A stretch of 64,000 nt of DNA, from IMG/VR virus record IMGVR_UViG_3300044645_001661; one strand, given 5' to 3'. The DNA comes from a virus. Taxonomy: Duplodnaviria > Caudoviricetes. This document shows, piece by piece, positions 1 to 64,000 of the stretch. Both the position numbers and the translations under genes were made by a program. A model generated the notes under the pieces. It did no database searches and was not told where the DNA came from. It saw only the letters and a program-made list of their open reading frames with translations. How positions within the stretch are numbered: the stretch's first letter is position 1; the number at the start of each line of letters is the position of its first letter.

Positions 1-9
1 AAAAAGCAA

Positions 10-1419
10 ATGTTCCAATCCGAGCATCTGCAGGAAAAGTGGGCACCACTTCTCGACTATGATGGTCTTGATCCTATCAAAGATTCACATAGAAGAGCTG
101 TAACCGCTGTCCTGCTCGAAAACCAAGAAAAATTCTTAAGAGAGCAATCTGCTTTCTCAAATGGTCTATTAACCGAAACCCCAACCAATGCAGGTAATGC
201 TGCTGGTGCATCTGGTGGTTTTTCAGGTTCCGCAACTGCAGGTGGTCCTGTAGCAGGTTTTGACCCCGTTCTGATCTCTCTGATCAGACGTGCAATGCCT
301 AACTTAGTTGCATATGATCTTGCTGGTGTTCAGCCAATGAGCGGTCCTACTGGACTCATCTTTGCAATGCGTTCACGCTACAACGATCAGTCTGGCACCG
401 AATCCCTGTTCAACGAAGCAGATACTGCATTCTCTGGTCAGAATTCTGGTATCGGTCTAACCGCAGCATCTGACGTTACTGCTGGTATGGGTACTACTAC
501 CCAGTATGGTTCAAACCCAGGTCTTCTTAACCCTGTTGGTACTGGTGCATCCACTGGTTCTGCTGGTTATAACGTTGGTCAGGGTATGTTCACTGGAGAT
601 TCTGAGAATCTCGGTAACGGTGCTGAGAACCAGTTTAACGAAATGGCATTCTCAATCGAGAAAGTCCTCGTTGAAGCAAAGTCAAGAGCACTCAAAGCTG
701 AGTACTCCTTAGAACTCGCACAAGACCTCAAGGCAATCCACGGTCTAAACGCAGAAGCAGAACTTGCTAACATTCTCTCTACTGAGATCCTCGCTGAGAT
801 CAACAGAGAAGTTATCAGAACCATCTATAAGGTTGCTGAGCAAGGTGCTGCTGTTAACACTGCTACCGCTGGTGTATTTGACCTTGACGTTGACTCCAAC
901 GGTCGTTGGTCAGTTGAGAAGTTCAAGGGTCTCCTCTTCCAGATCGAGCGTGATGCTAACGCAATCGCACAAAGAACTCGTAGAGGTAAGGGTAACGTTA
1001 TCATGTGTTCTGCTGACGTTGCTTCTGCTCTCAGCATGGCTGGTGTACTAGATTACACCCCTGCTCTGAATGCAAACCTCAACGTTGACGACACTGGTAA
1101 CACCTTCGCTGGTGTTCTTCTCGGTAAGTTCCGCGTATATATCGATCCATATTCAGCAAACGTATCTGCTAACCAGTACTACGTTGTTGGTTATAAGGGT
1201 TCTTCCCCTTATGATGCAGGTCTGTTCTATTGCCCTTACGTTCCTCTCCAAATGGTTCGTGCCGTTGGTGAGAACACCTTCCAGCCTAAGATTGGCTTTA
1301 AGACCAGATACGGTCTTGTTGCTAACCCATTTGCTGAAGGAACCACTCAAGGTCTCGGCAGACTTCAAGTTAACGCAAACCGTTACTACAGAAGAGTTCA
1401 AATCAAGAACCTTATGTGA
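10..1419 (+). CDS. gp23: Major capsid protein
   Basis: T4 gp23 motifs (FDPVLISLIRRAMPNL, VQPMSGPTGLIFAMR, FQPKIGFKTRYG); propeptide ending LLTE. Confidence 0.98.
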   Translation: MFQSEHLQEKWAPLLDYDGLDPIKDSHRRAVTAVLLENQEKFLREQSAFSNGLLTETPTNAGNAAGASGGFSGSATAGGPVAGFDPVLISLIRRAMPNLVAYDLAGVQPMSGPTGLIFAMRSRYNDQSGTESLFNEADTAFSGQNSGIGLTAASDVTAGMGTTTQYGSNPGLLNPVGTGASTGSAGYNVGQGMFTGDSENLGNGAENQFNEMAFSIEKVLVEAKSRALKAEYSLELAQDLKAIHGLNAEAELANILSTEILAEINREVIRTIYKVAEQGAAVNTATAGVFDLDVDSNGRWSVEKFKGLLFQIERDANAIAQRTRRGKGNVIMCSADVASALSMAGVLDYTPALNANLNVDDTGNTFAGVLLGKFRVYIDPYSANVSANQYYVVGYKGSSPYDAGLFYCPYVPLQMVRAVGENTFQPKIGFKTRYGLVANPFAEGTTQGLGRLQVNANRYYRRVQIKNLM

Positions 1420-1441
1420 TCACTGGTCACATTTATCAAGG

Positions 1442-1465
1442 GGGACCCGAAAGGGTCCCTTTTTT
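1442..1465 (+). terminator. Rho-independent terminator after gp23
   Basis: GGGACCC-GAAA-GGGTCCC followed by T6. Confidence 0.9.
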
Positions 1466-1486
1466 ATTCTAAATAGTTAAAAAACC

Positions 1487-2050
1487 ATGGCAGTCGGAAA
1501 CGCTTTTAGTAACCAAATACAAAATAGAAACTTTTTATCTTCTGTAGGTTTTAAGTTTACATTAACTAGGGCACGAAAAGTTTCATTTTTCTCCAATTCT
1601 GCAAATGTTCCAGGATTAAGTCTTGGTGTTGCTCAACAACCAACATATTTAAAGGATATTGATATTCCTGGAGATAAGATGGTTTTTGAAGATTTTAATC
1701 TTAGATTTATTGTCGATGAAAATCTTGAAAATTACATGCAAATTCAAAATTGGATGAGAGGTCTTGGTTACCCAGAATCATTGAACGAAATTTATAAATT
1801 ACAAAAACAAGAAACCAATTTGAATACTTCTTTGACTAAACAAATGAACATTTATTCAGATGGCACTTTACAAGCATTGAATAGTAATAATCGTGTTCAA
1901 TTTGAAGTTGTATTTAAAGATATGTTCCCATATTCATTATCTGCTTTAGAATTTGATTCTACAAATCCAGATGTTGAATACTTTACAGCAGAAGTATCAT
2001 TCAAGTATACTATCTACAATATATTAGATGCTAGTGGAAATAAACTATGA
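1487..2050 (+). CDS. gp3: Tail tube terminator / tail completion protein
   Basis: NRNFLSSVGFKF...FP..LS.LEF pattern; conserved position after gp23. Confidence 0.85.
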   Translation: MAVGNAFSNQIQNRNFLSSVGFKFTLTRARKVSFFSNSANVPGLSLGVAQQPTYLKDIDIPGDKMVFEDFNLRFIVDENLENYMQIQNWMRGLGYPESLNEIYKLQKQETNLNTSLTKQMNIYSDGTLQALNSNNRVQFEVVFKDMFPYSLSALEFDSTNPDVEYFTAEVSFKYTIYNILDASGNKL

Positions 2051-2484
2051 TCATTGACCTTGAAATGATTCAAAAAATGTGGGAAGAAGATTCTAAAATT
2101 GACATGGATAATTTACATACAGAATCAACAAACATTCCAGTTTTACATGCAAAATACTTTGACTTATATAACAATATTATTCTATTAAAGAAAAAAGCAG
2201 AGCAGCAGAGAAAAAATATTAGGCATGAGAGATATGAATATTTTACTGGTAAAGCAGATCCAGATGTTTATATAGAAAATCCATTCCCCAAAAAAATTAG
2301 AGACAAAGATACTTTACAAAAATATCTAGATGCTGATGAGAAATTGTCTCAAATTAGTTTAAAAATAGACTATTACGAAACTGTTATAAATTACTTAGAG
2401 AGTATTCTTAAAGTAATTCAGAACAGAACTTACCAAATTAAGAATGCCATCGAATTTTTAAAATTCCAGGCAGGTTATGGTTGA
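2047..2484 (+). CDS. uvsY: Recombination mediator UvsY
   Basis: LHAKY, YLDADE, RTYQIKNAIEF motifs; synteny with uvsW. Confidence 0.9.
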   Translation: MIIDLEMIQKMWEEDSKIDMDNLHTESTNIPVLHAKYFDLYNNIILLKKKAEQQRKNIRHERYEYFTGKADPDVYIENPFPKKIRDKDTLQKYLDADEKLSQISLKIDYYETVINYLESILKVIQNRTYQIKNAIEFLKFQAGYG

Positions 2485-3949
2485 TAAATTTGATCTAATA
2501 ATTTCTAAATCCAACGAAGTTTATTTAAAAATAGAATGTGAACCACACATTGAATATGAACTTCGTGATCACTTTAAATTTGAAGTACCGAATGCAAAAT
2601 TCATGCCCCAATATAGGGGCAGAAATTGGAATGGGGAAATTCATCTATTCGACATGAGAACCAAGCAGCTCTACATAGGTCTGTTGGATAGATTAATTTC
2701 TTTTTGTAAAAACTATGGATATAATTATAAATTTGTAGAGAATAAATTCTATGGATTACCTTTTGAGGTAAACGAAGAAATTACTCTTGAAGGCGTTAAA
2801 GGATATATGCAATCTATTTGTTCTCATTCTCCGAGAGATTATCAAATAGATGGAGTATGTGATGCGTTAAAGCATAATCGAAGACTATTGATAAGTCCCA
2901 CAGCATCAGGCAAATCTCTGATGATTTATTCTCTAGTAAGATACTATGTGAGTAAACACGAAAAAATACTTTTAGTTGTTCCAACGACATCTCTTGTAGA
3001 GCAAATGTACAAGGATTTTCAGGATTATGGTTGGGATGCTGAGTCATACTGTCACCGAATTTATTCTGGTAGAGAAAAGACAAACGAACATCCTGTTACT
3101 ATTACTACTTGGCAATCTGTATATAAATTGGAACGTTCATTCTTTGAAGATTATGGTGTAATTATAGGTGATGAAGCTCATTTATTCAAGAGCAAATCAC
3201 TTATTGAAATCATGACTAAACTTCATCATGCAAAATATAGATTTGGATTTACTGGAACTTTAGATGGAACACAAACTCATAAATGGGTTCTTGAAGGTTT
3301 ATTTGGACCATCATATAAAGTTACAAGAACTGCAGAATTAATGGAAAAAGGACATGTATCTAAATTAGATATTAGATGTCTTGTATTAAAGCATACTCCT
3401 CAAACTTTTGAAACCTATGAAGATGAGGTTCAATTTATTATATCTCATGAAAAAAGAAATAATTTTATTAAAAATTTAGCTTTAGATTTAAAAGGTAATA
3501 CTCTTATATTATTTTCTAGAGTTGAAAGTCATGGACTTCCTTTATACGAACTAATTAATAAAAACAAAAAAGAAAATCGTAAAGTATTTTTTGTTCATGG
3601 AGGAATTGATACTGAAGAGAGGGAACAAGTTAGAGAAATAACAGAACGAGAGGATGATGCAATTATTGTTGCTTCATATGGTGTATTTTCTACTGGAATA
3701 AATATTAGAAACCTCCATAATGTTATTTTTGCATCCCCAAGTAAATCTAGAGTTCGCAATCTTCAAAGTATTGGTAGAGTTTTAAGGAAGGGTAAAAATA
3801 AAACAAAAGCAATGCTTTATGATATTTCCGATGATTGCACTCACAAGTCAAGAAAAAACTACACGTTAAATCATTTAATAGAAAGAATTAAAATTTATAA
3901 TGAAGAAAACTTTAACTACGAAATAATTACTATCAATTTAGCACAATGA
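2477..3949 (+). CDS. uvsW: SF2 DNA helicase UvsW
   Basis: SPTASGKS Walker A, GDEAH, GFTGT, LQSIGRVLR. Confidence 0.95.
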   Translation: MVDKFDLIISKSNEVYLKIECEPHIEYELRDHFKFEVPNAKFMPQYRGRNWNGEIHLFDMRTKQLYIGLLDRLISFCKNYGYNYKFVENKFYGLPFEVNEEITLEGVKGYMQSICSHSPRDYQIDGVCDALKHNRRLLISPTASGKSLMIYSLVRYYVSKHEKILLVVPTTSLVEQMYKDFQDYGWDAESYCHRIYSGREKTNEHPVTITTWQSVYKLERSFFEDYGVIIGDEAHLFKSKSLIEIMTKLHHAKYRFGFTGTLDGTQTHKWVLEGLFGPSYKVTRTAELMEKGHVSKLDIRCLVLKHTPQTFETYEDEVQFIISHEKRNNFIKNLALDLKGNTLILFSRVESHGLPLYELINKNKKENRKVFFVHGGIDTEEREQVREITEREDDAIIVASYGVFSTGINIRNLHNVIFASPSKSRVRNLQSIGRVLRKGKNKTKAMLYDISDDCTHKSRKNYTLNHLIERIKIYNEENFNYEIITINLAQ

Positions 3950-4347
3950 TGGAAGAAGATTTTTATGCAACAATTAAATTAAAAAATGGAGAAGAAATAT
4001 ACGCAAAAGTATCTCCATGTTTTGAAGAACATAAAACTATGCTTTTAGTAACAAATCCAATTACTGTTTCTGAAGTAAAAACAAGAGCTGGTGTTTCTGG
4101 ATATAAATTAGAATCTTGGTTAAAAACAAGTAAAGATGATATGTTATTAATTGATATGAATGATGTACTAACAATTAGTGAATCTAAAGATATTGATATG
4201 ATCATCATGTATCAAAATTATGTAAGACAGTCAAAAGACTATGGGAGTGACTATCCAAGTAGAAAAAAGATTAATAGAAAAATGGGATATATCTCTAATG
4301 TTAATGATGCTAAAGAGATATTAGAAAAGCTCTATAAGAATAGTTAG
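3946..4347 (+). CDS. Conserved hypothetical protein
   Basis: 133-aa ORF translationally coupled to uvsW. Confidence 0.7.
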   Translation: MMEEDFYATIKLKNGEEIYAKVSPCFEEHKTMLLVTNPITVSEVKTRAGVSGYKLESWLKTSKDDMLLIDMNDVLTISESKDIDMIIMYQNYVRQSKDYGSDYPSRKKINRKMGYISNVNDAKEILEKLYKNS

Positions 4348-4463
4348 ATATATTATTTTCAAACCTAACAAAGGTATTCTATCGATATTCTGAGGTAGTG
4401 TCAAGTTTGTAGTTATTTTCCATAGATGGTATAATTGATATACATATTAAATTAGGTATTCTT

Positions 4464-4961
4464 ATGATAACTACAAATACTATGACTAAAAGAAAAAGGT
4501 CAGTTCATTATGTTAACAATAAAGATTTTTTGGCAGCATTGATTGAATATAAAAAAGAAATTGCTGCAGCTCAAGATAGAGGAGATCCAAAACCACGAAT
4601 AACGAATTACTTAGGAGAATGCTTCTTAAAGATCGCAACTCACCTATCTTTTAAACCTAATTTTGTCAACTATATTTTTAAAGATGACATGATTTCTGAT
4701 GGTATTGAAAATTGTGTTCAATACATTCATAATTTCAATCCAGAGAAGTCACAAAATCCATTTGCTTACTTTACTCAGATTATTCACTATGCATTTCTGA
4801 GAAGAATTCAAAAGGAAAAGAAGCAGTTGGAGATTAAGAATAAAATTCTTGAAAGAACTGGATATGATGAAGTCTTCTTTGATGACAATCATATTGACGG
4901 AATGAATTATTCTGACTATAATAGTATTAAGGATAGTATTCATTCTAAAACAAGGTACTGA
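4464..4961 (+). CDS. gp55: Late-transcription sigma factor
   Basis: HYVNNKDFL, DMISDGIENC, NPFAYFTQIIHYAFLRRI. Confidence 0.95.
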   Translation: MITTNTMTKRKRSVHYVNNKDFLAALIEYKKEIAAAQDRGDPKPRITNYLGECFLKIATHLSFKPNFVNYIFKDDMISDGIENCVQYIHNFNPEKSQNPFAYFTQIIHYAFLRRIQKEKKQLEIKNKILERTGYDEVFFDDNHIDGMNYSDYNSIKDSIHSKTRY

Positions 4962-6001
4962 TGCGTGTAGCAATAATTACAGACCAACATTTTGGTGCTC
5001 GTAAAAACTCTAAATTATTTCATGATTATTTTTTAAAATTTTATAATGATGTATTTTTTCCTACAATAGAAAAGGAAGGAATAACAACAATTATTGATAT
5101 GGGGGATACCTTTGATAGCCGAAAGGGTATTGACTTTGCTGCTTTAGCATGGGCAAAAGATAATTATTATGATAAATTGGAGTCTTTAGGATGCCAGGTT
5201 TACACGGTAGTTGGAAATCATACAGCTTATTATAAGAATACCAATCAATTAAACGCTGTTGATTTGCTTCTAAGAGAATATAAGAATGTGAGGGTAATAT
5301 CTGAATCTGAACATATTAAAATAGGGAAACAAAATATATTGTTTATTCCATGGATAAATTCTGAAAATGAAAAAATTACTTATGATGTAATTAATAAAAG
5401 TAATTCTAAAATTGCAATGGGTCATTTAGAATTGAATGGATTTTCTCCCTATAAGGGTCATATAATGACATCTGGGCATGATAGTCAAATATTCGATAAA
5501 TTTACTAGAGTATTTTCTGGTCATTATCACACTAGATCAAATAACGGGAAGATATATTATTTGGGAAATCCTTATGAATTATATTTAAATGATTATAATG
5601 ATACTAGAGGATTTCATTTATTGGATTTAGATACTTTAGAATTAACATCTATTGATAACCCATATAGAATGTTTTATTCTATCTTTTATGAAGATACTGA
5701 TCCTCAATTATTTGATGCTAGGCAATATGAAAATAAAATAGTAAAGTTGATTATTAGAAAAAAAACTGACCCTAAAAAGTTTGATAAATTTCTAGATAAA
5801 TTATATTCGGCAAATATTGCAGAAATTAAAATAGTAGAAAGTTTTAAAATAGAAGAAGAAATCCAAATAGATGAATTGGAATCTGAAGATACGGTTTCTT
5901 TACTTAATAGATACGTTGAAGATTCTGATCTAGTGTTAGATAAAAACATACTTAAAGGAATTATTCAAAATATATACAAAGAGGCTTGTGAGATGATTTA
6001 A
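4961..6001 (+). CDS. gp47: Recombination endonuclease (SbcD/Mre11-like)
   Basis: ITDQHFG, MGDTFD, VGNHT, MGH, SGHYH metallophosphoesterase motifs. Confidence 0.95.
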   Translation: MRVAIITDQHFGARKNSKLFHDYFLKFYNDVFFPTIEKEGITTIIDMGDTFDSRKGIDFAALAWAKDNYYDKLESLGCQVYTVVGNHTAYYKNTNQLNAVDLLLREYKNVRVISESEHIKIGKQNILFIPWINSENEKITYDVINKSNSKIAMGHLELNGFSPYKGHIMTSGHDSQIFDKFTRVFSGHYHTRSNNGKIYYLGNPYELYLNDYNDTRGFHLLDLDTLELTSIDNPYRMFYSIFYEDTDPQLFDARQYENKIVKLIIRKKTDPKKFDKFLDKLYSANIAEIKIVESFKIEEEIQIDELESEDTVSLLNRYVEDSDLVLDKNILKGIIQNIYKEACEMI

Positions 6002-6271
6002 ATGTTTATTCTAACAATAGAAGGAAAAGAAGACGAAGGTGCCTATTCTGTAATAAATGAAGATGGAGAGCAAATACTATATCTTTTTGAACAAGAAGAT
6101 GATGCAGTTAGATTTGCTATGATGTTAGAAGAAATGAATTATCCATCTATGCACGTTATTGAAATTGATGACGATATCATAATAAAAACTTGTGAAATGA
6201 ACGATTATCAATATGCAATAATTACTGAAAACGATATTGTAATTCCCCCTCAAGAAAATGATCTTATTTGA
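6002..6271 (+). CDS. Conserved hypothetical protein
   Basis: 89-aa acidic ORF between gp47 and gp46. Confidence 0.7.
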   Translation: MFILTIEGKEDEGAYSVINEDGEQILYLFEQEDDAVRFAMMLEEMNYPSMHVIEIDDDIIIKTCEMNDYQYAIITENDIVIPPQENDLI

Positions 6272-7967
6272 AAAAATTAAGTATAAAAACTTTTTAAGTA
6301 CTGGAAATCAATTTACAGAAGTATCTTTTGTAGGAAGTCCAACTACTTTAATAATTGGAAATAACGGTGCTGGTAAAAGTACCATGTTGGACGCCCTGAC
6401 TTTTTCTTTGTTTGGTAAATCCTTCAGGGGTGTAAATAAACCACAATTAATCAATTCTATAAATGAGAAAGATTGTGTTGTAGAAGTTGAATTTACAATT
6501 GGATCTAATAAATGGAAAGTTGTTAGAGGAATTAAACCATCTATATTTGAAATTCATAGAAATGGTAAAATTTTAAATCAAGACTCTGCATCAACTGATC
6601 AACAAAAATGGTTGGAACAAAACGTTCTTAAAATGAACTATAAGTCTTTTACTCAAATTGTTATTTTGGGTAGTAGCAGTTTTGTCCCTTTCATGCAACT
6701 TTCTGCTGCCCATCGCAGAGAAGTAATTGAAGATCTACTTGACATTAAAATTTTCTCGTCAATGAATACTTTAGTTAAAGAAAAGATTCGTTCTGTAAAG
6801 GATGAAGTTAAAGTTCTTGAATTAAAAAAAGAATCTTTTCAAGATAAAGTTAATATGCAAGAAAATTTTATTGAAGAACTTGAAAATCGTGGTAAAGAAA
6901 GTATTAAAAATAAAAAGGAAAAGATTTCTCAACTTCTTAATGAAGAAAAAGATTTAATTGGTGTATCTGAGGCAAAAACTGAAGAAATTCAACTAATACA
7001 AAAGCACTTAGAAACTTATATTGGAGCAACAGACAAACTTCGTAAGTTAGGTAATTTGAAAGGTAAAATATCTCAAAAGGTATCTACCATTACTAAAGAA
7101 CATAAGTTTTTTACAGAGAATACGGTTTGTCCTACCTGTACTCAAGATATTGATGAGACTTTCAGAATAAATAGAATTAACGACGCTCAAAATAAAGCAA
7201 AAGAGTTGCAATCTGGTTATCAAGAACTAGAGCAGGCAATTAAAGAGGAAGAAGAGCGAGAGCGTCAATTTACCGCTCTATCTACTGAAATCACAGAACT
7301 AACGAATGGCATTTCTCAAAACAATACTAAGATCTCTGGATGCCAAAGACAAATCCGAGATCTTGAAAATGAAATTCAAGTTATTACCAAGAACCTTGAG
7401 AATAGAAATTCTGAACATGAGAAGTTAGAAGAATACAGGAACAATCTAACTGATATACTAAATGATTTAGATTCTATAAAACAAAAAATTAATTACTATG
7501 ATTATATCTACAGTCTTCTAAAAGATGGTGGTGTTAAAACAAAAATTATTAAAAAATATTTGCCACTCATTAATCAGCAAGTAAATCGTTATTTGCAAAT
7601 GATGGATTTTTATATTAACTTTAATTTAGATCAAGAATTTTCTGAATCTATTAAATCACCAATTCATGAAGATTTTTCATATACTTCTTTTAGTGAAGGT
7701 GAAAAAATGAGAATTGATCTTGCTCTTCTTTTTACTTGGAGAGAAATTGCTAAAATAAAAAATTCTTTAAACTGCAATATTATAATTTTTGATGAAACAT
7801 TTGATTCTTCCTTAGATGGATTTGGTACAGATGAATTTTTAAAGATTATTAGATATGTAATCAAAGATGCAAATGTATTTGTTATTTCTCATAAAGAAGG
7901 TATGAGAGATAAATTTAACAACGTAATTAGATTTGAAAAAATAAAAGGATTTAGTAGGGCAGTTTAA
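6258..7967 (+). CDS. gp46: Recombination ATPase (SbcC/Rad50-like)
   Basis: GNNGAGKS, CPTC zinc hook in coiled coil, FSEGEKMRIDLAL, IIFDE. Confidence 0.96.
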   Translation: MILFEKIKYKNFLSTGNQFTEVSFVGSPTTLIIGNNGAGKSTMLDALTFSLFGKSFRGVNKPQLINSINEKDCVVEVEFTIGSNKWKVVRGIKPSIFEIHRNGKILNQDSASTDQQKWLEQNVLKMNYKSFTQIVILGSSSFVPFMQLSAAHRREVIEDLLDIKIFSSMNTLVKEKIRSVKDEVKVLELKKESFQDKVNMQENFIEELENRGKESIKNKKEKISQLLNEEKDLIGVSEAKTEEIQLIQKHLETYIGATDKLRKLGNLKGKISQKVSTITKEHKFFTENTVCPTCTQDIDETFRINRINDAQNKAKELQSGYQELEQAIKEEEERERQFTALSTEITELTNGISQNNTKISGCQRQIRDLENEIQVITKNLENRNSEHEKLEEYRNNLTDILNDLDSIKQKINYYDYIYSLLKDGGVKTKIIKKYLPLINQQVNRYLQMMDFYINFNLDQEFSESIKSPIHEDFSYTSFSEGEKMRIDLALLFTWREIAKIKNSLNCNIIIFDETFDSSLDGFGTDEFLKIIRYVIKDANVFVISHKEGMRDKFNNVIRFEKIKGFSRAV

Positions 7968-7980
7968 AAAGTGGCACAAT

Positions 7981-8006
7981 GATCGTCTAACAGGCGATCT
8001 TTTTTT
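7981..8006 (+). terminator. Terminator-like hairpin after gp46
   Basis: GATCGTCT-AAC-AGGCGATC plus T7. Confidence 0.7.
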
Positions 8007-8035
8007 GTATTATATGCTCACACGAAACAAATCAA

Positions 8036-10219
8036 ATGCCTGTCTCCCACGAAATCAAGTCTCAACTTGCCAAACTGCTTGCCACTGAGGATCTCGTTGT
8101 CGAGCACAAAAAAGTTTCTACTGCTTGTTTTAATGTTCATACTCGCGTCTTGACTCTTCCTCTTTGGGAAAAGGCAAGCAATCTTGTATATGATCTTCTT
8201 GTAGGGCATGAAGTGGGTCATGCTCTTTTTACGCCAGATGAAGACTGGACTAAAACTGTAAAAGTTCCTACTCAGTTTGTGAATGTTGTTGAAGATGCAC
8301 GAATTGAAAAATTAATGAAACGTAAGTATGCTGGACTTGCTAAAACTTTCTTTAATGGGTATAAAGAACTAAATGAAGAAGATTTCTTTCAAATTGATGA
8401 TGAAGATATCTCTTGTTTTAATCTTGCAGATCGCTCTAACCTTTATTTTAAAATTGGTAATTTTGTAACTATTGATTTTAACTCGGAAGAAAAGCAAATC
8501 ATTGATTTGATTTCTGCAACTGAAACTTTTGCAGATACCTTAATTGCTGCAGAAGAACTTTACAAATATTGTAAAAAAGAAAAAGAACAACAGCAAAAAG
8601 TTGCTGATTTTGATTCTCATGATCAACAAGGAGATTCTCAGTCACCCGCTAATGAAATTGTAGAGACTAATGACTCATCTTCTGAACAAGACGGTGAAAG
8701 TGATAATTCTCAACCTCAAGAAAAGGAAGGTAATGGTGGGACTGCCCAAGGTGATCAGACTTCAGTAAATAATACTAGTGAAGAAAGTGAACCTGAAATT
8801 CGTACCGCAGATTCATTTGAAGATAAAATTCGGGATCTTGTAAATGATGACGGATACGATAATGTTTACGTTGAAATTCCTAAAGTAAATCTTGAAACTA
8901 TTATTGGTAAAAATTATGATGTTCATAAAGATATTAGCGAATCTTTTTGTCATCAACAAAAAATTCATCAAGAACATGCTCAAGCATCTGGATATTCTTC
9001 CATAAATCTCTACAGAGATGTTGATATTGAGTTTAACAAGTTTAAGTTTTCTGCTCAAAAAGAAGTCAATTATCTTGTGAAAGAGTTTGAGTGTCGTAAA
9101 GCTGCGGATCAGTATGCTCGTGCTTCAACTGCTCGCACTGGTATTCTCGATACTGCTCGTCTTCATACCTACAAGTATAATGAAGATCTATTTAAGAAGG
9201 TTTCTGTGATTCCTGACGGTAAAAATCATGGTCTGGTATTTGTACTGGATTGGAGTGGTTCTATGGCTGATGTAATAGTGGATACATGTAAACAACTCTT
9301 TAATCTTGTGTGGTTTTGTAAAAAAGTTTCTATTCCTTTTGATGTTTATGCCTTTACAAATGAATGGCGTCGTGGGGAATATGATTATGAAACTGGTCGC
9401 TATAGTGCCGCAGATCGTACTCCTCATTACCAGAAAAAAGAGGGCTTGCTTTGTGTAGATGAAACTTTTTCTATGATGAATATCCTTACCAGTAAAGTTT
9501 CTGGTAAAGAATTGGAACGACAAATGTTGAATATTTGGCGTCTTGCTTCATGCTTTAAAAATTCTTATCGTTGTGCATATACATATCCTCCTCGTTTGAG
9601 TCTCTCTGGTACTCCTTTAAATGAATCATTGATTGCACTTCATCAAATTCTTCCCAAATTTCAAAAAGAAAACAAACTTCAAAAGGTTCAATGTATTGTT
9701 TTGACTGATGGTGAAGCAAATCAACTTGTTTATCATAAAGAAGTAAAGCGTAATTGGGAAAAAGATCCTTTTATTGGTGTTGGATATGTTAGCCCTCAAA
9801 GTACATTTCTTCGTGATCGTAAACTTGGATCTACTTATAAATTTGGTTCTGGATATCATGAGTTTACCGATGTTCTTCTTAATAATTTAAAGAACAAATT
9901 TTCCTCCACTAACTTTATTGGTATTCGTGTACTTGAAGGTCGCAATGTAAATCGTTTTATTAATCTATATCACAATTCTTGTGATGAAGATTATACAAAG
10001 ATTCAAAATGATTGGAAGAAATTGAAGAGTTTTACTATTACTAACTCTGGTTATGATGCATATTTTGGTATGTCTTCAACTGCACTCTCTCAAGATAGTG
10101 AATTTGAAGTTAAAGAAGACGCAACTAAATCTCAAATCAAGTCTGCATTTGTTAAGTCATTGAAGACTAAAAAACTAAATAAAAAAGTTCTTGGTGAATT
10201 TATCTCTTTGGTAGCATGA
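8036..10219 (+). CDS. Metallopeptidase-motif / vWA domain protein (CobT-like partner of CobS)
   Basis: HEVGH (HExxH), acidic linker, MIDAS motif LDWSGSM and LTDGE. Confidence 0.75.
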   Translation: MPVSHEIKSQLAKLLATEDLVVEHKKVSTACFNVHTRVLTLPLWEKASNLVYDLLVGHEVGHALFTPDEDWTKTVKVPTQFVNVVEDARIEKLMKRKYAGLAKTFFNGYKELNEEDFFQIDDEDISCFNLADRSNLYFKIGNFVTIDFNSEEKQIIDLISATETFADTLIAAEELYKYCKKEKEQQQKVADFDSHDQQGDSQSPANEIVETNDSSSEQDGESDNSQPQEKEGNGGTAQGDQTSVNNTSEESEPEIRTADSFEDKIRDLVNDDGYDNVYVEIPKVNLETIIGKNYDVHKDISESFCHQQKIHQEHAQASGYSSINLYRDVDIEFNKFKFSAQKEVNYLVKEFECRKAADQYARASTARTGILDTARLHTYKYNEDLFKKVSVIPDGKNHGLVFVLDWSGSMADVIVDTCKQLFNLVWFCKKVSIPFDVYAFTNEWRRGEYDYETGRYSAADRTPHYQKKEGLLCVDETFSMMNILTSKVSGKELERQMLNIWRLASCFKNSYRCAYTYPPRLSLSGTPLNESLIALHQILPKFQKENKLQKVQCIVLTDGEANQLVYHKEVKRNWEKDPFIGVGYVSPQSTFLRDRKLGSTYKFGSGYHEFTDVLLNNLKNKFSSTNFIGIRVLEGRNVNRFINLYHNSCDEDYTKIQNDWKKLKSFTITNSGYDAYFGMSSTALSQDSEFEVKEDATKSQIKSAFVKSLKTKKLNKKVLGEFISLVA

Positions 10220-10401
10220 AACAAAAATTTCCTTTTGATCACGTAGTAAAATACGATACCAAAGAAGTTTGGATTGTTTGTAATAGTGTAACTACTGCTT
10301 TAGGTATTTCCGCATTAGTTAAAAAATACTATCCTGGTTATACTGGACGCATTGCAAGCGAACAATATTTAAGTCAACTGAAAAACCAGTTGGCAAACTG
10401 A
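10216..10401 (+). CDS. Small hypothetical protein
   Basis: 61-aa ORF coupled to upstream stop. Confidence 0.6.
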   Translation: MKQKFPFDHVVKYDTKEVWIVCNSVTTALGISALVKKYYPGYTGRIASEQYLSQLKNQLAN

Positions 10402-10466
10402 CCACTGACTGGATCTCAGATCCAAATTTGACCTTATAATTATTCAGTTGAAACAAACACCTCATT

Positions 10467-11582
10467 ATGACTCTCTCCTCTGACTACATCCGCACTTCCC
10501 TTCAAAACCTCTATGGTAATAACATCACTAGTGCTGATGTTCGTGCCTGGTGTAGTATGAATGGTTCAAACTATCAAACCGTAAGTAATAAAATCTATCA
10601 ATACAAAACTGGACATGGCAAATGGAATCTTGAAGTGACTCAACAAAAAGTAGAAGAAATCGAACGCACTTTTCAAGCACCTGCCGTGGTCCCTCCTGTA
10701 GAACAAAATCTTATCCCAGAAAAAGATGATACCTTCGTCAAGTTTGGTAACTTTAACGATATTAAACGCATTATTCAGTCCCGTCTCTTTTATCCTACGT
10801 TCATTACGGGTCTTTCGGGTAATGGTAAAACGTTTTCTATTGAACAAGCGTGTGCTCAATTGGGTCGTGAATTGATTCGTGTCAACATTACGATTGAGAC
10901 TGACGAAGATGATTTGATTGGTGGATTTCGTCTTGTTGATGGTAGTACTGCTTGGCACAACGGACCTGTGATTGAAGCACTTGAGCGTGGTGCTGTTCTG
11001 CTGCTGGATGAGATCGATCTTGCTTCTAACAAGATTCTGTGCCTCCAATCTATTCTTGAAGGTAAAGGTGTATTCCTTAAGAAGATTGGTCGTTGGGTAA
11101 AACCTGCTTCTGGTTTTAATGTTTTTGCTACTGCTAACACTAAAGGCAAAGGTAGTGATGATGGTCGTTTTATCGGAACCAACGTTCTTAATGAGGCATT
11201 CCTCGAACGATTCCCTGTAACTTTTGAACAGTCCTATCCTTCTCCCGCGACTGAGCAGAAGATCCTTGAAGGTATCGCTCTCGATCTTGGTGTGGAAGAC
11301 CGCGACTTCTGTAAGCGTCTGGTTGACTGGGCAGACATCATTCGCAAGACCTTCTTTGATGGTGGTATTGAGGAAATTATCAGCACCCGTCGTCTGGTTC
11401 ACATCATTCGTGCCTACAGCATCTTCCAAGATAAAGCAAAGGCAATCCAAGTTTGTGTGAACCGCTTTGATGATGAAACCAAGCAAGCATTCCTTGAACT
11501 TTATGATAAAGTGGATGCTGATTTCAAGATGCCTGAGGGTGAGCATGTAACTTACGATCTTGACCAGAAGGCTCCTTTTTGA
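10467..11582 (+). CDS. cobS: CobS-like MoxR AAA+ ATPase
   Basis: GLSGNGKT Walker A, LLLDEID Walker B, ATANTKG, AFLERF. Confidence 0.9.
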   Translation: MTLSSDYIRTSLQNLYGNNITSADVRAWCSMNGSNYQTVSNKIYQYKTGHGKWNLEVTQQKVEEIERTFQAPAVVPPVEQNLIPEKDDTFVKFGNFNDIKRIIQSRLFYPTFITGLSGNGKTFSIEQACAQLGRELIRVNITIETDEDDLIGGFRLVDGSTAWHNGPVIEALERGAVLLLDEIDLASNKILCLQSILEGKGVFLKKIGRWVKPASGFNVFATANTKGKGSDDGRFIGTNVLNEAFLERFPVTFEQSYPSPATEQKILEGIALDLGVEDRDFCKRLVDWADIIRKTFFDGGIEEIISTRRLVHIIRAYSIFQDKAKAIQVCVNRFDDETKQAFLELYDKVDADFKMPEGEHVTYDLDQKAPF

Positions 11583-11588
11583 TATAAT
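11560..11588 (+). promoter_or_regulatory. Sigma70-type promoter
   Basis: TTGACC-17 nt-TATAAT overlapping the cobS 3' end. Confidence 0.7.
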
Positions 11589-11592
11589 TGTG

Positions 11593-11620
11593 GGAGGTAA
11601 ATCTACCTCCTTTTATTTTT
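11593..11620 (+). terminator. Terminator-like hairpin
   Basis: GGAGGT-AAATCT-ACCTCC plus T-rich tail. Confidence 0.7.
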
Positions 11621-11643
11621 TTAAACTTTTACCATGAATTGTT

Positions 11644-12201
11644 ATGTCTGAAATTCCCGACAAAAATAAAAATTTTAATTCTGTCTATAGTGATTTTTTA
11701 ACGACTGGAGAATCTTATATCTCGTCTGATACTATTTCCTTTACTGGATCTGGACTTTATGGTGGGATGAGTGATCAATCGTACTGGGAAAATGATGGAA
11801 TTAGTCTCACTGGTAATCCTTCTACTATTGGTGAAGATCATATTACCTTAAATCCACCAAGTTTTAAGAATCAATCTCAAACACAAACTGAATCTCAAAA
11901 TCATTTTTGGAAATTTGGTGAAGGGAAAACTCTTAAAGCAGTAGAAGATTATATTGTCAGTACGTATAAGGCACATTACGCATCTGATAGTTCTAAAGTT
12001 CAAGTTCTTGATATTATTGATGCCATTGGTGATGGTGTTCCATTCTGTAGAGATAACTTGATTAAATACTCTTCTCGTTTTGGCAAAAAAGATGGAATGT
12101 CTCGTCTTGATGCATTAAAGATTATTCATTACGGAATTCTTCTTTATAATTTTGCTGGATTTAATAATGAAACTTCGAAATCAAACTATGAAACTTTCTG
12201 A
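11644..12201 (+). CDS. Conserved hypothetical protein (DUF3310-like C-terminus)
   Basis: HYAS...IKYSSRFGKKDG...ALKIIHY pattern. Confidence 0.6.
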   Translation: MSEIPDKNKNFNSVYSDFLTTGESYISSDTISFTGSGLYGGMSDQSYWENDGISLTGNPSTIGEDHITLNPPSFKNQSQTQTESQNHFWKFGEGKTLKAVEDYIVSTYKAHYASDSSKVQVLDIIDAIGDGVPFCRDNLIKYSSRFGKKDGMSRLDALKIIHYGILLYNFAGFNNETSKSNYETF

Positions 12202-12853
12202 TAAAACTTTGACTCTACTGAAGAATTTTTCTTCCATCAATCAATCTATTTTGTTTAAGCAGGGTAATTCTCTCCGTACAATTTCTGTAATGAAGAATAT
12301 TTTAGCTGAAGCAACCATAGAGGAAGAATTTACCAAAGACTTTGGTATCTATGATCTGAATCAATTCTTAAATGGGATGAATTTGCATCAAAATGCAGAA
12401 CTTGATTTTCAAAACAATGGATATGTTGTTATTAAAGAAGGAAAATCACGTTCTAAGTATTTCTTTGCAGATCCTAATGTAATTATTACTCCTCCAGAAA
12501 AAGACATTGTTCTTCCTAGCGAAGATGTATCCTTTACGCTTGACACTAAAGAACTTGATAAACTTCTAAAAGCCGCTGCAATTTATCAACTTCAGGATCT
12601 GTCTGTAATCGGTGAAGCAGGAGTTGTCAAATTAGTGGTTCGTGATAAAAAGAACGATACTTCTAATGATTTCTCTGTAATTGTTGGTGAAACTGAAGAT
12701 GAGTTCTCGTTTAATTTTAAAGTAGAGAACATTAAGATTCTTCCTGGTAATTATGAGGTAGTTATTTCACGTAAACTTTTGTCACGATTCAAAAATACTG
12801 GGTTTGATGTGACGTATCATATTGCTCTGGAACCTGATTCTACATTTGGTTAA
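12188..12853 (+). CDS. gp45: Sliding clamp
   Basis: MKLSDKTL.LLKNFSSINQSI, FGIYDLNQFL; ATG at 12188 preferred over the longer ORF start. Confidence 0.95.
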   Translation: MKLSDKTLTLLKNFSSINQSILFKQGNSLRTISVMKNILAEATIEEEFTKDFGIYDLNQFLNGMNLHQNAELDFQNNGYVVIKEGKSRSKYFFADPNVIITPPEKDIVLPSEDVSFTLDTKELDKLLKAAAIYQLQDLSVIGEAGVVKLVVRDKKNDTSNDFSVIVGETEDEFSFNFKVENIKILPGNYEVVISRKLLSRFKNTGFDVTYHIALEPDSTFG

Positions 12854-13365
12854 TGAACATTTTTGTTACTTCTCCCTGGCCTGCTGAGAGTGCTACTTGC
12901 CTTCCTGACAAACACATCGTCAAAATGCCCTTAGAGTGCTGTCAGATGCTCTCTATCGTTGCTTCTGACAAGTGGGGACATGGATACGGCACTCTTCCCA
13001 AGGCAGATGGAACCCCATACAAGACCGAAAAAGGAGCATTCCGTAATCATCCCTGTACTAAATGGGCAATGGAAAGCATTCACAATGCTTACTGGTTAAT
13101 TAAGTGGGGTTTAAATTTATCTGATGAATATTGTTTGAGATATAACAAAACACATTCATGTTATAAAACTCTTGTTGATGCGTACTATTTGTTTCCAAAG
13201 GGTAAAATAACAGAAGTAACACCATTTGCTCGTGCTATGCCAGATGAGTATAAACTTGACACAAGCATTGACACTTTTACTGCTTACAAGATGTATATTT
13301 CGTCCAAACCTTGGGTTGCATCTAATTATCTTCGTATGCCAGAACGCAAACCTGATTGGGTATAA
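12853..13365 (+). CDS. Pyrimidine-dimer DNA glycosylase (DenV)-like protein
   Basis: MNIFVT, DKHIVKMPLECCQMLS, NHPCTKWA, RYNKTHSC. Confidence 0.65.
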   Translation: MNIFVTSPWPAESATCLPDKHIVKMPLECCQMLSIVASDKWGHGYGTLPKADGTPYKTEKGAFRNHPCTKWAMESIHNAYWLIKWGLNLSDEYCLRYNKTHSCYKTLVDAYYLFPKGKITEVTPFARAMPDEYKLDTSIDTFTAYKMYISSKPWVASNYLRMPERKPDWV

Positions 13366-13370
13366 ACATT

Positions 13371-14009
13371 ATGGGTAAAAGATCACCTAATGCACAAAGA
13401 TTAACTCCTTGTATGCCTCCATTATTGGAAGAAGAAACTAAACCATTATCTAGAAAAATTGGAGATACTAATTTTGGAGGATCTTCGTGTGAAAATATTG
13501 TAAAATCATATTTTCTTTCCAAACAAATTAATATTGCAGAACCACATGTTGATAATGGTGTAGATCTACTCATAGAAAAACCAGGAGAAGGTTGGGTTAG
13601 AAGTCAAGTTAAAAAAGTTGTTTATCAATTCAAACTTGACTATAATCACAAAAAAAATTTTAATAAAGAAATTTATAGGAGTAGATTTAGATTTAGTTTT
13701 CAGGGGGGATGTTCTTCTATGAGAAAACAGAGGACACCTAAAGAAATTGATTATTTTCATCATGTTCTTCTAACACCATATAGACAATTAATTTGGGAGA
13801 CCCCATCATCTTTAATTCCTTTAAGAAAAGATGGATCATTCATTAGTGGAAAGGATCCAGTTATTGATAGAGATAATTGGAAAAGATTAAAATCAGATAT
13901 TGATTTTAATCAAATGCTATTGTATAGTAAATATGACCCTATCATCTTTAAAACTTATCCAGAGTTTTTCTTAAAAGATGAACAAATTACAATTGATAAC
14001 TTTTTTTAA
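13371..14009 (+). CDS. Putative PD-(D/E)xK endonuclease
   Basis: AEPHVDNGVDLLIEK...RSQVKK resembles the PD..D..(Q/E)xK core. Confidence 0.55.
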   Translation: MGKRSPNAQRLTPCMPPLLEEETKPLSRKIGDTNFGGSSCENIVKSYFLSKQINIAEPHVDNGVDLLIEKPGEGWVRSQVKKVVYQFKLDYNHKKNFNKEIYRSRFRFSFQGGCSSMRKQRTPKEIDYFHHVLLTPYRQLIWETPSSLIPLRKDGSFISGKDPVIDRDNWKRLKSDIDFNQMLLYSKYDPIIFKTYPEFFLKDEQITIDNFF

Positions 14010-14011
14010 TT

Positions 14012-14956
14012 ATGGCAAGTGAATTTCTTTTTGTAGAGAAATACCGTCCTCAAGTGATTGAGGATTGTATTCTTCCTGATGATACTAAAAAAACATTTAA
14101 GGAGTTTGTAGAGAAAGGAGAGATTCCGAATCTTCTTCTTGCAGGACCTCCTGGTATTGGTAAAACTACCATTGCAAAAGCATTGTGTAACGAACTGGGA
14201 GCAGACTATTATGTTATCAACGGATCCGACGAAGGGCGTTTCCTGGATACTGTACGGAACCAAGCAAAGAACTTCGCTTCGACCGTCTCACTTACGGGAT
14301 CTTCTAAACACAAAGTCATCATCATCGATGAAGCTGATAACACAGGGAACGACGTACAACTCTTACTACGGGCGAATATTGAGGCATTTTATAACAACTG
14401 TCGATTCATCTTCACCTGTAATTACAAAAACAAAATTATTGAACCTCTTCATTCCCGTTGTGCAGTCATTGACTTTACAATCAAAGGAAAGCAACGAGTA
14501 CAACTTGCAGGGAATTTCTTTCAAAGGTTACAATTTATCCTCGATCAAGAAAAGATTGAGTACGATCAAAAAGTCGTTGCGGAACTCGTATCAAAACACT
14601 TTCCCGATTTTCGACGTGTTTTAAACGAAATCCAGAGGTATTCTACTAGTGGTAAAATTGATTCTGGAATTCTTGCATCTTTCTCTGACATCTCTGTAAA
14701 TGAACTTATCAAGAATCTTAAGGAAAAGAATTTTACCGAAGTACGCAAGTGGGTGGTCTCCAACTTGGATAACGATTCCTCTAGTTTACTTCGCAGGGTT
14801 TATGACGCCTGTTATGATTGCCTTTCATCCCAATCTATCCCTGCTGCCGTTCTTATTATTGCTAAGTATCAATACCAATGTGCGTTCGTTGCTGATCAGG
14901 AAATTAACCTCTTAGCAGCACTAACTGAAATTATGTGTGAATGTGAATTTAAATAG
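14012..14956 (+). CDS. gp44: Clamp loader large subunit
   Basis: LFVEKYRP, GPPGIGKTT, IIIDEAD, SRC. Confidence 0.97.
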   Translation: MASEFLFVEKYRPQVIEDCILPDDTKKTFKEFVEKGEIPNLLLAGPPGIGKTTIAKALCNELGADYYVINGSDEGRFLDTVRNQAKNFASTVSLTGSSKHKVIIIDEADNTGNDVQLLLRANIEAFYNNCRFIFTCNYKNKIIEPLHSRCAVIDFTIKGKQRVQLAGNFFQRLQFILDQEKIEYDQKVVAELVSKHFPDFRRVLNEIQRYSTSGKIDSGILASFSDISVNELIKNLKEKNFTEVRKWVVSNLDNDSSSLLRRVYDACYDCLSSQSIPAAVLIIAKYQYQCAFVADQEINLLAALTEIMCECEFK

Positions 14957-14968
14957 GAGAAAATTAAA

Positions 14969-15256
14969 ATGAATGTAAAACTTATTCGTATGTCTTCTGG
15001 TGAAGATATTATTTGTGACCTGATTGAAGAATCCGATAGTGAAATTTCAATTTGTGATCCTATTGTTGCTGTTCCAGCAGGAAATGGTCAAATTGGATTT
15101 GCTCCATGGTCACCTTTAATTGATAAAAATGTAAAAAAATTAAATATCAATAAAAAATTTGTTGTTTATATTACAGAAACAACTGATAGAATGGTCCAGG
15201 AGTATACTTCCATGTTCAGTAATATTATTACTCCCAGTAAACAATTGCAACTTTGA
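14969..15256 (+). CDS. Conserved hypothetical protein
   Basis: 95-aa ORF with GGAG RBS. Confidence 0.7.
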   Translation: MNVKLIRMSSGEDIICDLIEESDSEISICDPIVAVPAGNGQIGFAPWSPLIDKNVKKLNINKKFVVYITETTDRMVQEYTSMFSNIITPSKQLQL

Positions 15257-16101
15257 TGAAATCTCTTAAAACTCCCCTTCGCTATCCTGGTGGCAAGTCT
15301 CGTGCTTGTGAAAAGATGGGACCTTACTTCCCAGACCTACGAAACTATGATGAGTTTCGTGAACCATTTATTGGTGGTGGAAGTGTTGCAATCTATATCA
15401 CTAAAAAGTATCCTAGTTTAGATATTTGGGTGAATGATCTTTATGAACCCCTTGTAAACTTCTGGCAACAACTCCAGATGTTTGGAAATGACCTGAAGAA
15501 TGAATTGGTTGACTGTAAAGTTGCTTACAATACTCCTGAACTTGCGAGAGAACTTTTTCTCAAATCAAAGGAACATGTAAATGAAAAAGCGATATCAAGT
15601 CTTGATCGTGCTGTTGCTTTCTATATTGTCAATAAATGTTCATTCTCTGGTCTCACAGAAAGTTCGTCATTTTCTGCTCAAGCATCACAAAGCAATTTTT
15701 CATTGCGAGGAATTGAGAAACTGCCAGAATATTCAAAACTAATTTCCAAGTGGCGTATAACTAATTACTCTTATGATTATCTGATGGATGGAAACAAAGG
15801 TGCTTTTATGTATCTCGATCCTCCTTATGATATTAAGGATAATCTCTATGGGAACAAAGGATCAATGCACAAAGGATTTGATCACGATCTTTTTGCTATT
15901 GATTGCAATTCTAATACTAATATGGATATGTTGGTAAGTTATAATACGGACCAACTCGTAAAGGATCGTTTTAAGAACTGGAATGCTGCTGAGTTTGATC
16001 TGACTTATACAATGCGTTCTGTAGGTGAATATATGCGTGAGCAAAAACAACGTAAAGAATTATTATTGATGAATTATGAAATGCCAAGTAACATTGTATA
16101 A
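15253..16101 (+). CDS. dam: DNA adenine methyltransferase (D12 class)
   Basis: YPGGKS, EPFIGGGS, YLDPPY. Confidence 0.93.
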   Translation: MMKSLKTPLRYPGGKSRACEKMGPYFPDLRNYDEFREPFIGGGSVAIYITKKYPSLDIWVNDLYEPLVNFWQQLQMFGNDLKNELVDCKVAYNTPELARELFLKSKEHVNEKAISSLDRAVAFYIVNKCSFSGLTESSSFSAQASQSNFSLRGIEKLPEYSKLISKWRITNYSYDYLMDGNKGAFMYLDPPYDIKDNLYGNKGSMHKGFDHDLFAIDCNSNTNMDMLVSYNTDQLVKDRFKNWNAAEFDLTYTMRSVGEYMREQKQRKELLLMNYEMPSNIV

Positions 16102-16219
16102 AGCAGGAACTGTTTTTAAAGAAGAAGTTATTGCTAAAGATTATCAAGATGCCAGACAAGTTGCACTTGCACGTAATCCAAATGCTAAAGTTATAGGCGT
16201 TACCGCTGTATTCAAATGA
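16076..16219 (+). CDS. Small hypothetical protein (47 aa, MKCQVTLYKAG...)
   Basis: Read manually; below ORF-track cutoff; stop overlaps gp62 start (ATGA). Confidence 0.65.
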   Translation: MKCQVTLYKAGTVFKEEVIAKDYQDARQVALARNPNAKVIGVTAVFK

Positions 16220-16602
16220 ATTATGAACTTAAAGATTGGTTAAACTCTATTAATCAAACTAAAATTAATTTGATGGATGAAAATCCAGAATCAGTAAGAG
16301 AATATGCACCTTATATTATTAATAAGTGTTTTTCTGGACATATTGATTCTATTTTATTTGCAAATGAAATGAATAAGTTACATCATCTTGATAAAGATAT
16401 GCAATATTCATTTTATATAAATACTCTGAGGAAGCGAAAGAGATTTTCTCCTTGGCTCCGAAAGGATAAGGTCAAAGATTTAGAATGTGTTAAACGTTAC
16501 TATGGTTATAGTAATGAAAAAGCATCCCAGGCTTTGAATATTTTATCAAAATCACAACTCGATTTTATTAAACAACGACTTGATATTGGCGGAACAAAAT
16601 GA
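16216..16602 (+). CDS. gp62: Clamp loader small subunit
   Basis: YAPYIINKCFS, ANEMN, RKRKRFSPW. Confidence 0.92.
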   Translation: MNYELKDWLNSINQTKINLMDENPESVREYAPYIINKCFSGHIDSILFANEMNKLHHLDKDMQYSFYINTLRKRKRFSPWLRKDKVKDLECVKRYYGYSNEKASQALNILSKSQLDFIKQRLDIGGTK

Positions 16603-17039
16603 CTACTCAAACTATCGAACCCCAAGTAAATTGGACACCTGATATGATGGTGGAAGTTATTCTTAATGAACCTGATGATTTTCTGAAAGTTCGTGAGACT
16701 TTAACCCGTATCGGAGTGGCATCTAGAAAGGAGAAAAAACTCTATCAAAGTTGCCATATTTTGCATAAGCAAGGTAGATATTATATTACTCACTTTAAAG
16801 AACTGTTTGCACTTGATGGTAAACATGCAAATCTTACTGTAAATGATGTTCAGCGTCGTAATCGTATCGCTCGATTACTCTCTGATTGGGGATTGATTAC
16901 CATTGTTAATGCGGATTCAATCCTAGATATTGCACCTCTCAATCAAATTAAAGTTCTTTCATACAAAGATAAAGGTGATTGGATTTTAGAGCAAAAGTAT
17001 AATATTGGATCTAAAAAAGGTAAAACTCAGGAAGATTGA
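16599..17039 (+). CDS. regA: Translational repressor RegA
   Basis: DDFLKVRETLTRIGVAS, LYQSCHILHKQG, HFKELF. Confidence 0.97.
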   Translation: MTTQTIEPQVNWTPDMMVEVILNEPDDFLKVRETLTRIGVASRKEKKLYQSCHILHKQGRYYITHFKELFALDGKHANLTVNDVQRRNRIARLLSDWGLITIVNADSILDIAPLNQIKVLSYKDKGDWILEQKYNIGSKKGKTQED

Positions 17040-17069
17040 TACATATTTTAAGAGTTCGGAATATACCTA

Positions 17070-17105
17070 AAATCGGTTCGGTTTTACACCGTTCCGATTT
17101 TTTTT
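17070..17105 (+). terminator. Terminator after regA
   Basis: AATCGG-TT-CGGT...ACCG-TT-CCGATT plus T run. Confidence 0.7.
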
Positions 17106-17181
17106 ATTTTTGATATATAATAATTGAGGATGCCATAATGGGTCCACAAAACACAAACTCGCTTTAAAAGGAGCTACTATA

Positions 17182-17622
17182 ATGACCAACCTTGCAACAT
17201 CTAGGTTTACACATGCGGATCTTCCTGCCTTGATGGATAGGATTACTCGCAACAGTATTGGAATGGACGAATATTTTGATCGTCTATTTCATTTACATGA
17301 AACGACTTCTAACTATCCTCCATACAATTTAGTTCAAGTCAGTAATGTGGAATCAAGATTAGAACTTGCACTTGCAGGATTTAAAAAGAAAGAGGTTTAT
17401 GTCTATACACAAGATGGGAAACTTTTTGTTGAAGGACAAAAAGAAGATAAAGAATCCAATACCAACTACGTCCATAAGGGACTGGCTCAACGATCTTTCA
17501 AAAGAGCGTGGACAATGGCGGATGATACAGAAGTTGCAGATGTATCATTTGAAGATGGACTCCTCTCTATCAATCTGAGAAAGATTATTCCAGATCATCA
17601 CAAACGTAAAGATTATCTCTAA
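17182..17622 (+). CDS. hsp20: Small heat shock protein
   Basis: NYPPYNL, LALAGF, HKGLAQRSF, FEDGLL. Confidence 0.95.
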   Translation: MTNLATSRFTHADLPALMDRITRNSIGMDEYFDRLFHLHETTSNYPPYNLVQVSNVESRLELALAGFKKKEVYVYTQDGKLFVEGQKEDKESNTNYVHKGLAQRSFKRAWTMADDTEVADVSFEDGLLSINLRKIIPDHHKRKDYL

Positions 17623-17648
17623 ATAATTAAAATTGTTTAGAGATGTAA

Positions 17649-17828
17649 ATGAAAACCTTTCAGCAATTTATTGCAGAGATTAAAACTATAAGTTTTAAAA
17701 TGGCAAAACCTCATAAAATTTATAATAAGGGTAGAGTGACTAATGTTGGTGCTGGTAGGGCAGTTCCAAAAAGATCTGCATCTAGTGCTGGAGGTGATGG
17801 TGGAGATGGTGGTGGTGATGGTGAATAA
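17649..17828 (+). CDS. Small basic protein with Gly-rich tail (59 aa, MKTFQQFIAE...)
   Basis: Read manually; preceded by late-promoter-like CTAAATA. Confidence 0.6.
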   Translation: MKTFQQFIAEIKTISFKMAKPHKIYNKGRVTNVGAGRAVPKRSASSAGGDGGDGGGDGE

Positions 17829-17864
17829 ATAGAATTGGCTACCCCAAATATCGTCGGTGCTATC

Positions 17865-17903
17865 AAAGGGAGTTCTGGCAAAATCCAGATTGACTCCCTT
17901 TTT
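17865..17903 (+). terminator. Terminator
   Basis: AAAGGGAGT...ACTCCCTTT plus T run. Confidence 0.75.
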
Positions 17904-17947
17904 ATTTGTGCTATAATTTTAGTAAAAAGTTTTATTTAAAAATAATT

Positions 17948-18301
17948 ATGTCTATTAAATTGGCAGTAGTAAAAACAGGTGAACAGATTATTGCAAAAGT
18001 TGAAGAAATGATCCTTGACAATAGAGTAGTTGGATATTTCTTAGTAAAACCATGTGTAGTAAAAATTACAGAATTAAACCTTAATAAAGAAACTGGTGGG
18101 GCATCATTTGATATTAAACTTTCCCCGTGGATACCTTTAGGTAAAGGAATTAGATTTCCAGTTCCAACTGACTGGATAGTTACTCTTTCTGAACCAGTAG
18201 ATGAACTTAAATTGATGTATCAAACTGATATTTTAAGAACTACTGAAGAAGTCGAAGAACAAAATATAGTTTTAAAAGATAATTGTGAGGAGTGTCAATA
18301 A
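17948..18301 (+). CDS. Conserved hypothetical protein
   Basis: ORF from ATG 17948. Confidence 0.65.
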   Translation: MSIKLAVVKTGEQIIAKVEEMILDNRVVGYFLVKPCVVKITELNLNKETGGASFDIKLSPWIPLGKGIRFPVPTDWIVTLSEPVDELKLMYQTDILRTTEEVEEQNIVLKDNCEECQ

Positions 18302-18567
18302 TGATTAAGTTATTAGTATTTTTAGATAATACTGTTTTAATATCAAAAATTGAGGAATCTCCATCTGAACTTGGAGAACCAGATTGTAAACTAAGTAATC
18401 CATTTGAAGTTAAAAAACCTCAAATTGATGGAATGGCACCAACTTTAGAATCTTGGTTAAGTGGGTATACTAAACAAAATGAATTTATGATTCACTCGGA
18501 TAAAATCTTGACTATTGCCGATCCCACTGCTAGACTGATCGAACTATACGAAGAATTGACGAAATAA
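18301..18567 (+). CDS. Conserved hypothetical protein
   Basis: TAATG-coupled ORF directly upstream of gp43. Confidence 0.65.
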   Translation: MIKLLVFLDNTVLISKIEESPSELGEPDCKLSNPFEVKKPQIDGMAPTLESWLSGYTKQNEFMIHSDKILTIADPTARLIELYEELTK

Positions 18568-21062
18568 TGAGGTTTTACACCAACGTTCAGATGGTCGGGG
18601 ATCAATTTCTTGTTCGTGGTTATGAAAATGGAAATCATTTCATGATCCGTGAGAAATTTGCCCCGACTCTTTTTGTGCCTTCAAATAAAAAAACTAACTA
18701 TAAAACCTTAAATGGTGAATATGTAGAAAAAATTCATCCAGGTTTTGTTCGTGATTGTAGGGAGTTTATAAAAAAATATGATGGTGTAGAGGGATTTAAA
18801 ATTTACGGAAATGAGAGGTATATCTATCAATATATCTCAGAAAATTATTCTGAGGATGAAATTAAATTTGATATTAGTAAAATCAAATTAATGACCTTAG
18901 ATATTGAGGTTGCATCAGAAAATGGATTTCCTGATGTAGAAAATGCTGCAGAAGAAGTTCTACTTATTACTTTGCAGGATTATACAACCAAGGAAATTAT
19001 TACTTGGGGTATGGGACCATTTAAGCATAATCGCAATAAAGTTACATATCGACAATTTAACAACGAATACGATCTTTTAAATGATTTTATTCATTGGTGG
19101 ATGGATAATACTCCAGAAGTTGTGACTGGGTGGAACAGTAAACTTTATGATATTCCATACCTAGTTCGTCGTTTAGATCGTGTTCTTGGTGAAAAGTTAA
19201 TGAAACGTATGTCGCCGTGGGGTCTGGTGACTGAGGATGAAGTTTATATTTCTGGTCGTAAAAATATTTCTTATGATATTGGAGGCATCTCTCAGTTAGA
19301 CTATCTTGACCTTTATAAAAAATTCACTTACAAGGCACAGGAATCATACAGACTTGATTATATTGCCGAAGTTGAACTTGGCCAGAAAAAACTGGACCAC
19401 TCTGAGTTTGATACGTTCAAGGACTTCTATACCAAAGGTTGGCAGAAGTTTGTGGAATACAACATCATCGACGTAGAACTTGTTGACCGTTTGGAAGACA
19501 AGATGAAATTGATTGAACTTGCACTTACTATGGCATATGACGCCAAAGTAAACTATGAGGATGTATTTTCTCAGGTTAGGATGTGGGACACTATCATTTA
19601 CAACTATCTCAAAAAGAGAAATATTGTAATTCCTCCAAATGAAAGATCTGATAAAGATTCCAAATATGCTGGTGCTTATGTGAAAGAACCAATTCCTGGT
19701 GCTTATGATTGGGTTGTGAGTTTTGACCTTAACTCACTGTATCCACACCTTATTATGCAATATAATATTTCTCCAGAAACTCTTTTAGATAATCGCCACC
19801 CTACAGTAAATGTAGATAAAATTCTTAATAAAGAATTATCATTTGACTCATATAAAGATTTTGCGGTATGTGCAAATGGGGCAATGTATCGAAAAGACGT
19901 TCGTGGATTTCTTCCCGAACTTATGGAGAAAATTTATACTGAACGTGTGGTATTTAAGAAAAAAATGCTTGCTGCGGAACAGGAATATGAAAAGAAAAAT
20001 ACGAAAGAGTTGGAAAAAGAGATTGCAAGATGCAATAACATCCAAATGGCGAGGAAGATTCAACTTAACTCTGCTTATGGTGCTATCGGCAATCAGTACT
20101 TTCGTTATTTTAAATTAGCAAATGCTGAAGCTATTACATTATCAGGACAGGTTTCTATTCAGTGGATTATGAATAAGATGAACGCCTATCTGAACAAAAT
20201 TCTTAAGACAGGAGATGTTGATTATGTTATTGCTTCAGATACTGATTCTCTTTATATTAATATGGGTCCTTTGGTTGAAAATGTATTCAAAGGAAGAGAA
20301 AAAACTACTCAAGGCATTGTTTCATTCCTTGATAAGGTCTGTCAAGTGGAATTTGAAAAATATATTGAAAGTTCTTACCAAGAATTGGCTGAATATGTAA
20401 ATGCTTATGAGCAAAAAATGTTTATGAAGCGTGAATGTGTTGCTGAACGTGGAATTTGGACTGCTAAAAAACGTTATATTCTTAATGTTTGGGATAGTGA
20501 AGGTGTTCGATATGAAGAACCTAAACTTAAAATTAAGGGTATTGAGGCAATTAAATCTTCTACTCCAGCTCCATGTAGAAAAATGTTTAAAGATGGGTTT
20601 AAGATAATGATGAGTGGGACAGAAGATGATGTTATTGAATATATTGATGAATGTAGAACGTTATTTAAAACTCTTCCTCCAGAACAAATTGCATTTCCAA
20701 GAAGTGCATCTGATGTTCGTAAATATCGATCATCATCAGACATTTATATAAAGGGTACACCTGTTCATATTCGTGGAGCATTATTGTTCAATCATTATAT
20801 TAAAGAAAAAAAATTAACTAATAAATATTCTCTTATTGGTAATGGTGAAAAGGTAAAATTTATTTACTTAAAAAAACCCAATATTATTAGAGAAAATATT
20901 ATATCGTTCATACAAGAATTTCCAAAAGAATTGGGTCTTGACAAGTATATTGACTATGACTTACAATTTGAGAAGGCTTTTTTGGAACCATTTAGATCTA
21001 TTTTAGATGCTATTGGGTGGCAAGTCGAAAAAATAAATACCTTAGAATCTTTTTTCACATGA
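18567..21062 (+). CDS. gp43: Family B DNA polymerase
   Basis: DIEV exonuclease, FDLNSLYP, KIQLNSAYG, ASDTDS; uninterrupted. Confidence 0.98.
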   Translation: MRFYTNVQMVGDQFLVRGYENGNHFMIREKFAPTLFVPSNKKTNYKTLNGEYVEKIHPGFVRDCREFIKKYDGVEGFKIYGNERYIYQYISENYSEDEIKFDISKIKLMTLDIEVASENGFPDVENAAEEVLLITLQDYTTKEIITWGMGPFKHNRNKVTYRQFNNEYDLLNDFIHWWMDNTPEVVTGWNSKLYDIPYLVRRLDRVLGEKLMKRMSPWGLVTEDEVYISGRKNISYDIGGISQLDYLDLYKKFTYKAQESYRLDYIAEVELGQKKLDHSEFDTFKDFYTKGWQKFVEYNIIDVELVDRLEDKMKLIELALTMAYDAKVNYEDVFSQVRMWDTIIYNYLKKRNIVIPPNERSDKDSKYAGAYVKEPIPGAYDWVVSFDLNSLYPHLIMQYNISPETLLDNRHPTVNVDKILNKELSFDSYKDFAVCANGAMYRKDVRGFLPELMEKIYTERVVFKKKMLAAEQEYEKKNTKELEKEIARCNNIQMARKIQLNSAYGAIGNQYFRYFKLANAEAITLSGQVSIQWIMNKMNAYLNKILKTGDVDYVIASDTDSLYINMGPLVENVFKGREKTTQGIVSFLDKVCQVEFEKYIESSYQELAEYVNAYEQKMFMKRECVAERGIWTAKKRYILNVWDSEGVRYEEPKLKIKGIEAIKSSTPAPCRKMFKDGFKIMMSGTEDDVIEYIDECRTLFKTLPPEQIAFPRSASDVRKYRSSSDIYIKGTPVHIRGALLFNHYIKEKKLTNKYSLIGNGEKVKFIYLKKPNIIRENIISFIQEFPKELGLDKYIDYDLQFEKAFLEPFRSILDAIGWQVEKINTLESFFT

Positions 21063-21256
21063 CAAATAAAAATAATAAAGATGATGAATCTAAAAAAGAT
21101 AAATGGAACAGGGGATTAGATATATTTGTCGAATCAGTATATAAAGCTGATAGCGAACTTAGGCAGTGTGCTCACGATCAAAAATGTTTTCATGAATTGA
21201 TGGATGTTCGTGAAAATATTTTACAATATTTAAAAACTTTACGGTGGAATGATTAA
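21059..21256 (+). CDS. Small hypothetical protein
   Basis: ATGA-coupled to gp43. Confidence 0.55.
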   Translation: MTNKNNKDDESKKDKWNRGLDIFVESVYKADSELRQCAHDQKCFHELMDVRENILQYLKTLRWND

Positions 21257-21420
21257 TGGATTTGCCTATTAATGATGAAGAATTGAATACTATTGTTAAA
21301 GCAATGACTCTTGGTGGGGATACTGCTTTATATCAAAAACTTAAACTTGTGAAGGAACTAAGAGAACAGGGACTTCCTTATAAAAAAATACTTCGTGAAG
21401 AATACGGGATGGTGGCATGA
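21256..21420 (+). CDS. Small hypothetical protein (54 aa, MDLPINDEEL...)
   Basis: Read manually; coupled starts and stops. Confidence 0.6.
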   Translation: MDLPINDEELNTIVKAMTLGGDTALYQKLKLVKELREQGLPYKKILREEYGMVA

Positions 21421-21548
21421 TGATTAAACTGAATTATTATATTAAAGAGTTTCCAAACACAACACTTTTTAAGTTTTTTAAAACTGAAGAGGCAGTAGAG
21501 ATGTTTAAATCTCAACATTCAGATTATGTTTTTATTGGAGATAAGTGA
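21417..21548 (+). CDS. Small hypothetical protein (43 aa)
   Basis: Read manually; ATGA and TGATG coupling. Confidence 0.45.
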   Translation: MMIKLNYYIKEFPNTTLFKFFKTEEAVEMFKSQHSDYVFIGDK

Positions 21549-22549
21549 TGGACTTTCTTAAAGATATTGTAAAAGAAATTGGTGGTGAGTATACACAACT
21601 TGCTTCTGATATTAATGAGACTGAAACTTATGTTGATACGGGTTCATACATTTTTAATGCACTGGTTTCAGGTAGTGTATTTGGTGGTGTATCTGGGAAT
21701 AAGATTACTGCTATTGCTGGAGAGTCTTCTACTGGAAAGACTTTTTTCTCTCTCGCCGTGGTTAAGAACTTTCTTGATACTCATCCCGATGGTTACTGTC
21801 TCTACTTTGACACTGAGGCTGCTATTACTAAATCTTTGATTGAATCTCGTGGAATTGATACTTCTCGTCTTGTGGTTGTCAATGTTGTTACTATTGAAGA
21901 GTTTCGTGGAAAGGCACTCAAAGCAGTAGACCTGTACTTAAAAAAACCTGAAGGAGAACGCAGACCGTGCATGTTTGTGTTAGACTCTTTAGGAATGCTT
22001 TCGACTGAGAAAGAAATCACTGATGCACTCAACGATAAACAAGTTCGTGACATGACTAAATCGCAACTTGTTAAAGGTGCATTCCGAATGTTAACTCTTA
22101 AACTAGGACAGGCAAATGTTCCACTCATTGTCACAAATCATACATACGATGTCATCGGAGCTTACGTACCAACGAAAGAAATGGGTGGAGGTTCTGGACT
22201 CAAATACGCAGCAAGTACGATCATTTATCTCAGCAAAAAGAAAGAGAAGGATGGAACAGAAGTGGTCGGCAATATTATCAAAGCTAAGACTGCTAAATCA
22301 CGTTTGAGTAAGGAGAACAAAGATGTTGAAGTCCGTTTGTATTATGATGAGCGGGGCCTTGATCGTTACTATGGTCTTTTGGAACTTGGTGAGATTGGTG
22401 GACTCTGGAAGAATGTAGCAGGACGCTATGAGATGGATGGTAAGAAAATTTATGCTAAGCAAATTCTTGCAAACCCAGAGGAATACTTTACTGAAGAAGT
22501 AATGCAAAAACTTGATGAGATTGCAAGGGAAGAGTTTAGTTACGGTTGA
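21545..22549 (+). CDS. uvsX: RecA-like recombinase UvsX
   Basis: GESSTGKT, YFDTE, VLDSLG, MGGGSG. Confidence 0.96.
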   Translation: MMDFLKDIVKEIGGEYTQLASDINETETYVDTGSYIFNALVSGSVFGGVSGNKITAIAGESSTGKTFFSLAVVKNFLDTHPDGYCLYFDTEAAITKSLIESRGIDTSRLVVVNVVTIEEFRGKALKAVDLYLKKPEGERRPCMFVLDSLGMLSTEKEITDALNDKQVRDMTKSQLVKGAFRMLTLKLGQANVPLIVTNHTYDVIGAYVPTKEMGGGSGLKYAASTIIYLSKKKEKDGTEVVGNIIKAKTAKSRLSKENKDVEVRLYYDERGLDRYYGLLELGEIGGLWKNVAGRYEMDGKKIYAKQILANPEEYFTEEVMQKLDEIAREEFSYG

Positions 22550-22571
22550 TTATTTTTTATGGTTCTTATAA

Positions 22572-23948
22572 ATGGAAAGTGTTGAACTTACAGTTTTAAA
22601 AAATTTAATATTTAATGAAGACTATTCTCGAAAAGTAATACCTTTTATAAATCTAGAATATTTTGAAGATAATTCCCAAAAAATTATTTTTGAAGAAACT
22701 GTAAAATTTATTTTAAAATATAATTCTCAAATTACAACAGAATCTCTTTTAATTGAAATATCTAATAGAAAAGATATAAATGAAAGTGATATTAAATCTT
22801 TAACTTCTTTAATTAATTCATTCGATTATCAACCATCCGATCAAAAGTGGTTAATTGACATCACTGAAAAATGGTGTAGAGATCGTGCCATTTATTTGGC
22901 TTTGATGGAATCAATTTATATTGCTGATGGTAAAGATGAAAAGAAGAACCGAGATGCTATTCCTTCAATTTTATCTGACGCTTTAGCAGTATCTTTTGAT
23001 AATAATATTGGTCATGATTATCTATTAAATTATGAAGAACGATATGATTATTATCATAGGAAAGAAGATAAAATAGAGTTTGATTTAGAATATTTTAATA
23101 AAATTACTAAAGGAGGACTCCCCAATAAAACTTTGAATATTGCTTTGGCAGGAACTGGTGTTGGTAAATCTCTTTTTATGTGTCATGTGGCATCTTCGGT
23201 TTTAGTTCAAGGTAAAAATGTGTTGTACATTACTCTTGAAATGGCAGAAGAAAAAATTGCCGAAAGAATTGATGCTAATTTATTGAATGTTCCTATTCAA
23301 CAATTGTCAGAATTGCCAAAAGCAATGTTTGAAAGTAAAGTTAATACACTTGCAAATAAGACACAAGGATCTTTAATCATTAAAGAGTATCCAACTGCTT
23401 CTGCACATTCTGGTCACTTCAAGGCACTTCTTAATGAACTTGCTCTTAAGAAATCATTTAGACCTGATATTATTTTTATTGACTACCTTAATATTTGTGC
23501 TTCCTCTAGGCATAAGGCAAATAGCTCTGTCAATTCTTATTCGTATATTAAGTCAATTGCAGAAGAACTTCGCGGTTTGGCAGTGGAATTCAATGTTCCC
23601 ATTGTCTCTGCTACCCAGACTACCCGCAGTGGTTATGGCAACTCTGATGTTGAACTTACTGATACTAGTGAGTCCTTTGGTCTCCCTGCTACTGCTGATC
23701 TTATGTTTGCCCTTATTAGCACTGAAGAGTTGGAGAATTTAGGTCAAATTATGGTTAAACAATTGAAGAATCGTTATAATGATCCAACAATTTATAAGCG
23801 GTTTATTGTTGGTATTGATAGGGCAAAAATGAGATTGTATGATTGTGAACAATCTGCTCAAAATGATATCGTTGATAATACTGAGTATTCAGAATCTAAT
23901 GAAGATAAAACATTAAAAAAAGAAAAATTTAATGGGTTTAAATTTTAA
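22572..23948 (+). CDS. gp41: Replicative helicase
   Basis: AGTGVGKS, ITLEMAE, IDYLNIC, ESFGLPATAD, KQLKNRY. Confidence 0.97.
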   Translation: MESVELTVLKNLIFNEDYSRKVIPFINLEYFEDNSQKIIFEETVKFILKYNSQITTESLLIEISNRKDINESDIKSLTSLINSFDYQPSDQKWLIDITEKWCRDRAIYLALMESIYIADGKDEKKNRDAIPSILSDALAVSFDNNIGHDYLLNYEERYDYYHRKEDKIEFDLEYFNKITKGGLPNKTLNIALAGTGVGKSLFMCHVASSVLVQGKNVLYITLEMAEEKIAERIDANLLNVPIQQLSELPKAMFESKVNTLANKTQGSLIIKEYPTASAHSGHFKALLNELALKKSFRPDIIFIDYLNICASSRHKANSSVNSYSYIKSIAEELRGLAVEFNVPIVSATQTTRSGYGNSDVELTDTSESFGLPATADLMFALISTEELENLGQIMVKQLKNRYNDPTIYKRFIVGIDRAKMRLYDCEQSAQNDIVDNTEYSESNEDKTLKKEKFNGFKF

Positions 23949-23993
23949 TATTGTTTGGTAAAGAATTATATGTTCTTTACCTTTTTTATTACC

Positions 23994-24001
23994 TATAAAT
24001 A
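23994..24001 (+). promoter_or_regulatory. T4-type late promoter
   Basis: Exact TATAAATA upstream of the first island gene. Confidence 0.75.
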
Positions 24002-24022
24002 AAATCACGAATAAAAATATAA

Positions 24023-25105
24023 TTGATGAAAAAATTATTTAAAATATTGACAAGTGAAAGAGTTGAATATAATAAAAAAAGTATAAAAATTTTTGATATG
24101 TTGAGATATTCATCCCATATTAGTAATATTTTGGAAAGTGACAAAAATAATTATATTAAAAATATGTGTTTATTTTTGGGAAAAAAAATAAGTAATAATA
24201 CAATCTTTTTTATTGATGATGAGAAATTTGAGCAGCAATACGAAAAACTTGAAGTATTTTTTGAGTTTATAAAAAGAATAGATGCTAAAAATAAAAATAT
24301 AATTTATATTGTAAAAACACAAATATTTGCAGACTATTTTGAAAAGTATGGAATAAAAAATTATATATTTGAACCATTATTGGAAGTTATTAATTTTTAT
24401 TATGGGTCTTTCAGAATAAGAAAATCTTTAGTAGGTGATAAAATAAAAGATGTATCATTTTGTTCATTGAATGGTACAAAAAATCAAGTTAGAGAATTTC
24501 TATTGTATAGATTAAATGATTATAATTTGTTACCTGAGGGATATGTTACTGCATGTGGACAATTTTTTCTCGATTTAAATGGTGAAGTCAAAAACCATAT
24601 ATTTGAAGATAAATTTTTTGATAAATTTTATTATGATGAAGGTCATAAATATTATCAAGATAAAAATTTAGTAAATATTCTTTATATTGATAAAAATATT
24701 CCAGGAAATATTTTTTTAACTGTGGAGTCATTTAATTACGATAAAATAGAAGAATCATTAAGACCACTATATACTGAAAAAACTTCTACTCCATTTTTAA
24801 CAAAAAGATTGCCTTTAATTATTGGATATATGAATATTATTGAAAATCTTAAAATGGATGGGTTTGATATGTTTGATGATATAATTGATTATGAATATGA
24901 TAAAATTGATCACATGGACTATCAAAAAAAAGTTGATCTTTGTATAAAAAATAATTCACATATTCTTAAACATAATAATTTTTATGATAATCCAGAAATT
25001 GATGAGAGATTGGAATACAATAAAAAACATTATAATGTGTGGGTAGAAAATAAAATTTTAAACTTTGAATCTAATATAGAAGAAAAATTAAAGTTATTTG
25101 TTTAG
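24023..25105 (+). CDS. Hypothetical protein, possibly glycosyltransferase-like
   Basis: YTEKTSTPF...PLIIG...GFDMFDDIIDY resembles GT10-like segments; weak. Confidence 0.4.
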   Translation: MMKKLFKILTSERVEYNKKSIKIFDMLRYSSHISNILESDKNNYIKNMCLFLGKKISNNTIFFIDDEKFEQQYEKLEVFFEFIKRIDAKNKNIIYIVKTQIFADYFEKYGIKNYIFEPLLEVINFYYGSFRIRKSLVGDKIKDVSFCSLNGTKNQVREFLLYRLNDYNLLPEGYVTACGQFFLDLNGEVKNHIFEDKFFDKFYYDEGHKYYQDKNLVNILYIDKNIPGNIFLTVESFNYDKIEESLRPLYTEKTSTPFLTKRLPLIIGYMNIIENLKMDGFDMFDDIIDYEYDKIDHMDYQKKVDLCIKNNSHILKHNNFYDNPEIDERLEYNKKHYNVWVENKILNFESNIEEKLKLFV

Positions 25106-25112
25106 ATATATT

Positions 25113-25643
25113 ATGGAAGATAAATTTATTACTGGTAAAATAGATAGTAATTTAATTGGGGATTTTAAAAATATAGATTATCCTGGAAGAAGGCAATTTA
25201 GGGATGATGAAACTGTTGAGAGGTGGAAAAATCTTGGGCATTTGTATGTAAATTATACTGGATTTATTCGTGAAGAATATAGAGGTCTACCTGATTGGTG
25301 TAATTTAGTACTTGATGAAATAAAAAATCAATTAAAAATTTATAATATTTCTTGCTCTCTATATCGTATGCCTCCAGGAACAATAATGCCAGAACATAAA
25401 GATGCATATTTGAATTATAAAAAAATATTTAAAATAGATGATGTGAATAATATTTGTAGAGTATTAGTATTTTTGGATGATTGGAAATCTGGGCATTATT
25501 TTGAATTGAATGATAATCCAGTGATACAATGGAAATCTGGAGATTACTACATGTGGACTGGAGAAACACCACACATTGCTGCTAATATTGGAAGAGAAAA
25601 TAGATATACAATGCAGATAACTGGAACTATTGATCATGGATGA
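25113..25643 (+). CDS. Fe(II)/2-oxoglutarate-type oxygenase (cupin fold)
   Basis: MPEHKD (HxD), PHIAAN (distal His), RYTMQITG. Confidence 0.7.
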   Translation: MEDKFITGKIDSNLIGDFKNIDYPGRRQFRDDETVERWKNLGHLYVNYTGFIREEYRGLPDWCNLVLDEIKNQLKIYNISCSLYRMPPGTIMPEHKDAYLNYKKIFKIDDVNNICRVLVFLDDWKSGHYFELNDNPVIQWKSGDYYMWTGETPHIAANIGRENRYTMQITGTIDHG

Positions 25644-26361
25644 AAGAAGAGCCGTTATAGATGAGTTAGTAAAAAATTATCCTAATTACTGCTCAACCTT
25701 TACATTTAAATTGAAAAAAGGTATACCTGGAGAAGTAATACACAAAGAGGGTTTTGTTAACTGTTATATGGATGTAAAAAATTATCTTATTTACATGCAT
25801 ATTGATAAGTGTGCGAGTACATCAATAACTACTGCACTAAGAGATCAAAAACCATATTTTGTAAAAATGGATGATATTCCAAAATCTGAAGAATTTGCTA
25901 AACTTTTGGTCCAAAAAGAATATACATTTTTTACTGCAGTTAGAGATCCAATTTCTAGATGGATGTCTGGATTGAATGAATTTATGTGTAGATATAGACC
26001 TCCAATTAATTATGTTATTGAACAACTTAAAAATAAAAAATATGTTTTTGATGAGCATACCGCACCACAACATTTGTTTTTAAGATTATGTTTAGAAAAT
26101 AATGGAAATCTTATTTGTGTAAAAATGGATTCTGATATGGAATTTAAAATTAATGATGTTATTAGGTGTTCTTTAAAAAATGAATTTATGCGTGAAAAAT
26201 ATATCCCACTTAAAATTCCACAATTAAGGAGTTCAAAATATTTTATACCAAATTATATAAGTGTATGTAAAAAAATGTATGAAGTTTATGTAAAAAATGA
26301 TCCTGAAGAATTTAATAAATTATATAAAATTGATTTTGATTTATACAATAATGCACTATGA
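25636..26361 (+). CDS. Sulfotransferase (Sulfotransfer_2-like)
   Basis: MHIDKCASTS (5'-PSB-like), VRDPISRWMSG (3'-PB-like), DEHTAPQ. Confidence 0.75.
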   Translation: MDERRAVIDELVKNYPNYCSTFTFKLKKGIPGEVIHKEGFVNCYMDVKNYLIYMHIDKCASTSITTALRDQKPYFVKMDDIPKSEEFAKLLVQKEYTFFTAVRDPISRWMSGLNEFMCRYRPPINYVIEQLKNKKYVFDEHTAPQHLFLRLCLENNGNLICVKMDSDMEFKINDVIRCSLKNEFMREKYIPLKIPQLRSSKYFIPNYISVCKKMYEVYVKNDPEEFNKLYKIDFDLYNNAL

Positions 26362-26960
26362 ATAGTTTCGATACCGTAAAGAAATTAGAAGAATTAATAG
26401 CAAACTTTTTTGGATCACCATATGCAGTTGCAACTGATTGTTGTACCCATGCTATAGAATTGTGTTTAAGATATGAAAAGTATGACAATATTGAAATTCC
26501 AGAACAAACGTACATTTCAATTCCATTTACTGCAGAAAAACTTAATTTAAAATGGTCTTGGAAAAAAAATTATACCTGGCATGATCATTATTACATTTGG
26601 AATACAAATATAATAGATGCGGCTGTTTTTTGGGAACGGAATGGATATATACCAAAAACATATATGTGTTTAAGTTTTCAGTATAAAAAACATTTAAATC
26701 TTGGTAAAGGTGGCATGATACTATTAGACAATTATGATGCTTATACTGATCTTAAAAAAATGGTTTATGATGGTAGAGAATCTGATAAACCATGGGGAGA
26801 ACAGAACATTAAAACAATAGGATATCACTACTACATGACACCAGAAACTGCTGAAACTGGTATACATAAGTTTGAAGAAGTATCTTCTATGAAACCAAAA
26901 AGATGGAGTTATCTTAATTATCCATTTTTACCTAGTATGGATGTATTTAAAAAATTATGA
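26358..26960 (+). CDS. Short DegT/DnrJ/EryC1/StrS-like PLP enzyme
   Basis: CTHAIELCL, IIDAA, SFQYKKHL, GKGGMI; only 200 aa. Confidence 0.75.
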   Translation: MNSFDTVKKLEELIANFFGSPYAVATDCCTHAIELCLRYEKYDNIEIPEQTYISIPFTAEKLNLKWSWKKNYTWHDHYYIWNTNIIDAAVFWERNGYIPKTYMCLSFQYKKHLNLGKGGMILLDNYDAYTDLKKMVYDGRESDKPWGEQNIKTIGYHYYMTPETAETGIHKFEEVSSMKPKRWSYLNYPFLPSMDVFKKL

Positions 26961-27835
26961 ATTTAGATAATAAATTAAAAGGATTACCTCCAATATTTTA
27001 CCTAAATCTGGATCACAGAACAGATAGAAAGGAATATATGGAAGGGCAATTTAAAGAAAGAGGTATAACAGATTATACTAGAATATCAGCATCTCGATTT
27101 GCTACATCTAAAATTGATGAATGGGGGCATAGATTAGATTTGATGTTATTGGCTAAATCTGATGCATCTATCGTAATGAATCAGTTTACTACAATAATTG
27201 ATTGGTATAATTCTGGTATATCAGAAACTTGTATAATAATGCAAGATGATCTCAGTTTAGAATTAATTGATTATTGGATGTTTGATTGGGAAACAATTGT
27301 AAAAAGTTTGCCATATAATTGGGATTGTGTTCAATTTTATCATTGTCATAATGAAGAAATGCGTATGCACTTACATAAAAGAAGTTATGGAAGCTCATCT
27401 GCTGCTTGTTATATGATTAATAGATGGTACGCAGAAAAATTAATTAAATTGCACTTGCAACCAGATAATTCATTCAAACTTAAAAATAATTTAAAAGATG
27501 TAAGTGTTCCTAAAGAGTGTTATAGTAGTGATGATTTTCTATTATATCAAATTGGTGTAAGTTATAGTTTACCAATTTTGTGTTTGAATCAAAGACTTTC
27601 TCAAACTCCCGATAACAAATTGCAGGAAGATGAAACTGATGAAGACTATGATCCAGTAATAAGCATATATCATAATAAAATTCATGATATACTTGCTAGT
27701 ACATGTGTGAGAAGATGGTGGGAGAATGAAAGTTCAAAATATAAAGCGGAAGATATTTTAAGTTACGGTGGTTCAATCCATAGAAAAATGATCGTTCCTA
27801 TTCCTAAATTTAACAGAAAGGTACTTCCAAAATGA
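26957..27835 (+). CDS. GT25-like glycosyltransferase, copy 1
   Basis: FYLNLDHRTDR, IIMQDD, LPYNWDCVQ. Confidence 0.8.
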   Translation: MNLDNKLKGLPPIFYLNLDHRTDRKEYMEGQFKERGITDYTRISASRFATSKIDEWGHRLDLMLLAKSDASIVMNQFTTIIDWYNSGISETCIIMQDDLSLELIDYWMFDWETIVKSLPYNWDCVQFYHCHNEEMRMHLHKRSYGSSSAACYMINRWYAEKLIKLHLQPDNSFKLKNNLKDVSVPKECYSSDDFLLYQIGVSYSLPILCLNQRLSQTPDNKLQEDETDEDYDPVISIYHNKIHDILASTCVRRWWENESSKYKAEDILSYGGSIHRKMIVPIPKFNRKVLPK

Positions 27836-28695
27836 ATATAGAATTAAATAAATTAAAAACAATAGGATTTCCCAAAGTTTTTTATTTGAATGCGGATTCT
27901 AGACCAGATAGGGGAAATTATATAGAATCATGTTTTGAAAAATGGGGAATAGAACGATACGAAAGAATTCCTACAAGTAGATATACTCCAACCAATTATC
28001 ATGAATGGGAAGATTTAATTTTAGATGATAATATTTTACAAACTCCAGAGGAAATATCTAAAACTATCAATCATTTAAAAACAATAATTGATTGGTATGA
28101 TAATGGGGATGAAGAATATTGTATAATAATGGATGATATTATTGATATTAACTCAATAGATACTTGGATGTTTGATTGGGAAACTCTATATAAAAATCTT
28201 CCATATAATTGGGATTGTGTGCATCTATTCTTTTATAGTAATAGAACTATTAATATGCACCTAAAACCAAAAGACGATGATACTAAGGGTGTGTATTGTT
28301 ATATGATAACACGACAATTTGCTAAAAAAATTAAACAACTTCATTATGTTGATGATAAGTTTAAATTTTTTGTTAATACTAGAAATTTAAAACTACCAGA
28401 ATATAAGTATGGATCTCTAGAATCATTTTTATTTGATTTGGGTATAACCTATACATTGCCCGTATTTTATTTGAGTCTAAAATATTTTGGTGAACCTAAA
28501 GAATTGGAAGATATTTTATGTAAACTTTCTTCGGAATCTATTGAGTTTTGGTGGAAAATAAAGTCTAAAGAATTTTCCATGCAAGAATTTTTCTCATACA
28601 ATAAAAGATATGATTGGAAAATGGAAGTTCTTTTTGACGTAAAAGAAAAACAAGTATATATGGATAAAGTTGAAAAAATAATGTTATGGATTTAA
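27832..28695 (+). CDS. GT25-like glycosyltransferase, copy 2
   Basis: FYLNADSRPDR, IIMDDIID, LPYNWDCVH. Confidence 0.75.
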   Translation: MNIELNKLKTIGFPKVFYLNADSRPDRGNYIESCFEKWGIERYERIPTSRYTPTNYHEWEDLILDDNILQTPEEISKTINHLKTIIDWYDNGDEEYCIIMDDIIDINSIDTWMFDWETLYKNLPYNWDCVHLFFYSNRTINMHLKPKDDDTKGVYCYMITRQFAKKIKQLHYVDDKFKFFVNTRNLKLPEYKYGSLESFLFDLGITYTLPVFYLSLKYFGEPKELEDILCKLSSESIEFWWKIKSKEFSMQEFFSYNKRYDWKMEVLFDVKEKQVYMDKVEKIMLWI

Positions 28696-29540
28696 AGAAC
28701 AAATTAAAAAATATGCCGAAAGTCTATTATTTTAATTTGGATAATAGAACTGATAGAAAAAAATATATGGAAAAACAATTTGATAGGTGGGGCATAACCT
28801 ATCAAAGAATATCTGGAACAAAATACTTAGCATCAAAAAATAAAGAATGGAATCATTTAATTATTGATGTAAAAAATTATAAGTTATTAGTTCCAATTGC
28901 AGCTAATGCAATATCTCATTTGGAATTTTTGAAGAAATGGTATGAAGAAACAACAGATCCATATGTTCTGTTGATGGAAGATGATTATGATTTAAACTTG
29001 ATACAATATTGGCATTTTGATTGGGATTACTTGATGTCAAGATTGCCATATGATTGGGATTGCTTGCAACTAGGATTTGAAAATCCAATAGGGATACCTT
29101 TTTATCTTCATCCGATGGCAACCTCTCATGATTTTGGTCCATGTTTACTTAGTAGAGATTATGTTTATAAATTAATCTCATTACACTGTGTCGGTGATAA
29201 GTACAAGTTAATTAATACAATATCCAATGGTGCCTGGAATGCAGAAGAAGGTGGATGTGGTTCTGGAACGGTAGATTATTTTATATGCCACTGTGGAAAA
29301 ACCTATTCTATACCTTTAATAACAATAAATCCAACATTCGGTAGTTTCGAAAATAATAGTCTACTTCAAAAACTCTATAGAAATAATGGGGATGTAATGG
29401 CTAGAAATACATATTATTATTGGTGGCAAAATGAAAGAGATAAATTTACCTTAGATGATTTTTTTACTTATGGTAAAAAATATGACCGTAAGATGATATT
29501 GGATCAAAATAAATATGGAAACTATAGACCTAGAAAATAA
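28686..29540 (+). CDS. GT25-like glycosyltransferase, copy 3
   Basis: YYFNLDNRTDR, ISH, LMEDD, LPYDWDCLQLG. Confidence 0.82.
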   Translation: MDLKNKLKNMPKVYYFNLDNRTDRKKYMEKQFDRWGITYQRISGTKYLASKNKEWNHLIIDVKNYKLLVPIAANAISHLEFLKKWYEETTDPYVLLMEDDYDLNLIQYWHFDWDYLMSRLPYDWDCLQLGFENPIGIPFYLHPMATSHDFGPCLLSRDYVYKLISLHCVGDKYKLINTISNGAWNAEEGGCGSGTVDYFICHCGKTYSIPLITINPTFGSFENNSLLQKLYRNNGDVMARNTYYYWWQNERDKFTLDDFFTYGKKYDRKMILDQNKYGNYRPRK

Positions 29541-30420
29541 ATTAAGGGGATTCCCCCATGTATATTATTTTAATCTCGATCAAAAAACTGATCGTAAAAA
29601 GTACATGGAAACCCAATTTGATCGTTGGGGTATAGAATATACTAGAATGTCATCTAACATATATTCTATATGGAATTATGACGATTGGACTACAAATAAG
29701 GTAACTGGTGACAAAAGTGATACCGATCAAAGACTTTATGCCCCAGCAATGATGCATTTTGAGTTATTTAAAAGGTGGTTACATGATACAGACGAAGAAT
29801 ATATTCTTGTAATGGAAGATGATTATGATTTAAGTTTAATCGAATATTGGCATTTTGATTGGAATTATTTGATGTCTAAATTGCCTTATGATTGGGATTG
29901 TATTCAATTGGGATTTGAGACTTCAAATGTAATATCATTTTACCTTCATCCAGTAAAAGAAGATTATTCATTTGGACCATGTTTATTTAAAAGAGAATAT
30001 GTAGAAAAACTTTTAAGACTTCATTCTGAAGGATTTAAATATAGATTTGATTTTAACATTTCCAATTGTCATTGGAGAGATAGAAGAAATTATAAAAATG
30101 CTGCAGGTTCTTTAGAATATTTTATGTGTCAATCTGGAAGAACGTATTCAATTCCTTTAATCGCTTTAAATCCTTATTTTAGTTTTTGGTATTATAAGGA
30201 TAAATGGATACCAAAGTCTTACTTTCAAATGTGCTATGATTCTTATTATGATTGGTGGCAAAATGATAGAGACAAATTCACTTTAGATGATTTTTTTACT
30301 TATGGAAAGGTAAATGATAAAATTATGGAAAGAAATCTAGAATATTGTGACACTAAATATTTTGAAGAAAAGACCAAAGTATGTAGAGAAAAATTTTTGA
30401 AAGAATATGGATTTAAGTAA
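29515..30420 (+). CDS. GT25-like glycosyltransferase, copy 4
   Basis: YYFNLDQKTDR, VMEDD, LPYDWDCIQLG. Confidence 0.8.
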   Translation: METIDLENKLRGFPHVYYFNLDQKTDRKKYMETQFDRWGIEYTRMSSNIYSIWNYDDWTTNKVTGDKSDTDQRLYAPAMMHFELFKRWLHDTDEEYILVMEDDYDLSLIEYWHFDWNYLMSKLPYDWDCIQLGFETSNVISFYLHPVKEDYSFGPCLFKREYVEKLLRLHSEGFKYRFDFNISNCHWRDRRNYKNAAGSLEYFMCQSGRTYSIPLIALNPYFSFWYYKDKWIPKSYFQMCYDSYYDWWQNDRDKFTLDDFFTYGKVNDKIMERNLEYCDTKYFEEKTKVCREKFLKEYGFK

Positions 30421-31207
30421 TAAGTTATTCGGAATACCAAAAGTATATTATTTTAATTATGATGAGCATAAAAATAGAAATTACCATATGGACAGAAATC
30501 TTGGTAATTTGAAAGTTGCTAATTATGAAAAAGTTTCAGCATCAAAATATACTTCTAAAAATTATGAAGATTGGAAAAATTTGATTATTGATGTTGAGAA
30601 TTATAAATTAACTCCAAATATTGCTGGATATGCAATTACTGTATTGGAATTTTTAAAAAGATGGTTAGAAGAAACTGATGAACCAGAATTAATTATAACA
30701 AAAGATACTATTGATTTTGATTTAATTGAATACTGGAAATTTGATTGGAATTATTTAAAATCCAGACTTCCTTATGATTGGGATTGTATTCAACTTGGAT
30801 TTGAAAATTCTCAGTATATACCATTTTATTTACATCCAATACTTCCTTCTAGTACTTTTGGTCCATCACTTCTCAATAGACACTATGTTAAAAAAATAGT
30901 TAAATTGCATTGTGTTGGAGATCAATATAAGTTGAATAATTATATTGCAAATATGTATTTCAGTGGACAATCTGGAACAGTTGATTATTTTATTGGACAT
31001 AATGGCAATACATACTCAATGCCACTATTCCCTAATAAACCAGAATTTTTTGACAAGAATACTAAAAAGTATGTTTTAGTTTACATTTGTAAAAATGCAT
31101 ATCATGAATGGTGGAAGCGAGAAAGTGGCAAATTTAATTTGGATGAGATATTTACTTATGGAAAATATAATGATATTGGAATGGTAAAAAAACTTCGTAA
31201 AAAATAA
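30407..31207 (+). CDS. GT25-like glycosyltransferase, copy 5 (degenerate motifs)
   Basis: YYFNYDEHKNR, TKDT in place of MEDD, LPYDWDCIQLG. Confidence 0.7.
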   Translation: MDLSNKLFGIPKVYYFNYDEHKNRNYHMDRNLGNLKVANYEKVSASKYTSKNYEDWKNLIIDVENYKLTPNIAGYAITVLEFLKRWLEETDEPELIITKDTIDFDLIEYWKFDWNYLKSRLPYDWDCIQLGFENSQYIPFYLHPILPSSTFGPSLLNRHYVKKIVKLHCVGDQYKLNNYIANMYFSGQSGTVDYFIGHNGNTYSMPLFPNKPEFFDKNTKKYVLVYICKNAYHEWWKRESGKFNLDEIFTYGKYNDIGMVKKLRKK

Positions 31208-31215
31208 TTAAAATT

Positions 31216-32034
31216 ATGAACATTAATTTGTCAAACAAACTAAAAGGACTGCCACACATCTATTATGTAAATTTGGATAATAGATCTGATAGAAAAAAAT
31301 ATATGGAGTCCCAGTTTGATTTTTGGAGAATAAAAGATTACACTAGAGTATCTTCTTCAAAATACTTAGCATCTGAATCTGAATCTTGGGCAAATAAAGT
31401 TATTGATGGGAGCATAAAAAATCTATCATCATATGTTGTTGGTAATGCAATAACACACTTAGAACTTTTAAAAGATTGGGTTAATAATTCTAGTGATGAA
31501 TATGTCATTTTAATGGAAGATGATTATGATTTAAACTTGATACAATATTGGCATTTTGATTGGGATTACTTGATGTCAAGATTGCCATATGATTGGGATT
31601 GTATTCAATTGGGATTTGAATCAAAAGAATTTATTCCATTCTTTTTACATCCTAAATTGAGACATAGTTATTTTGGTCCTATTATGATTACTAGAGAGTA
31701 TGCTAAAAAAATATTGCGATTGCATTGTGTCGGTGAAGACAAATATAGTTTAGATAAATTAATTGCTGATTATAATTTTAAAGTTTGTTCTACTTCTGTA
31801 GATTACTTTATGGGACATACTGGCAGAACGTACTCTATTCCATTAATAACTACAAATGTTGATCTAGGTAGCACTGAAAGTGATATACAAATAGAAAGAA
31901 GACATCATGTTAAATCTAGAGCCGCATACTATTATTGGTGGATGAAGAGAAGTATGAAGTATAATCTAGATGAATTTTTTACCTATGGAAAACCAAATGA
32001 TCAAGAAATGGTTATTAGTACGGTTGACTATTAG
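31216..32034 (+). CDS. GT25-like glycosyltransferase, copy 6
   Basis: YYVNLDNRSDR, ITH, LMEDD, LPYDWDCIQLG. Confidence 0.82.
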   Translation: MNINLSNKLKGLPHIYYVNLDNRSDRKKYMESQFDFWRIKDYTRVSSSKYLASESESWANKVIDGSIKNLSSYVVGNAITHLELLKDWVNNSSDEYVILMEDDYDLNLIQYWHFDWDYLMSRLPYDWDCIQLGFESKEFIPFFLHPKLRHSYFGPIMITREYAKKILRLHCVGEDKYSLDKLIADYNFKVCSTSVDYFMGHTGRTYSIPLITTNVDLGSTESDIQIERRHHVKSRAAYYYWWMKRSMKYNLDEFFTYGKPNDQEMVISTVDY

Positions 32035-32052
32035 ATAAAAAATGATTATAAT
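32024..32052 (+). promoter_or_regulatory. Sigma70-type promoter for amidinotransferase and dehydrogenase
   Basis: TTGACT-17 nt-TATAAT. Confidence 0.75.
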
Positions 32053-32064
32053 GTCTTTATTTAA

Positions 32065-33039
32065 ATGTATAGTACAAATGAGTGGGGAAAATTAAAAAAA
32101 ATTATAGTCGGTGTGGCTGACTATGCAGTAGTTCCTCCAGTTGATAAAAGTTTAAGGACAATTAACTATGCGGATTTAAAAGATACCTCCACAGTAAAAG
32201 TTGGACCATATCCAGATCAAGTAATTCAAGAAGCAAATGAAGATTTAGAAATACTTGTAAATTTTTTAAAATCTCAAGATGTAGAAGTTTTGAGACCAAA
32301 AAGAGAAAAAACTGATTACTACAACTATTGCCCAAGAGATTGTGTATTTGTTCATGGTGAAGTTGCATTAGCAACACCCATGCCATTAAGGTCTAGACTA
32401 GGTAATTGGAGATCTTATTCACACCATCTAACCGATGTGGTTGAAATGCCATGTTGCTATTTTGATGATCTCTATAATGAAGAATGTGTTGGTGATCCAG
32501 ATATTCTTGCATTAACTGAAATAACACCAGCATTTGATGCTGCTAACATAATTCGGGCAAACAATGAGATTTTGTATCTTGTATCAAATAGTGGAAATAT
32601 TGCAGGAGCAAAATATTTACAATCACTTTTAGATGAACACTACAATGGAGAAGTTCAAGTAAATCTTCTTCAAAATGTTTATTCATATGTTCATATTGAT
32701 ACTACTATTGCATTTTTGAGAGAAGGTCTTTTACTGGCAAATCCAAGTAGAATAAAAGATAAAGATGATCTACCAGAACCATTTAACGAGTGGGAAATAA
32801 TTTGGTGCCCAGAACCTGTAGACACTGGTTACTATCCAGGTTATAATCATGCATCACCTTGGTCCAATATGAATTTGCTTAGTGTTAGTCATGAGTTAGT
32901 TGTTTTGGAAGAACATCAACATCCTACTAGAAAGGTATTGGAAAGATATGGGATTGAGTGTGCTATGCTTCCTATGAGGCAGCAAAGAACATTGAGTGGT
33001 GGATTCCATTGCGTAACTTTAGATCTTGAGAGGGAATGA
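32065..33039 (+). CDS. Amidinotransferase (glycine/inosamine-phosphate amidinotransferase family)
   Basis: NEWGKLKKIIVG, CPRD, FDAAN, HIDTT, GGFHCVTLD. Confidence 0.88.
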   Translation: MYSTNEWGKLKKIIVGVADYAVVPPVDKSLRTINYADLKDTSTVKVGPYPDQVIQEANEDLEILVNFLKSQDVEVLRPKREKTDYYNYCPRDCVFVHGEVALATPMPLRSRLGNWRSYSHHLTDVVEMPCCYFDDLYNEECVGDPDILALTEITPAFDAANIIRANNEILYLVSNSGNIAGAKYLQSLLDEHYNGEVQVNLLQNVYSYVHIDTTIAFLREGLLLANPSRIKDKDDLPEPFNEWEIIWCPEPVDTGYYPGYNHASPWSNMNLLSVSHELVVLEEHQHPTRKVLERYGIECAMLPMRQQRTLSGGFHCVTLDLERE

Positions 33040-34259
33040 TTATGGAAATTGGATTTATTGGTTTGGGTAAATTGGGTATGGCATGTGCCGAAGAAATTTT
33101 TTTGCAAGGGCACAATGTATACGGATATGATATTTCACCTAAAGATAGTGATCTAATAAAAGTTAAAAATAATATCAAAGAAGTTGTAGAATTGAGTGAT
33201 ATTGTCTTTATTGCTGTTCCAACTCCCCATGATCCAGAATATGATGGAAGTAAACCATGCATGGATCTTCAACCAAAAGATTTTAGTTATGATATTGTAA
33301 AGGAATGTTTGGTTGAAGCAAACAAATATATGAATAAGAATCAACTACTTGTGTTGATTTCTACAGTTCTTCCTGGAACAACTAGAACACAGTTTTGTAA
33401 TTTGGTTACTAATACACGATTTGTTTATAATCCGTATTTAATTGCAATGGGATCTGTTGCTTGGGATATGGTTAATCCAGAAATGGTAATGATTGGAACC
33501 GAAGATGGGAAAACAAATGGTGATGCTAAACAATTAATTGATTTTTATAAAACAATAATGCAGAATGATCCTGCATATGTTGTTGGGACTTGGGATGAAT
33601 GTGAATGTATTAAAGTATTCTATAATACGTTTATTAGTAATAAAATTAGTTTTGTCAACATGATTCAAGATGTTGCTGAACGTTCTCATAATATTAATGT
33701 TGATGTTGTTACTAGTGCTCTTTGCTTAGGTGCTTCTAGAATTATTAGTACACATTATATGAAGGCAGGTATGGGTGATGGTGGTGCCTGTCATCCTAGA
33801 GATAACATTGCCCTTCGCTATCTTGCAAAAAAACTAGATTTGGGATATGACCTTTTTGAAGGAATTATGCGTTCTAGAGAAGTTCAGGCAAAAAATCTTG
33901 CGAAAAAATTAGTTGAACTTGCTAATGATGAATTGCCAATTGTTATTCATGGCAAAGCATACAAACCAAAAGTTCCTTATATTGATGGGAGTTATAGTAT
34001 TTTAGTTGGTCATTACTGTACGGAGATGGGCAAACCTCCAATCTATGTTGACAAATATACTGGAGACGAATATACTCCTAATGGTCCTGCAGTATTTCTT
34101 CTCGCACATAGTGCATCTACAACTTATTGGCATGATGGAAGTGATGACGAACTTTATTGTGATATTCCAGAAGGAAGTATTGTTTTGGATCCTTGGAGAA
34201 AGTTTAAATCGGACAATATTACTGTAATTCACTATGGTAATACCCGATTCAATCCTTGA
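33036..34259 (+). CDS. UDP-glucose/GDP-mannose 6-dehydrogenase family protein
   Basis: IGFIGLGKLG Rossmann motif, FIAVPTP, STVLPGTT, YNP, GDGGACHPRD. Confidence 0.9.
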   Translation: MIMEIGFIGLGKLGMACAEEIFLQGHNVYGYDISPKDSDLIKVKNNIKEVVELSDIVFIAVPTPHDPEYDGSKPCMDLQPKDFSYDIVKECLVEANKYMNKNQLLVLISTVLPGTTRTQFCNLVTNTRFVYNPYLIAMGSVAWDMVNPEMVMIGTEDGKTNGDAKQLIDFYKTIMQNDPAYVVGTWDECECIKVFYNTFISNKISFVNMIQDVAERSHNINVDVVTSALCLGASRIISTHYMKAGMGDGGACHPRDNIALRYLAKKLDLGYDLFEGIMRSREVQAKNLAKKLVELANDELPIVIHGKAYKPKVPYIDGSYSILVGHYCTEMGKPPIYVDKYTGDEYTPNGPAVFLLAHSASTTYWHDGSDDELYCDIPEGSIVLDPWRKFKSDNITVIHYGNTRFNP

Positions 34260-34306
34260 CTAGAATTTTTAAATCTGTTATCCTTTTAAAGAGAAATTAA
34301 AAACTT

Positions 34307-34717
34307 ATGAAAATCATTGATACTAAAAAATATATTGAATTCGTTCGACAAACAACTAGTCCTGCTAGCAGTGATTTTGCACAACTTCTTGCTCGTATGA
34401 CTGAACTCGAAGCAACTCATGATGCTGATGTTCCTCGTCTTTTGACTGCTGCTTTTGGTATCAGTGCAGAAGCAGGTGAGTTTACTGAAGTTGTAAAAAA
34501 AATCTTCCTTCAAGGAAAACCTTATAATGAAGAAAATGTTTTTCACCTGAAACGTGAACTTGGTGATATTTGTTGGTATCTTGCACAAGCTTGTATGGCA
34601 CTTGACACTAACTTTGAAGAAGTTCTTCAAATGAATTTTGAAAAACTGAGTGCTCGTTATCCTGAAGGTTCTTTTGATGTTTATCGATCTGAAAATCGAG
34701 TAGAAGGAGATCTTTGA
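34307..34717 (+). CDS. mazG: MazG-like NTP pyrophosphohydrolase
   Basis: AEAGEFTEVVKK, KRELGDICWY, KLSARYP. Confidence 0.92.
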   Translation: MKIIDTKKYIEFVRQTTSPASSDFAQLLARMTELEATHDADVPRLLTAAFGISAEAGEFTEVVKKIFLQGKPYNEENVFHLKRELGDICWYLAQACMALDTNFEEVLQMNFEKLSARYPEGSFDVYRSENRVEGDL

Positions 34718-34724
34718 TATTATG

Positions 34725-34755
34725 CCTCCCAAATTGGGAGGTTTTTTTATAAATA
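34725..34755 (+). terminator. Terminator fused to a late promoter
   Basis: CCTCCCA-AAT-TGGGAGG plus T7, running into TATAAATA at 34748-34755. Confidence 0.8.
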
Positions 34756-34780
34756 TTTTTATAATACCAAGAAAACTAAA

Positions 34781-35410
34781 ATGGATTTTTGTAACCCAGA
34801 TGGAATGAGGGATTTGTATAACTCTCTGTATCTTTCAGAAGAAGTTGATATTGAAGAAGGTAAAAAAGAGTTTCCTTATGCTAAAGTTGATAAACAAGAA
34901 GCAAAGCATAGAAAAGTATCTGTTTCTCAAAGGGGTGGTAGTAGAGGAACTTCAAGAAACCGTGCAATGAAAATGGATTCAATTCGCGGTGCGGTACAAC
35001 GTGGAGAAGATCCAAGAGCAGATGGATATGGTGGTGCTCGTGCTGCTCGCGGAAATCCACCTGAAGATCACCGTGCAGCATTTTCAAAAAATCCTTTAAA
35101 CAATCCCCCAAGACCAGTTAAAAAACCTGGAGTTAACAAAGAGGAATTTGAAGCTATTGTAGAATATTTGTTTGTTGAAGGGTATGCAGAAACTTTTGAA
35201 TCTGCAGAATTAATGGCAGAAAATATTGGTGAAAATTGGATTGAAGAAATTCTTGAGGGATATAAAGAATTTCCAACAGGTAAAGTTATGAATAAAGCTG
35301 GAAAGTTAATGGGTTCTTCTGCTGGTAAAACTGATACTACTAGCAAGAAAAAGGAAAAGAGGGGCATTAAGATGATGGATACAATGATGCAACATACACC
35401 AGATTATTGA
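34781..35410 (+). CDS. Late-expressed basic protein, putative internal head protein
   Basis: Late promoter; alternating acidic and Lys/Arg-rich blocks; internal repeat EG(K/Y)KEFP. Confidence 0.55.
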   Translation: MDFCNPDGMRDLYNSLYLSEEVDIEEGKKEFPYAKVDKQEAKHRKVSVSQRGGSRGTSRNRAMKMDSIRGAVQRGEDPRADGYGGARAARGNPPEDHRAAFSKNPLNNPPRPVKKPGVNKEEFEAIVEYLFVEGYAETFESAELMAENIGENWIEEILEGYKEFPTGKVMNKAGKLMGSSAGKTDTTSKKKEKRGIKMMDTMMQHTPDY

Positions 35411-35442
35411 TAAATATATCATAATTTTGTCTTAGTCTCCTC

Positions 35443-35471
35443 TTGACAAAAGTTGAGAGGAGACATATACT
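35443..35471 (+). promoter_or_regulatory. Sigma70-type promoter for tRNA-Ala and tRNA-Leu
   Basis: TTGACA-17 nt-TATACT. Confidence 0.8.
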
Positions 35472-35481
35472 TTGTAGATGT

Positions 35482-35552
35482 GGGGGATTAGTTTAGTGGT
35501 AAAACGGGTGCTTTGCAAGCATCAATCACCAGTTCGACTCTGGTATTCTCCA
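35482..35552 (+). tRNA. tRNA-Ala(UGC)
   Basis: Cloverleaf; G3:U70 pair; anticodon loop TT-TGC-AA; GTTCGACTC. Confidence 0.92.
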
Positions 35553-35555
35553 TAA

Positions 35556-35635
35556 GCCCAAGTGGTGAAATTGGTAAACACGCATGACTTAGGATCATGT
35601 GCTTCGGCTTGGAGGTTCGAGTCCTCTCTTGGGCA
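35556..35635 (+). tRNA. tRNA-Leu(UAG)
   Basis: GCCCAAG/CTTGGGC acceptor stem; CT-TAG-GA loop; variable arm. Confidence 0.93.
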
Positions 35636-35667
35636 CTAAATATTTCAAATGCAGTTAAAATTCCAAA

Positions 35668-36747
35668 ATGGAACTAAGGGGTGCAAAGACGATAATAGAT
35701 GATTTAAAAAAACACTTAAAAAGTAGGAATAAAATAAAAATAGATATTCAAGGTGATTATGCATATAAAACTAACACCAAACAAACCACATTTGTAATTA
35801 TAAAATCTAATGATAGGTCTGACACTTTAGAAGTAGTTACTGATGCTTTAACAGATATTGGGGTAAAATATATTGAAGGGAGAGTTACAGGAAGTTCTTT
35901 TCCTGGATTGACAATAACTGATTTTAAAAAATTTGGTAAAAGAGAAAAAGAAATAAGAATATTATTTAAATTTCCAGATGGTGCAGATTCAAAATCTTAT
36001 AATATTTGGAATGAGTTATTAGATAAGCATGTTTTTCCTAAGAATTCTAGTTTGAAAAGGCAACCATCCAATAACTATGAATTAAATGTTTTGAGATTAA
36101 TTAATTCTAAAATACAAGAAAGTGGTAACGGAAAACCAATCGATATTAAAATAAAAAATAAAACATATAAAAATATTGCTGGATTTGTTGGTGGAGTTGG
36201 AACAAAAAAAGCAGATTTTGTTGTAATAGATTATGATGGAAATGAAGTATGCTTTATTTCATATAAAAGTGGATCCACCTCATTAGATTTCCAGCAATAT
36301 GGGGGAATAACCCAAAGGTCTGGAGATATTATATCTAATCATCCAGAGGTTAAAAAATTTAATGAAGATGTTGTGAATAACTGGGAAAGTTTATCTGATG
36401 ATTATACTACTTTACATAGAAAAATATCTGATAGAAATTTAAAAAAACAATCTGTATTTGGTAAAGATTATAAAAAAGCATCTGGATATGATAGCGTAGA
36501 TTTTTTTATTCAGGGGGATCCTAGATTTTCAGTAAGGGGATCTGTTTTACATATTATGTTCTCTACTAAAATTGTTAGAAAAGGTGATTTATCTGGATTA
36601 TCTAGAGATTATGATCCAGTTTTAGGTGCTAGAACTGGTGAAAGATATAGAAAGATAACTTATAATGGAAGAACCATATATGGAGTTAGAGGTGGTATTT
36701 GGACCAAAGGATATATAGTATCTAGAAGAAAAAATAAGGAAATTTAA
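35668..36747 (+). CDS. Hypothetical protein, putative PD-(D/E)xK-fold nuclease
   Basis: KKADFVVID...CFISYK...FQQYGG; basic; preceded by CTAAATA. Confidence 0.45.
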   Translation: MELRGAKTIIDDLKKHLKSRNKIKIDIQGDYAYKTNTKQTTFVIIKSNDRSDTLEVVTDALTDIGVKYIEGRVTGSSFPGLTITDFKKFGKREKEIRILFKFPDGADSKSYNIWNELLDKHVFPKNSSLKRQPSNNYELNVLRLINSKIQESGNGKPIDIKIKNKTYKNIAGFVGGVGTKKADFVVIDYDGNEVCFISYKSGSTSLDFQQYGGITQRSGDIISNHPEVKKFNEDVVNNWESLSDDYTTLHRKISDRNLKKQSVFGKDYKKASGYDSVDFFIQGDPRFSVRGSVLHIMFSTKIVRKGDLSGLSRDYDPVLGARTGERYRKITYNGRTIYGVRGGIWTKGYIVSRRKNKEI

Positions 36748-36780
36748 TCAGTTCATAAATATTAGTATATCAAAACAAAT

Positions 36781-37371
36781 ATGAAAAGTTTCTCTCAATT
36801 CTTAAATGAATCTAGTAAGTCTCTTGCCTCAATTCATGGTAAGAGACTGGGACTTGTGCCAGATGGGCATGGTGGATTTTATGATAAAAAAACTGGGGAA
36901 TTTGTAGCTAAAAATGAAGGTGGTAGATTAAAATTTTATAATCAAAATCAAATTATTGGGGAACCAGATCCTAAACAAGTTAGAACAGCATCTAACCAAA
37001 GACCCGTTTCTACTCAAACTTTTTCTAAAAAAACAAAAAAAGAAAATTACATAATTGATAGAGAAAATGAACAAATATTGAGAGAAAAATATATTTCTGG
37101 TCAGATATTTAATGAGGGTGAAATTGTTGAAAATTTGAACACAGGTATGATTGGTAAAATAATTCGTAGAGGAACAAATTATTTAATTTGTGTTACTGAA
37201 GATAATGAAATGTTTAAATCTTGGATAAAAGATGTCGTTGAATGGACAGAAAAATCTGGAGTTCCCGCAAAACAAAGAGAAGTTGGTACTGATGAATATA
37301 GAAAATATGCTATGAAAATGACAGGAACAAAGAGGATAAAGAATTTCATAAATAAATATAAGGCAAATTAA
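36781..37371 (+). CDS. Hypothetical protein resembling the terminal domains of cyanophage 'cytidyltransferase'
   Basis: MKSFSQFLNE...DGHGGF...GEFVAK and VENLNTG...RRGTNYLI...MFKSWI; no HxGH-type catalytic motif seen. Confidence 0.5.
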   Translation: MKSFSQFLNESSKSLASIHGKRLGLVPDGHGGFYDKKTGEFVAKNEGGRLKFYNQNQIIGEPDPKQVRTASNQRPVSTQTFSKKTKKENYIIDRENEQILREKYISGQIFNEGEIVENLNTGMIGKIIRRGTNYLICVTEDNEMFKSWIKDVVEWTEKSGVPAKQREVGTDEYRKYAMKMTGTKRIKNFINKYKAN

Positions 37372-37393
37372 AGTAATTTAATTTTTTAATAAA

Positions 37394-39808
37394 ATGTTAA
37401 GACATATCGTAACCGACCTTCATGAGGTCTATTTAAAAGAGTTTGAAGCACAACTTGGTAAAACTCCTACTAAACCACAATTGACCAAAAAGGCTCCTCA
37501 AAAAGAAGGTGGAGATAAGTCTGATTCTGGTGGAAATCCTGATGAAAAAATCAAAAAGCAAGCAAGACAACTTGCTTATGATACTCGTTATAAAGCAAGA
37601 AGAGAAGATCTTCCTTTAGAAAGAGCGTGGTCCCAAGTTCTTCAAAATTCATCTGCATCAGCCCCTGTTAAAGAACTTGCTAAAGGTATGGTATTTGGTG
37701 GATCTGTTAAAGAAGAGATCGAAGATAATATTACTGAAGCTGATGATAATAAAAAAGAGATGGTTTTAGTTACTCCTGCAAAGGGATACGGTAAACCATA
37801 TAGAAGATATGCTAGTTTAAAGAAAAAATATGAATTGAGAAAAAATCCACAGATTCAATCTGTTGTTGGTACTTCTTATGGAACTCCTTATGAAGGAGAA
37901 AAGAAAAAAGGAGAACAAACTGCTGCGGCACTTCAACATAAGACTCCAGAAAGGAAGTCTAAAAAAGATTATGATGGTGATGGAAAAGTAGAAAGTGGTG
38001 CAAAAGAATATCGCGGTGCAGTTCATAACGCGATTCAACGCAAAAAAGGTGGAAAACCAGATGGTAAAGATACATCTAATGTAAAAGAGTCATTCTCAAA
38101 TTGGAGAGAAGATCTTATTGAAGTTGCTGATATTTTAGATAATCAAAAAGACCAAAAGAAAATTTCTGAGAAAAAAGTAAACAATAAAATTAAAATCAAT
38201 CCTGATATAAAAGAAACTGTATCTCTATTTGGTGGAGAACTTATTGGTGTTCAGGAAATTACTGAAGATTATTTGATCGAATCTGTTGATATTGCATCTG
38301 AATATTTTTATCAGAATGGATTAAATGAATATGGACTTGATATGGTTATTGAAAAACTTGGACTAGAGAAGTTCACAGATTTTGTTTTTTATATTTCTGA
38401 AGATTATGAATTGACCGAGGCGAGAAGAAGTGGACGTATTGAACCAGTAACAAAGGGTGGTAAATCTGTTGGTTCTCTCAAAGGAGGAGCAAAAACTGCT
38501 GCTATTAATCGCCTTCGTAAAGAGAAGCAAGCAGCAAGATCTGGTGAAGGATCTAATTCTAAATCCTTAGGAATGACTGCTGCTCTTAAAAGTCAATCAT
38601 CTGTTGCTAAAAAAATTACAACTGATAAAGGTAAAAATGCAGTAGAAAAAGCAAAAGAAGCACAAGGTTCTAAAAAACCATTAAAAGATAGAATTGCTAA
38701 GGGTGTTCTTGGTGCTGTTAAGGCGTATCAGCAAGGCATGGAACGCCATAAAGCAGCGACTGCAACAGCTGGTAAAGCAGTAAAGGTTGCTGCGAAGGGT
38801 GCATCTGAGTTTGGTAAAGGTGTTGCATCTGGTGTAAAAACTGTAGGCAAAGCTGCAAAATCTGCACATAGAGTTCTTAATAATTCATATGAAATGGATG
38901 AAGCGGTTTATGGAGGAGTAACACCAGAACCAAAAGATACCAGAATGACTGTCACTGCTGCTGATAAAAAGGCAAATACTAAAGCATGGCAAAATTATAA
39001 ATCTGGTCATAAGGGATATAAAGCGGCGGCACATCTTCAAAATGAAGCAAAGAAGATGAAAGGTGAGGATCCTTGCTGGAAAGGATATGAAATGGTAGGA
39101 ACTAAAAAGAAGGGTGGAAAAGAAGTTCCAAACTGTGTTCCTAAAGAAGAAGTTTCTTTAGATGAAAAAATAACATCTAAAACTTCAAAAGAAAAAATTA
39201 TAAGTGATTTTGTAAAATCTGATGATCCAAAATTTTCTGGCGATACCAAAAAAGAAAGAATTAATAGGGCATTAGGTGCATGGTATGCAATGCATCGTAA
39301 TAAAAGTAAAGTAACTGAAGCAATTTCTACAGTAACTGGTCAGCAAGATAGTGAAGTTTCTAATAAGCAAAAAGATACTGAAAGAAAACAAATGCTTGCT
39401 GCACAACAAAAATTGATGCAGAAAAAGCAAATGCTTCAAAGGCAGCAATTCCAGCAGCAAAAACAAGGTAAATTACCCTTAAATTATGGAGAGAATATTG
39501 AATTAAATGATGAAGTAATTGATGAAAAAACAAGATACGCTAAAGAAACTGGTATTAATTATAGAAAGCAAAAACCACAACCTGAAGGTGGTAGTGCAAA
39601 AGGTGATAAAGCATTCCAAAGCGTATCCAAGATGATGCGTAATATGTCTGGTGGTAGACCTTCTGGACAAAGACCAAAGGTAAAAGGTAAAAAACCACCT
39701 GAGGCTGGTAAATATGGATCTGAGAGAGAATCACCTGCACAAACAGTAGCAAAGCGTCGTGCTTCTGCTCAAAGAGCACAAGATATGATGCATTCTAGAT
39801 TTGACTAA
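37394..39808 (+). CDS. Large Lys/Ala-rich protein, putative multi-module internal head protein
   Basis: 804 aa; basic blocks separated by (I/L/V/M)xE-(A/K) sites. Confidence 0.55.
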   Translation: MLRHIVTDLHEVYLKEFEAQLGKTPTKPQLTKKAPQKEGGDKSDSGGNPDEKIKKQARQLAYDTRYKARREDLPLERAWSQVLQNSSASAPVKELAKGMVFGGSVKEEIEDNITEADDNKKEMVLVTPAKGYGKPYRRYASLKKKYELRKNPQIQSVVGTSYGTPYEGEKKKGEQTAAALQHKTPERKSKKDYDGDGKVESGAKEYRGAVHNAIQRKKGGKPDGKDTSNVKESFSNWREDLIEVADILDNQKDQKKISEKKVNNKIKINPDIKETVSLFGGELIGVQEITEDYLIESVDIASEYFYQNGLNEYGLDMVIEKLGLEKFTDFVFYISEDYELTEARRSGRIEPVTKGGKSVGSLKGGAKTAAINRLRKEKQAARSGEGSNSKSLGMTAALKSQSSVAKKITTDKGKNAVEKAKEAQGSKKPLKDRIAKGVLGAVKAYQQGMERHKAATATAGKAVKVAAKGASEFGKGVASGVKTVGKAAKSAHRVLNNSYEMDEAVYGGVTPEPKDTRMTVTAADKKANTKAWQNYKSGHKGYKAAAHLQNEAKKMKGEDPCWKGYEMVGTKKKGGKEVPNCVPKEEVSLDEKITSKTSKEKIISDFVKSDDPKFSGDTKKERINRALGAWYAMHRNKSKVTEAISTVTGQQDSEVSNKQKDTERKQMLAAQQKLMQKKQMLQRQQFQQQKQGKLPLNYGENIELNDEVIDEKTRYAKETGINYRKQKPQPEGGSAKGDKAFQSVSKMMRNMSGGRPSGQRPKVKGKKPPEAGKYGSERESPAQTVAKRRASAQRAQDMMHSRFD

Positions 39809-39810
39809 AA

Positions 39811-40431
39811 ATGAGTGATACTTTTGATCCCCTTAAAGAATTCTTAAAATTTGTTCTTGATAGTGAAGAACTCATGGAAAAGGCCTCATCTGTTAATGAT
39901 GAGGAATTCCAAGATTATTTAAATGGAGTTCCTGGATTTAAAAAGTTTTACTTATATAATGATGGTGAATTTCAAATTCAAATATTTCAATGTCCTCCAA
40001 ATTTTATTGTCCCTGAACATACCCACCCAAATGTTGATAGTTATGAAGTTTATATGGGTGGGTCTATGTGTTTCAGTCATGGTGGAAATTGGGTATTAGG
40101 TGAATATGAAAAAATAAAGTATTTTAAGCATAATGATTATTACTGTATACGTGTTCGTCCAGAGGATCCTCATGGTGGGGTTATAGGACCAAAAGGTGGG
40201 CGTTTTATGTCTGTCCAAAGATGGATAAACGGAGTAAAACCAAGTTGTGTTGGATCGGATTACACTGGATTTACAGTGTCAGCTGAGCATGTTGGTGATG
40301 TTACTTTTGGCAAAGCTGCTTTTAAAGAAGAAATTTCATATAAGGATGCTGCCAAATTAGAAAAGTTTAAACCAATTTTTGAACTGGATAAAAATGGTGA
40401 AGTATGTGATGTATCACTACCAAAAGATTGA
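39811..40431 (+). CDS. Cupin-like hypothetical protein
   Basis: VPEHTHPNVDSYE...PHGG metal-binding pattern. Confidence 0.55.
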   Translation: MSDTFDPLKEFLKFVLDSEELMEKASSVNDEEFQDYLNGVPGFKKFYLYNDGEFQIQIFQCPPNFIVPEHTHPNVDSYEVYMGGSMCFSHGGNWVLGEYEKIKYFKHNDYYCIRVRPEDPHGGVIGPKGGRFMSVQRWINGVKPSCVGSDYTGFTVSAEHVGDVTFGKAAFKEEISYKDAAKLEKFKPIFELDKNGEVCDVSLPKD

Positions 40432-40483
40432 ATACAAAAACTCATAGATCTAAATATTTACAGATCCATTTTAGGAGATTACC

Positions 40484-40654
40484 ATGGGAGCAATTGTAGA
40501 AGTCTTAAGACCTGTACTGTTTGCATTTTTGGGTTCTTGCCATACCAAAAAATTAGTATGCGATCTTTTAGATCGTTATGTTAAATCCACTGATAATGAT
40601 GTTGATGATCTTATTTCATCAACAGTAAGAACTGCATTAATGAAAAATTGCTGA
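40484..40654 (+). CDS. Small hypothetical protein (56 aa, MGAIVEVLRP...)
   Basis: Read manually; AGGAG RBS and CTAAATA upstream. Confidence 0.65.
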   Translation: MGAIVEVLRPVLFAFLGSCHTKKLVCDLLDRYVKSTDNDVDDLISSTVRTALMKNC

Positions 40655-40675
40655 TTCAAAAATAAAATTTTAACG

Positions 40676-40713
40676 GAGAGACCATAATTAAAGGTCTCTC
40701 TTTTTTATAAATA
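40676..40713 (+). terminator. Terminator fused to a late promoter
   Basis: GAGAGACC...GGTCTCTC plus T6, then TATAAATA at 40706-40713. Confidence 0.8.
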
Positions 40714-40748
40714 CTTTTTAGGAAAATAAATTTTACGGAAGAAAAAAC

Positions 40749-41519
40749 ATGGCACTCTGGGGAAATAATGATGCTAAGTTTTCAGGAGGCACAGTATCTC
40801 TTAATTACAATACCCTCGTTGTAACTGGTGCTGGCACCTCTTTTGGTGCAGTTGGTGCTGCCGCTACTGGTGATGTAATTCGATTTGGAAGTAGAGATAA
40901 CTCTACTTATGTCGGAGATGCTGTAATTGTAAGTATTGCAAGTACGATTCAATTATCTATTGCGTCTACTGCTGGACTAAGTGGTGCTGCTATTTCGGGA
41001 CTTGGATTTGATATTAGTGAACTTCCAAAGTACACTGTTCTTGATAGTAATTATAGTCAGTTTAATACTCAAAACAATACTGCTGAAACAACCGTAGTTG
41101 TTAGAACAAGTGTTGCTGCTACTGCTGCTGTTGGTGTAGCAACCGTCGCAATCGCATCAACTTCTGGAATTATTGCTGGGGACACTTTTGTAAGTGGCAG
41201 TATTTCTAAAGTTATTGTTTCAATTGCTTCCACCACAGTATCCTTTGGATCAACAATTGCATCTTCTCTTGCAAGTGGTGCTGCTGTAAACATCACTAGA
41301 TCTAGTGGTACTTATCGTAAGAGTGTTTATGGTGTTGCCACTGCTGGCCGTGAATCTGCACTAACAACTAAGTATGAATTAACTCATGAAGGATGGGTTG
41401 GAGTTACTACTTATGTTGATAGTACTGGAGAATTGAGAGTTAAAAAAGAAACTCTTGTTGCAATGTCTGGTATTACTACAGGTAATACCCCAATCTATGA
41501 CGGTAACCCATTAGCTTGA
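40749..41519 (+). CDS. Virion structural protein (Ser/Thr/Ala/Gly-rich, fibre-like)
   Basis: MALWGNND start; H.GWVG...R...ETLVAMS C-terminus; late promoter. Confidence 0.65.
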   Translation: MALWGNNDAKFSGGTVSLNYNTLVVTGAGTSFGAVGAAATGDVIRFGSRDNSTYVGDAVIVSIASTIQLSIASTAGLSGAAISGLGFDISELPKYTVLDSNYSQFNTQNNTAETTVVVRTSVAATAAVGVATVAIASTSGIIAGDTFVSGSISKVIVSIASTTVSFGSTIASSLASGAAVNITRSSGTYRKSVYGVATAGRESALTTKYELTHEGWVGVTTYVDSTGELRVKKETLVAMSGITTGNTPIYDGNPLA

Positions 41520-41527
41520 TATAACTT

Positions 41528-41917
41528 ATGCTTTTTGATGAACTGAATGAAAATAATTTTTTATTATTTGCTATTAAGCATTATGAAAATCCTCATGCGG
41601 TAACTAAAGAGGATTTTGATAAAGATTTGAATCATTTTAAATATATAAAAAGATTGCTTAAAAGATATAAAAATACGGGACAATTAAAGTCCCATCTTTT
41701 AATCAATCACTTTATAATTTTATATAATATATTTGGTGATGCCACTACACCAATGTTATTTTATAAAATTGAAAAAGAATTGTGGTCAGTGATGAAAACA
41801 TTTATTTTGTTTTTAAATAGGTTACCAGAGTATCCAAAATGTTATATACATGATATTCCAGTTGATATAACTTGCTTAGGGGAACTTCAAAAAATTTACC
41901 GAAATGAAAAGTGTTGA
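41528..41917 (+). CDS. Conserved T4-like hypothetical protein
   Basis: FDELNENNFLLFAIKHYENP, HFIILYNIFG. Confidence 0.7.
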   Translation: MLFDELNENNFLLFAIKHYENPHAVTKEDFDKDLNHFKYIKRLLKRYKNTGQLKSHLLINHFIILYNIFGDATTPMLFYKIEKELWSVMKTFILFLNRLPEYPKCYIHDIPVDITCLGELQKIYRNEKC

Positions 41918-42116
41918 TAAAGTAATTCAAATACTTAGAGAAATGATGGTTGCTAATGCACCAGGAAGTGGTAGTGGATTTAGCACTAAATCACCAGTAG
42001 AAGGACCAGTTGCTGGTAAAGATAAATTGATTGGAACTGGAGTAAGAAAAAGATATATCTATGGCGGGCAAAAATCCCGTAAAAATTGGATTGATCATTT
42101 TAACAAAAAATCATAG
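41904..42116 (+). CDS. Small hypothetical protein
   Basis: 70-aa ORF; LREMMVANAPG...GPVAGKD. Confidence 0.6.
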   Translation: MKSVDKVIQILREMMVANAPGSGSGFSTKSPVEGPVAGKDKLIGTGVRKRYIYGGQKSRKNWIDHFNKKS

Positions 42117-42126
42117 GATTTTAAAA

Positions 42127-42588
42127 ATGTTTAACCAAATAGGAGTACCTAAAATGTCAGACACAAAATTGGCAGTTTTAGAAGAAAAGTTAAACATTTA
42201 TGAAGAACTTTCTAGAGAGATGCTCTCTAAATTAGAATCTGCAGTAAATAAAATTTCAGAGTCTAATCAAAGAATCGCAAATATTCTCGCTAAACATGAT
42301 GAAAGAATTGATCAGTCTATTAAAACTGATCAGGTGATTATAAAAATGATCGAAGATGTTAAAGCATCAAATACTGTTGAACATCAATCAGTTATTAAAA
42401 GAATAGAAACAGTAGAAGAAACTGTAAGAGAATTATCTCAAACTAAATGGATGTTGGTTGGAATGGGTATATTATCTGGTGTAGTCGCAACGATAATATC
42501 AACTATTTTATCTGGATGGATGAGTGCCCAGGATTATAGTCCAAGAGTTCAAGAGAATGTTATTATTGAACAACCACAAAATAAATAA
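42127..42588 (+). CDS. Coiled-coil protein with C-terminal transmembrane segment
   Basis: Heptad-like region then WMLVGMGILSGVVATIISTIL; start uncertain (42127 or the next ATG). Confidence 0.6.
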   Translation: MFNQIGVPKMSDTKLAVLEEKLNIYEELSREMLSKLESAVNKISESNQRIANILAKHDERIDQSIKTDQVIIKMIEDVKASNTVEHQSVIKRIETVEETVRELSQTKWMLVGMGILSGVVATIISTILSGWMSAQDYSPRVQENVIIEQPQNK

Positions 42589-42728
42589 ATTAGAATTTGG
42601 CATAATTTGCCACATGAAAAAAAATAAACATAAAAAACTGAGTAGTATATATTTTATTCAGAAGATTACAAATTCTGTTGTTAAATGGACTTCTTTAATA
42701 ACGTCTCAAATTAAAGATTCCAAATCTG

Positions 42729-42757
42729 TTGACAACAGGATTAATCAATGATACCAT
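42729..42757 (+). promoter_or_regulatory. Sigma70-type promoter upstream of primase
   Basis: TTGACA-17 nt-TACCAT. Confidence 0.6.
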
Positions 42758-42780
42758 AGGTCATCTGGTAAAATATTAGT

Positions 42781-43770
42781 ATGGACTTTATTGACGTAAA
42801 GTATGTGAATTTATTATCTTCTAGACTAGATAAATTTAAGGTAGTTAAATCTAATCTTTATAATTTTAGGTGTCCTATTTGTGGAGATTCTCAAAAAAAT
42901 AAAAATAAAACAAGAGGGTATCTATATTCAGTAAAAAATAATACTAATTTTAAATGTCATAATTGTGGAATTAGTTTATCGTTTAATAATTTTTTGAAAA
43001 CAATAGATTCGAATCTACATAAACAATATACCTTAGAAAAATTTAAAGAAGGATTCACTGGTAAAAATTTTACAGTAGAAAGTCCAGAATTTGAGTTTAA
43101 ACAACCTTCCTTTAATAAAACAAAAAAACTAGAACTAAATATACCAAAGGCTTCTATAAATTCTTCTGCCAAAATTTATTTGGAGAGGAGAAAAATAAAT
43201 CCAGAAAAATTTTACTACGTAGATAAATTTAAGGAATGGACTAATTCTTTAGTTCAAACATTTAACAAAAATAGTTTGAATTACGATGAACCAAGAATTA
43301 TAATTCCTTTAATTTATCAAAATAAATTAATTGGATTTCAGGGAAGGGCATTAAATTCTTTGAATAAAATTAAATATATCACTATAATGTTAGATGATGA
43401 TGCACCAAAAATTTATGGTCTCGATGAAGTACAAAAAGATAAACCTGTATACATTACAGAAGGTCCATTCGACTCAACTTTCATTCCAAACTCGATTGCT
43501 CTTTGTGGAGCTGATGGTGATGTTAGCAAGTGGGGTATTAGCAATCGCGTGTGGATTTATGATAACGAACCACGTAACACAGACATCGTTAATAGAATCG
43601 AAAAATGCATCAATAATGGAGAAAAAGTAGTTATTTGGCCAAATACCATACGAGATAAAGATATAAATGATATGGTTTTATCTGGACATAACGTTGAAAA
43701 GATGATAAACTTAAATACTTATTGTGGATTAGAAGCAAAACTTAAATTTACAACCTGGAAAAAAATATGA
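42781..43770 (+). CDS. gp61: DNA primase
   Basis: CPICGD...CHNC zinc finger; TOPRIM EGPFD, YDNE, KDIND. Confidence 0.96.
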   Translation: MDFIDVKYVNLLSSRLDKFKVVKSNLYNFRCPICGDSQKNKNKTRGYLYSVKNNTNFKCHNCGISLSFNNFLKTIDSNLHKQYTLEKFKEGFTGKNFTVESPEFEFKQPSFNKTKKLELNIPKASINSSAKIYLERRKINPEKFYYVDKFKEWTNSLVQTFNKNSLNYDEPRIIIPLIYQNKLIGFQGRALNSLNKIKYITIMLDDDAPKIYGLDEVQKDKPVYITEGPFDSTFIPNSIALCGADGDVSKWGISNRVWIYDNEPRNTDIVNRIEKCINNGEKVVIWPNTIRDKDINDMVLSGHNVEKMINLNTYCGLEAKLKFTTWKKI

Positions 43771-46067
43771 GTAATGGATTAAAGGTTAAAAAAAGAAGTG
43801 GATTGATTGAAAGTATTGATCTTGATAAGATGCATGTTATGGTTGAAGAAGCATGTAGAGATCTTGCTGGAGTATCCGCATCACAAGTTGAAATGCAATC
43901 AGGTATTCAATTTTATGATGGAATAACAACTTCCGAGATTCAAGAAATTTTAATTAGAAGTGCTAGTGATCTAATAGATTTGGATCATCCAAACTATCAG
44001 TTTGTCGCTGCTCGTTTATTGCTTTTTTCTGTCAGGAAGCAACTTTATGGTAAAATGAAAGAACTTCCACATCTTGAAGAGCACATTTCTAATTGTGTAA
44101 AACTTGGTGTTTATGATGAAGAAATCTTTAACAAATATTCTAAAGAAGAACTTGATAAAGCTGATTCATATATTGATCATAATCGTGACTATTTGTTCAC
44201 TTATGCTGGTCTACGTCAAGTAGTAGATAAGTATCTTGTGCAAGATAGAAGTGGTGGTGGTGTTTATGAAACTCCACAATTCATGTATATGATGATTTCC
44301 CTGACTATTTTTTCAGAATACTCGAAAGAAACCCGTCTCTCTTATGTAAAGAGGTATTATGACGCAATTTCAAGGCACAAAATCAACATCCCTACCCCCA
44401 TTATGGCGGGCGTTAGGACGCCACTTAGACAATTTGCAAGTTGTGTTCTTGTTGATGTTGATGACACCCTCGATAGCATCGGTAGCAGTGATTTGGCTAT
44501 TATGCGTTATGTTGCACAAAGGGCAGGAATCGGCATTAATGCAGGCAGAATCCGTGGCATCAACAGTAAAATCAGAGGGGGAGAAGTTGCTCATACAGGT
44601 GTTATCCCATTCCTCAAAAAGTTTGAATCAACTGTCCGATGCTGTACACAAAACGGGATTCGCGGTGGAAGTGCTACTGTCCACTTTCCAATCTGGCACC
44701 AAGAAATAGAAGATATTCTAGTATTAAAAAATAATAAAGGAACTGAAGATAATCGTGTCCGTAAGTTAGACTACTCTATCCAAATCTCTAAACTGTTCTA
44801 TGAACGCTTTATCCAAGATGGAGAAATCACACTCTTCTCACCACACGACGTTCCTGGTCTGTATAATGCTTTTGGGACTGATCGATTTGACGATCTGTAT
44901 GTGGATTATGAACGAAATAACTCTGTTCCAAGAAAAACTATCAGAGCTCAAGAACTCATTCTGGATCTTCTAAAAGAGAGGGCAGAGACTGGTCGTATTT
45001 ACATTATGAATATTGACCATTGCAATTCACACTCATCGTTCCTTGATAAGGTAAATATGAGTAATCTTTGTCAAGAAATTACTCTACCTACAGATCCTAT
45101 TCAACACATTGATGGTGCAGGTGAGATTGCACTTTGTATTCTTTCTGCCATTAATGTTGGTAAAGTGAAGTCTGATGAAGAACTTGAAGAACTTTGTGAT
45201 CTTTCTGTTCGTGGATTAGATGAATTGATTGATTATCAGAAGTATCCTGTAATCGCTGCAGAGGTCGCTACAAAGGCACGTAGGTCTCTTGGAATAGGTT
45301 ATATTGGTCTTGCTCATTATCTTGCAAAACTTGGATATAATTATTCTTCACAAGAAGCATGGGATGCAGTTCATGGATTATCAGAGTCGTTCCAATATTA
45401 TCTCTTAAAGGCATCTAATCGTCTTGCTAAAGAAAAGGGTTCTTGTGAATATTTCAATAGAACAAAGTATTCACAAGGAATTCTTCCTATTGATACTTAT
45501 AAAAAAGATGTAGACGAAATTTCTTCTATTCCATTAGAACATGATTGGGAAACTCTTAGAGCATCTATCCTGGAACACGGTCTCAGGCACTCAACACTGT
45601 CTGCACAGATGCCATCGGAGAGCAGTTCCGTTGTGTCAAACGCAACTAATGGAATCGAACCTCCTCGTGGATACCTGTCCATTAAGAAGTCGAAGAAAGG
45701 TCCACTTAAGCAAATTGTTCCTCAATATCAAACTCTCAAGAACAACTATACGCTTCTGTGGGATATGCCTGACAACAATGGTTATATTAATATTGTTGCG
45801 GTGATGCAAAAGTTCTTCGATCAGGCAATCAGTGGTAATTGGTCTTATAATCCAGAAAACTATCCAGACAATGAAGTTCCTGTATCTGTGATGGCAAATG
45901 ATTTCCTTAAGACCTACAAGTACGGTTGGAAGACGAGTTACTATCAAAATACCTATGATATTAAGACTGATGAAATTGAAGATACAACATCTAATTCTAA
46001 ATTAAATGATTTACTTAATGATATTTTAAGTAGTGATGAGGAAGATTGTGAAAGTTGTAAAATCTAA
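43767..46067 (+). CDS. nrdA: Class Ia ribonucleotide reductase alpha subunit
   Basis: ATP cone, FASCVL, SNLCQEI, QMPSESSS, KTSYY; uninterrupted. Confidence 0.98.
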   Translation: MSNGLKVKKRSGLIESIDLDKMHVMVEEACRDLAGVSASQVEMQSGIQFYDGITTSEIQEILIRSASDLIDLDHPNYQFVAARLLLFSVRKQLYGKMKELPHLEEHISNCVKLGVYDEEIFNKYSKEELDKADSYIDHNRDYLFTYAGLRQVVDKYLVQDRSGGGVYETPQFMYMMISLTIFSEYSKETRLSYVKRYYDAISRHKINIPTPIMAGVRTPLRQFASCVLVDVDDTLDSIGSSDLAIMRYVAQRAGIGINAGRIRGINSKIRGGEVAHTGVIPFLKKFESTVRCCTQNGIRGGSATVHFPIWHQEIEDILVLKNNKGTEDNRVRKLDYSIQISKLFYERFIQDGEITLFSPHDVPGLYNAFGTDRFDDLYVDYERNNSVPRKTIRAQELILDLLKERAETGRIYIMNIDHCNSHSSFLDKVNMSNLCQEITLPTDPIQHIDGAGEIALCILSAINVGKVKSDEELEELCDLSVRGLDELIDYQKYPVIAAEVATKARRSLGIGYIGLAHYLAKLGYNYSSQEAWDAVHGLSESFQYYLLKASNRLAKEKGSCEYFNRTKYSQGILPIDTYKKDVDEISSIPLEHDWETLRASILEHGLRHSTLSAQMPSESSSVVSNATNGIEPPRGYLSIKKSKKGPLKQIVPQYQTLKNNYTLLWDMPDNNGYINIVAVMQKFFDQAISGNWSYNPENYPDNEVPVSVMANDFLKTYKYGWKTSYYQNTYDIKTDEIEDTTSNSKLNDLLNDILSSDEEDCESCKI

Positions 46068-46143
46068 TTTTCATAACATTCTTAAAATGTAAATATTATT
46101 GGTGATGGTTAGTACATTATTAGCAAAAACGGAGAAACAAAAA

Positions 46144-47322
46144 ATGCAATTTAAATTCCTGGATACCGAAAATCAAACAAAGATCAAGGGAATGACAGTT
46201 TTTAATACTGATCAAGTTAATACTAAAAAACAACCAATGTTTTTTGGAAAACCACTAGGAATTCAAAGATACGACACATACAAATATCCAATTTTTGATA
46301 AACTAACCACCCAACAACTAGGTTATTTTTGGAGACCTGAAGAGGTTTCTCTTCAGAAAGATCGTGGTGATTATCAAACGCTTCGCCCAGAACAAAAGCA
46401 CATTTATACTTCTAATTTGAAGTATCAAATTATGTTAGATTCTGTTCAAGGTCGTGGACCAGGTATGGCATTTATTCCTTATTGTTCTCTTCCAGAACTT
46501 GAGGCATGTATGGAGGTGTGGGGATTTATGGAGATGATCCATAGTCGCTCATATACTTATATTATTAAAAATGTTTATTCCGATCCATCTGAAGTATTTG
46601 ATTCAATTATAACGGATGACCGTATTTTAGAACGTGCTGCTAGTGTTACTGAATCGTATGATAATTTTATTCAATCTGCACAATTTTATGGGTCATCTGA
46701 AACTTGGAAACATCATCTTGAAGGAGTAAATTACGCAAAAGAGACCGTCAATGATGTCAAACGAAAACTTTACAGAGCAATCGCAAACGTTAATATTCTT
46801 GAAGGTATTCGGTTCTACGTTAGTTTTGCTTGTTCTTTCGCCTTTGGTGAACTTAAGCTTATGGAAGGATCAGCTAAAATTATCTCTCTTATCGCAAGAG
46901 ACGAAAACCAACATTTAGCAATTACACAAAATATTTTAAATAAATGGCGTGATGGTGATGATCCAGAAATGAAGCAGATTGCAAAAGAAGAAGAAGAATG
47001 GGTCTATAAAATGTTTGATCGTGCTGTAAATGAAGAGAAGCGTTGGGCAGATTATCTGTTCAAAGATGGTAGTATGATTGGACTCAATGATAAACTTCTA
47101 CAGCAATATGTTGAATGGATTGCGAATCGTCGTATGAAATCAATTGGTTTGAAACCAGTTTATGATATATCTGCAAATAATAATCCACTTCCTTGGACAC
47201 AACATTGGATTTCTTCTAAAGGGTTACAAGTTGCTCCTCAGGAAACTGAAGTCGAATCTTATGTAGTTGGTGGAATTAAACAAGATCTTAAAAAAGATAC
47301 CTTTAGTGGATTTAAGCTATAA
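46144..47322 (+). CDS. nrdB: Class Ia ribonucleotide reductase beta subunit
   Basis: FWRPEEV, EMIHSRSY, EGIRFY, RDENQH, VAPQE; GGAG RBS favours ATG 46144. Confidence 0.97.
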   Translation: MQFKFLDTENQTKIKGMTVFNTDQVNTKKQPMFFGKPLGIQRYDTYKYPIFDKLTTQQLGYFWRPEEVSLQKDRGDYQTLRPEQKHIYTSNLKYQIMLDSVQGRGPGMAFIPYCSLPELEACMEVWGFMEMIHSRSYTYIIKNVYSDPSEVFDSIITDDRILERAASVTESYDNFIQSAQFYGSSETWKHHLEGVNYAKETVNDVKRKLYRAIANVNILEGIRFYVSFACSFAFGELKLMEGSAKIISLIARDENQHLAITQNILNKWRDGDDPEMKQIAKEEEEWVYKMFDRAVNEEKRWADYLFKDGSMIGLNDKLLQQYVEWIANRRMKSIGLKPVYDISANNNPLPWTQHWISSKGLQVAPQETEVESYVVGGIKQDLKKDTFSGFKL

Positions 47323-47332
47323 TTTTATAATC

Positions 47333-47364
47333 GGGGAGGGTAACCTCCCCTTTTTTTATAAATA
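47333..47364 (+). terminator. Terminator fused to a late promoter
   Basis: GGGGAGG-GTAA-CCTCCCC plus T7, then TATAAATA at 47357-47364. Confidence 0.85.
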
Positions 47365-47387
47365 TAATTAAACACAAAAATAGAAAA

Positions 47388-48341
47388 ATGAGCGTTTTTA
47401 AACTTACCGAGGCATATAATGCCATTTATGATGAAGATTTGAGATCTGAAGTTGAAGATATGAATGAGGAGTTTGTTGGTGTAGAAGAACTCTCAGAAGA
47501 AGAACTAGATGCTATTGTTGAAGATGCAATTTATGATATTTTAAATGAAGGATTTGATGTAGAAGAACTTGATGTTATCTTTGAAGAAGTCATTCTGGAA
47601 GCAAAAGTCACCATGGGTCGTGGTGGTGAAGCAGGCGGAAGTGACAAAGTAACTTCTGGATCTGGTAGTAGAATGGCTGCCGCATCTAGATTGTCTGCTG
47701 CTAAAACCAAAAAAAGAGAAGAGCGAATTGCTAAAGTAAAAGGTGCAATTAAAAAGGGTGTAGAAAAAGTTAAGTCTGCTCCTGGTGAAGCAAAGAAAGC
47801 AGCAGAAAAGAAAATCAAAGATGTCAAGCAACAATCGCACGTAGCTGCTGCTAAGTATGCAAATAAGCGTAATTTAGTTAAAGGTGCTGGTCTGAAAACT
47901 CAATCTAGTAAGGGTAGAGGTGAACTTCGTTCAGCAGTTGCCAAAGATATTAAATCAAGAGTTGGTGCTAAAATTAAAGCGGCAGCAGGTAAAATAAAGC
48001 AGAAAGCAGCATCTGCAGCAGTCTCTGGATATGCTGCAGCTCGTTCTGCTAAGCAAGCAGCATCTGATGTAAAAAACAAGGCAGTACAATCTGCTAAGAA
48101 TAAGGCAGCAGTTGCTAAGAGAGGTGCTAAGAGTGCAGTAGGTAAGGCAGCAAGGGCAGTTGCTAGTGGTGCTGGTAAGGTTGCTTCAAAACTGGGTGAA
48201 GAAATTCAAAGAGATGATTTATTTGATGCAGTTCTTGAGCATCTTGTTGCTGACGGTTATGCGGATACTAATGAAGCAGCACTCATTATTATGGCAAATA
48301 TGTCTGAGGAATGGAGACAAGATATTTTAGAAAATCTTTGA
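47388..48341 (+). CDS. Late Lys/Ala-rich protein, putative internal head protein
   Basis: Acidic N-terminus, ILE-A site, long basic core; acidic C-terminal motif shared with ORF 34781. Confidence 0.6.
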   Translation: MSVFKLTEAYNAIYDEDLRSEVEDMNEEFVGVEELSEEELDAIVEDAIYDILNEGFDVEELDVIFEEVILEAKVTMGRGGEAGGSDKVTSGSGSRMAAASRLSAAKTKKREERIAKVKGAIKKGVEKVKSAPGEAKKAAEKKIKDVKQQSHVAAAKYANKRNLVKGAGLKTQSSKGRGELRSAVAKDIKSRVGAKIKAAAGKIKQKAASAAVSGYAAARSAKQAASDVKNKAVQSAKNKAAVAKRGAKSAVGKAARAVASGAGKVASKLGEEIQRDDLFDAVLEHLVADGYADTNEAALIIMANMSEEWRQDILENL

Positions 48342-48363
48342 TAATATAATCAAATAAACACAA

Positions 48364-48390
48364 AGAGACCCTAAAAAGGTCTCTTTTTTT
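48364..48390 (+). terminator. Terminator
   Basis: AGAGACC-CTAAAAA-GGTCTCT plus T run. Confidence 0.8.
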
Positions 48391-48419
48391 ATAATTAGTT
48401 GTAGAATAAGAATTTAAAT

Positions 48420-48575
48420 ATGGTACATTATAACGATATATTTGAACTTAAGGCAAGATTGAATAAACTTAAGCATCAATTAGATAAAGAATATTATTCA
48501 CAACAAGAGAAAGACCTTGCCCATAAATATCTTAACAAAGCAATTGACTATGTGAATGAGTTACAGTTATACTAA
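48420..48575 (+). CDS. Small hypothetical protein (51 aa, MVHYNDIFELK...)
   Basis: Read manually. Confidence 0.55.
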   Translation: MVHYNDIFELKARLNKLKHQLDKEYYSQQEKDLAHKYLNKAIDYVNELQLY

Positions 48576-48993
48576 TCCATGGATCTATAATGGCAAAGTT
48601 TTTGAGTCTGATAATATCCAAGATTATTTTGGTTTTGTTTATCATATTCACTGCACTACAACTGGTAGGGACTATATTGGTAGAAAATATTTCTGGAGTT
48701 TCCGCACACCGAAGGGAAAATCTAGAAAAGTTAAATCAGAGTCTGACTGGAAAAACTATTATGGATCATGTCCAGAGCTGAAAGAAGATGTTCAAAAATT
48801 TGGTAAAGAAAATTTTACAAGAAATATTATTTCATTACATAAAACAAAGGGCAAAACTAACTTCGAAGAGACTAGACAACTCTTCACCAATAATGTCCTC
48901 ACGGAATCACTTGACAGCGGGATCCCTAGGTACTACAATTCCAACATCCTCAACAGGTACTTCAGAAAAGATTATTATGGAAAAAACGACTGA
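48556..48993 (+). CDS. GIY-YIG-like protein (T4 NrdA.1-like)
   Basis: GFVYHI...YIGRKYFW...YYGS. Confidence 0.75.
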   Translation: MSYSYTNPWIYNGKVFESDNIQDYFGFVYHIHCTTTGRDYIGRKYFWSFRTPKGKSRKVKSESDWKNYYGSCPELKEDVQKFGKENFTRNIISLHKTKGKTNFEETRQLFTNNVLTESLDSGIPRYYNSNILNRYFRKDYYGKND

Positions 48994-49192
48994 AGATATC
49001 GTCGCAGATATTCGTCAATGGTCAATTGATCGAATTCATCATTTGTGCGAAGATAGTATGGTAGAAAAACTAAAACTCCGTAATTATATGGACGCTGTAT
49101 CTATATCTGAAGAATTTTCAGAATGGATTGATCTGACTGGGGATTCTAATGAACAATTGGATATTATGTATTTGGAATATAAGCAAATCTAA
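48978..49192 (+). CDS. Small hypothetical protein
   Basis: ORF from MEKTTED. Confidence 0.5.
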
Positions 49193-49204
49193 TTGTTAGA
49201 AATC

Positions 49205-49233
49205 TTGACAAATCCTAAATATTAACTTATTAT
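49205..49233 (+). promoter_or_regulatory. Sigma70-type promoter with embedded CTAAATA
   Basis: TTGACA-17 nt-TATTAT. Confidence 0.7.
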
Positions 49234-49289
49234 GTTAAGATTCACAACTATGTGAATCTTTTTTACTATGAGACTTTGAGTGACATTTA

Positions 49290-49351
49290 GAGCCGTGGAA
49301 AGTGCCCTTTGAAAAGAGGGTGTACCCCCTTTCTATACGGATGTAGAGTTC
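49290..49351 (+). ncRNA. Candidate structured 5'-UTR RNA
   Basis: Nested helices closed by a GAAA tetraloop hairpin (see findings). Confidence 0.5.
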
Positions 49352-49362
49352 AATTAAAATTA

Positions 49363-50019
49363 ATGCAAAATATCTTTACAGTAGCCTTGCCTCTTCTGGC
49401 AACGGTTACAACCAATACGGCAATACTGCCATTCTCTAGTTATAAATTGCAAGGTCCGCCTCCTCCAGTGGAAGCAAGACCTTATTCAATTATTAAAGAG
49501 TTTGAACAAGAGAAGACAGCAATCCGCAAGGTTGCTCCCGAAAAACCAAAAGAGAAAAGACTAATTTGTAAAGGGTGTAACAATTACGAATCCCGTACTC
49601 TGGAATTTCTTCAGAAGAAGGGAATCACTGACAAAAATGCCCTTGCCACCATTATGGGTAATATTAGACAGGAATCAACATTCATTCCTAATATCTGTGA
49701 AGGTGGTTCTAGAACATCATATGAGGGGTGTAGAAGTGGTGGATATGGTTTAATCCAATGGACAGATTCCGCAAGGTATCATGGTCTTGGAAACCATGCT
49801 TATAAAATCGGTGCTAATCCTTCTGCTTTAGAGACACAATTGGATTACATGATTAATGAGTATGATTGGAAGATGATCGAGGGGCAAATGAAAACTCCTG
49901 GTCTTACCATTAACGATTATATGCGTCTTGCCCGTAAGTGGATTCGTTGGGGTCATCATGGTGCCCGAACCGACTTTGCTTACAACTACGCCAGTAAAAT
50001 GGTTTTGACTAAAGTTTAA
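49363..50019 (+). CDS. Phage tail lysozyme-like cell-wall hydrolase
   Basis: ALATIMGNIRQES, GYGLIQWT, LETQLDY; hydrophobic N-terminus. Confidence 0.75.
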   Translation: MQNIFTVALPLLATVTTNTAILPFSSYKLQGPPPPVEARPYSIIKEFEQEKTAIRKVAPEKPKEKRLICKGCNNYESRTLEFLQKKGITDKNALATIMGNIRQESTFIPNICEGGSRTSYEGCRSGGYGLIQWTDSARYHGLGNHAYKIGANPSALETQLDYMINEYDWKMIEGQMKTPGLTINDYMRLARKWIRWGHHGARTDFAYNYASKMVLTKV

Positions 50020-50044
50020 GTCTAACTACAACAGAATAAATAAG

Positions 50045-50070
50045 AGGGAGTGCTGCAGACCTCCCTTTTT
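50045..50070 (+). terminator. Terminator
   Basis: AGGGAG...CTCCCT plus T run. Confidence 0.7.
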
Positions 50071-50072
50071 TA

Positions 50073-50480
50073 ATGGACATTAAAAAGAAAACAATTAGAT
50101 TTGCAATTATTGGTGTTACCTTGACAACAATTGTATCAATTCTTTCTCAGTGTACAGGTATTGATGAAATACACTGGACTGATTTAATAGATGAGATTCA
50201 AAGAAAATATTTTCCAAATACAGAACTCAATGAATATATTATTAAGGATCCTAAACTTCTTGATAATCGGGTTAAAAGAGATGTAAGTTTGGCAATAGAA
50301 AAAGTTACTCCAGAATATAATCGCATTATTCTTGAAGCAGATCAAAAGTATCAACCAAAGTATTTGGAAAGACCTACAGATGATTCTGTTTGTTATACTG
50401 ATGAATGCAAATCACTTGGTGGGGAAATGAGAATCTGTTCTCCTTGGGTGGATTCCTGCAAAGAAACTTATATAAATTAA
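50073..50480 (+). CDS. Hypothetical protein with N-terminal membrane anchor
   Basis: FAIIGVTLTTIVSILSQC; Cys-rich C-terminus. Confidence 0.6.
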   Translation: MDIKKKTIRFAIIGVTLTTIVSILSQCTGIDEIHWTDLIDEIQRKYFPNTELNEYIIKDPKLLDNRVKRDVSLAIEKVTPEYNRIILEADQKYQPKYLERPTDDSVCYTDECKSLGGEMRICSPWVDSCKETYIN

Positions 50481-50661
50481 AGATAGATGTTATTAAAAAT
50501 ATGGAAGAAATTAAAAAACAATATCCAAATCCATCAGATTTAAACAATTTGTATGGGCACACTGATTTGGAAGGATTTTCAAAATATTTGGGTATAAATT
50601 ATGATACTCTTCTTGAAATAAATAAAAAAAATGCAGAAGTTATTAGAAATTCAAAGACGGC

Positions 50662-50690
50662 TTGACAGAACAAACATCTTGATGTATTAT
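50662..50690 (+). promoter_or_regulatory. Sigma70-type promoter for tRNA-Tyr
   Basis: TTGACA-17 nt-TATTAT. Confidence 0.8.
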
Positions 50691-50746
50691 ATACTTTGTT
50701 CAGGGGAGAGATCCACTGGCATTTAGGACTTTCCTACAGTCCTATC

Positions 50747-50828
50747 GGGTAGGTGTCCGAGTGGTTAATGGAGGTGGACTGTAAATCCACTGGCTCTGCC
50801 TACGGGGGTTCAAATCCCTCCCTGCCCA
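50747..50828 (+). tRNA. tRNA-Tyr(GUA)
   Basis: GGGTAGG/CCTGCCC acceptor; CT-GTA-AA loop; variable arm. Confidence 0.93.
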
Positions 50829-50830
50829 CC

Positions 50831-50859
50831 TTGACAATCAAATCCCGATCTGATATGAT
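50831..50859 (+). promoter_or_regulatory. Sigma70-type promoter for the pseudoknot, tRNA-Arg and tRNA-Asn transcript
   Basis: TTGACA-17 nt-TATGAT. Confidence 0.8.
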
Positions 50860-50862
50860 ATG

Positions 50863-50930
50863 GGAGTTGAGAGATCAACTGCGGCACTCCCCTTTGGTAG
50901 GTTCAGGAGTGGCGGCGATAGGAACCTACT
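50863..50930 (+). ncRNA. Candidate H-type pseudoknot leader RNA
   Basis: GAGA-tetraloop hairpin plus interleaved perfect 6-bp and 8-bp helices. Confidence 0.55.
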
Positions 50931-50934
50931 TTAT

Positions 50935-51008
50935 GTCTCAGTAGCTCAGTGGAACAGAGCAACCGCCTTCTAAGCGGTCGGTCGTTGGTTCGAATCCAAC
51001 CTGAGACG
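50935..51008 (+). tRNA. tRNA-Arg(UCU)
   Basis: GTCTCAG/CTGAGAC acceptor; CT-TCT-AA loop. Confidence 0.95.
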
Positions 51009-51033
51009 CTTGGAGATTTATTCTCCAAATTAT

Positions 51034-51105
51034 TCCCCTATAGCTCAACGGCAGAGCAGAGAGCTGTTAACTCTAAGGTTCCTCGTTCGAATCGAGGTGG
51101 GGGAG
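51034..51105 (+). tRNA. tRNA-Asn(GUU)
   Basis: TCCCCTA/TGGGGGA acceptor; CT-GTT-AA loop. Confidence 0.95.
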
Positions 51106-51362
51106 TCGGAAGGACTGGAAATGTCTGGGACTTCCTCTAAATCCTAACTTTTGTTAGGTCGGGGACTTGATCGCCCCCGTTCGTAACAGAAAACGCTGGA
51201 CAAACTTTGGAGGTATAAACCCTTGCAAGGTCTCCCACCCCATTTGGGTGCCTTCCTGAGAACAGGAAAAATAAGGTTTGGTGTTTTCTTTTATCACTGC
51301 CCTCTAATGCAGTGAAAATCGCAGAAAGTGTCTTCTGCGGGTGGTGGTCACTCACTACCCAT
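51106..51362 (+). ncRNA. Candidate multi-hairpin ncRNA immediately 3' of tRNA-Asn
   Basis: About nine consecutive hairpins; GC-richer than flanks; no credible + strand ORF. Confidence 0.6.
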
Positions 51363-51515
51363 TAACCTCTGGTATTCTATTGCTAAGGATATAGGTGTCA
51401 TAATGATTAATATTTTTAAAAAAGTTTATTTGAAGATAAAAGAATATATTGACTTTAAAAAAGTCTCTAAAAAATGTAAGGAAGAGGATCCATACATTTA
51501 TAAATAAAACTAAAA

Positions 51516-52298
51516 ATGTCTAATAACATATTAATTACATTTGGATGTAGTTGGACTTTTGGTGAAGGGTCTGGTTATGTTGATGGAATGAGTGAAGTTG
51601 AATATAAAAAAATTCAACATGATCCAAAAATATGTTACGAAAACTCTTGGAGAAAAGTATTAGTAGACCATTATAATTTAGTTCATATAAATTTTTCTGT
51701 CTCTGGAAGTAGTAATCAAAGACAATTTAAAACTGCTAGAGAATATTTCGTAACTGAGAAATGGAAAAAATTAATTAATAATCCTAAAAACAATGTGGTT
51801 GTTTTATGGGGAATTACTAGTACTTATAGAAATTATTTTTGGTGTAAAGATACTAGAAGATATGAAAATATTTTTTATAATTTAAAAGGAGATAAAATAG
51901 AATATAATAATTATCAAGATAAATTAGCAGAAGCAATGCTAAAGTGGTCTTATAACAGAGAAGTTGAAGTTGAAGTAATAAAAAACGAAATTTTGTTTTT
52001 TAATCATTATTTTAATCTAGTTGGAGTTAAAAACCTTTGGTTTGATACCTTTAATTTTATTAATTATGGAGAAAAATTTAATAATTTTTTAGATGAATCT
52101 TTAGAACAGAGAGATTTATTATCAATGCTTTGTTATGAACATGCTAGAAAATCTAATATTAAACTAATATTAGATAATAATTTTAAATATGCTGAAGAAA
52201 GTGGACTAATAAATTCTTTTAGTTATCATCCTAAAAAAGATCAGTATAAAATTATTGGTGAGTATTTTATTAGGAAACTTAAAAAATACTTTAAATAA
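51516..52298 (+). CDS. SGNH/GDSL hydrolase-like protein
   Basis: FGCSWT (block I), SVSGSSN (block II), YHP (block V); TATAAATA at 51499-51506. Confidence 0.6.
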   Translation: MSNNILITFGCSWTFGEGSGYVDGMSEVEYKKIQHDPKICYENSWRKVLVDHYNLVHINFSVSGSSNQRQFKTAREYFVTEKWKKLINNPKNNVVVLWGITSTYRNYFWCKDTRRYENIFYNLKGDKIEYNNYQDKLAEAMLKWSYNREVEVEVIKNEILFFNHYFNLVGVKNLWFDTFNFINYGEKFNNFLDESLEQRDLLSMLCYEHARKSNIKLILDNNFKYAEESGLINSFSYHPKKDQYKIIGEYFIRKLKKYFK

Positions 52299-52348
52299 AC
52301 CAATAAATAGTTGACAAAATAATTTGTCTCTGTTAAAATAAAATCATC

Positions 52349-52420
52349 GGGCGATTAACTCAGCGGTAGAGTGGCCTCCTTACAAGTGGTAAGTCACTGG
52401 TTCGATTCCAGTATCGCCCA
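52349..52420 (+). tRNA. tRNA-Val(UAC)
   Basis: GGGCGAT/ATCGCCC acceptor; CT-TAC-AA loop; one U-U mismatch in the anticodon stem; TTGACA-17-TAAAAT upstream. Confidence 0.88.
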
Positions 52421-52566
52421 TTATCAAATAGTACATATATAAATTATGAAAGATAAAAAATTCAAAAAATTAATTCAAAAACCTTTAAGATTTCATCATC
52501 AAGATATCCATGAAGAACTTGATAGTATTAAATTATCATTAGCAGATATTAGGAGATTAATGGAAA

Positions 52567-52824
52567 ATGTTAGTAGTGAGATGCAAAGATTGCAACAAAG
52601 AGTTGACAAGTCATCCATCTAAAACTCAGTGTTGTGGATGTTCTAATATGATGACTGTCTGTGCTGATAACATATCAGCCATTGATTTAACTAAAGTAAT
52701 TATTATTAATTCAAATAATAAAAAACCTCATAAAAAAACAAGTTTATTTTCTCCAGAAGAACTTGAGTATCAAGAATCTAGAAGAAAAAGAAAAGTTCGC
52801 AAATTAGATTTTGAAATACGTTAA
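52567..52824 (+). CDS. Small Zn-ribbon protein
   Basis: CKDC...CCGC. Confidence 0.65.
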   Translation: MLVVRCKDCNKELTSHPSKTQCCGCSNMMTVCADNISAIDLTKVIIINSNNKKPHKKTSLFSPEELEYQESRRKRKVRKLDFEIR

Positions 52825-52864
52825 ATCTTAACTAAATAAGAAAATAAAGTTTTCTTATTAACTT

Positions 52865-52951
52865 GGAAGGGCAATCCGATTGGCGACGGAACCTGTCTTG
52901 AAAACAGTTGAGGTGTTAAAGCCCTTGGGGGTTCGACTCCCCCTCCTTCCG
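52865..52951 (+). tRNA. tRNA-Ser(UGA)
   Basis: GGAAGGG/CCTTCC acceptor; CT-TGA-AA loop; long variable arm. Confidence 0.9.
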
Positions 52952-53437
52952 TTTAACAATTTTTTAATTTGTGTTATAAAATGAACACAATACATTGACG
53001 TTTAAAAATTAAAAACTATTATATAGTAGTACAACTACTTATAAACCCCAATGGATGATCATACTTACCAAAATTGGGTGAAGATTAAAGAAACCTTTGA
53101 GTCTTCTGGTAATACAAATAACATGTTTTATCGTAGGGCCTGTGAAATAGTAAAAACTAAAAGAGACCCTTTAGCAAAGTTTTTTGGTGATACTAATAAT
53201 GGATAAAACAATTATATCTGCAATAATAATTTTTACATTAATTGGTTTATTCATCAGATGGGGACTTACAAACGCATATGCGTAAGTAAAGATAATTTAA
53301 ATGGAGAGAAAGATGATTTTTCATATTGTAGAGACTCTTGCAGCGAGTCCAGTTTGGTTGTTCTTTTGCGGTTTTGGCTTGACAGTTGTTCCTTTTATGG
53401 GTATAATGATTATACACCGAGATAAATAATCTCATTA

Positions 53438-53511
53438 CGGGGTGTAGCTCAGTTTGGTAGAGCACTCGCTTTGGGAGCGAGATGTCGCAGGTTCGAATCC
53501 TGTCACCCCGA
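53438..53511 (+). tRNA. tRNA-Pro(UGG)
   Basis: CGGGGTG/CACCCCG acceptor; TT-TGG-GA loop. Confidence 0.95.
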
Positions 53512-53718
53512 TTAGTAAAATCTATGTAATTTTACTATTTAAAATTTTAGTTAATGATTTTTTATTAAATGGAATCGAAACAAGAAATTTCTAAAACTGA
53601 AACCATAGATTTTACTAATGAATCAAGTAGAGATGCATCAGAGACTGATATCAAAGAGTTGATAGAGGTCTTGACAAACCACAACGATGCATGTTAAATT
53701 TGATTTGTTGAAACACGA

Positions 53719-53793
53719 GGGACTGTCGCCTATTGGTTAAGGCCCACTGCTTATAACGGTGTGAACTGAGTTCAATTCTCAGCAGTCCTACCA
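53719..53793 (+). tRNA. tRNA with UAU anticodon (Ile), copy 1, CCA encoded
   Basis: GGGACTG/CAGTCCT acceptor; CACTG-CTTATAA-CGGTG. Confidence 0.88.
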
Positions 53794-53794
53794 A

Positions 53795-53866
53795 GGGAGT
53801 ATAGCTTAATGGTTAGAGCGGGCTCCTTATAAGGGCTTAGTCTGGGTTCAACTCCCAGTATTCCCA
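53795..53866 (+). tRNA. tRNA with UAU anticodon (Ile), copy 2
   Basis: GGGAGTA/TATTCCC acceptor; GGCTC-CTTATAA-GGGCT. Confidence 0.88.
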
Positions 53867-53896
53867 CTCACTATTCGCTATTTGCGAATAGCAAAT

Positions 53897-53969
53897 GCTG
53901 GTTTAGCAATCTGGCGAATGCAATCGACTCATAATCGATGGGAGGCGAGTTCGATCCTCGCAACCAGCA
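53897..53969 (+). tRNA. tRNA with CAU anticodon (Met, or Ile2 if lysidine-modified)
   Basis: GCTGGTT/AACCAGC acceptor; ATCGA-CTCATAA-TCGAT. Confidence 0.88.
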
Positions 53970-54045
53970 TGGGACAGAATCTACACTGTCCATCTTGACT
54001 TCTTCAAGTCAACCCTTTATAATACTAAGGTCAACATTCAAAACA

Positions 54046-54261
54046 ATGACTCTTACAACTAAATTCAAGAAAGACATTCAAACTCTTCGCGGTGCCGCAA
54101 ATGGTGATTTTTACCTCGATGTAAAGAATCCGAAACTTTACAAAAAAGTTCGTAGGTATTATGAAAGCGAAGGTGTAGTGTTCTCTGGTGATCCTTTGGA
54201 TGATTATGAAATGCTTATGGAATATCTCTATCAAGATCTTGAAACTGTAGAAGTTGCATAG
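54046..54261 (+). CDS. Conserved cyanophage hypothetical protein (MTLTTKFKKDI...)
   Basis: 71 aa; upstream TTGACT...TATAAT promoter-like sequence. Confidence 0.7.
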   Translation: MTLTTKFKKDIQTLRGAANGDFYLDVKNPKLYKKVRRYYESEGVVFSGDPLDDYEMLMEYLYQDLETVEVA

Positions 54262-54304
54262 TCATGGAGAGACTTTAAAAACCCTGGTCGGGAGCAACCC
54301 CTTT

Positions 54305-54538
54305 ATGGATAAAAAAACAATACTTAGGTATTTTGGTAATGCACTCCTCATAATTGGATATTATATTCTTTTGTGGGGAGATGAAAAAATTGGATTAATT
54401 ATTAAATTTTTTGCAGGAATTCTGTTACTTCCTTCATTTGTTTATTTTAAAATGTGGGATTCGGTAACAATATGTGGATTTTATGCTTTTATTGAAATTA
54501 CTAGATTAATCCATCTTTTCGCCACGGATGGGCGTTAA
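54305..54538 (+). CDS. Small membrane protein
   Basis: 77 aa with three hydrophobic stretches. Confidence 0.6.
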   Translation: MDKKTILRYFGNALLIIGYYILLWGDEKIGLIIKFFAGILLLPSFVYFKMWDSVTICGFYAFIEITRLIHLFATDGR

Positions 54539-54670
54539 CAGTACTGGTGGAGTCAAATGACCCTCATTTTGGTTTCTTGCTTTTCCATTAAAAAGCAAGT
54601 GGTGCGGATGGGACTCTCTCCCGCCTGGTTTCTTGCCTCCAGTCAAAGGGCAAGTGGCGAGCCTGAATTT
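54519..54670 (+). ncRNA. manA-like cyanophage structured RNA
   Basis: Two tandem GGTTTCTTGC...CCA...GCAAGTGG modules; next to tRNAs and upstream of sugar-metabolism genes; family assigned from memory only. Confidence 0.6.
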
Positions 54671-54673
54671 ACT

Positions 54674-54699
54674 AAGATGGGTAACTCCCATCTTTTTTT
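54674..54699 (+). terminator. Terminator after the manA-like RNA
   Basis: AAGATGGG-TAACT-CCCATCTT plus T run. Confidence 0.85.
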
Positions 54700-54734
54700 A
54701 TGCTATAAAATAAATACATTTTTTAATTCTTATC

Positions 54735-55547
54735 ATGGTAGAAGTATCTCACTTAGAATGGCACATAACACATTCATGTAATTTTATGTGTCAGGGGTGT
54801 GGACATTTTACTAACGATGGGTATAATGAACATATATCAATTAATGACCTAAAAGAATGGTATTCTCTTTGGAAAGATAAAATAAAACCCAAAGAATTAT
54901 CAATACTTGGTGGAGAACCTTTATTGCATAAAGATTTAATTGATATAATCTACATGACAAAAGAGGAGTGGAATATTCAAGAAGATCAATATTATGAGAT
55001 AGTTACTAATGGTGTTTTAATTGATAGGCATCCAGAATTACCAAAAGCTTTGTATGATACCAATTGTGTACTGACAATATCGATGCATTCTTATGATAAA
55101 GAATATCTAAAAGTATTTTTAAAATCTTTATCTAAAATAAATGAATGGATTGAATTGTATGGTATTAATGTAGTATTAAATGATTCTGCTAATCATTGGA
55201 TAAAAACTTATCATGGTAATGGTAAAAATATACTTCCATTTGAAGATAATGATCCACAAATGAGTTGGAATAGATGCCCTTCGGGACAACAAAATTTTCA
55301 ACTATATGCTGGGGAAATATATAAATGTTCACCACTTGCATATCTACAACTTAAAAAAAGAAAATATAAAGATCAACTGTCACCAAAATGGAATCCATAT
55401 TTAAAATATATCCCATTATCTTCAAATTCTACAGAAAAAGAAATATATGAATTTTTTAATAGAGGTTCGGAATCTGTGTGTGGAATGTGCCCCAAAAATC
55501 CACAAAAATTTATAAAAACAAATCCATTAAAAAGACCTATTGACTAA
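54735..55547 (+). CDS. Radical SAM protein
   Basis: CNFMCQGC (CxxxCxxC), LGGEPLLH, C-terminal Cys cluster (CPSG, YKC, CGMCP). Confidence 0.88.
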   Translation: MVEVSHLEWHITHSCNFMCQGCGHFTNDGYNEHISINDLKEWYSLWKDKIKPKELSILGGEPLLHKDLIDIIYMTKEEWNIQEDQYYEIVTNGVLIDRHPELPKALYDTNCVLTISMHSYDKEYLKVFLKSLSKINEWIELYGINVVLNDSANHWIKTYHGNGKNILPFEDNDPQMSWNRCPSGQQNFQLYAGEIYKCSPLAYLQLKKRKYKDQLSPKWNPYLKYIPLSSNSTEKEIYEFFNRGSESVCGMCPKNPQKFIKTNPLKRPID

Positions 55548-55592
55548 ATTTTATTCCAGTGATAGATTATAATTCGTATTGTATTTTGTTAC

Positions 55593-56594
55593 ATGAAAGT
55601 AGCCCTTATTACTGGAATAACAGGACAAGATGGGTCTTATCTTGCAGAACTACTTCTATCTAAAGGATATGAAGTTCATGGAATCGTTCGTAGAAGTTCA
55701 TTAATTAACACGCATAGAATTGATCATATTTTTGATAGAATTAAATTGCATTATGGTGATTTAACTGATAGTGCTAATATCGTTAAAGTTATTCAGACAG
55801 TTCAACCAGATGAAATTTATAATCTGGGGGCTCAAAGTCATGTAAAAGTATCTTTTGAACTTCCAGAATATACTGCAATGGTTGATGGTCTTGGAACCCT
55901 TAGAGTTCTTGAAGCAGTGAGAATTCTTGGAATGGAAGAAAAAACAAGAATTTATCAAGCATCAACATCTGAATTATACGGTCTTGTTCAGGAAGTACCT
56001 CAAAAAGAAACAACCCCTTTTTATCCTCGTTCACCTTATGGAGTCGCTAAACTTTATGGATACTGGATTATTAAAAACTACAGAGAATCGTATGGATTAC
56101 ACGCAAGTTCTGGAATTCTTTTCAATCATGAATCCCCTCGCAGAGGAGAAACTTTTGTCACAAGAAAAATCACTCGCGGATTATCACGCATTTCAACTGG
56201 GGAACAGGACGTATTATATCTCGGAAATTTGAATGCAAAACGTGATTGGGGACATGCAAAAGATTTTGTTGAAGCAATGTGGTTAATGCTTCAACAAGAT
56301 GAACCTGATGATTATGTGATTGCTACTGGAGAACAGTATTCGGTTAAAGCATTTGTTGAAACCGCAGCACCTTATTTTGGGATGAAAATTGCTTGGGAAG
56401 GTGAAGGTCTAAACGAAGTTGGTATCGATAAACTTACTAAAAAAGTAATAGTTAAAGTCGATCCAAAATATTTCCGACCTGCTGAAGTTGAATCTTTATT
56501 GGGAGATCCAACAAAAGCAAAACAAAAGTTGGGATGGGAACCAAAAATTACATTTGAACAATTAGTAGAGGACATGTGTGTTTATGGACAGTAA
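55593..56594 (+). CDS. gmd: GDP-mannose 4,6-dehydratase
   Basis: [35 protein letters not shown]. Confidence 0.97.
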
Positions 56595-57513
56595 TTCTAA
56601 AATCTTTGTTGCAGGTCATAATGGATTAGTTGGATCTGCAATTGTAAGAAATTTAAAATTAAAAGGATACAGTAATATTATTACTGCTGATAAAAAAAAT
56701 TTAGATCTTACTGATCAATCTCAAGTTAATTTATTTTTTATTGACAATAAACCAGAATACGTATTTCTTGCCGCTGCAAAGGTTGGAGGAATTGTTGCTA
56801 ATAGAGATTATCCAGCAGATTTTATCCGAGATAATCTTTTAATTCAAGCAAATGTAATTGATTTTTCTTACCGATGTGGGGTAAAAAAATTAGTCTTTTT
56901 GGGATCATCGTGCATATATCCCAAGCATCCAGTTATCCCTATTACTGAAGATCAACTTCTTACTGGTCCGTTAGAACCTACAAATGATGCCTATGCAATT
57001 GCAAAAATTGCGGGAATTAAAATGTGTCAAGCATATCGTCAACAATATGGATTTAATGCAATTTCTTTAATGCCTACTAATTTGTATGGTCCTAATGACA
57101 ATTTTAATCCAGAAACAAGTCATGTTATTCCAGGTATAATGGGTAGGGTTCATCAAGCAAAAATTAATAATGATCCTTTTATAGAATGCTGGGGTGATGG
57201 ATCTGCATTGAGAGAATTTTTGTTTATTGATGATTTTGCAGAAGCATGTTATACTTGCATGATTAAATATAATAGTCCCGAAATTATTAATGTTGGTAGT
57301 GGTAAAGATATTACAATTAAACAACTAACAGAATTAATTTGTAATGTTTTAGAATATAATGGCGAAATTAGATGGGATATATCTAAACCAAATGGAACTC
57401 CAAGAAAAGTGATGAATGTTGATAAAATAAAATCACTTGGATGGGATACTAAAATTGGAATTAGACAAGGATTATATGAAACATACGAGTGGTTTAAAAA
57501 CAAATGTCAATGA
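56578..57513 (+). CDS. fcl: GDP-L-fucose synthase
   Basis: [40 protein letters not shown]. Confidence 0.96.
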
Positions 57514-58301
57514 TTGGATTTAACTCTTTAGGAAAACTGGGTAGACTTGGAAATCAAATGTTCCAACTTGCATCATTAAAAGGAATTGCAAGAAAAAATA
57601 ATTATAATTATTGTCTTCCACCATCTACAAATAATAATGAATGGGAAGATCATCAACTATTTTTACCTTTCAAACTTCATAATGTAATGTTATTGAATAT
57701 TCAATATTTGGATGGTAGGAGGCCTACTATTGTAGAAGAAGATTTTACCTTTAATGAAGAATTATATGAAAATTGCCCTAAATGGGTAAACATTCAGGGA
57801 TATTTACAATCTGAAAAATATTTTAAAGATATTGAAAATGAGATCAGAGAAGATTTTGAATTTCATGATCATATCTTTAATCCTGCAAAAGAAATGATAG
57901 AGACTATTGATGAACCAATTTCTCTTCATGTTAGGAGAACTGATTATCTCACCTTGAGTCATAATCACAATAATTTAAATCTTGATTATTATGAAAATGC
58001 ATTAGATAATTTTGATAAAGATAGGAATGTAATTATTTTTTCTGATGATCCAAAGTGGTGTAAAGAACAAAAGTTATTTGAAGATGATAGATTTTTGGTA
58101 TCTGAAAATAATAGTAATTATACTGATCTTTGCTTAATGTCTTTATGTAAAGAGCATATTATTGCAAATTCCTCATTCTCGTGGTGGGGAGCATGGTTGG
58201 CAAAAAGTAAAAAAGTTATTGCACCTAAAAAATGGTTTGGTCCTGATAATCAACACCTAGATACTAAAGATCTTTATTGTACCGATTGGATTGTAATTTG
58301 A
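57504..58301 (+). CDS. GT11 alpha-1,2-fucosyltransferase
   Basis: GRLGNQMFQ, GYLQSEKYF, HVRRTDY, IIANSSFSWWGAWL. Confidence 0.93.
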   Translation: MSMIGFNSLGKLGRLGNQMFQLASLKGIARKNNYNYCLPPSTNNNEWEDHQLFLPFKLHNVMLLNIQYLDGRRPTIVEEDFTFNEELYENCPKWVNIQGYLQSEKYFKDIENEIREDFEFHDHIFNPAKEMIETIDEPISLHVRRTDYLTLSHNHNNLNLDYYENALDNFDKDRNVIIFSDDPKWCKEQKLFEDDRFLVSENNSNYTDLCLMSLCKEHIIANSSFSWWGAWLAKSKKVIAPKKWFGPDNQHLDTKDLYCTDWIVI

Positions 58302-59020
58302 TGAAAGTCGCTGTTATTTTTATTGGAACTGAAAAATATTTAAATTTTCTTCCTTCTTGGTATCAAAGTTGTGAAGAGTTTTTACTACCAGATGTTGAAA
58401 AAAAGTATATAATTTTCACAGACGGTGAGGTTCCTGAATCGCCAGATAATGCTATCGTATATCATCAAGAACATTTAGAATGGCCTTATATTACACTGTA
58501 TCGTTTTAAAATGATTCAGAAGTGTTTTAAAGATATTCAAGATTGTGATTGGTTGCTATTTTTAGATGCTGATATGCGAGTCGTGGATACTGTTAATCCA
58601 GAAGATTTATTTGATGAATCTAAAAAATATATTGGAGTCCATCATCCATGTCATTATTTGAATATGCCCCCACATGATGAACTCCCTGGAGCATTTGATG
58701 TTACTCCTTTGTCTAATGCATGTGTTTCCGAATCTGATGATCTATCAGTTTATTTTCAGGGATGTTTATGGGGTGGTAAACTCCCACATGTTTTTGATAT
58801 GATTCAAGAACTTGATTGTAAAACAACAGAAGATGAGAAAAATAATATTATTGCTACTTGGCACGATGAAAGTCATTTAAATAAATTTTATATCGAACAT
58901 CGTGATGAGGTATTTGTTGCATCACCGAGTCTTGCTTATCCTGAGGTATTTGCTAAAGCATGTACCTTTGAACCAAAAATTGTCCATCTAGCAAAAGATA
59001 ATAGTAAATATCATGTCTAA
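58301..59020 (+). CDS. GT6 (ABO-like alpha-1,3-Gal/GalNAc) glycosyltransferase
   Basis: FIGTEKY, WPYITLYRF, FLDADM, WHDESHLNK. Confidence 0.88.
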   Translation: MKVAVIFIGTEKYLNFLPSWYQSCEEFLLPDVEKKYIIFTDGEVPESPDNAIVYHQEHLEWPYITLYRFKMIQKCFKDIQDCDWLLFLDADMRVVDTVNPEDLFDESKKYIGVHHPCHYLNMPPHDELPGAFDVTPLSNACVSESDDLSVYFQGCLWGGKLPHVFDMIQELDCKTTEDEKNNIIATWHDESHLNKFYIEHRDEVFVASPSLAYPEVFAKACTFEPKIVHLAKDNSKYHV

Positions 59021-59717
59021 AATTGCACTGTTATATTCAGGTCAACCAAGGCACCTGAAAGAATGTTATGAGAATCATCGTCAGACTTTTTGGGATGCAA
59101 ATCCCGATTGTGAGATTGATGTGTTTGCTCATATTTGGTATGATGAAGCATGGGTTGGAACTTATTTTTGGGATCAATATAAAGATCGTGGACGTTGGGA
59201 AGCAGATCTTAAAGAGTTCATGATTGATAAATGGCAACCTAAAGGACTTGTCTTTGAAGAACCAAAAGAATTTGAAGCAGAAGATATTCATCCAGATCCT
59301 AGATTTCCTCACCCAGTTAATAACATCATCTCAATGTTTTATAGTTTGAGTGAAGCAAATAACCTCAAGAAAAAATATGAGGAAGAAAATAACTTCAAAT
59401 ATGATTGTGTTATTCGTCTAAGAACTGATGAATATTTTAATACTTCTATCGGTCCTATTTCAAATTATGATTTAAATACCGTGAATATACTCAATGAGTG
59501 GGCACATGTTGATCATGGTATTAACGATCATTTTGCATTTGGATCATCTGAATTGATGGATAAATATCTTGACGTATTTGACAATTTTGTTAAAATATGT
59601 GAAATGGGTGCGGAAATTAATCCAGAATGCCTTATTGGGTTTAATGCACAAAAAAGGCATAATCTTCCCATCAATAAAAATAACTGGAACTATGTACTTT
59701 GGAGAGACAAAAAATAA
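59013..59717 (+). CDS. Uncharacterised glycosyltransferase-like protein, paralog A
   Basis: KIALLYSGQPR, SMFYS, YDCVIRLRTD, NDHFAFG. Confidence 0.55.
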   Translation: MSKIALLYSGQPRHLKECYENHRQTFWDANPDCEIDVFAHIWYDEAWVGTYFWDQYKDRGRWEADLKEFMIDKWQPKGLVFEEPKEFEAEDIHPDPRFPHPVNNIISMFYSLSEANNLKKKYEEENNFKYDCVIRLRTDEYFNTSIGPISNYDLNTVNILNEWAHVDHGINDHFAFGSSELMDKYLDVFDNFVKICEMGAEINPECLIGFNAQKRHNLPINKNNWNYVLWRDKK

Positions 59718-61093
59718 TGACAACCAAACTCGTTATCTTTGATTTGGATGGAGTCCTAATCGACAGCAAAGATTATCACTATGAAGCATTAAATCAGGCA
59801 CTTGGGGAAGAGTATGCTATTAGTAGAGAAGAACATGTCAGCATTTACGACGGTCTTCCCACCAAAGCAAAACTAGAACTTTTAACTAGAAATAAAGGTC
59901 TTCCTGTAGACCTTTATGATAAGATTTGGAGAGATAAGCAAGAGGCAACACTGAAGATTTTTAATGATTGTGTTGCAAAAGATTATGAGTTGATGGGATA
60001 CTTCCAACAACTTGTAGATGCAGGATATAAGATTGCTGTTGCATCTAACAGTATTCGGAATACTGTAAAGATTATTCTCTTGCGTCTTGGTCTTCTGGAA
60101 TTTGTGGATATGTACGTCTCTAATGAAGACGTTGTTCGCAACAAACCTTTTCCTGCAATGTATTGGAAGTGCATGACTGCTCTTGGAGCACTTCCTGCAG
60201 ATACTGTTATTGTTGAAGATAGTCATATTGGTCGTCAAGGTGCTCTTGATAGCAAAGCACATCTTGTTCCTGTAGAAGATCGCAAAGATCTTAATCAGGT
60301 AAAAATTGATCGTATTAAAAAAATTCTGAATGGTACAAAACAAAAAGTGGCATGGGAGAGCAAAACAATGAACGTTCTTATTCCTATGGCAGGTGCTGGT
60401 AGCAGATTTGCTAGTCAGGGTTACACCTTCCCTAAACCTTTGATTGAAGTTAAAGGTAAACCAATGATTCAAGTGGTTGTTGAGAACCTTAACATCAAAG
60501 CAAACTATACCTTTATTGTTCAAAAAGAACATTATGAAAAGTATAATCTGAATTATCTACTTCCTTTGATTGCTCCTGGATGCAATATTGTTCAAGTTGA
60601 TGGATTAACAGAAGGTGCTTGCTGCACTACTCTTCTTGCTAAAGAATTTATTGATAATGATGAACCTCTTGTGATGGCAAACTCTGATCAGTTTGTCGAA
60701 TGGGATAGCAACGAAACTCTCTATGCATTCCAAAATGGTGAAGTTGATGGTGGTATCGTAACCTTCCCTGCAACCCATCCCAAGTGGTCTTATGCTAAAC
60801 TTGGTGAAGAAGGTTATGTTGAGGAAGTTGCTGAGAAGAAACCAATCTCTGAACATGCCACTGTTGGCATCTACTATTGGAAGAAAGGTTCTGACTATGT
60901 TAAGTATGCAGAACAAATGATTGCTAAAGATATTCGTGTTAATAATGAATATTATGTTTGTCCAGTATTTAATGAAGCGATTGGTGATGGTAAAAAAATC
61001 CGCATCAAAGAAATCGATAAGTCTGGTATGTGGGGTATTGGTACTCCAGAAGATCTGAACTACTTCCTTGAACATTATAAAGGAGAAGTCTGA
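59717..61093 (+). CDS. HAD phosphatase / sugar nucleotidyltransferase fusion
   Basis: FDLDGVLID, KPFP, EDSHIG; then IPMAGAGSRF, PKPLI, ANSDQ, EKKPIS. Confidence 0.85.
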   Translation: MTTKLVIFDLDGVLIDSKDYHYEALNQALGEEYAISREEHVSIYDGLPTKAKLELLTRNKGLPVDLYDKIWRDKQEATLKIFNDCVAKDYELMGYFQQLVDAGYKIAVASNSIRNTVKIILLRLGLLEFVDMYVSNEDVVRNKPFPAMYWKCMTALGALPADTVIVEDSHIGRQGALDSKAHLVPVEDRKDLNQVKIDRIKKILNGTKQKVAWESKTMNVLIPMAGAGSRFASQGYTFPKPLIEVKGKPMIQVVVENLNIKANYTFIVQKEHYEKYNLNYLLPLIAPGCNIVQVDGLTEGACCTTLLAKEFIDNDEPLVMANSDQFVEWDSNETLYAFQNGEVDGGIVTFPATHPKWSYAKLGEEGYVEEVAEKKPISEHATVGIYYWKKGSDYVKYAEQMIAKDIRVNNEYYVCPVFNEAIGDGKKIRIKEIDKSGMWGIGTPEDLNYFLEHYKGEV

Positions 61094-61818
61094 TGAAAGT
61101 AGCACTTGCATTTTTTGGACAACCTAGATTTGTTGACAACCAACAAATTATTGATACTTACAAAGAAGTAATTCTTGACCGATATGATACTGATGTATTT
61201 GGTCATATGTGGTGGCAAGAAGATGGTGGCGAATATGATTATTCTTCTTGGTCTAGAATAAATAAATGTCCGATTTCTGAAGACGCCCCAGAAATTGTTA
61301 CTAATAATTATTCTCCTTTAATTTTAGGTATTGAAGATCCAAAAACTTTTGAATTGCCACCTAAAGCTAAAAAGTTTATAGATGAAAAGTTTACAGGTAA
61401 ACATCCAGATGGAAATCATTGGAATCCTAAAAACTATAGTAATGTAATGTCGCAATTGTATTCTATTAAATCCGTTGCAGAAATTATTAAATCATATTCC
61501 GAAGAAACAAATACTAGTTATGATTTTATTGTTTTAGCACGATATGATACCGTACTAATGAGATTTCCTGATCTTAACGCCTGCGACAAATATAAATTCT
61601 ATCTACCAGGGCATCATCCTAGATTCCCAGATACGATTCAATTTTTTGGACCAAAATATCTTACTTGGGCACTTAATGCATTTGATGATATTGAAGATGT
61701 TTATGAAGACATTTGGGAACCATCTCCAGAAGCATTTAAAATGGGATCATTTTTAAAATGGTTTGAACATTCTGACCTTGCCCCTTGTTCTATGGACGCT
61801 GCTTGTATTAGAGGTTAA
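61093..61818 (+). CDS. Uncharacterised glycosyltransferase-like protein, paralog B
   Basis: KVALAFFGQPR, SQLYS, YDFIVLARYD. Confidence 0.5.
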   Translation: MKVALAFFGQPRFVDNQQIIDTYKEVILDRYDTDVFGHMWWQEDGGEYDYSSWSRINKCPISEDAPEIVTNNYSPLILGIEDPKTFELPPKAKKFIDEKFTGKHPDGNHWNPKNYSNVMSQLYSIKSVAEIIKSYSEETNTSYDFIVLARYDTVLMRFPDLNACDKYKFYLPGHHPRFPDTIQFFGPKYLTWALNAFDDIEDVYEDIWEPSPEAFKMGSFLKWFEHSDLAPCSMDAACIRG

Positions 61819-61820
61819 TT

Positions 61821-62288
61821 ATGAAAATTATTGCACATAGAGGAAATATTGATGGTCCTAATCCTTTAACGGAAAACCATCCAGATACTATCGATAATGC
61901 TATATCAATTGGATTTGATGTTGAAATTGATATTAGATATGATACTTTTAATGATAAATTTTATCTAGGTCATGATGATCCACAATATGTTGTTACACCT
62001 TATTGGTTAGCTGAACGTATGGAAAAACTGTGGATTCATTGTAAAAACATTGAAGCACTTTATTATTTTGTTCATAAAACAGGTGGATATAATTATTTTT
62101 GGCATCAAACTGATAATTATACATTAACTAGTAAAAATTATATTTGGACATATCCTGGACAAACTTATACTCCATCTAGTATAATTGTTATGCCAGAAAA
62201 TTATATTAACCGAGACGAATTAAATAACTTGATTGCTTATGATTGTTATGGTGTTTGTACAGATTATCCTCAAAAAATAAAAAAATGA
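61821..62288 (+). CDS. Short glycerophosphodiester phosphodiesterase-like protein
   Basis: IIAHRGN, GFDVEIDIR, LGHD, GVCTDY. Confidence 0.7.
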   Translation: MKIIAHRGNIDGPNPLTENHPDTIDNAISIGFDVEIDIRYDTFNDKFYLGHDDPQYVVTPYWLAERMEKLWIHCKNIEALYYFVHKTGGYNYFWHQTDNYTLTSKNYIWTYPGQTYTPSSIIVMPENYINRDELNNLIAYDCYGVCTDYPQKIKK

Positions 62289-63235
62289 AAATTACATTAG
62301 TTGGACCAGGCATTATGCCTATTCCCCCTACTGGGTGGGGTGCAGTAGAAATATTAATTTGGGATACTAAACTTGCCCTAGAAGAATTGGGGCATGAAGT
62401 TCAAATTGTAAATACTAAAGATTATAGACAACTTATTAATGAAATAAATGCATTTGTACCAGATTTTGTACATGTGCATTATGATGAATTTATTGATCTT
62501 TGTCCGTATATTCAATATCCATCTGCAATTACAAGTCATTTCGGATATTTAGAAAGACCACAAATGTTTAATGGATACGCAAATGTTGCTAATCAATTTG
62601 CTTCTATTAAACCAAACATTTTTTGTTTATCGGAGGGGATCTCTAAAGTATATCAAATAATGTTTAATATACCAAAAGAGAATCTTTTTATTACTCCAAA
62701 TGGAGTTAATATTTCTCAATTTAAAGTTTCCGAATCGCCAAAATACCCAGATCGATCAATTTATCTTGCAAAAATTGACTATAGAAAGCGTCAACATTTA
62801 TTTCAATCTATCGATAGTCTTTGGTTTGCTGGAAATCTAGCAGATAGTAGATTTAATACCAATAAAAATTATTTGGGTGAATGGTCTAAAGAAACCTTAT
62901 ATGATGAACTTACGGATTATGGTAATCTCGTTCTTTTATCTGATGGTGAAGCACATCCATTAGTTTGTATGGAAGCACTTGCTGCAGGTCTTGGTGTGGT
63001 TGTATGTGAATGGGGTAAAGCAAATCTTGACCAATCCAAACCATTTATTACTATTATACCCGAAGATAAAATTGATGATTTGGAATATATTGAAGAAAAA
63101 ATTGTGAAAAATAGAGAATATTCAATTTCTCATCGAGAAGAAATTATAGAATATTCTAAAAACTTTGATTGGAAAGAAATTTTACAAAAATATTATATTC
63201 CTAGTATAATTGAAGTTATTGATAAGCATGGATAA
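62285..63235 (+). CDS. GT4-like (GT-B) glycosyltransferase
   Basis: IPPTGWGAVE, ITPNGV, EAHPLVCMEALAAGL; ATG at 62285. Confidence 0.8.
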   Translation: MKITLVGPGIMPIPPTGWGAVEILIWDTKLALEELGHEVQIVNTKDYRQLINEINAFVPDFVHVHYDEFIDLCPYIQYPSAITSHFGYLERPQMFNGYANVANQFASIKPNIFCLSEGISKVYQIMFNIPKENLFITPNGVNISQFKVSESPKYPDRSIYLAKIDYRKRQHLFQSIDSLWFAGNLADSRFNTNKNYLGEWSKETLYDELTDYGNLVLLSDGEAHPLVCMEALAAGLGVVVCEWGKANLDQSKPFITIIPEDKIDDLEYIEEKIVKNREYSISHREEIIEYSKNFDWKEILQKYYIPSIIEVIDKHG

Positions 63236-64000
63236 AAACAAATCAATGAGTAAGTTGAAAAACTTTGGACCAGTCTATTATTTAAATTTGGACGGTCAAC
63301 CAGAAAGAAAACAATTTATGGAAGATCAATTTTCTTATTGGGGAATTGATAATTATACTAGAATCTCTGCTTATGATGGTAGAGATGATGATTTAAGTGA
63401 CATTATTAAAGGGAGATATCCCGAAAATATGTCATCTGGTGAAGTTGGGTGTGTAACATCACATCTTAAAGCCATTGAATACTGGTATAATAATTCTGAT
63501 AGTCCTTATGCAATTATCATGGAAGATGATTGTAATATGGATATTGTTAGATTTTGGAATTTTACGTGGGAAGATTTTATTTCTAGAGTCCCTTATGATT
63601 GGGATGTTGTACAATTAGCAATTATTTGTACGGGAGATATCCACGTAAAAATACATAAAAGATTTGTAAATGAATTCTCTACTGCATGTTATGTGGTTAC
63701 TAGACATCATGCAGAAAAATTGATTCGTTTACATGGTAGAGGAGGTAAGTATAAATTGGATAATGGTGTAAAACCAAGACCAGTTGCCGATGATTTGTTG
63801 TATAATTCTGGTAATACTTATTCTGTTCCTTTATTATTATATAAACTTGAATTGGGATCTTCCATTCATCCAGATCATATTGATAATTTTCATAGAGCTA
63901 GTCATGATGGCATATTCAATTTTTGGTCTCAAGCAGGAGCTCAGTTGACAATTGATCAACTTACGGACTATGATCCATATCTGGGGAGAGTCACTGATCC
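63228..64000 (+). CDS. GT25 glycosyltransferase, copy 7 (canonical motifs; truncated by window end)
   Basis: Read manually: YYLNLDGQPER, GEVGCVTSH, IMEDD, VPYDWDVVQL; no stop before 64000. Confidence 0.85.
   Translation, partial: MDKNKSMSKLKNFGPVYYLNLDGQPERKQFMEDQFSYWGIDNYTRISAYDGRDDDLSDIIKGRYPENMSSGEVGCVTSHLKAIEYWYNNSDSPYAIIMEDDCNMDIVRFWNFTWEDFISRVPYDWDVVQLAIICTGDIHVKIHKRFVNEFSTACYVVTRHHAEKLIRLHGRGGKYKLDNGVKPRPVADDLLYNSGNTYSVPLLLYKLELGSSIHPDHIDNFHRASHDGIFNFWSQAGAQLTIDQLTDYDPYLGRVTD

Follow-up and report, generated by a model that had tools for sequence, protein, structure and literature searches.

Organisation of the island

The window, a 64,000-nt stretch of DNA, derives from a freshwater T4-like cyanophage. 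Between positions 24023 and 34259 the ORF listing of the window places twelve ORFs on the + strand, with gp41 before them and mazG after. The ORFs are co-directional and, as the earlier note had described, contiguous and mostly overlapping: of the eleven junctions between them, nine show overlaps of 4–26 nt and two have gaps, one of 8 nt and one of 30 nt. The island and its flanks comprise the following features.

22572–23948, + strand: gp41 primase-helicase, upstream core flank (DnaB_C, 73.6 bits)
23957–23981, + strand: terminator-like hairpin with a trailing T-run, 3' of gp41
23994–24001, + strand: TATAAATA, motif resembling a T4-type late promoter, 24 nt ahead of the ATG of ORF1
24026–25105, + strand: ORF1 (o1), 359 aa, possible GT-B glycosyltransferase (fold neighbours only)
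25098–25643, + strand: o2, small cupin-type Fe(II)/2OG oxygenase (Asp_Arg_Hydrox, 19.9 bits, below cut-off)
25630–26361, + strand: o3, PAPS-type sulfotransferase (Sulfotransfer_2, 25 bits against a Pfam cut-off of 22)
26358–26960, + strand: o4, mini-DegT, sugar-aminotransferase PLP domain of 200 aa (PF01041, DegT, 52.8 bits)
26957–27835, + strand: GT25-like paralogue a (phrog_2835, 1.5e-40; weak GT25 match)
27832–28695, + strand: GT25-like paralogue b (phrog_2835, 2e-36)
28686–29540, + strand: GT25-like paralogue c (PF01755, 29.1 bits against a cut-off of 24; MEDDYD motif)
29515–30420, + strand: GT25-like paralogue d, present in some type-A loci only
30407–31207, + strand: GT25-like paralogue e (phrog_2835, 9.5e-34; KDT in the DxD region)
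31216–32034, + strand: GT25-like paralogue f (Pfam and paralogue alignment)
32065–33039, + strand: o11, StrB1-type L-arginine amidinotransferase, AT (1BWD, StrB1, E 4.7e-59, full length)
33036–34259, + strand: o12, UDP-glucose/GDP-mannose dehydrogenase-family protein, UGD (PF00984, PF03721)
34307–34717, + strand: MazG, downstream core flank (PF03819)

S-SRM01, the nearest isolate, has the MazG pyrophosphatase gene directly after gp41 with no block between the two, and the 10-kb block is therefore an insertion. Gp41 itself is 76–95% identical across 31 related loci. The island has a G+C content of 28.4% against 33.4% for the remainder of the window, with ORF1 at 20.8%, in line with its earlier description as richer in A+T than the core. 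However, core genes at 2–8 kb have G+C contents of approximately 27–30%, so that low G+C is not specific to the island, and the AT and UGD genes within it stand at 34%.

Among type-A loci (one of two architectures described below) that retain gp41, the hairpin was found only in the lineage of the window, that is, the window, L003 and L004; in most of the others the 2OG oxygenase gene overlaps the end of gp41. The late-promoter-like motif occurs six times in the window, always on the + strand, and five of the six copies lie 9–35 nt upstream of an ORF start. Judged by its sequence, TATAAATA may be a working promoter.

Predicted enzymes of the island

Eleven of the twelve enzyme assignments made previously were confirmed. 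The exception, ORF1, had been called GT-like; it is only weakly GT-B-like and yielded no match in Pfam, PHROG or NCBIfam. Six homologues were found in total, and among 80 viral loci the gene occurs in L003 and L004 only. The AF2 model of ORF1 (pLDDT 64) gave no structural match in the PDB, while all ten of its ESM-Atlas fold neighbours were GT-B glycosyltransferases with TM scores of 0.27–0.47 (nine of them at 0.41–0.47). ORF1 is a lineage-specific add-on and possibly a GT-B glycosyltransferase.

Translation of o2 and o3 likely begins at the ATG codons at 25113 and 25636, respectively. The o2 product keeps the H-x-D...H triad (HKD...H...R motif), and its structure neighbours in the Atlas included 2OG-FeII_Oxy_3 proteins (TM 0.70–0.73) and bacterial fusions of a sulfotransferase with an Asp_Arg_Hydrox domain, which mirror the o2–o3 gene pair. 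Both PAPS-binding motifs are present in o3 (5'-PSB-like HIDKCASTS and 3'-PB-like RDPISRWMS). The o12 product consists of the N-terminal and central UDPG_MGDP_dh domains, retains the catalytic Cys (GGACHPRD) and matched the UGD 3VTF at E 5e-23 and phrog_9148 at 4e-95. In the window the UGD start and the AT stop share 4 nt; the two genes also adjoin each other in a distant metagenomic lineage of unconfirmed origin and in a MAG of the Pseudobdellovibrionaceae.

The assignment of o4 as a DegT-like PLP enzyme stood, with the qualification that it is a truncated form of 200 aa, which lacks the C-terminal domain and approximately 50 residues of the PLP domain. Across 34 mini-DegT sequences sharing 51–81% identity, the PLP lysine (SFxxxK), the Asp of IIDAA, GG and DGR are all invariant; the invariant positions are D27, T30, H31, D87, SFQ..K111, GG and GYHYYMTPE. 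The AF2 model (pLDDT 93.7) was compared with the PDB using Foldseek, and all 50 of the matches listed were PLP enzymes of the DegT/AHBA-synthase family, nearly all of them sugar aminotransferases (E about 1e-9 to 1e-7, TMq 0.62–0.73), including GDP-perosamine synthase, ArnB, DesI, WbpE and BtrR. On sequence grounds o4 is a conserved mini form of DegT keeping all PLP motifs and a putative aminotransferase.

The AT scored 203 bits against StrB1, far above the 102–112 bits (E about 1e-28 to 1e-31) of the glycine and small-amine enzymes AGAT, HsvA and SxtG. StrB1 takes a cyclitol phosphate, rather than a sugar nucleotide, as its substrate. Residues D92, D158, H210 and D212 are invariant in the window AT and 81 locus homologues, and C316 is present in 81 of these 82 sequences. 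The conservation of catalytic residues in both families supports the previously proposed logic of a DegT-type enzyme followed by an amidinotransferase. Homologues of the AT form 4867 protein clusters at E≤1e-10.

The GT25-like paralogues

The products of o5–o10, paralogues a–f, show 25–38% identity to the first copy. Pfam GT25 matches were weak, one of the six exceeding the cut-off, and the three paralogues scanned matched phrog_2835 'glucosyltransferase' at 1e-34 to 1e-40. The nearest Atlas clusters of paralogue c, the only copy searched, were GT25 (score 0.98). The order a-b-c-(d)-e-f, with distinct orthologues of each copy, is kept over about 35 loci: paralogue a has a syntenic orthologue of 58–67% identity in type-A loci, and paralogue b evolves fastest, its orthologues being 36–46% identical. 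The five or six glycosyltransferases are probably non-redundant. Paralogues c and f share an exact tract of 89 nt, located in f at 31513–31601.

A profile of 43 glycosyltransferase sequences gave one match in the PDB, Mimivirus R655, a GLT25D1-like suspected collagen (protein) glycosyltransferase (PMC9546862). This match, together with the inclusion of collagen hydroxylysine galactosyltransferases in the GT25 family and the resemblance of o2 to Asp/Asn beta-hydroxylase cupins, raises the alternative of a collagen-type protein modification, in which the 2OG oxygenase would hydroxylate residues of a phage or host protein, the GT25-like enzymes would add ordinary sugars and the AT would act on a protein- or sugar-linked amine. 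The late-type motif preceding the island in the window lineage and the detection in purified S-SCSM2R virions of ORF266, a further AT, and of ORF269, a 2OG oxygenase (PMC12801897), also favour it. Nevertheless, no collagen-like G-X-Y run was found anywhere in the window, most relatives have a cassette that overlaps gp41 and is not preceded by the late motif, and mini-DegT, UGD and the GDP-mannose 4,6-dehydratase Gmd, the partners most tightly linked to the AT, would be left without a role. We regard this explanation as quite unlikely.

Distribution and architecture of the cassette

The synteny search proposed in the earlier note was strongly positive. The AT is present in at least 181 IMG/VR contigs of uncultured phages. 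Of the 80 viral loci fetched from these AT-bearing contigs, 77 have GT25-like genes alongside it, 75 have mini-DegT and 68 have the small 2OG oxygenase, and co-occurrence is therefore not confined to this genome. The cassette comes in two stable architectures, A and B, in addition to minimal DegT–AT pairs; type-B cassettes sit elsewhere in the genome than the type-A site, and ORF302–310 of isolate S-SCSM2R are a type-B copy. The gene set is therefore a widespread, conserved, co-inherited and modular cyanophage unit, but only in its core of mini-DegT and AT with the 2OG oxygenase and GT25-like genes. The sulfotransferase (33 loci, type A without exception) and UGD are confined to one architecture, and ORF1 is an add-on.

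This linkage bears on whether the AT could be an auxiliary metabolic gene acting by itself in the metabolism of arginine or guanidino compounds (guanidinoacetate or similar), with glycan neighbours that are unrelated occupants of a hyperplastic region. Comparison of loci with S-SRM01 does identify the gp41–mazG interval as a site of variable insertions, and IMG labels homologues 'glycine amidinotransferase' or 'dimethylarginine dimethylaminohydrolase'. AGAT is, however, only distantly related to the AT, which almost never occurs without mini-DegT in either architecture, in metagenomic lineages of unconfirmed origin or in bacteria, and its start and stop codons overlap neighbouring genes. A stand-alone role is thus highly improbable.

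The position of the island within the replication module, from gp41 to mazG, and its translational coupling to gp41 in most relatives would suit a DNA hypermodification, with a hydroxylated base being glycosylated and amidinated to evade restriction. Base J and TET-linked glycosylation of hmC likewise combine a 2OG oxygenase with glycosyltransferases. Glucosylation of DNA has been speculated upon (PMC12801897). Against this, a ThyA-type hydroxymethylase is absent from the complete S-SCSM2R genome and five partial cassette-bearing genomes, o2 is a cupin of the Asp_Arg_Hydrox type, not TET/JBP, the type-B cassettes lie outside this site, and the bacterial homologues are housed in polysaccharide clusters. 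No Tet_JBP match was obtained in the same genomes, although a TET control was silent too. Modification of DNA is considered very unlikely.

Linkage to nucleotide-sugar genes

L030 and L037 carry a true Gmd gene (379 bits) that runs into the start of the AT, and other variants of the cassette add radical-SAM (B12- and SPASM-type), SDR and carbamoyltransferase genes. SDR, UGD and mini-DegT adjoin ATs of 43–49% identity on other metagenomic contigs of unconfirmed origin. In bacteria, the AT homologues lie in surface-polysaccharide clusters with GT2 or O-antigen-ligase genes: the order in the Pseudobdellovibrionaceae MAG is AT-UGD-SDR-miniDegT-GT2-GT2, and in a betaproteobacterial MAG Wzy_C is followed by AT-GT2-4x NodZ-like GT-rSAM-DegT-SDR.

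Inside the island there is no dedicated enzyme for keto formation of the recognised kinds, WbpB-like or 4,6-dehydratase. Possible partners are located in a second glycan island.

54735–56594, + strand: two genes within the second glycan island, a radical-SAM gene (54735–55547) and Gmd (55593–56594)

The radical-SAM protein is 43–54% identical to the copy beside mini-DegT and AT in 11 loci (ten viral contigs and isolate S-SCSM2R, L001), and Gmd lies 21 kb from the island. From the linkage in relatives, it is possible that both serve the island in this genome.

These neighbours also bear on the proposal that the cassette product is a soluble secondary metabolite of the aminocyclitol or aminoglycoside-like kind (a pseudo-oligosaccharide), with no macromolecule being decorated. 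The closest solved relative of the AT, StrB1, is an inosamine-phosphate amidinotransferase, and DegT/StsC with StrB1 constitutes the logic of the streptidine pathway. The carbamoyltransferase and the B12- and SPASM-type radical-SAM enzymes of the variants are typical of aminoglycoside tailoring, and the AT of Campylobacter phages sits with a 'BtrN'-annotated radical-SAM gene and a short aminotransferase. This was the reading given for S-SCSM2R, whose mini-DegT, AT and radical-SAM genes were interpreted as 'antibiotic synthesis genes never reported in cyanophage' (PMC12801897); the combination, of which the earlier note knew no characterised phage example, had thus been partly annotated. Yet the cassette genes scanned matched no family of inositol-phosphate synthase, 2-deoxy-scyllo-inosose synthase, kinase, phosphatase or exporter. 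Moreover, the genes linked to the AT encode the nucleotide-sugar enzymes Gmd, UGD and SDR, bacterial homologues accompany GT2, Wzy_C and NodZ-like surface-glycan genes, and a diffusible antibiotic would be of little gain to a lytic phage. Synthesis of a free metabolite is considered unlikely.

Proposed pathway

From the gene identities, catalytic residues, synteny and nucleotide-sugar linkage we infer a substrate, product and acceptor: the cassette would synthesise an N-amidino (guanidino) amino-sugar that is built into a defined glycan, a reading that we hold to be moderately probable. To our knowledge, such guanidino-sugar glycan chemistry is undescribed for any virus. The overall route would run from nucleotide-sugar to keto-sugar, amino-sugar and guanidino-sugar, with Arg as the donor. 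A nucleotide-sugar would be oxidised to a keto-sugar, the candidates within the island being the UGD-family enzyme (giving a uronate) and the small 2OG oxygenase; Gmd, an SDR or a radical-SAM enzyme may fill the same role in other variants. The keto group would be transaminated by mini-DegT, and the AT would transfer the amidino group of L-arginine to the new amine via its Cys-His-Asp centre. In the present architecture, hydroxylation by the 2OG oxygenase and sulfation by the PAPS sulfotransferase may optionally follow, and the five or six GT25-like GT-A enzymes would assemble the sugars.

No transmembrane helix was predicted in any island protein, and the island genes include none for polymerising or exporting a glycan. 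The polymer envisaged earlier is for these reasons a less likely product than a defined oligosaccharide on an existing acceptor. Given soluble enzymes throughout and no island gene for export or polymerisation, the acceptor would have to be accessible from the cytoplasm; the host LPS/LOS core and lipid-linked intermediates are the likeliest candidates, with virion proteins of the phage as the alternative. A glycan charged with guanidino, sulfate and uronate groups may be the outcome.

Several observations count against the pathway. Mini-DegT is truncated and its activity hence putative, Gmd is not within the island, and the closest relative of the AT, StrB1, uses a cyclitol phosphate. Pfam support for GT25 is marginal in five of the six paralogues and paralogue e is without DxD. 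The sole solved relative of the glycosyltransferases, R655, is a suspected protein glycosyltransferase (PMC9546862).

Comparison with known systems

The streptidine steps of Streptomyces griseus (StsC/StrS and StrB1) are alike in that a DegT-family PLP enzyme converts a keto group to an amine and an Arg-dependent Cys-His-Asp enzyme converts the amine to a guanidine. In contrast, the phage context is one of UGD, Gmd, SDR and GT25-like genes, not of inositol enzymes, kinases and phosphatases, the aminotransferase is a single domain of 200 aa, and the genes are carried by a lytic phage instead of an antibiotic producer. In the Wbp pathway of the Pseudomonas aeruginosa O-antigen, 2,3-diamino-uronic acids are formed through the UGD-family enzyme WbpA, WbpB and the DegT-type WbpE, and WbpG adds an acetamidino group. 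Here too UGD-family and DegT-type enzymes would lead to a surface glycan containing a uronic sugar that is charged, rich in nitrogen and substituted with an amidine-type group. The acetamidino group is, however, introduced by an asparagine-synthase-like amidotransferase, whereas amidino transfer by a StrB1-type enzyme would yield a genuine guanidino group, and the island has no WbpB- or WbpD-type genes.

Among viruses, the fibril and collagen glycosyltransferases R655, R699 and L230 of Mimivirus and the capsid glycans of chloroviruses likewise involve GT25/Fringe-type GT-A enzymes, sometimes with 2OG hydroxylases, but these are giant viruses of eukaryotes with no amidinotransferase, and sequence likeness is limited to the N-terminal 100 or so residues. 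The hyperplastic regions of the large T4-like cyanophages P-SSM2, S-SCSM1 and S-SCSM2R contain accessory LPS/glycan clusters of glycosyltransferase and sugar-nucleotide genes, with a presumed role in remodelling the host surface. Their genes have been described one at a time, and the conserved cassette and its spread went unrecognised. Campylobacter phages CP220 and CPt10 possess an interchangeable, hypervariable, AT-centred module of radical-SAM and 'glycine amidinotransferase' genes (PMC2853527), likewise uncharacterised, which differs in lacking UGD and in having five radical-SAM genes in place of the 2OG oxygenases and GT25 arrays. The AT of this module is 24% identical to that of the window over its full length, with oxidising enzymes and a short aminotransferase encoded nearby.

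Genomic context and layout of the island

The window belongs to a T4-like cyanomyovirus, carrying genes for gp23, UvsY, UvsW, gp46/47-like proteins, gp43, UvsX, gp41 and RNR in addition to a tRNA block. The closest isolate was the freshwater Synechococcus phage S-SRM01, with 79% nucleotide identity across gp43-uvsX-gp41, and at least 20 lake-water metagenome runs contained 0.71-0.99 of the window's sampled 31-letter words, whereas the window was found in no RNA run. The glycan island and its flanks are arranged as follows.

22572-23948: gp41, upstream flank of the island
24023-34259, + strand: island of 12 ORFs (o1-o12) between gp41 and mazG
24026-25105, + strand: ORF1 (o1), 20.8% GC, GC3 0.13, six homologues known
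34307-34717: mazG, downstream flank of the island

The earlier description of twelve contiguous, mostly overlapping ORFs between gp41 and mazG was borne out, all twelve lying on the + strand with overlaps at 9 of 11 junctions. Minus-strand ORFs within the island were nested and short, and neither an Rfam family nor a tRNA was found inside 24023-34259. Since a MazG pyrophosphatase directly follows gp41 in S-SRM01, the island is an insertion. A megablast search of 50,697 phage records with the island as query gave no match.

The island had also been described as visibly richer in A+T than the core. Its GC content is lower than that of the remainder of the window (28.4% vs 33.4%), with ORF1 lower still, but the core genes at 2001-8000 (uvsY, uvsW, a gp55-like sigma factor and gp47/gp46-like genes) exhibited 27-30% GC, about equal to the island, and the amidinotransferase and dehydrogenase genes showed no A+T enrichment. 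Composition alone therefore proves little, and A+T-richness was rejected as proof of foreign origin.

Amidinotransferase and short aminotransferase

Residues 5-323 of o11 aligned with residues 8-339 of StrB1 (1BWD) at E 4.7e-59, representing full-length homology to pentein-fold amidinotransferases; matches to AGAT, HsvA and SxtG were far weaker (1e-28 to 1e-31). In an alignment of o11 with 81 homologues from other loci, D92 (CPRD), D158 (FDAAN), and H210 and D212 (HID) were invariant, while C316, the Cys of GGFHC, was kept in 81 of the 82 sequences. The catalytic Cys-His-Asp and the arginine-binding Asp of the StrB1/AGAT family are all present in o11. The full-length alignment and the retention of these residues uphold the assignment as a StrB1-type amidinotransferase (AT) and identify o11, by sequence, as an intact arginine-type enzyme for which arginine-dependent amidino transfer is predicted.

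The product of o4, proposed as a DegT-like PLP enzyme, is 200 amino acids long (relatives, 195-234). Its DegT profile match was confined to positions 166-245 together with a piece at the N-terminus. The protein lacks approximately 50 internal residues as well as the C-terminal domain, and it departs from the canonical two-domain DegT architecture of about 360-400 amino acids. Being short and lacking the C-terminal domain, o4 is therefore a mini variant (mini-DegT) and not a standard member of the family. Among 34 phage homologues with 51-81% identity, the motifs TDxCTH, IIDAA, SFxxxK, GG, DGR and GYHYYMTPE were invariant, as were K111 (SFQYKK) and D87 (IIDAA, the Asp for the pyridine nitrogen). 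In alignment with 4ZWV, K111 falls in the corresponding SFQ..KH stretch and, from the SFxxxK motif of the DegT family, is presumably the catalytic PLP Schiff-base lysine. An AlphaFold (AF2) model of o4 had a pLDDT of 93.7, and all 50 of the 50 Foldseek matches listed were DegT/AHBA-synthase-family PLP enzymes, nearly all of them sugar aminotransferases (E 1e-9 to 1e-7, TMq 0.62-0.73), including GDP-perosamine synthase, ArnB, CalS13, DesI, BtrR, WlaRG and WbpE. By model and structural matches o4 has the fold-type-I large domain of sugar aminotransferases. The proposed identity is correct as to PLP motifs and fold, and requires amendment in that the enzyme is a truncated form; at 200 amino acids it would be the smallest sugar aminotransferase known.

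Oxygenase, sulfotransferase and dehydrogenase

The small cupin o2 has the HxD...H facial triad in its sequence. Its Pfam score for Asp_Arg_Hydrox (19.9) was under the cut-off of 22.6, and its Atlas model (pTM 0.88) matched 2OG-FeII_Oxy_3 clusters at TM 0.70-0.73, so that both the triad and the double-stranded beta-helix fold of Fe(II)/2OG oxygenases are present. For o3, the Sulfotransfer_2 score exceeded the cut-off (25 bits vs 22), and both putative PAPS motifs, which we take to be the 5'-PSB and 3'-PB, were read in the translation. The oxygenase and sulfotransferase calls of the earlier note are thus sound. Among the Atlas neighbours of o2 there is, in addition, a large family of bacterial proteins in which a sulfotransferase is fused to Asp_Arg_Hydrox, and this fusion argues that o2 and o3 act jointly, hydroxylation preceding sulfation.

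The product of o12 combines PF03721 (NAD-binding) and PF00984 (central) domains with a catalytic Cys in GGACHPRD and matched solved UGD structures at E 5e-23 and below, placing it in the UGD family, as expected of the nucleotide-sugar dehydrogenase first proposed. PF03720, the C-terminal UDP-binding domain, gave no match, and o12 did not reach equivalog or subfamily cut-offs (TIGR03026, 144.7 vs 189.8); the assignment consequently extends to the family and not to a particular sugar nucleotide.

Glycosyltransferase array and ORF1

Paralogues b-f of the o5-o10 array, read previously as six GT25s, are 25-38% identical to the first (a). The 'glucosyltransferase' family phrog_2835 matched the three paralogues scanned (a, b and e) at 1e-34 to 1e-40, and Atlas GT25 and Fringe/GT25 clusters scored 0.96-0.98 with paralogue c. 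Agreement with Pfam GT25 (PF01755) was marginal, only c passing the cut-off (29.1 vs 24), with a, d and f beneath it and b and e unmatched. The six are described here as GT25-like. At the position of the DxD-type motif, c, d and f have EDD, a has QDD and b has DDI, but the motif is lost in e (KDT); D97 (numbering of a) is invariant in all six.

An exact identity of 89 nt was observed between c (28974-29062) and f (31513-31601), spanning the catalytic stretch MEDDYD...DWDC of proteins otherwise approximately 54% identical. Such a tract in genes otherwise diverged points to recent gene conversion inside the array.

A profile of 43 glycosyltransferase sequences had a single solved match, Mimivirus R655, a GLT25D1-like putative collagen glycosyltransferase (PMC9546862). 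Collagen-type protein modification would fit the combination of GT25 and hydroxylase, yet it leaves no role for the mini-DegT, UGD or Gmd enzymes, and a window-wide search yielded no collagen-like G-X-Y repeats.

ORF1 had been called GT-like. Pfam, PHROGs and NCBIfam yielded no family for it, and Foldseek of its poor AF2 model against the PDB returned nothing; its fold neighbours, at low TM, were exclusively GT-B glycosyltransferases, and ORF1 is at most a candidate glycosyltransferase. Among related loci ORF1 occurs only in the two closest relatives of the window.

No initiating phosphoglycosyltransferase, flippase or ABC exporter, polymerase or ligase family was found among the o1-o12 products, nor any membrane helix (maximum KD19 ≤1.37), and the island differs in this from an autonomous O-antigen or capsule cluster.

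Distribution and architecture of the cassette

The amidinotransferase has homologues with 63-96% identity on 181 IMG/VR contigs, and 4867 protein clusters match it at E≤1e-10. Of 80 viral loci searched by tblastn, 77 carry GT25-like genes, 75 the mini-DegT, 68 the 2OG oxygenase, 34 UGD and 33 the sulfotransferase. Two principal orders were recognised. In type A, that of the window, gp41 is followed by 2OG, sulfotransferase, mini-DegT, GT a-b-c-(d)-e-f, AT, UGD and mazG, and every glycosyltransferase has its own orthologue in constant order. Type B, which includes ORF301-310 of isolate S-SCSM2R, comprises a 400-aa 2OG protein, 3-4 GTs, mini-DegT, 2OG, AT, GT and often a NodU-type carbamoyltransferase. 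Minimal DegT-AT pairs occur at loci L073, L078 and L079, and at L030 and L037 the stop of a true GDP-mannose 4,6-dehydratase gene overlaps the AT start. Variant insertions encode SDR enzymes, three kinds of radical-SAM enzyme, a PhyH-like oxygenase and a GT47-like protein. Accessory clusters of 115, 136, 153, 167, 175, 305 and 365 aa gave no Pfam or PHROG match, and the 365-aa protein no PDB match.

On metagenomic contigs of unconfirmed origin, amidinotransferases of 43-49% identity are accompanied by genes for SDR, UGD (49% to o12), a 227-aa mini-DegT, o2-like oxygenases, radical-SAM enzymes and carbamoyltransferases. A close-relative scan of GTDB genomes using AT alone found nothing; with a 10-sequence alignment as query, seven bacterial loci were recovered. 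A Pseudobdellovibrionaceae MAG contig has the order rSAM-?-AT-UGD(52%)-SDR-miniDegT(222 aa)-GT2-GT2. In a betaproteobacterial MAG contig, a Wzy_C O-antigen-ligase gene is followed by AT, GT2 and four tandem NodZ-like GTs, and a cassette-type radical-SAM enzyme (52%), a full-length DegT and an SDR are also encoded; a Wzy_C gene occurred only in this bacterial counterpart, L092. Homologues of the genes in which the earlier note saw a candidate pathway for an amidino-/sulfo-sugar polymer thus clearly co-occur outside this genome, contrary to one of the outcomes that the note named as refuting it.

An intact arginine-type amidinotransferase and a mini-DegT with an intact PLP site are inherited together, surrounded in phages as in bacteria by genes for nucleotide-sugar enzymes and glycosyltransferases, and the island is a real, conserved feature with a predicted product. 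This tight linkage to partner genes contradicts a role for the amidinotransferase as a stand-alone arginine AMG. Hypermodification of DNA would fit the position of the island adjoining gp41; against this, no ThyA-type hydroxymethylase or Tet_JBP enzyme was found in cassette-bearing genomes, of which only S-SCSM2R is complete and the others fragments, and for which the TET control was also silent.

Three further settings of AT-like genes were observed. Up to four paralogues share one contig in the ENA metagenome contigs L084-L086, a different and probably viral lineage with two o2-like oxygenases, a 227-aa mini-DegT, two UGD-family genes, SDR, methyltransferase and radical-SAM genes and no GT25 array. 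Elsewhere in S-SCSM2R (213353-216336), a second, divergent AT, ORF266, lies beside KdsA/KdsB and two 2OG oxygenases. In Campylobacter phage vB_CjeM_WX1 (109957-116963), a 24% identical AT has as neighbours a 262-aa aminotransferase and four or five radical-SAM genes, of which one carries the annotation BtrN. Campylobacter phages, with an amidinotransferase inside a radical-SAM module (PMC2853527), represent a distant analogue, and the WX1 module is possibly an anaerobic counterpart of that of cyanophages.

Putative transcription signals

Two putative signals precede ORF1.

23957-23981: putative terminator, a hairpin followed by a T-run
23994, + strand: putative late-promoter motif TATAAATA

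Copies of TATAAATA occur in the window at 23994, 34748, 40706, 47357, 51499 and 16416, all on the + strand and fewer than the shuffled expectation (6 vs 11.7). An ORF start follows five of the six at a distance of 9-35 nt, consistent with T4-type late promoters. The hairpin and motif are found only in the window lineage, where ORF1 arrived with them between gp41 and the cassette; an 'insulated late operon' was accordingly rejected as a property of the cassette. In most type A relatives the 2OG gene starts before gp41 ends, and the cassette is thus predicted to be normally co-transcribed with replication genes, the predicted late control in the window being a local novelty.

Predicted product and acceptor

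In the proposed pathway, a keto-sugar nucleotide would be aminated by mini-DegT and then amidinated by AT, yielding a guanidino sugar. In the island, UGD, the gene for which overlaps that of AT, would provide a uronate and the 2OG oxygenase may carry out oxidation, a step that Gmd, SDR or radical-SAM enzymes would perform in other variants. A hydroxyl would be added by o2 and then a sulfate by o3, and a fixed series of non-redundant glycosyltransferases would build a defined oligosaccharide. We tentatively propose, as a possibility rather than a probability, that T4-like cyanophages of marine and fresh waters produce a deoxy- or uronic sugar bearing a true guanidino (N-amidino) group by means of the 200-aa aminotransferase and StrB1-type amidinotransferase, followed by five or six viral glycosyltransferases in fixed line, and that the product is put on virions or the host outer membrane.

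We know of no true guanidino (N-amidino) deoxy- or uronic sugar in any natural glycan, and its occurrence would constitute new glycochemistry. The glycan would be permanently cationic, or zwitterionic with sulfate or uronate, altering adsorption, superinfection or grazing, and the chemistry is specific and testable, namely amidination of an amino sugar from arginine. It would work like that of StsC/StrB1 in streptidine synthesis, while in its layout the cassette is similar to the route by which Wbp enzymes make diamino-uronic acids with an amidine group. In genomic terms it falls among the 'LPS' islands of large cyanomyoviruses, and glycan islands of phages are commonly set aside as 'LPS genes'. 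New here are the conserved mini-DegT and StrB1-type core, its great abundance in aquatic phages and the predicted guanidino sugar; the cassette is very common, extending over marine and lake phages and thousands of metagenomic protein clusters.

One rival to a guanidino glycan is that the cassette makes a secondary metabolite, the published reading, in which its genes in S-SCSM2R are 'antibiotic synthesis genes' (PMC12801897). Cassette variants do contain aminoglycoside-like tailoring genes, but no cyclitol-forming, kinase or export genes were found among the cassette genes scanned, and the present analysis corrects that reading.

Since all the proteins are soluble and genes for export or polymerisation are lacking, the predicted glycan needs an acceptor accessible from the cytoplasm. 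The LPS core of the host, or lipid-linked intermediates, would agree with the bacterial O-antigen context. Phage proteins would agree with the resemblance to R655 and with the proteome of purified S-SCSM2R virions, in which the second amidinotransferase (ORF266) and a 2OG oxygenase (ORF269) were detected (PMC12801897). The identity of the acceptor would distinguish remodelling of the host surface from glycosylation of the phage's own particle, with consequences for grazing in aquatic systems as well as for host range and superinfection exclusion. The presence of the cassette in S-SCSM2R, culturable on Synechococcus WH7803, makes bench study directly feasible.

Second glycan island and tRNA genes

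A second glycan island lies at 54568-63235, headed by a wcaG RNA motif (RF01761, 103 bits, 54568-54668); none was found near AT cassettes in 8 loci. From approximately 54.7 kb it encodes radical-SAM, GDP-mannose 4,6-dehydratase, SDR (GDP-fucose-synthase-like), GT11, GT6, DUF7796, HAD and nucleotidyltransferase fusion, and GT4 proteins, the radical-SAM beside Gmd being a homologue of the cassette enzyme (43-54% identity). Taking GT11 as the alpha-1,2-fucosyltransferase family and GT6 as the ABO-type family, their combination with the GDP-fucose set suggests that this island may make a blood-group-like fucosylated epitope.

Eleven tRNA genes were predicted by ARAGORN at 50747-53970 and 35481-35636, including two adjacent tRNA-Ile(TAT). 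The long variable arm of the tRNA-Ser(TGA) at 52864-52952 probably explains its marginal Rfam score as tRNA-Sec (48.8 vs 47 bits).

Follow-up and report, generated by a model that had tools for sequence, protein, structure and literature searches.

Related Systems

The best structural match of the proteins considered here is the C-terminal domain of COLGALT1/GLT25D1. In this enzyme, Mn2+ is chelated by Glu435 and Asp437, the ribose is bound by Asp436, and the E435A and D437A variants are each inactive (PMC12003778), as is R354A (PMC11897130); the catalytic base is D522 (PMC12987934). The family already has catalytically dead relatives in structural roles: the N-terminal domain of COLGALT1 is non-catalytic, and CERCAM is an inactive paralogue (PMC12003778). 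The CHSY–CHPF heterodimer, seen among the PDB titles of our structural matches, is another precedent for an inactive GT-A partner.

Mimivirus R655 (PDB 9crz) is a viral, single-domain putative GT25 of similar size and the sole solved structure matched by sequence (family profile, E 0.0013); it differs from the genes described below in standing alone, with no paralogue array, and in having the canonical GC..SH and E-D-D motifs, and its activity is likewise unproven (PMC9546862). Fold and family are shared with the bacterial GT25 LOS beta-1,4-galactosyl/glucosyltransferases (LgtB, LgtE, Lic2A/B, LpsA; PDB 8xkd and related structures). At the bacterial lgt locus, at least two GT25 LOS paralogues occur per glycan-synthesis locus, with one linkage each.

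Cyanomyovirus genes annotated as "glucosyltransferase / GT25" belong to the phage family phrog_2835, the same as the array; one canonical copy is the rule among isolates, and most cyanomyovirus records yield a single family match. Synechococcus phage S-SCSM2R has a four-copy cluster (ORFs 302, 303, 304, and 307), listed merely as glycosyltransferases (PMC12801897), in a locus that also encodes a short aminotransferase-like protein and an amidinotransferase; its ORF 304 is also degenerate.

Here, we analyze 64,000 nt of DNA (the window) from a cyanophage-like virus of lake water. Its array differs from the bacterial LOS loci in having six members plus a distant seventh, some of them lacking metal ligands and nevertheless under selection, and from S-SCSM2R, whose copies fall in other paralogue clades than the six of the window.

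Organization of the Locus

The array consists of six adjacent genes (c1–c6) on the plus strand at 26957–32034, encoding 266–301 aa each. The features of the locus are as follows.

23957–23981, +, terminator-like hairpin, then TATAAATA at 23994–24001, directly ahead of the first island gene
25098–25643, +, cupin/Asp_Arg_Hydrox-like protein (Pfam), conserved upstream
25630–26361, +, Sulfotransfer_2 protein (Pfam), conserved upstream
26358–26960, +, short DegT-like aminotransferase (Pfam), conserved upstream, overlaps c1
26957–27835, +, c1, 292 aa, GT25-like; phrog_2835, E 1.5e-40
27832–28695, +, c2, 287 aa, GT25-like, M-D-D-I; phrog_2835, E 2e-36
28686–29540, +, c3, 284 aa, GT25-like, full R / E-D-D / Asp set; PF01755, 29.1 bits
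29515–30420, +, c4, 301 aa, GT25-like, E-D-D, C-terminal extension; phrog_2835, E 1.6e-37
30407–31207, +, c5, 266 aa, GT25 fold, T-K-D-T replacing M-E-D-D, V replacing His
31216–32034, +, c6, 272 aa, GT25-like, full R / E-D-D / Asp set; phrog_2835, E 1.1e-49
32065–33039, +, 324-aa protein; syntenic S-SCSM2R counterpart annotated as amidinotransferase
33036–34259, +, NDP-sugar dehydrogenase, conserved downstream
34307–34717, +, MazG, conserved downstream
63210–63998, +, seventh family member, canonical cyanophage GT25 (GEVGCVTSH, MEDD); 3'-open, truncated by the window end

Neighboring genes overlap by 4–26 nt at five of six junctions, including that of the DegT-like gene with c1; between c5 and c6 there is an 8-nt gap. 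The three upstream genes (25098–26960) also precede the array in relatives L002 and L004–L009, and the downstream block (32065–34717) was assigned from Pfam, NCBIfam TIGR03026 (144.7 bits), and synteny. A matching pair of hairpin and TATAAATA is found at 34724–34755, 3' of MazG; as TATAAATA is no more frequent in the window than expected by chance, this island-boundary signal is a hint only.

The other array copies and the 63210 ORF are 25–38% identical to c1 (alignment A1), and the alignment of all seven has 25 invariant columns, among them Y15, N17, D19, R24, P119, Y120, W122, D123, Y203, and P206; the similarity of the array copies is far above chance. The ORF list, this alignment, and the phrog_2835 matches bear out the six adjacent GT25 paralogues described in a first-pass annotation, and its motif readings are exact: ASIVMNQ/MQDD, SKTINH/MDDI, ANAISH/MEDD, PAMMH/MEDD, YAITV/TKDT, and NAITH/MEDD for c1 to c6, respectively, with GEVGCVTSH and MEDD in the canonical 63-kb gene, whose ORF starts at 63210. 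The common motif YS.P given there applies to the array generally but not to c2, which reads Y-T-L-P, hence the motif is corrected to Y[ST].P. Each of the four whole records that were searched has one lower-scoring match outside the array; we assume it to be a canonical-type extra copy.

Family and Fold

All six copies match phrog_2835 (E 1e-34 to 1e-50). Only c3 (29.1 bits) passes the PF01755 cut-off of 24 bits, with c1 below it at 17.7, and c2 had no PF01755 match in the Pfam search. AF2 models of c3 and c5 (pLDDT 93.2 and 92.5, respectively) have exclusively GT25 members as best structural matches: the COLGALT1 catalytic domain (VIA Z 15.1 and 15.6; ~185 residues aligned, rmsd ~3 Å) and, joint best, Mimivirus R655 (15.1 and 15.5), followed by a bacterial beta-1,4-GalT (12.9 and 13.4), with generic GT-A folds at Z of at most 12.0. 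In the comparison with Swiss-Prot models, the first 26 matches are all GT25. Judged from these profiles and models, the six copies are GT25-fold proteins, and the contrary proposition, that they lie outside this fold, fails. By analogy with characterized GT25 enzymes, this phage family of GT-A fold is predicted to comprise inverting, nucleotide-sugar-dependent transferases.

The phage copies and COLGALT1 share the E-D-D metal motif, the N-terminal diphosphate-binding Arg, and the D-W-D surface motif, although sequence identity is merely 15–22%; unlike COLGALT1, the phage proteins are single-domain and have a C-terminal helical extension of their own (WW...FFTYGK). The canonical G..GC..SH uridine-binding helix is kept by none of the six array copies, so the donors, or the way of binding, may differ even for the "intact" copies.

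Catalytic Residues

Residues were mapped to COLGALT1 via the R655 alignment and the aligned ranges rather than by residue-level superposition, the assignment of the catalytic base (D197 in c3) being the weakest step, and their states were counted over 18 orthologues per clade (nine for the c4 E-D-D). The Mn-binding E-D-D is retained in c3, c4, and c6: the catalytic positions are invariant in c3 (18/18) and retained in c6 (18/18), as is the E-D-D of c4 (9/9). In c1, N-Q replaces S-H and Q-D-D replaces E-D-D, with Gln at the metal-ligand position in all 18 orthologues, which also all retain the diphosphate Arg, both remaining Asp, and the candidate base Asp.

The c2 orthologues retain the third Asp in 2 of 18, the Arg in 6, and Asp or Glu at the base position in 11. 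By its residues, c2 is thus catalytically degenerate in most lineages, the one of the window included. The first-pass annotation had flagged c5 alone and overlooked this copy.

In c5, the Glu site is occupied by Lys or Arg and the third Asp by Thr, Ile, Gln, or Ser in 18/18 orthologues; the Arg persists in 8/18, and neither the middle (ribose) Asp nor the candidate base Asp is missing from any of the 18. This protein is likely a pseudo-glycosyltransferase or a metal-independent variant. Since both Mn ligands are absent throughout and purifying selection nevertheless acts (dN/dS 0.06), a non-catalytic role, as raised earlier, is plausible.

All six copies could instead be active, forming six linkages, with Lys/Arg of c5 replacing Mn2+ in neutralizing the diphosphate, Gln of c1 serving as a neutral metal ligand, and c2 using a shifted D-D pair. 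We consider this rather unlikely. It agrees with the constancy of Lys/Arg at the former Glu site and of the ribose-binding and candidate base Asp in c5, with the overall conservation of c5 (0.72), which is on a par with the canonical copies (mean within-clade conservation of c1, c3, c4, and c6, 0.68–0.79), and with a GT-A precedent, PDB 4ayj, titled "metal-independent bacterial glycosyltransferase." However, 10 of 18 c5 orthologues lack the diphosphate-binding Arg, and among the 18 c2 orthologues the Arg is gone from 12, the third Asp from 16, and the base residue from 7, losses that fit poorly with continued catalysis; moreover, the single COLGALT1 substitutions E435A, D437A, and R354A each abolish activity (PMC12003778, PMC11897130).

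Possible Target of Glycosylation

A phage (virion) or host protein, rather than host lipopolysaccharide, might be the target, its residues possibly first hydroxylated by the neighboring cupin/Asp_Arg_Hydrox-like enzyme, in parallel to the galactosylation of collagen hydroxylysine by COLGALT1 and to the role proposed for Mimivirus R655. This reading, compatible with the assembly set that we favor below, is in our estimation doubtful. The closest solved structures are indeed COLGALT1 and R655, but the bacterial GT25 LOS enzymes match the models almost equally. A PF05118-type hydroxylase-like gene lies two genes upstream and is conserved in all lineages, but the PF05118 family covers lipid-modifying hydroxylases as well. 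At both island boundaries, a terminator-like hairpin precedes a T4-late-like TATAAATA, whose count does not exceed chance. The ORFs scanned in and beside two glycan islands gave no match to a lipid-carrier initiating transferase, flippase, or polymerase, in keeping with a protein target; against it, collagen-like G-X-Y repeats are absent from the window, itself part of a genome.

Conservation Among Relatives

The six genes recur with unchanged order and flanks in L002, L004–L008, and L010–L013. At least five divergent lineages of metagenomic origin have them, and synonymous sites are near saturation across lineages (dS 0.6 to >1). In five-copy relatives c4 is relocated, not lost (in G001, 31 kb separate the array from a c4-like gene), so that the six-plus-one complement is maintained even when the array is split; the c4 clade also includes the single-copy genes of L060, L067, and L071. 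Deep lineages have arrays of 1, 2, 3, 3+1, 4+1, 5, or 6 copies from other paralogue clades, and the six members and their 1:1 orthologues were found here as a set in uncultured lake phages only. Four further lake metagenomes supplied contigs that tile the array, for the most part with no difference, and that contain no well-supported deletion or duplication joint.

The longest exact run between two copies is 89 nt, in c3 and c6; all other pairs share 11–32 nt.

28974–29062, +, 89-nt tract in c3, spanning the M-E-D-D ... P-Y-D-W-D region
31513–31601, +, 89-nt tract in c6, identical to 28974–29062

Third-codon positions of c3 and c6 are identical in 15/15 of codons 106–120 and in about half elsewhere, and the tract shows recent recombination of these two copies.

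Each array position forms its own clade (support 87–100, and 82–100 in a tree of 121 sequences, both with the seventh copy, 63210, as outgroup), and signatures specific to each clade are conserved within the helix that binds uridine and within three loops. Compared with the nearest relative, L007, dN/dS is 0.018–0.082 for all six copies (c1 0.019, c2 0.08, c3 0.018, c5 0.059, and c6 0.033) and, compared with L002, 0.08–0.27. The most conserved copy is c1; the fastest-evolving is c2 (dN/dS 0.27 and 54% amino acid identity to the L002 orthologue). In the 88 loci surveyed, family ORFs are full-length unless cut by a contig end, and no orthologue has a frameshift or internal stop. The six genes are anciently diverged paralogues under purifying selection; such old, individually conserved copies with signatures of their own are the pattern expected of subfunctionalized enzymes, in agreement with the expanded family proposed at first pass.

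The same annotation had offered an accordion-like variable locus under host-range selection. In such a locus, partly redundant copies would often be gained, lost, and swapped. Content does differ between deep lineages (one to six copies) in both array size and clade make-up, c4 has moved in one lineage, and c3 and c6 have recombined. In the window's own clade, however, neither copy number nor order nor flanks vary at dS of 0.6 to >1, each gene position traces to its own ancient clade, the six-plus-one complement outlasts splitting of the array, and the lake contigs show no supported joint; for near relatives, the accordion is largely refuted, and overall we hold it to be very improbable. That the copies are decaying duplicates, most of them becoming pseudogenes, is scarcely credible: three of six depart from E-D-D and c2 evolves fastest, but dN/dS is low for all six, reading frames are intact, and c1 and c5 show no variation in their altered motifs over 18 lineages, which refutes neutral decay.

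Predicted Pairing

The predicted complex of c6 with c5 scored 0.89, and the best control (c5 with an unrelated protein) 0.56; the pairing mark is reached by 58/80 solved complexes and 2/110 mismatched pairs, counts that apply only roughly because author-made alignments were used. Three runs share at least 95% of contacts, with partner pLDDT of at least 91. The predicted c5–c6 dimer thus passed its controls. The predicted interface consists of family-invariant motifs and is pseudo-symmetric and common to all paralogues, hence the model cannot tell which pairs form; it may also reflect memory of solved GT25 dimers.

A Putative Glycan-Assembly Set

The analysis establishes the family and fold of the proteins, their 1:1 orthology, the purifying selection on them, the states of their residues, and their conserved context. 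With modest confidence, we favor a fixed multi-enzyme set that would assemble a glycan stepwise and would include two probably non-catalytic members. The six genes are kept together, closely packed in one operon-like block, among genes for putative sugar-modifying enzymes (sulfotransferase, aminotransferase, NDP-sugar dehydrogenase, amidinotransferase-annotated, and cupin hydroxylase-like proteins). Gene order and conservation are the sole basis on which we infer one glycan with one step per enzyme; catalysis by four copies and the pairing are proposed as well. Each of c1 (with Q-D-D), c3, c4, and c6 would add one sugar or linkage, and their differing nucleotide-binding helices and loops would set the choice of donor and acceptor. 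Copies c5 and c2, like inactive GT-A paralogues or domains elsewhere, would probably be non-catalytic partners of catalytic paralogues, which they may contact through the conserved family surface (LPYDWDC, TYS.PL, and FFTYGK). The product would be one defined, modified oligosaccharide.

Gene layout and occurrence

Six adjacent plus-strand ORFs of 266–301 aa, referred to here as copies 1–6 (c1–c6), form the array that the first-pass annotation had described as six tandem GT25 paralogues, and their coordinates are reproduced by the ORF listing. The ORF junctions overlap by 4–26 nt, except for an 8-nt gap between c5 and c6, and all six copies align over their full length with one another and with a 3'-open ORF at 63210, the seventh member of the family. 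The features concerned are listed below.

Features of the window
23957-24001: terminator-like hairpin
24023-34717: sugar-related island containing the array and its flanking genes, up to MazG
24023-25105: first gene of the island, 360 aa
26358-26960: DegT/DnrJ-type aminotransferase gene, just 200 aa, about half the usual length
26957-32034 (+): array of six GT25-like genes, c1–c6
34724-34755: terminator-like hairpin
59699-63998: second sugar-related island, encoding a 464-aa fusion of a HAD/beta-phosphoglucomutase-like domain with a sugar-1-phosphate nucleotidyltransferase, two ORFs without a name, a 330-aa GT4-like glycosyltransferase, and the canonical GT25 copy
63210-63998 (+): canonical GT25 copy, cut by the window end

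The two hairpins bracket the first island, MazG included, and the T4-late-like motif TATAAATA is seen within approximately 15 nt after each of them; on sequence grounds, these borders hint that the island may be one late transcription unit. The motif has six sites in the window, all on the coding strand, which is not above chance (shuffled expectation 11.7). Matches in a scan for sigma-70-like promoters are at chance level.

No match in Pfam, PHROG, or NCBIfam is seen for the first island gene. The nearest relative of the window, locus L007, also has this gene, as does L002, while 2OG-Fe(II) oxygenase genes are found in its place in L004–L006 (L numbers denote related metagenomic, IMG/VR, or phage loci); beside the conserved cassette, the gene is a variable accessory. 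A GT10 lead for this ORF (score 0.80) was taken as uninformative; its other atlas matches are only viral hypothetical proteins. The short size of the DegT/DnrJ-type protein is kept in all related loci and in the phage S-SCSM2R, whose version carries an AHBA synthase annotation.

Upstream of the array, the window encodes a family B DNA polymerase, a RecA/UvsX-like protein, and a DnaB-type helicase, and its DNA at 8–12 kb shows 70–75% identity to many Synechococcus and Prochlorococcus myoviruses. The source of the window is a T4-like cyanomyovirus-type phage. In a megablast search, the array has no match among 50,697 phage records, a near-identical record being absent from that collection. Almost the same array sequence recurs in 20 metagenome runs of lake water, spread over 20 studies (2020–2024), and positions 26000-33000 are tiled by contigs from four of these runs, mostly with zero differences; the array-bearing phage is widespread, and freshwater rather than marine. 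Joints within the array seen in lake contigs (e.g., 29330 to 31912 and 28790 to 30558) were rejected as deletions and taken as cross-matches between paralogues or relatives, because all their sides are at most 44 nt at 85% likeness.

Family assignment and fold

The Glyco_transf_25 profile PF01755 (cut-off 24 bits) is matched by c3 with 29.1 bits and, below the cut-off, by c1 (17.7), c4 (20.9), and c6 (21.5), these matches being confined to the N-terminal half of the model; c2 and c5 show no match in this search. All six copies match phrog_2835, a phage "glucosyltransferase" family, with E-values from 9.5e-34 to 1.1e-49, over approximately 230–265 of the 280 profile positions.

AlphaFold2 models of c3 (pLDDT 93.2) and c5 (pLDDT 92.5) have a common GT-A topology. 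The best ten PDB entries for these models are exclusively GT25 (Z 12.6–15.6). The catalytic domain of the collagen galactosyltransferase COLGALT1 scores 15.1 with c3 and 15.6 with c5, Mimivirus R655 scores 15.1 and 15.5, respectively, and bacterial beta-1,4-galactosyltransferases score 12.6–13.4. The next family, GnT-I, follows at 11.8–12.0, with generic GT-A enzymes at 12.0 or lower. The best 26 Swiss-Prot models are also all GT25, including LgtB, LgtE, Lic2B, LpsA, and "inactive GT25 family member 3". As GT25 members alone top the structure comparison, the possibility that the paralogues are not of the GT25 fold fails; the fold is assigned from models for c3 and c5, and from the alignment for c1, c2, c4, and c6. 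R655 is the sole match in a sequence search of the PDB, and COLGALT1 is found by fold alone.

Orthology, copy number, and selection

A profile search reveals 451 relatives in metagenomes. Orthologues of c1 with 97%, 84%, and 64% identity are found on contigs L007, L002, L004–L006, and L008/L009, all with an identical gene architecture: helicase; cupin/Asp_Arg_Hydrox-like protein; sulfotransferase; short DegT-like protein; six GT25-like proteins; a protein of 320–326 aa; NDP-sugar dehydrogenase; and MazG. In the NCBIfam scan, the cupin, the sulfotransferase, and the 324-aa protein receive no name.

The maximum-likelihood tree has one clade per array position (SH-aLRT 87–100) and the topology ((c1,c2),(c6,(c3,c4,c5))); the same six clades are recovered in a tree of 121 sequences including IMG/VR loci. 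Hence, the duplications took place before these phage lineages split, and the copies correspond 1:1 as orthologues. Compared with L007, dN/dS (Nei–Gojobori) of c1–c6 is 0.019, 0.082, 0.018, 0.040, 0.059, and 0.033, respectively, at dS of 0.56–1.13; compared with L002, it is 0.08–0.27, with dS saturating. Family ORFs identified with the family HMM in 88 loci are all full-length where no contig end cuts them. Neutral decay of the copies is refuted by the range of 0.018–0.082 against L007 together with these intact ORFs.

Across deep lineages, array size varies: 1, 2, 3, 3+1, 4+1, 5, or 6 copies. Most cultured cyanomyoviruses have one copy, and S-SCSM2R has four at a single locus. Five-copy arrays (L014–L022 and L079) are without c4 and are nested within the six-copy clade; the 107-kb record of L014 has a gene of the c4 clade (L089 3162-4034, minus strand) on the other strand, at a distance of 31 kb from the array, so all six members and the canonical seventh are kept despite the split array. 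The accordion-like variable locus, considered in the first-pass annotation as an alternative to a subfunctionalized family, holds only at deep evolutionary distance (1–6 copies), whereas near relatives have a fixed six with common order and flanks. Other viral contigs, L061–L066 (e.g., L061 5676-10961), carry an array of six GT25-like genes that is of a second, independent type and composed of other paralogue clades. This array has its own degenerate last member, with M-S-D-H or M-P-D-H, Leu in place of the Arg, and His in place of the base Asp.

Positions 28974-29062 of c3 and 31513-31601 of c6, from the E-D-D to the D-W-D region, are identical over 89 nt; exact runs in other paralogue pairs are at most 32 nt. 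Since the L007 proteins do not share this identity, the tract points to recent gene conversion in the window lineage. With 79 of the 89 nt identical to both L007 orthologues, the tract fits either direction of conversion.

Catalytic residues

In COLGALT1, Glu435 and Asp437 of the E-D-D motif chelate Mn2+, Asp436 binds the ribose, and the uridine is held by Gly408, Gly411, and Cys412 of one helix; E435A, D437A, and C412S are inactive (PMC12003778). The diphosphate is bound by Arg354, R354A being inactive, while the "DXD" at 461–463 lies on the outer surface, distant from the active site (PMC11897130). The catalytic base is Asp522 (PMC12987934). As COLGALT1 is reachable by fold only, the mapping of c3 rests on the R655 alignment and the aligned ranges (model 7–232 against chain 336–562), not on a residue-level alignment.

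Correspondence of c3 residues to COLGALT1
R24: R354
A73-N74: G411-C412
S77: S415
E98-D99-D100: E435-D436-D437
D123-W124-D125: about 461–463
D197 (in G-T-V-D-Y-F): D522, less surely, from the aligned ranges alone

All motif strings quoted in the first-pass annotation are found in the alignment as given. Residue states were counted in 18 orthologues of each clade, or nine in the case of c4. The middle Asp of E-D-D is invariant in all copies. All six window copies carry the diphosphate-binding Arg (N.D...R), as do 18/18 orthologues of c1, c3, and c6 and 9/9 of c4; the candidate base, Asp or Glu at the position of c3 D197, is likewise kept by every window copy and by 18/18 orthologues of c1, c3, c5, and c6. 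The copies c3, c4, and c6 are canonical throughout, with E-D-D retained in all orthologues. Gln replaces the first metal ligand of c1 (Q-D-D) in 18/18, with the other catalytic positions retained. In c2, the window has D-D-I; the third Asp is present in two of the 18 orthologues (lost in 16), the Arg in six, and an acidic residue at the base position in 11, at dN/dS of 0.08–0.27.

In c5, Lys or Arg replaces the first ligand, and the second is replaced by Thr, Ile, Gln, or Ser, in 18/18 orthologues each; the diphosphate Arg is retained in 8/18. Loss of both Mn ligands in 18/18, the GT25 fold, and dN/dS of 0.059 are traits of a pseudoenzyme. The main rival is that c5 is a metal-independent enzyme; its ribose Asp and candidate base are kept in 18/18. 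One degenerate member is also found in other phage arrays, at position 6 in L061–L066, at position 3 in L084/L088, and as ORF 304 of S-SCSM2R.

None of c1–c6 has Gly-Cys at the G411/C412 positions of the G..GC..SH uridine helix (COLGALT1 G408, G411, C412, S415). Here, c1–c6 show S-I, S-K, A-N, P-A, G-Y, and G-N, respectively, and GEVGCVTSH is seen in the 63210 copy only. In this helix and in three further segments, every clade shows a conserved version of its own. Strict criteria for specificity-determining positions yielded a single column and were too stringent; hence, clade signatures are described instead.

Predicted pairing of c5 and c6

The complex of c6 with c5 was predicted to see if the degenerate c5 could serve as a partner subunit. 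The prediction scores 0.89, compared with 0.56 for the best control, one control thus being fairly high. Among solved complexes, 58 of 80 reach the score mark, as do 2 of 110 mismatched pairs; these counts are only rough here due to the custom alignments. Three runs show contact agreement of at least 95%, with partner pLDDT of at least 91. The predicted interface is pseudo-symmetric and formed by the most invariant motifs of the family, LPYDWD, TYS.PL, and FFTYGK; an LPYDWD-based interface in the model fits the surface position of the 461–463 motif of COLGALT1. The interface is common to all paralogues, and hence the model is blind to which pairs form; moreover, the score may reflect likeness, because solved GT25 dimers exist and may be remembered by the model.

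Interpretation

The observations best fit a fixed, co-expressed glycan-assembly set made by the six genes, in which four members would be catalytically equipped and diverged in substrate-binding elements, and two would probably be non-catalytic partners, c5 always and c2 in the window lineage. Inactive relatives of this kind have a likeness in CERCAM, an inactive GT-A paralogue, and in the N-terminal domain of COLGALT1, an inactive GT-A domain.

The acceptor might be either a host envelope glycan or a protein. Hydroxylysine in collagen-like proteins is the actual or proposed target of the best structural relatives, and near the array a hydroxylase-like gene is conserved; however, bacterial LOS enzymes match the models nearly as well, and a scan of the window reveals no collagen-like G-X-Y repeats. 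Nothing specific was found in the literature on cyanophage virion glycosylation.

It is rather improbable that the seven-member set is a phage hetero-oligomeric glycosylation machine, with the pseudo-enzymes c5 and c2 holding catalytic GT25 paralogues together, and a sulfated or amidino-modified oligosaccharide built on phage or host proteins at cupin-hydroxylated residues. If true, such a machine would be the phage equivalent of two systems, the LH3/COLGALT1 complex that glycosylates collagen and the glycosylation of fibrils in giant viruses.

GT25 paralogues inside glycan loci are well known in bacteria, and the array by itself reveals no new kind of system. GT25 genes of cyanophages are routinely annotated (PMC12801897); "LPS" or glycosyltransferase genes of cyanophages are usually listed without analysis. 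The conserved six-plus-one complement of lake phages and its 1:1 orthology appear to be undescribed, as do two invariant motif variants, Q-D-D and K/R-D-T, together with a predicted dimer of paralogues. These replacements of E-D-D add natural variants to the GT25 family, the mechanism of which was worked out from structures only in 2025–2026. Widespread lake cyanomyovirus-like phages keep seven GT25-type proteins as a fixed complement under strong selection; two of these lack catalytic metal ligands and are yet preserved, which argues for a defined, multi-step, possibly multi-subunit glycan pathway important to phage fitness.

Follow-up and report, generated by a model that had tools for sequence, protein, structure and literature searches.

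The rnaD and rnaC genes of phage T4 are annotated immediately after the T4 tRNA-Arg gene. The ends of their products, small non-tRNA RNAs also known as the species 1 and 2 RNAs, depend on tRNA processing, and their function is still open. The leader of the T4 gene 32 mRNA contains a single-copy 5′ pseudoknot that is bound by a phage protein. The SAM-II, SAM-V, and preQ1-II aptamers are small H-type pseudoknots with invariant loops and a major-groove triplex, and GOLLD and ROOL are large phage-borne structured RNAs, often adjacent to tRNAs, that have no settled function. Infection by T4-like cyanophages kills a large fraction of marine Synechococcus and Prochlorococcus, yet few noncoding RNAs of these phages are known: CfrI, PhotoRC-II, wcaG, manA, and glnA. 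Papers that list cyanophage noncoding RNAs name abiF in addition to these five, but not the element described here.

In the window, the whole 64-kb stretch of DNA that was analyzed, this element is a hairpin followed by an H-type pseudoknot. Similar to the products of rnaC and rnaD, it is a small non-tRNA RNA beside tRNA-Arg in a T4-type phage, but rnaC and rnaD lie downstream of tRNA-Arg, measure 119 and 139 nt, and match it in neither sequence nor structure. Homology to them was rejected, as the covariance model of the element, R1, finds nothing in T4 70908–71171 and the best regional matches are noise located elsewhere. Like the gene 32 leader, it is a single-copy 5′ pseudoknot in a transcript of a T4-type phage; the gene 32 leader is tied to one gene, however, whereas members of the family described here stand in front of tRNAs and of more than 35 unrelated genes. 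GOLLD and ROOL differ in being hundreds of nucleotides long, in belonging to other host groups, and in being present in Rfam, whose models detect neither of them in the window, nor in 20 diverse loci of the family.

With SAM-II, SAM-V, preQ1-II, and the telomerase RNA pseudoknot, the element shares a compact H-type fold in which a pyrimidine loop 1 can run parallel to the purines of stem 2, an arrangement that suggests a triplex; the positions that would form it are invariant. It differs from the three aptamers in giving no Rfam match at E ≤10 and in its incoherent gene contexts. The placement is also reminiscent of MALAT1/mascRNA, in that a probable triplex RNA stops only a few nucleotides short of an RNase P site, at which tRNA processing would create a putatively protected 3′ end. 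MALAT1/mascRNA is eukaryotic, and its triplex holds an A-rich 3′ tail within a U-rich ENE, whereas here the triplex would form inside the pseudoknot, and what lies downstream is a genuine tRNA.

Rfam 15, applied at gathering thresholds to the window and the 20 diverse loci, contains no family for the element. At E ≤10 over positions 50600–51400, the only alignment over 50860–50934 is a spurious one to sX4, which tRNA-Tyr drives; the nonmatching models cover SAM-II, SAM-V, preQ1, glnA, Downstream-peptide, manA, wcaG, xrRNA, and ribozymes. Full-text literature searches gave no description of the element, although it may already be among the ~8,500 candidate structured RNAs that Fremin et al. 2023 cataloged from IMG/VR. 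The pseudoknot RNA is a cyanophage-specific structured family for which no description was found. Short and abundant in marine viromes, it is an addition to RNA family libraries and closes a gap in the annotation of at least 60 deposited cyanophage genomes.

Architecture of the Element

The best DNA matches of the window are Synechococcus and Prochlorococcus myoviruses, and its source is a T4-like cyanophage that has no high-identity counterpart in the phage collection. The window contains eleven tRNAs and one wcaG RNA (103 bits), as well as several consensus sigma-70 promoters, among them a sigma-70-type early promoter at 50831–50859 on the plus strand, the strand of all window features described below. 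This promoter is composed of TTGACA (50831–50836), a 17-nt spacer, and TATGAT (50854–50859), scores 11/12 in a promoter scan, and has a TG preceding its −10 element. The initial annotation had noted the promoter, a hairpin, two interleaved helices with loops of 6, 1, and 10 nt, and a 5-nt gap before the tRNA, and all of these coordinates proved correct to the base on rereading.

Overall, the element folds into a 5′ hairpin (P1), a CUGC junction, and an H-type pseudoknot of ~9 + 9 bp. P1 is GUUGA-GAGA-UCAAC, closed by a GNRA loop, at 50866–50879 and can be extended by an A50865–U50880 pair. The junction, CUGC followed by GG, occupies 50879–50884, and its CUGC is invariant. The first helix of the pseudoknot, S1, pairs CACUCC (S1a, 50885–50890) with GGAGUG (S1b, 50906–50911), the latter strand assigned by pairing and covariation. 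It can be extended across a G50884/G50912 mismatch by C50882–G50914 and G50883–C50913. Loop 1, CCUUUG, spans the six nucleotides at 50891–50896, of which CCUU is invariant. The second helix, S2, pairs GUAGGUUC (S2a, 50897–50904; GTAGGTTC as DNA) with GAACCUAC (S2b, 50922–50929; GAACCTAC as DNA), again with the 3′ strand assigned by pairing and covariation, and gains an extra G50896·U50930 wobble.

Loops 2 and 3 are read directly from the sequence as a single A at 50905 and the 10-nt GCGGCGAUAG at 50912–50921. The first three nucleotides of loop 3 are able to extend S1, and its GCGAUAG would cross the S1 minor groove. Because only 1–2 nt separate them, P1, S1, and S2 could stack into one ~24-bp rod. 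A spacer, UUUAU (50930–50934, likewise a sequence reading), leads to the RNase P site of tRNA-Arg(UCU) at 50935–51009 (70.3 bits), which begins 5 nt past the last pseudoknot pair. The next gene on the same strand is tRNA-Asn(GUU) at 51033–51107, identified by tRNA and Rfam calls.

Taken as a single sequence, the pseudoknot pattern is not beyond chance. Perfect interleaved helices of 6 + 8 bp occur in 14 of 20,000 shuffles of the segment (0.07%), and the same pattern is present in 60 of 5114 75-nt windows (~1%) of the AT-rich 64-kb window. The nested minimum free energy (MFE) fold of the segment, a method that is unable to represent a pseudoknot, does not differ significantly from shuffles (z = −0.70). 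The reality of the pseudoknot rests on comparative evidence. Calculated energies are −16.7 kcal/mol for P1 with S1, −15.2 kcal/mol for P1 with S2, and −19.8 kcal/mol for the nested MFE structure. With S1 and S2 contributing about −12 kcal/mol each as duplexes versus −19.8 kcal/mol for the nested fold, the knot is energetically competitive, and it appears thermodynamically plausible by these calculations.

Homologues and Covariation

Matches to the leader alone were found by BLAST in many isolates of ACG-2014f and in S-SKS1, SynMITS9220M01, S-SCSM2R, P-SSM2, and P-SSM5, as well as in S-B43, RB11-B, S-B05, S-H68, and several single-cell marine viruses. No annotated feature lies under the leader-wide matches in the deposited cyanophage genomes; in S-B43 and its relatives, the matches are short and partial and overlap the end of the preceding CDS. 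A pattern scan of IMG/VR gave at least 120 loci, which, when merged with the BLAST loci, yield at least 133 complete instances, 117 of them distinct. The IMG/VR members were retrieved by a fixed pattern, and the sample is therefore pattern-ascertained. A looser second IMG/VR pattern, aimed at unbiased variation in loop 3, returned one true member among the matches listed, the rest being chance.

Both helices covary. In the first alignment, S1 changes from CACUCC/GGAGUG to UGACCC/GGGUUA, a compensatory replacement, and S2 carries a matched one-base deletion on both strands. In a second alignment of 104 sequences (A2), 94.3% of the cells are paired, versus 20–51% in slid controls, and the observed covariation score was matched by none of 500 shuffles. 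Double-sided changes are seen in 12 of the 18 pseudoknot pairs, six in each helix, with helix 1 paired in 89.2% and helix 2 in 99.7% of cells. Within the core of S1 (CACUCC/GGAGUG), both sides have changed in five of six pairs, and in S2 the figure is six of nine.

An anchor-based, alignment-free analysis gave a consistent picture: the ten column pairs with the highest APC-corrected mutual information are predicted S1 and S2 pairs and one pair of the S1 extension. This extension pair, columns 20–50 of A2 (G50883–C50913 in the window), ranks second by mutual information and is found as GC in 76 sequences, UA in 26, and UG in 2. The S1a–S2a–S1b–S2b order that defines an H-type pseudoknot is thus present with support for both helices. 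P1 is maintained as a stem rather than as a sequence; a stem of at least 4 bp closing on the C of CUGC is present in 109 of the 117 distinct members listed, in 35 different stem sequences, and its loops among these members are mostly GAGA, GAAA, or AGAAAUA.

The initial annotation had proposed a small functional RNA with an H-type pseudoknot fold, which conservation and covariation strongly support, and had set conservation of the stems in related phages beforehand as the test; both stems are conserved there and covary. That a conserved pseudoknot RNA exists is virtually certain. A coding explanation, an ORF starting at ATG50860, was rejected because its frame is broken by 8-, 2-, and 1-nt indels relative to ACG-2014f. 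The core of the element is 50 or 52 nt long and the P1 region ranges from 14 to more than 35 nt, so the reading frame is not preserved. The unusually well-supported structure, together with its short length, makes the RNA easy to test at the bench.

One promoterless subfamily from IMG/VR (L020, L053, L060, L061, L075, L093, and L100) has a longer conserved segment in the ~50 nt 5′ of CUGC, AAAUUUGGGC...GGGUGAAACCC...GCCCC, in place of the simple P1. The AAAUUUGGGC...GGGUGAAACCC segment may represent a P1 that has become more elaborate or branched, or else an additional RNA element.

Invariant Positions and a Putative Triplex

Two segments that were absent from the search pattern are invariant in all 117 members listed, the CUGC of the junction and the CCUU of loop 1. 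The three junction-proximal pairs of S2, C–G, U–A, and U–A, never vary; these were fixed by the pattern in the IMG/VR set and are also constant in the BLAST-found set. Likewise, the invariant A of loop 2 was pattern-fixed and is invariant in the BLAST-found members too. Loop 3 is conserved in the BLAST-found members and was mostly pattern-fixed in the IMG/VR set. Because these bases sat in the search pattern, part of the invariance seen in the IMG/VR set, both for most of loop 3 and for the S2 junction pairs, stems from ascertainment, and the independent support for it comes from only ~12 distinct BLAST-found sequences.

In H-type pseudoknots, loop 1 occupies the major groove of S2 and runs parallel to the S2b strand. 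Given this polarity, CCUU placed over G-A-A has the right composition and direction for base triples. The sequence suggests that CCUU is probably the Hoogsteen strand of a C+·G–C / U·A–U / U·A–U major-groove triplex on S2. The invariance of the loops could reflect a constraint of tertiary structure alone.

Genomic Context of the Family

A promoter matching at least 10 of 12 consensus positions is found at the same place in 98 of the 133 members listed (74%). Its −10 element ends ~6 nt before P1, and the start site is predicted at the base of P1 on account of this spacing. Approximately 25 of the 133 members listed lack a promoter of their own and directly follow a CDS. In these, the last codons of the CDS form the 5′ strand of P1, and the stop codon falls within P1. 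As the 3′ end of the upstream CDS has been recruited into P1, selection acts on the whole module.

Downstream of the element, a tRNA gene begins 1–5 nt past the extended S2, most often 3 nt, in 66 of the 133 members listed: tRNA-Arg(UCU) in 52, tRNA-Pro(UGG) in 13, and tRNA-Thr(UGU) in one. The remaining members precede more than 35 unrelated CDS families, which include phrog_552, DUF7212, DUF6561, a Phd-like protein, a 2OG-Fe(II) oxygenase, PurM, and a phrog_3704 protein. The element had been annotated as the leader of a tRNA-Arg/tRNA-Asn transcript, a tie that does not extend to the family, as only about half of it precedes a tRNA. The frequent fusion to tRNA-Arg(UCU) or tRNA-Pro nevertheless links this RNA to the long-unexplained stable RNAs of the T4 tRNA clusters.

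At the non-tRNA loci, the start codon often lies 17–25 nt past the knot, and most of these loci have no terminator following the element. With no terminator and a start codon this close, the element would be a 5′ UTR there unless it is cut out. In the S-SKS1 and L016 types, the next gene has a consensus promoter of its own, the second at these loci, located past the element.

Several features of individual loci were also observed. Two ACG-2014f isolates, L001 and L002, have near-identical leaders followed by clearly different tRNA-Arg(UCU) genes (positions ~692–765), a pattern that suggests recombination at the leader/tRNA boundary. In S-SCSM2R (L007, positions 483–746), a deposited "VapB46 antitoxin" CDS overlies tRNA-Pro, and this gene call is doubtful; the downstream ORF detected in the same locus matches the Phd-like antitoxin PHROG phrog_375. 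The pseudoknot motif and wcaG occur together on IMG/VR contig L016.

Copy Number and Distribution

R1 detects one strong copy in the window, at 85 bits, with the next match at 14 bits. One strong copy is likewise found in each of five complete genomes: P-SSM2, S-SKS1, ACG-2014f, S-B43, and SynMITS9220M01. A second match in P-SSM2 (21 bits) lacks S1 and was rejected as a copy. Single copy number, together with predicted early expression, suggests a dedicated role in infection.

When one genome for each of 185,579 species was scanned for the exact pattern, 53 matches appeared, about the level estimated for chance, among which two are true motifs. These only true "cellular" copies lie on an 8.3-kb contig of a Verrucomicrobiota MAG (L151) and an 832-nt contig of an Acidimicrobiales MAG (L168), and both are most likely, or at least probably, mis-binned cyanophage DNA. 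A model search of 151 genomes from the family of a Prochlorococcus genome found no true copy; two 26.5-bit matches in these genomes lack CCUU, S1b, and S2 and were set aside as chance similarity. The pseudoknot RNA is phage-restricted, not cellular, and its distribution among cyanophage lineages is patchy.

Proposed Function and Alternatives

The reading tentatively preferred here, although we place it somewhat short of an even chance, is that of an autonomous, nuclease-resistant small RNA that is freed by RNase P and probably binds a protein. Transcription from the early promoter would begin at the base of P1, burying the 5′ end in a helix. RNase P makes the 5′ ends of tRNAs, and its cut at tRNA-Arg +1 would set the 3′ end, leaving ~4–5 unpaired nucleotides past S2; half of the family would gain its 3′ end in this way, shortly past a very stable knot. 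The predicted product is a compact RNA of ~65–70 nt with both ends protected, and the module would in effect be a small stable RNA gene that relies on tRNA processing, or on a neighboring transcript, to obtain its 3′ end. Through its invariant junction and loops it would then most likely bind a protein, with the RNA acting as a decoy or cofactor in early infection. Since almost no single-stranded sequence is available for antisense action, a protein is the most economical choice of partner, a small ligand being less likely; no partner protein or co-occurring gene was identified. Nuclease resistance and a processing link, both raised in the initial annotation, are plausible.

A more specific version holds that the RNA represents a new class of phage noncoding RNA, triplex-locked, with its 5′ end at the transcription start and its 3′ end made by RNase P, which serves as a stable early effector (a decoy or cofactor for a host or phage protein, or a new class of ligand-binding aptamer). 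This version is possible but doubtful. If true, it would constitute a viral prokaryotic counterpart of the MALAT1/mascRNA strategy and the first functional handle on the non-tRNA stable RNAs of T4-type tRNA clusters.

Next in order is a cis-acting 5′ domain whose flush hairpin and very stable putative triplex pseudoknot would protect the transcript it heads, a tRNA operon or an mRNA, from 5′-end-dependent decay by RNase E or RNase J, or aid processing or translation of the gene ~20 nt past it, the released leader itself being a by-product. Stabilization of mRNA by 5′-terminal stem-loops, as in ompA, is established. In 74% of the loci listed, the element coincides with the predicted start site; it lies 17–25 nt ahead of the start codon in many unrelated genes, and no terminator precedes the downstream gene in most non-tRNA loci. 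The missing terminators and close start codons, as well as the ~25 members without a promoter, count against an autonomous RNA. However, a general stabilizer would be expected on many transcripts and this element occurs once per genome, a simple hairpin would suffice and would leave the invariant loops and junction unexplained, and tRNAs shed their leader anyway. Moreover, the next gene has a separate promoter in some members, and others are embedded after a CDS and not at a 5′ end. The presence of more than 35 unrelated downstream families speaks against a gene-specific cis regulator, and the single copy, the promoter that the element often has to itself, selection on the whole module, and indifference to the downstream gene together argue against both a gene-specific cis regulator and a general stabilizer. 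We regard a cis-acting domain as a serious but rather unlikely explanation. Even if only a stabilizing cap, the element would still be a compact natural RNA-stability module.

A new riboswitch-like aptamer, in which triplex folding gates the access of RNase P to the tRNA or of the ribosome to the start codon, is unlikely. Its appeal lies in the SAM-II/SAM-V/preQ1-II-type architecture with invariant loops and a probable triplex, in the tight spacing to the tRNA (1–5 nt) or ATG (~20 nt), which could serve as a platform, and in the candidate riboswitches that cyanophages already carry, wcaG being in the same window. A riboswitch would be expected to precede a coherent set of genes, but the family precedes tRNA-Arg, tRNA-Pro, or tRNA-Thr and more than 35 CDS families, and the genes, from tRNAs to PurM, the 2OG-Fe(II) oxygenase, the Phd-like protein, and several DUFs, are functionally incoherent. 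In addition, the alignments show neither a conserved alternative pairing nor an apparent expression platform, the GGGAGU/ACUCCC alternative of the window is not conserved, and no Rfam riboswitch model matches at E ≤10. The ligand sensor envisaged in the initial annotation, at least in a gene-specific version, fits poorly with so many unrelated downstream families.

Two further roles seem improbable, each to a similar degree. In the first, the element would act in cis on RNA polymerase in the manner of put, the antiterminator RNA of phage HK022, promoting read-through of the structured tRNA cluster or of terminators. A promoter-proximal RNA of ~65–70 nt that occurs once per genome, tolerates any downstream gene, and always has more same-strand genes, never a terminator, downstream would suit this role. 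The proposal is a pure analogy, however; we know of no similarity between this RNA and put RNAs, and many tRNAs of the window have their own consensus promoters, which lowers the need for read-through. In the second, a specific version of a trans-acting role, the element would be an anti-defense decoy, an antitoxin-like RNA that neutralizes a host endoribonuclease or another RNA-binding defense protein. Type III antitoxin RNAs are triplex-containing pseudoknots, and phage restriction, predicted early expression, and patchiness among cyanophage lineages are in keeping with such a decoy. Against it, the element is a single unit rather than a tandem repeat array, its neighbors are tRNAs or assorted small ORFs with no adjoining gene for a toxin endoribonuclease as in ToxI-like systems, and no look-alike is present in the 151 genomes of the host's family. 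The antitoxin-like role suggested earlier has thus found neither the tandem repeats nor the adjacent toxin gene.

A small self-cleaving ribozyme that trims the transcript by the tRNA or gene is highly improbable: the invariant unpaired nucleotides of the pseudoknot would allow for one, and loop 3 (GGCGAUAGGAAC) presumably bears a loose resemblance to the HDV J4/2–P2 segment, but the nested double pseudoknot of HDV is absent, the single nucleotide between S2a and S1b (A50905 in the window, 1 nt in all 117 members listed) leaves no room for an HDV-like P3/L3/P1.1, and no Rfam ribozyme model matches.

The tRNA Cluster of the Window

The tRNA cluster at 50662–54023 (+) is composed of many small units and is not one operon. 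Near-consensus sigma-70 promoters of these units, with 11–12 of 12 matches, are located at 50662, 50831, 52311, 53379, and 53995. The leader of tRNA-Tyr at 50691–50746 (+) contains a small GAGA-loop hairpin and an AGGACU/AGUCCU hairpin; R1 gives no detection there, and the leader was rejected as a sister copy of the pseudoknot RNA. The region at 51108–51515 (+), extending ~400 nt past tRNA-Asn, is without a convincing ORF or an Rfam match above noise and contains several GC-rich hairpins, for example at 51320–51339.

The tRNA-Ser(UGA) gene at 52864–52952 scores narrowly over the Rfam tRNA-Sec threshold (48.8 versus 47 bits), a result that its long variable arm probably explains. Tandem tRNA-Ile genes at 53719–53793 and 53795–53867 (+) both have the anticodon UAU and are separated by 1 nt. 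The wcaG RNA (RF01761), a known cyanophage candidate riboswitch, is full-length (103 bits) at 54568–54668 (+), ~3.6 kb 3′ of the pseudoknot RNA, and is followed by a terminator-like hairpin at 54674–54694.

Follow-up and report, generated by a model that had tools for sequence, protein, structure and literature searches.

A modular structured RNA downstream of tRNA-Asn in the tRNA operons of T4-like freshwater cyanophages

In freshwater T4-like cyanophages, a modular structured RNA fills the spacer that follows tRNA-Asn in the tRNA operons, and positions 51106-51365 of the 64,000-nt stretch of viral DNA analysed here (the window) are this phage's version of it. Judged from its relatives, the segment is a string of independently assorting modules, not one RNA family. 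The reading we prefer, to which we assign a probability of roughly 0.6, is that a stable RNA is cut from the tRNA operon by tRNA-processing enzymes and that its fixed loops are recognition surfaces. The RNA family is new to Rfam 15 and is unannotated in Synechococcus phage S-SRM01, the one isolate that has it.

Locus and fold of the string

We assigned the window to an uncultured freshwater T4-like cyanomyovirus on the basis of its gene content and its best-matching sequencing runs: its genes for ribonucleotide reductase share about 78% identity with those of S-SRM01 and other Kyanoviridae, a wcaG RNA and eleven tRNA genes are present (Rfam), and the best-matching runs are lake-water metagenomes. 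The tRNA order is Tyr, Arg(UCU), Asn, followed by the structured RNA (Table 1). Strong promoter-like sites of the sigma-70 type precede tRNA-Tyr (50662), tRNA-Arg (50831) and tRNA-Val (52311), and the second of these heads a unit made up of tRNA-Arg, tRNA-Asn and the structured RNA.

The initial annotation had proposed that the RNA starts right at the 3′ end of tRNA-Asn, and the Rfam boundaries of the tRNA place it there: the discriminator is G at 51105, the string begins at the first base past it, and the next bases are UC here and UU in relatives. On its other side the string meets the 27-nt remnant of a tRNA-like gene, beyond which the sequence diverges and an AT-rich ORF island follows. 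The claim that the stretch is richer in GC than its surroundings holds (0.47-0.49 compared with 0.2-0.3 in the coding flanks), as does the claim that it contains no credible ORF. Relatives differ from one another by insertions and deletions of whole modules. We also considered a leader or riboswitch for the ORF at 51516-52298, which we rejected because relatives have tRNAs downstream and not this ORF, and an IscB/TnpB-type guide RNA, which we rejected because the ORF next to the RNA matches no Pfam family and does not keep this position in relatives.

The minimum-free-energy fold of 51106-51365 on the + strand has −97.1 kcal/mol (z = −5.33), and none of 200 dinucleotide-preserving shuffles was as good; the minus strand gave z = −3.97. 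The + strand fold contains all nine hairpins that had been named from the sequence, each where it had been placed. Homologues revise this picture in its details. In the first hairpin, they give CUGG/CUGG in an 11-bp register instead of the inner helix GAC/GTC, and the outer CCTT/AAGG helix proposed around the AGAA hairpin is lost in relatives, in which the conserved stem is UUCCUG/CAGGAA. A 13-bp long-range helix, overlooked at first, closes the middle hairpins into one junction domain (domain i, helix P1).

Table 1. Positions of the promoter, tRNA genes and RNA modules in the window.
Feature	Position	Strand	Support or remark
Putative sigma-70-type promoter, TTGACA-17-TATGAT, TG before −10	50831..50859	+	11/12 consensus matches
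tRNA-Arg (UCU)	50935..51008	+	Rfam, 70.3 bits
tRNA-Asn (GUU), CCA not encoded	51034..51105	+	Rfam, 58.8 bits
HpA, 5′ cap hairpin, 11-pair register, conserved loop AAAUGU	51108..51135	+	36 distinct sequences
hp1, small optional hairpin CCUAAC-UUUU-GUUAGG	51143..51158	+	Sequence and relatives
hp2, small optional hairpin CGGGG...CCCCG	51160..51179	+	Always immediately 3′ of hp1
Domain i, junction domain of about 100 nt	51189..51288	+	18 distinct sequences
Domain i P1	51189-51201 with 51276-51288	+	13-bp closing helix
Domain i P1b, 3 bp	51206-51208 with 51269-51271	+	Internal loop between P1 and P1b
Domain i P2	51209-51235	+	Tip length variable among relatives
Domain i P3	51236-51250	+	Hairpin at junction
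Domain i P4, loop AGAA	51253-51268	+	Hairpin at junction
H1, 6-bp hairpin, 8-nt loop CCUCUAAU	51295..51314	+	Compensatory changes in 2/6 pairs
H2, 6-bp hairpin, loop AGUGUC (51327-51332)	51321..51338	+	62 distinct sequences
H3, 8-bp hairpin, loop GUCACU (51347-51352)	51339..51360	+	6/8 pairs changed on both sides
5′ remnant of a tRNA-like gene (located after H3 in relatives)	51366..51392	+	About 24/27 bases match (by eye) L017 and L028

Modular architecture and covariation among relatives

Pattern scans of IMG/VR and the JGI metagenomes yielded relatives on about 185 viral contigs and 65 metagenome contigs. Compared with these, what the initial annotation had taken for a single RNA of about 255 nt proves to be at least six concatenated modules, and the 96 distinct spacers found after tRNA-Asn display more than 30 architectures built from such modules. 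Their order is fixed: tRNA-Asn, HpA, the optional hairpins hpX, hp1 and hp2, one optional middle domain, H1, H2-H3, sometimes a further domain, and then the next tRNA. Within this order modules are present or absent independently; their 5′-to-3′ sequence never changes, and all lie on the strand of the tRNAs. Only six contigs have the complete order of the window (HpA-hp1-hp2-domain i-H1-H2H3), and the commonest architectures are HpA-H1-H2H3 (105 nt) and HpA-domain i-H1-H2H3 (207 nt). Minimal versions of 71-105 nt consist of H1-H2-H3 only or of HpA plus H1-H2-H3; the shortest spacer, with H1-H2H3 alone, is 71 nt long and fits a slot the size of a tRNA, with tRNA-Asn before it and the next tRNA behind it. 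Such a layout of optional modules in fixed order is unusual among bacterial and phage non-coding RNAs.

The modules differ in how often they are used. By regular expression, HpA was found in about 150 of the 185 related contigs; H1 was found in 110, and hp1 and hp2 occurred together in 36. In relatives, hp1 also takes the form CCUAAG...CUUAGG, a flip from C-G to G-C, with varied loops. The middle domain is swappable among five unrelated types (i in 23 contigs, ii in 14, iii in 14, v in 5, vi in 1 and none in 28). The window has type i, which is present in 41 of the 185 contigs, its slot elsewhere holding one of four unrelated domains or nothing. The 3′ hairpins can also be separated: two loci keep H2-H3 and have no H1 (L230 and L257), and one keeps H1 with H2-H3 replaced (L243). 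H3 adjoins H2 without a linker, and its loop is GGCACU in most relatives.

Covariation among homologues upholds the initial view of a conserved, structured, non-coding RNA on the tRNA strand, as compensatory changes are abundant in the stems of the relatives collected. Across the distinct HpA sequences, 97.7% of cells are paired and 8 of 11 pairs have changed on both sides, with none of 500 shuffles as good; one extra HpA copy has a completely different outer stem, and the window's own copy has two non-pairs in mid-stem. For H1-H2-H3 (52 distinct sequences), 98.3% of cells are paired and ten pairs have changed on both sides, with again none of 500 shuffles as good, and pairing collapses to 30-47% when the partners are slid by one to three columns. 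H2-H3 alone, in 62 sequences, is 97.8% paired with double changes in 9 of 14 stem pairs; its H2 stem is 99.5% paired, and three of six pairs have changed on both sides. In domain i, two pairs are compensated, with changes in P1b (U-A in 12, C-G in 6) and in P4; several changes in P1 turn G-U into A-U, and the varying length of the P2 tip also speaks for the fold. Because sequence diversity is low, support for the domain i fold, which appears to come from few independent events, is moderate.

G-U pairs are frequent (for example HpA pairs 6-23 and 9-20 and the fifth pair of H3), and the opposite strand would have A-C mismatches in their place. Model R1 scores 98 bits on the + strand compared with 23 on the − strand. 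Thus, the RNA strand is the tRNA strand. While the stems vary, the loops are near-fixed: AAAUGU in HpA, CCUCUAAY in H1, AGUGUC in H2 and GGCACU in H3. The H1 loop variants found among relatives are CCUCUAAC, UCUCUAAC and CUUCUAAU.

A scan of 185,579 prokaryote genomes with a three-part pattern gave 117 hits, none of which passed the H1 stem check, so that all are chance matches. The element therefore appears to be phage-specific, as far as a pattern scan reaches (diverged host homologues could escape it). In a distant-mode search of 50,697 phage records, S-SRM01 was the sole match beyond the tRNA. Its genes run tRNA-Arg(UCU), tRNA-Asn, a 207-nt unannotated stretch and tRNA-Thr, with no gap, and the S-SRM01 paper lists the tRNAs and no RNA between tRNA-Asn and tRNA-Thr (PMC8557907). 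The marine phage S-CAM9 has a different spacer of 193 nt after tRNA-Asn, with a fold z of only −1.46 and no hit to model R1.

Processing, recognition and competing readings

In nearly all relatives the 5′ boundary of the string is the 3′ end of tRNA-Asn, despite several quite different tRNA-Asn sequence types. On the 3′ side, most relatives leave 3-5 nt between the string and the next tRNA, which in most loci starts 49-51 nt past H1. The window departs from this at its 3′ end, which is undefined and cannot be set by RNase P, because the downstream tRNA is truncated to a remnant; no terminator was found on the + strand after the structured stretch. An array of terminators was rejected as an explanation of the hairpins themselves, since there are no U tracts on the + strand. 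In two relatives (L043 and L059), a TTGACA-17-TAATAT promoter stands in the tRNA's place, with a predicted transcription start 1-3 nt before HpA. Weak evidence of expression comes from RNA libraries: contigs from a lake-water library contain the tRNA-Asn, HpA and domain i of a relative at a depth of about 35, where DNA carry-over is possible and the ends are not readable from contigs, and an aquatic library contains the H1-H3 of a relative at a depth of about 3, which could also be DNA carry-over. Some parts of the stretch have no cover in these contigs, which does not argue against their expression.

During tRNA maturation, precursors without an encoded CCA are cut past the discriminator by an RNase Z-type activity, and RNase P cuts at the 5′ end of the tRNA. 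In the reading we prefer, host RNA polymerase would transcribe the string from the promoter at 50831-50859, together with tRNA-Arg and tRNA-Asn. Trimming of the CCA-less tRNA-Asn after its discriminator base would then make the 5′ end of the string and, in most relatives, RNase P acting at the next tRNA would make its 3′ end. The RNA so released would have a stable hairpin near either terminus, at a distance of 2 nt on the 5′ side and of 3-5 nt on the 3′ side. These hairpins may shield it from exonucleases, in the manner of RNAs C and D, which are stable RNAs encoded in the tRNA cluster of T4. The string may persist as a single RNA or be cut at the short AU-rich linkers between its modules. 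At the weakest step of this scheme, the invariant loops would be recognition surfaces by which the RNA binds or titrates, in trans, some factor of the host or the phage that is linked to tRNA or to translation; pairing between the loops of H2 and H3 may come in addition. We searched the window for targets with complementarity to the loops. One ribosome-binding site (61807) matches the H1 loop; the rest were at chance level and nothing was convincing.

The same modules could instead act only in cis, as spacers that prevent neighbouring tRNAs from misfolding in the polycistronic precursor and that also provide entry or stop sites for RNases, and be degraded after processing. They always lie between tRNAs with gaps of 0-5 nt, single small hairpins fill many other spacers in the arrays, and modules are lost while the flanking tRNAs stay. 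We nevertheless think this unlikely, as the near-invariant loops and covarying stems argue for sequence-specific recognition and not for a generic insulator, the 100-nt junction domain and the swappable domains of similar size exceed what an insulator needs, and the strings of L043 and L059 have their own promoter and no tRNA upstream. Nor does the stretch behave as one integrated non-coding RNA of about 255 nt with a single global fold, akin to the large ornate phage RNAs: although the whole stretch has z = −5.3 and the exact module order of the window recurs in six contigs, there is no long-range pairing between modules apart from the closing helix of domain i, each module is found without the others among relatives, and the minimal forms measure 71-105 nt. 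We consider such an integrated fold improbable.

The tRNAs themselves suggest two further explanations. The string follows tRNA-Asn almost without exception, though tRNA-Asn genes are very diverse, and every variant seen of the H1 loop ends in an Asn codon, AAU or AAC; the loop might therefore offer an Asn codon to the GUU anticodon of the adjoining tRNA, either in the manner of a specifier or to shield the anticodon. This likeness to a T-box specifier is a weak, 3-nt match. Just 3-4 pairs are possible, a lone U/C transition is weak evidence, and H1 resembles the anticodon arm of tRNA-Arg(UCU) equally weakly. Furthermore, the L230 and L257 arrays have tRNA-Asn and H2-H3 but not H1. For the stem I platform and antiterminator of a T-box there is no Rfam T-box hit, and H1 is a plain 6-bp hairpin that is dispensable in some arrays. 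A partnership specific to tRNA-Asn is, in our view, very improbable. Decayed tRNA genes, or other non-functional filler, would account for the size of the H1-H2-H3 unit, which at about 72 nt fills a tRNA-like slot, and for the T-arm carried by the optional domain iii (absent from the window). Inside 51106-51365, however, no tRNA model matches at E ≤ 10 and there is no acceptor stem, and about 100 contigs show strong purifying selection on the loops together with compensatory changes in the stems. Covariation leaves the decayed-tRNA reading close to refuted.

In their consensus forms the loops of H2 (AGUGUC) and H3 (GGCACU) are complementary at every one of their six positions, for which the chance with random 6-nt loops is about 0.003, and the duplex has −8.1 kcal/mol. 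Across the relatives, 97.6% of the H2/H3 loop-loop cells pair, with one double change, several compatible single changes and three classes of weakening variants. The double change, AGUAUC with GAUACU in L242, is truly compensatory. In L305, AGUGCC with GGCACU turns a U-G pair into C-G, and the H3 loop GACACU, found in ten sequences, yields six Watson-Crick pairs (GACAUU, in one sequence, yields a G-U pair). Three loop variants, GCCACU, AGCGUC and GUCACU, make the pairing weaker and are not compensated; the last is the window's own H3 loop, in which one U faces a U of the H2 loop. An H1-anchored scan of 241 million metagenome records gave 47 distinct sequences and no new loop variants. Complementarity was also noted between the HpA loop (AAAUG) and the P3 loop of domain i (CAUUU), but variants of the HpA loop are uncompensated and HpA occurs without domain i, and by inspection we put this match down to chance.

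Because H2 and H3 abut without a linker, which on geometric reasoning would make an intramolecular kiss of their distal loops hard, the candidate contact may be intermolecular. H2-H3 might then be a self-assembly unit, in which coaxially stacked hairpins pair head to tail between molecules and the variable middle domains are displayed on the resulting dimers, rings or chains. In phi29, the two mutually complementary loops of the pRNA drive the formation of intermolecular rings, and the pRNA binds the portal of the phi29-like prohead; to our knowledge, T4-like phages package their DNA without an RNA. The pRNA and the string share mutually complementary loops within one small phage RNA and no sequence similarity, and oligomers of the string are hypothetical. 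Intermolecular kissing loops also occur in ROOL and GOLLD, where one was first read as a tertiary contact (PMC12286853). Despite the full complementarity of the consensus loops and the L242, L305 and GACACU variants, we consider self-assembly improbable: loop 2 is almost invariant, so that there is only one true double change, three variant loops weaken the pairing uncompensated, and the metagenome scan supplied no further variants to set beside them. An equally improbable extension would make the spacer a scaffold on which each phage lineage shows a different cargo domain (i, ii, iii, v or vi). If assembly did occur, the RNA would be a small modular relative, in principle, of the pRNA rings and of the ROOL and GOLLD cages.

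Known families and closest systems

At gathering thresholds, Rfam 15 places no family in 51106-51365, including tRNA, tmRNA, RNase P, 6S, SRP, GOLLD, ROOL, T-box, abiF and the self-cleaving ribozymes. With permissive filters and E ≤ 10, there were only two hits at chance level (16 and 6.3 bits, compared with thresholds of 46.5 and 70), in agreement with the original impression that the RNA does not resemble tRNA, tmRNA, RNase P, SRP or 6S RNA. Ten related loci searched against Rfam likewise had no family over any module, and in a literature search we found no paper that describes the modular RNA. Reading the sequence revealed no tandem repeat. No likeness to a known antitoxin or CRISPR repeat emerged.

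Extra stable RNAs in phage tRNA clusters have been known since work on T4 in the 1970s, and their roles are not known. Like T4 RNAs C and D, the element is non-coding, lies on the tRNA strand and abuts a tRNA in a T4-like tRNA operon. In T4, rnaD begins 1 nt after tRNA-Arg and is followed by rnaC, and there is shared synteny between Tyr-Asn-Arg(UCU)-rnaD in RB14, Met-Asn-Arg-rnaD in JS98 and Tyr-Arg(UCU)-Asn-RNA in the window. We regard the element as a positional, and probably also a functional, counterpart of T4 RNA C/D and not as a member of their family, with which it shares neither sequence nor structure. Model R1 has no hit in the T4, RB14, VR20, ECO4 and JS98 loci (in T4, the rnaC/rnaD interval), and the conserved blocks of rnaD have no counterpart in the window's RNA. 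T4 rnaD has one look-alike loop, CCCUCUUA, which the relatives of T4 do not conserve; on this and on the lack of a model R1 hit there we rejected homology with rnaD. The T4 RNAs are two fixed genes, whereas in the cyanophages optional modules are strung together combinatorially. The biological role of RNAs C and D (species 1 and 2; rnaC and rnaD) is still unknown (PMC3014915).

The cyanophage modules offer a richer and more tractable example of such RNAs, with more than 100 natural variants and clear module boundaries. Their near-invariant loops point to specific partners, and the candidate loop-loop contact comes with a natural compensatory mutant. S-SRM01 on freshwater Synechococcus is a cultured phage-host pair in which the RNA, lying between two tRNAs, can be deleted or mutated. 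More broadly, the arrangement suggests that tRNA operons are platforms for the expression and processing of interchangeable RNA cargo.

The initial annotation had also pointed to GOLLD and ROOL, which are phage-encoded, often lie near tRNA islands, have no known function and form kissing loops. This comparison stands for the genomic niche and fails for size, sequence and covariance models. ROOL is about 580 nt and GOLLD over 800 nt, and both are single folds with their own Rfam models; the units described here, in contrast, are 20-100 nt, assort independently and match nothing at any Rfam threshold.

Some small phage RNAs counteract systems of the host, through mimicry or by binding to one of its factors; among them are pseudo-ToxI and the anti-CRISPR Racr RNAs. 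Another such RNA, HnrS, counters a host system in this way (PMC13502914). If the modules turned out to be decoys that occupy nucleases or defence factors of the host, the tRNA cluster could be described as an anti-defence island at the level of RNA. The abiF motif is absent from the window in the Rfam search, and an abiF-motif RNA lies next to a tRNA in related arrays.

tRNA context of the RNA in T4-like phages

The T4 relatives RB14 and JS98 carry tRNA-Tyr/Met, tRNA-Asn and tRNA-Arg(UCU) followed by rnaD, the T4 stable RNA D gene. An identical set of tRNAs lies 5' of the cyanophage RNA, which hints that this block has long been linked across T4-like phages. In the marine cyanophage S-CAM9, the GC-rich, 193-nt spacer between tRNA-Asn and tRNA-Val (L309:674-866) is unrelated to the element. 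Its first hairpin resembles HpA, the 5' hairpin of the module string, but the fold as a whole is unremarkable (z = -1.46).

In several relatives (L016, L040, L042, L048 and L061), the 5' side of tRNA-Asn adjoins an ORF that ends in an HNH-like motif, CANCHRE(L/I)H. These ORFs recall segB, the homing endonuclease gene in the T4 tRNA cluster, and could possibly drive module shuffling. In L024 (~11690-11770), the tRNA ahead of the module string combines a GUU (Asn) anticodon with a long variable arm.

Features of the H1 loop

The 8-nt loop of hairpin H1 has an exact complement to its sequence, CCUCUAAU, at window 61807-61814 (ATTAGAGG), the sole such site in the window beyond the element itself. 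This site is a ribosome-binding site with an ATG 7 nt downstream. H1 also bears a weak likeness to the anticodon arm of tRNA-Arg(UCU), the 7-nt anticodon loop of which (CUUCUAA) is contained in the H1 loop variant CUUCUAAU. This arm weakly matched the H1 part of model R1 both in the window (50962-50978; 7 bits) and in JS98 (L249:147-163; 3.8 bits).

In L051 (~1517-1536), the H1 loop is inverted, reading ATTAGAGG rather than CCTCTAAT, and both stem arms are unaltered. Recombination of the two arms, which form an inverted repeat, appears to have flipped the loop.

The 3' flank and other genes of the arrays

The element is followed by the 5' remnant of a tRNA-like gene, the counterpart of which lies 3' of H3, the last hairpin of the string, in L017, L028 and other relatives. 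An AT-rich island truncates the remnant and contains an ORF (51516-52298), the 260-aa product of which had no Pfam match. Related cyanophage tRNA arrays harbour further RNAs (see table), including the abiF RNA motif, which was not present in the window. In these arrays, the motif may be an antitoxin mimic that counters AbiF-type abortive infection.

Features flanking the element and other RNAs in related cyanophage tRNA arrays
Feature	Location	Score or match	Remarks
Remnant of tRNA-like gene (5' part)	window 51366-51392	~24/27 bases, by eye	compared with the relatives' gene
Promoter-like site	window 52311		first after the AT-rich island
tRNA-Val	window 52349		downstream of the promoter-like site
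abiF RNA motif (RF03085)	L010:2367-2403	44.8 bits	immediately 5' of tRNA
abiF RNA motif (RF03085)	L014:9501-9537	50.2 bits	immediately 5' of tRNA
Permuted tmRNA gene, cyanobacterial type	L043:1366-1640		within phage tRNA array
Permuted tmRNA gene, cyanobacterial type	L013:3971-4223		within phage tRNA array
Permuted tmRNA gene, cyanobacterial type	L030:6151-6307		within phage tRNA array
Group I intron	L026:4978-5172

For a tRNA gene at window 52865-52950, Rfam gave tRNA-Sec (48.8 bits; threshold, 47) and ARAGORN gave a tRNA-Ser(UGA) whose variable arm is long; the latter is the more likely assignment.
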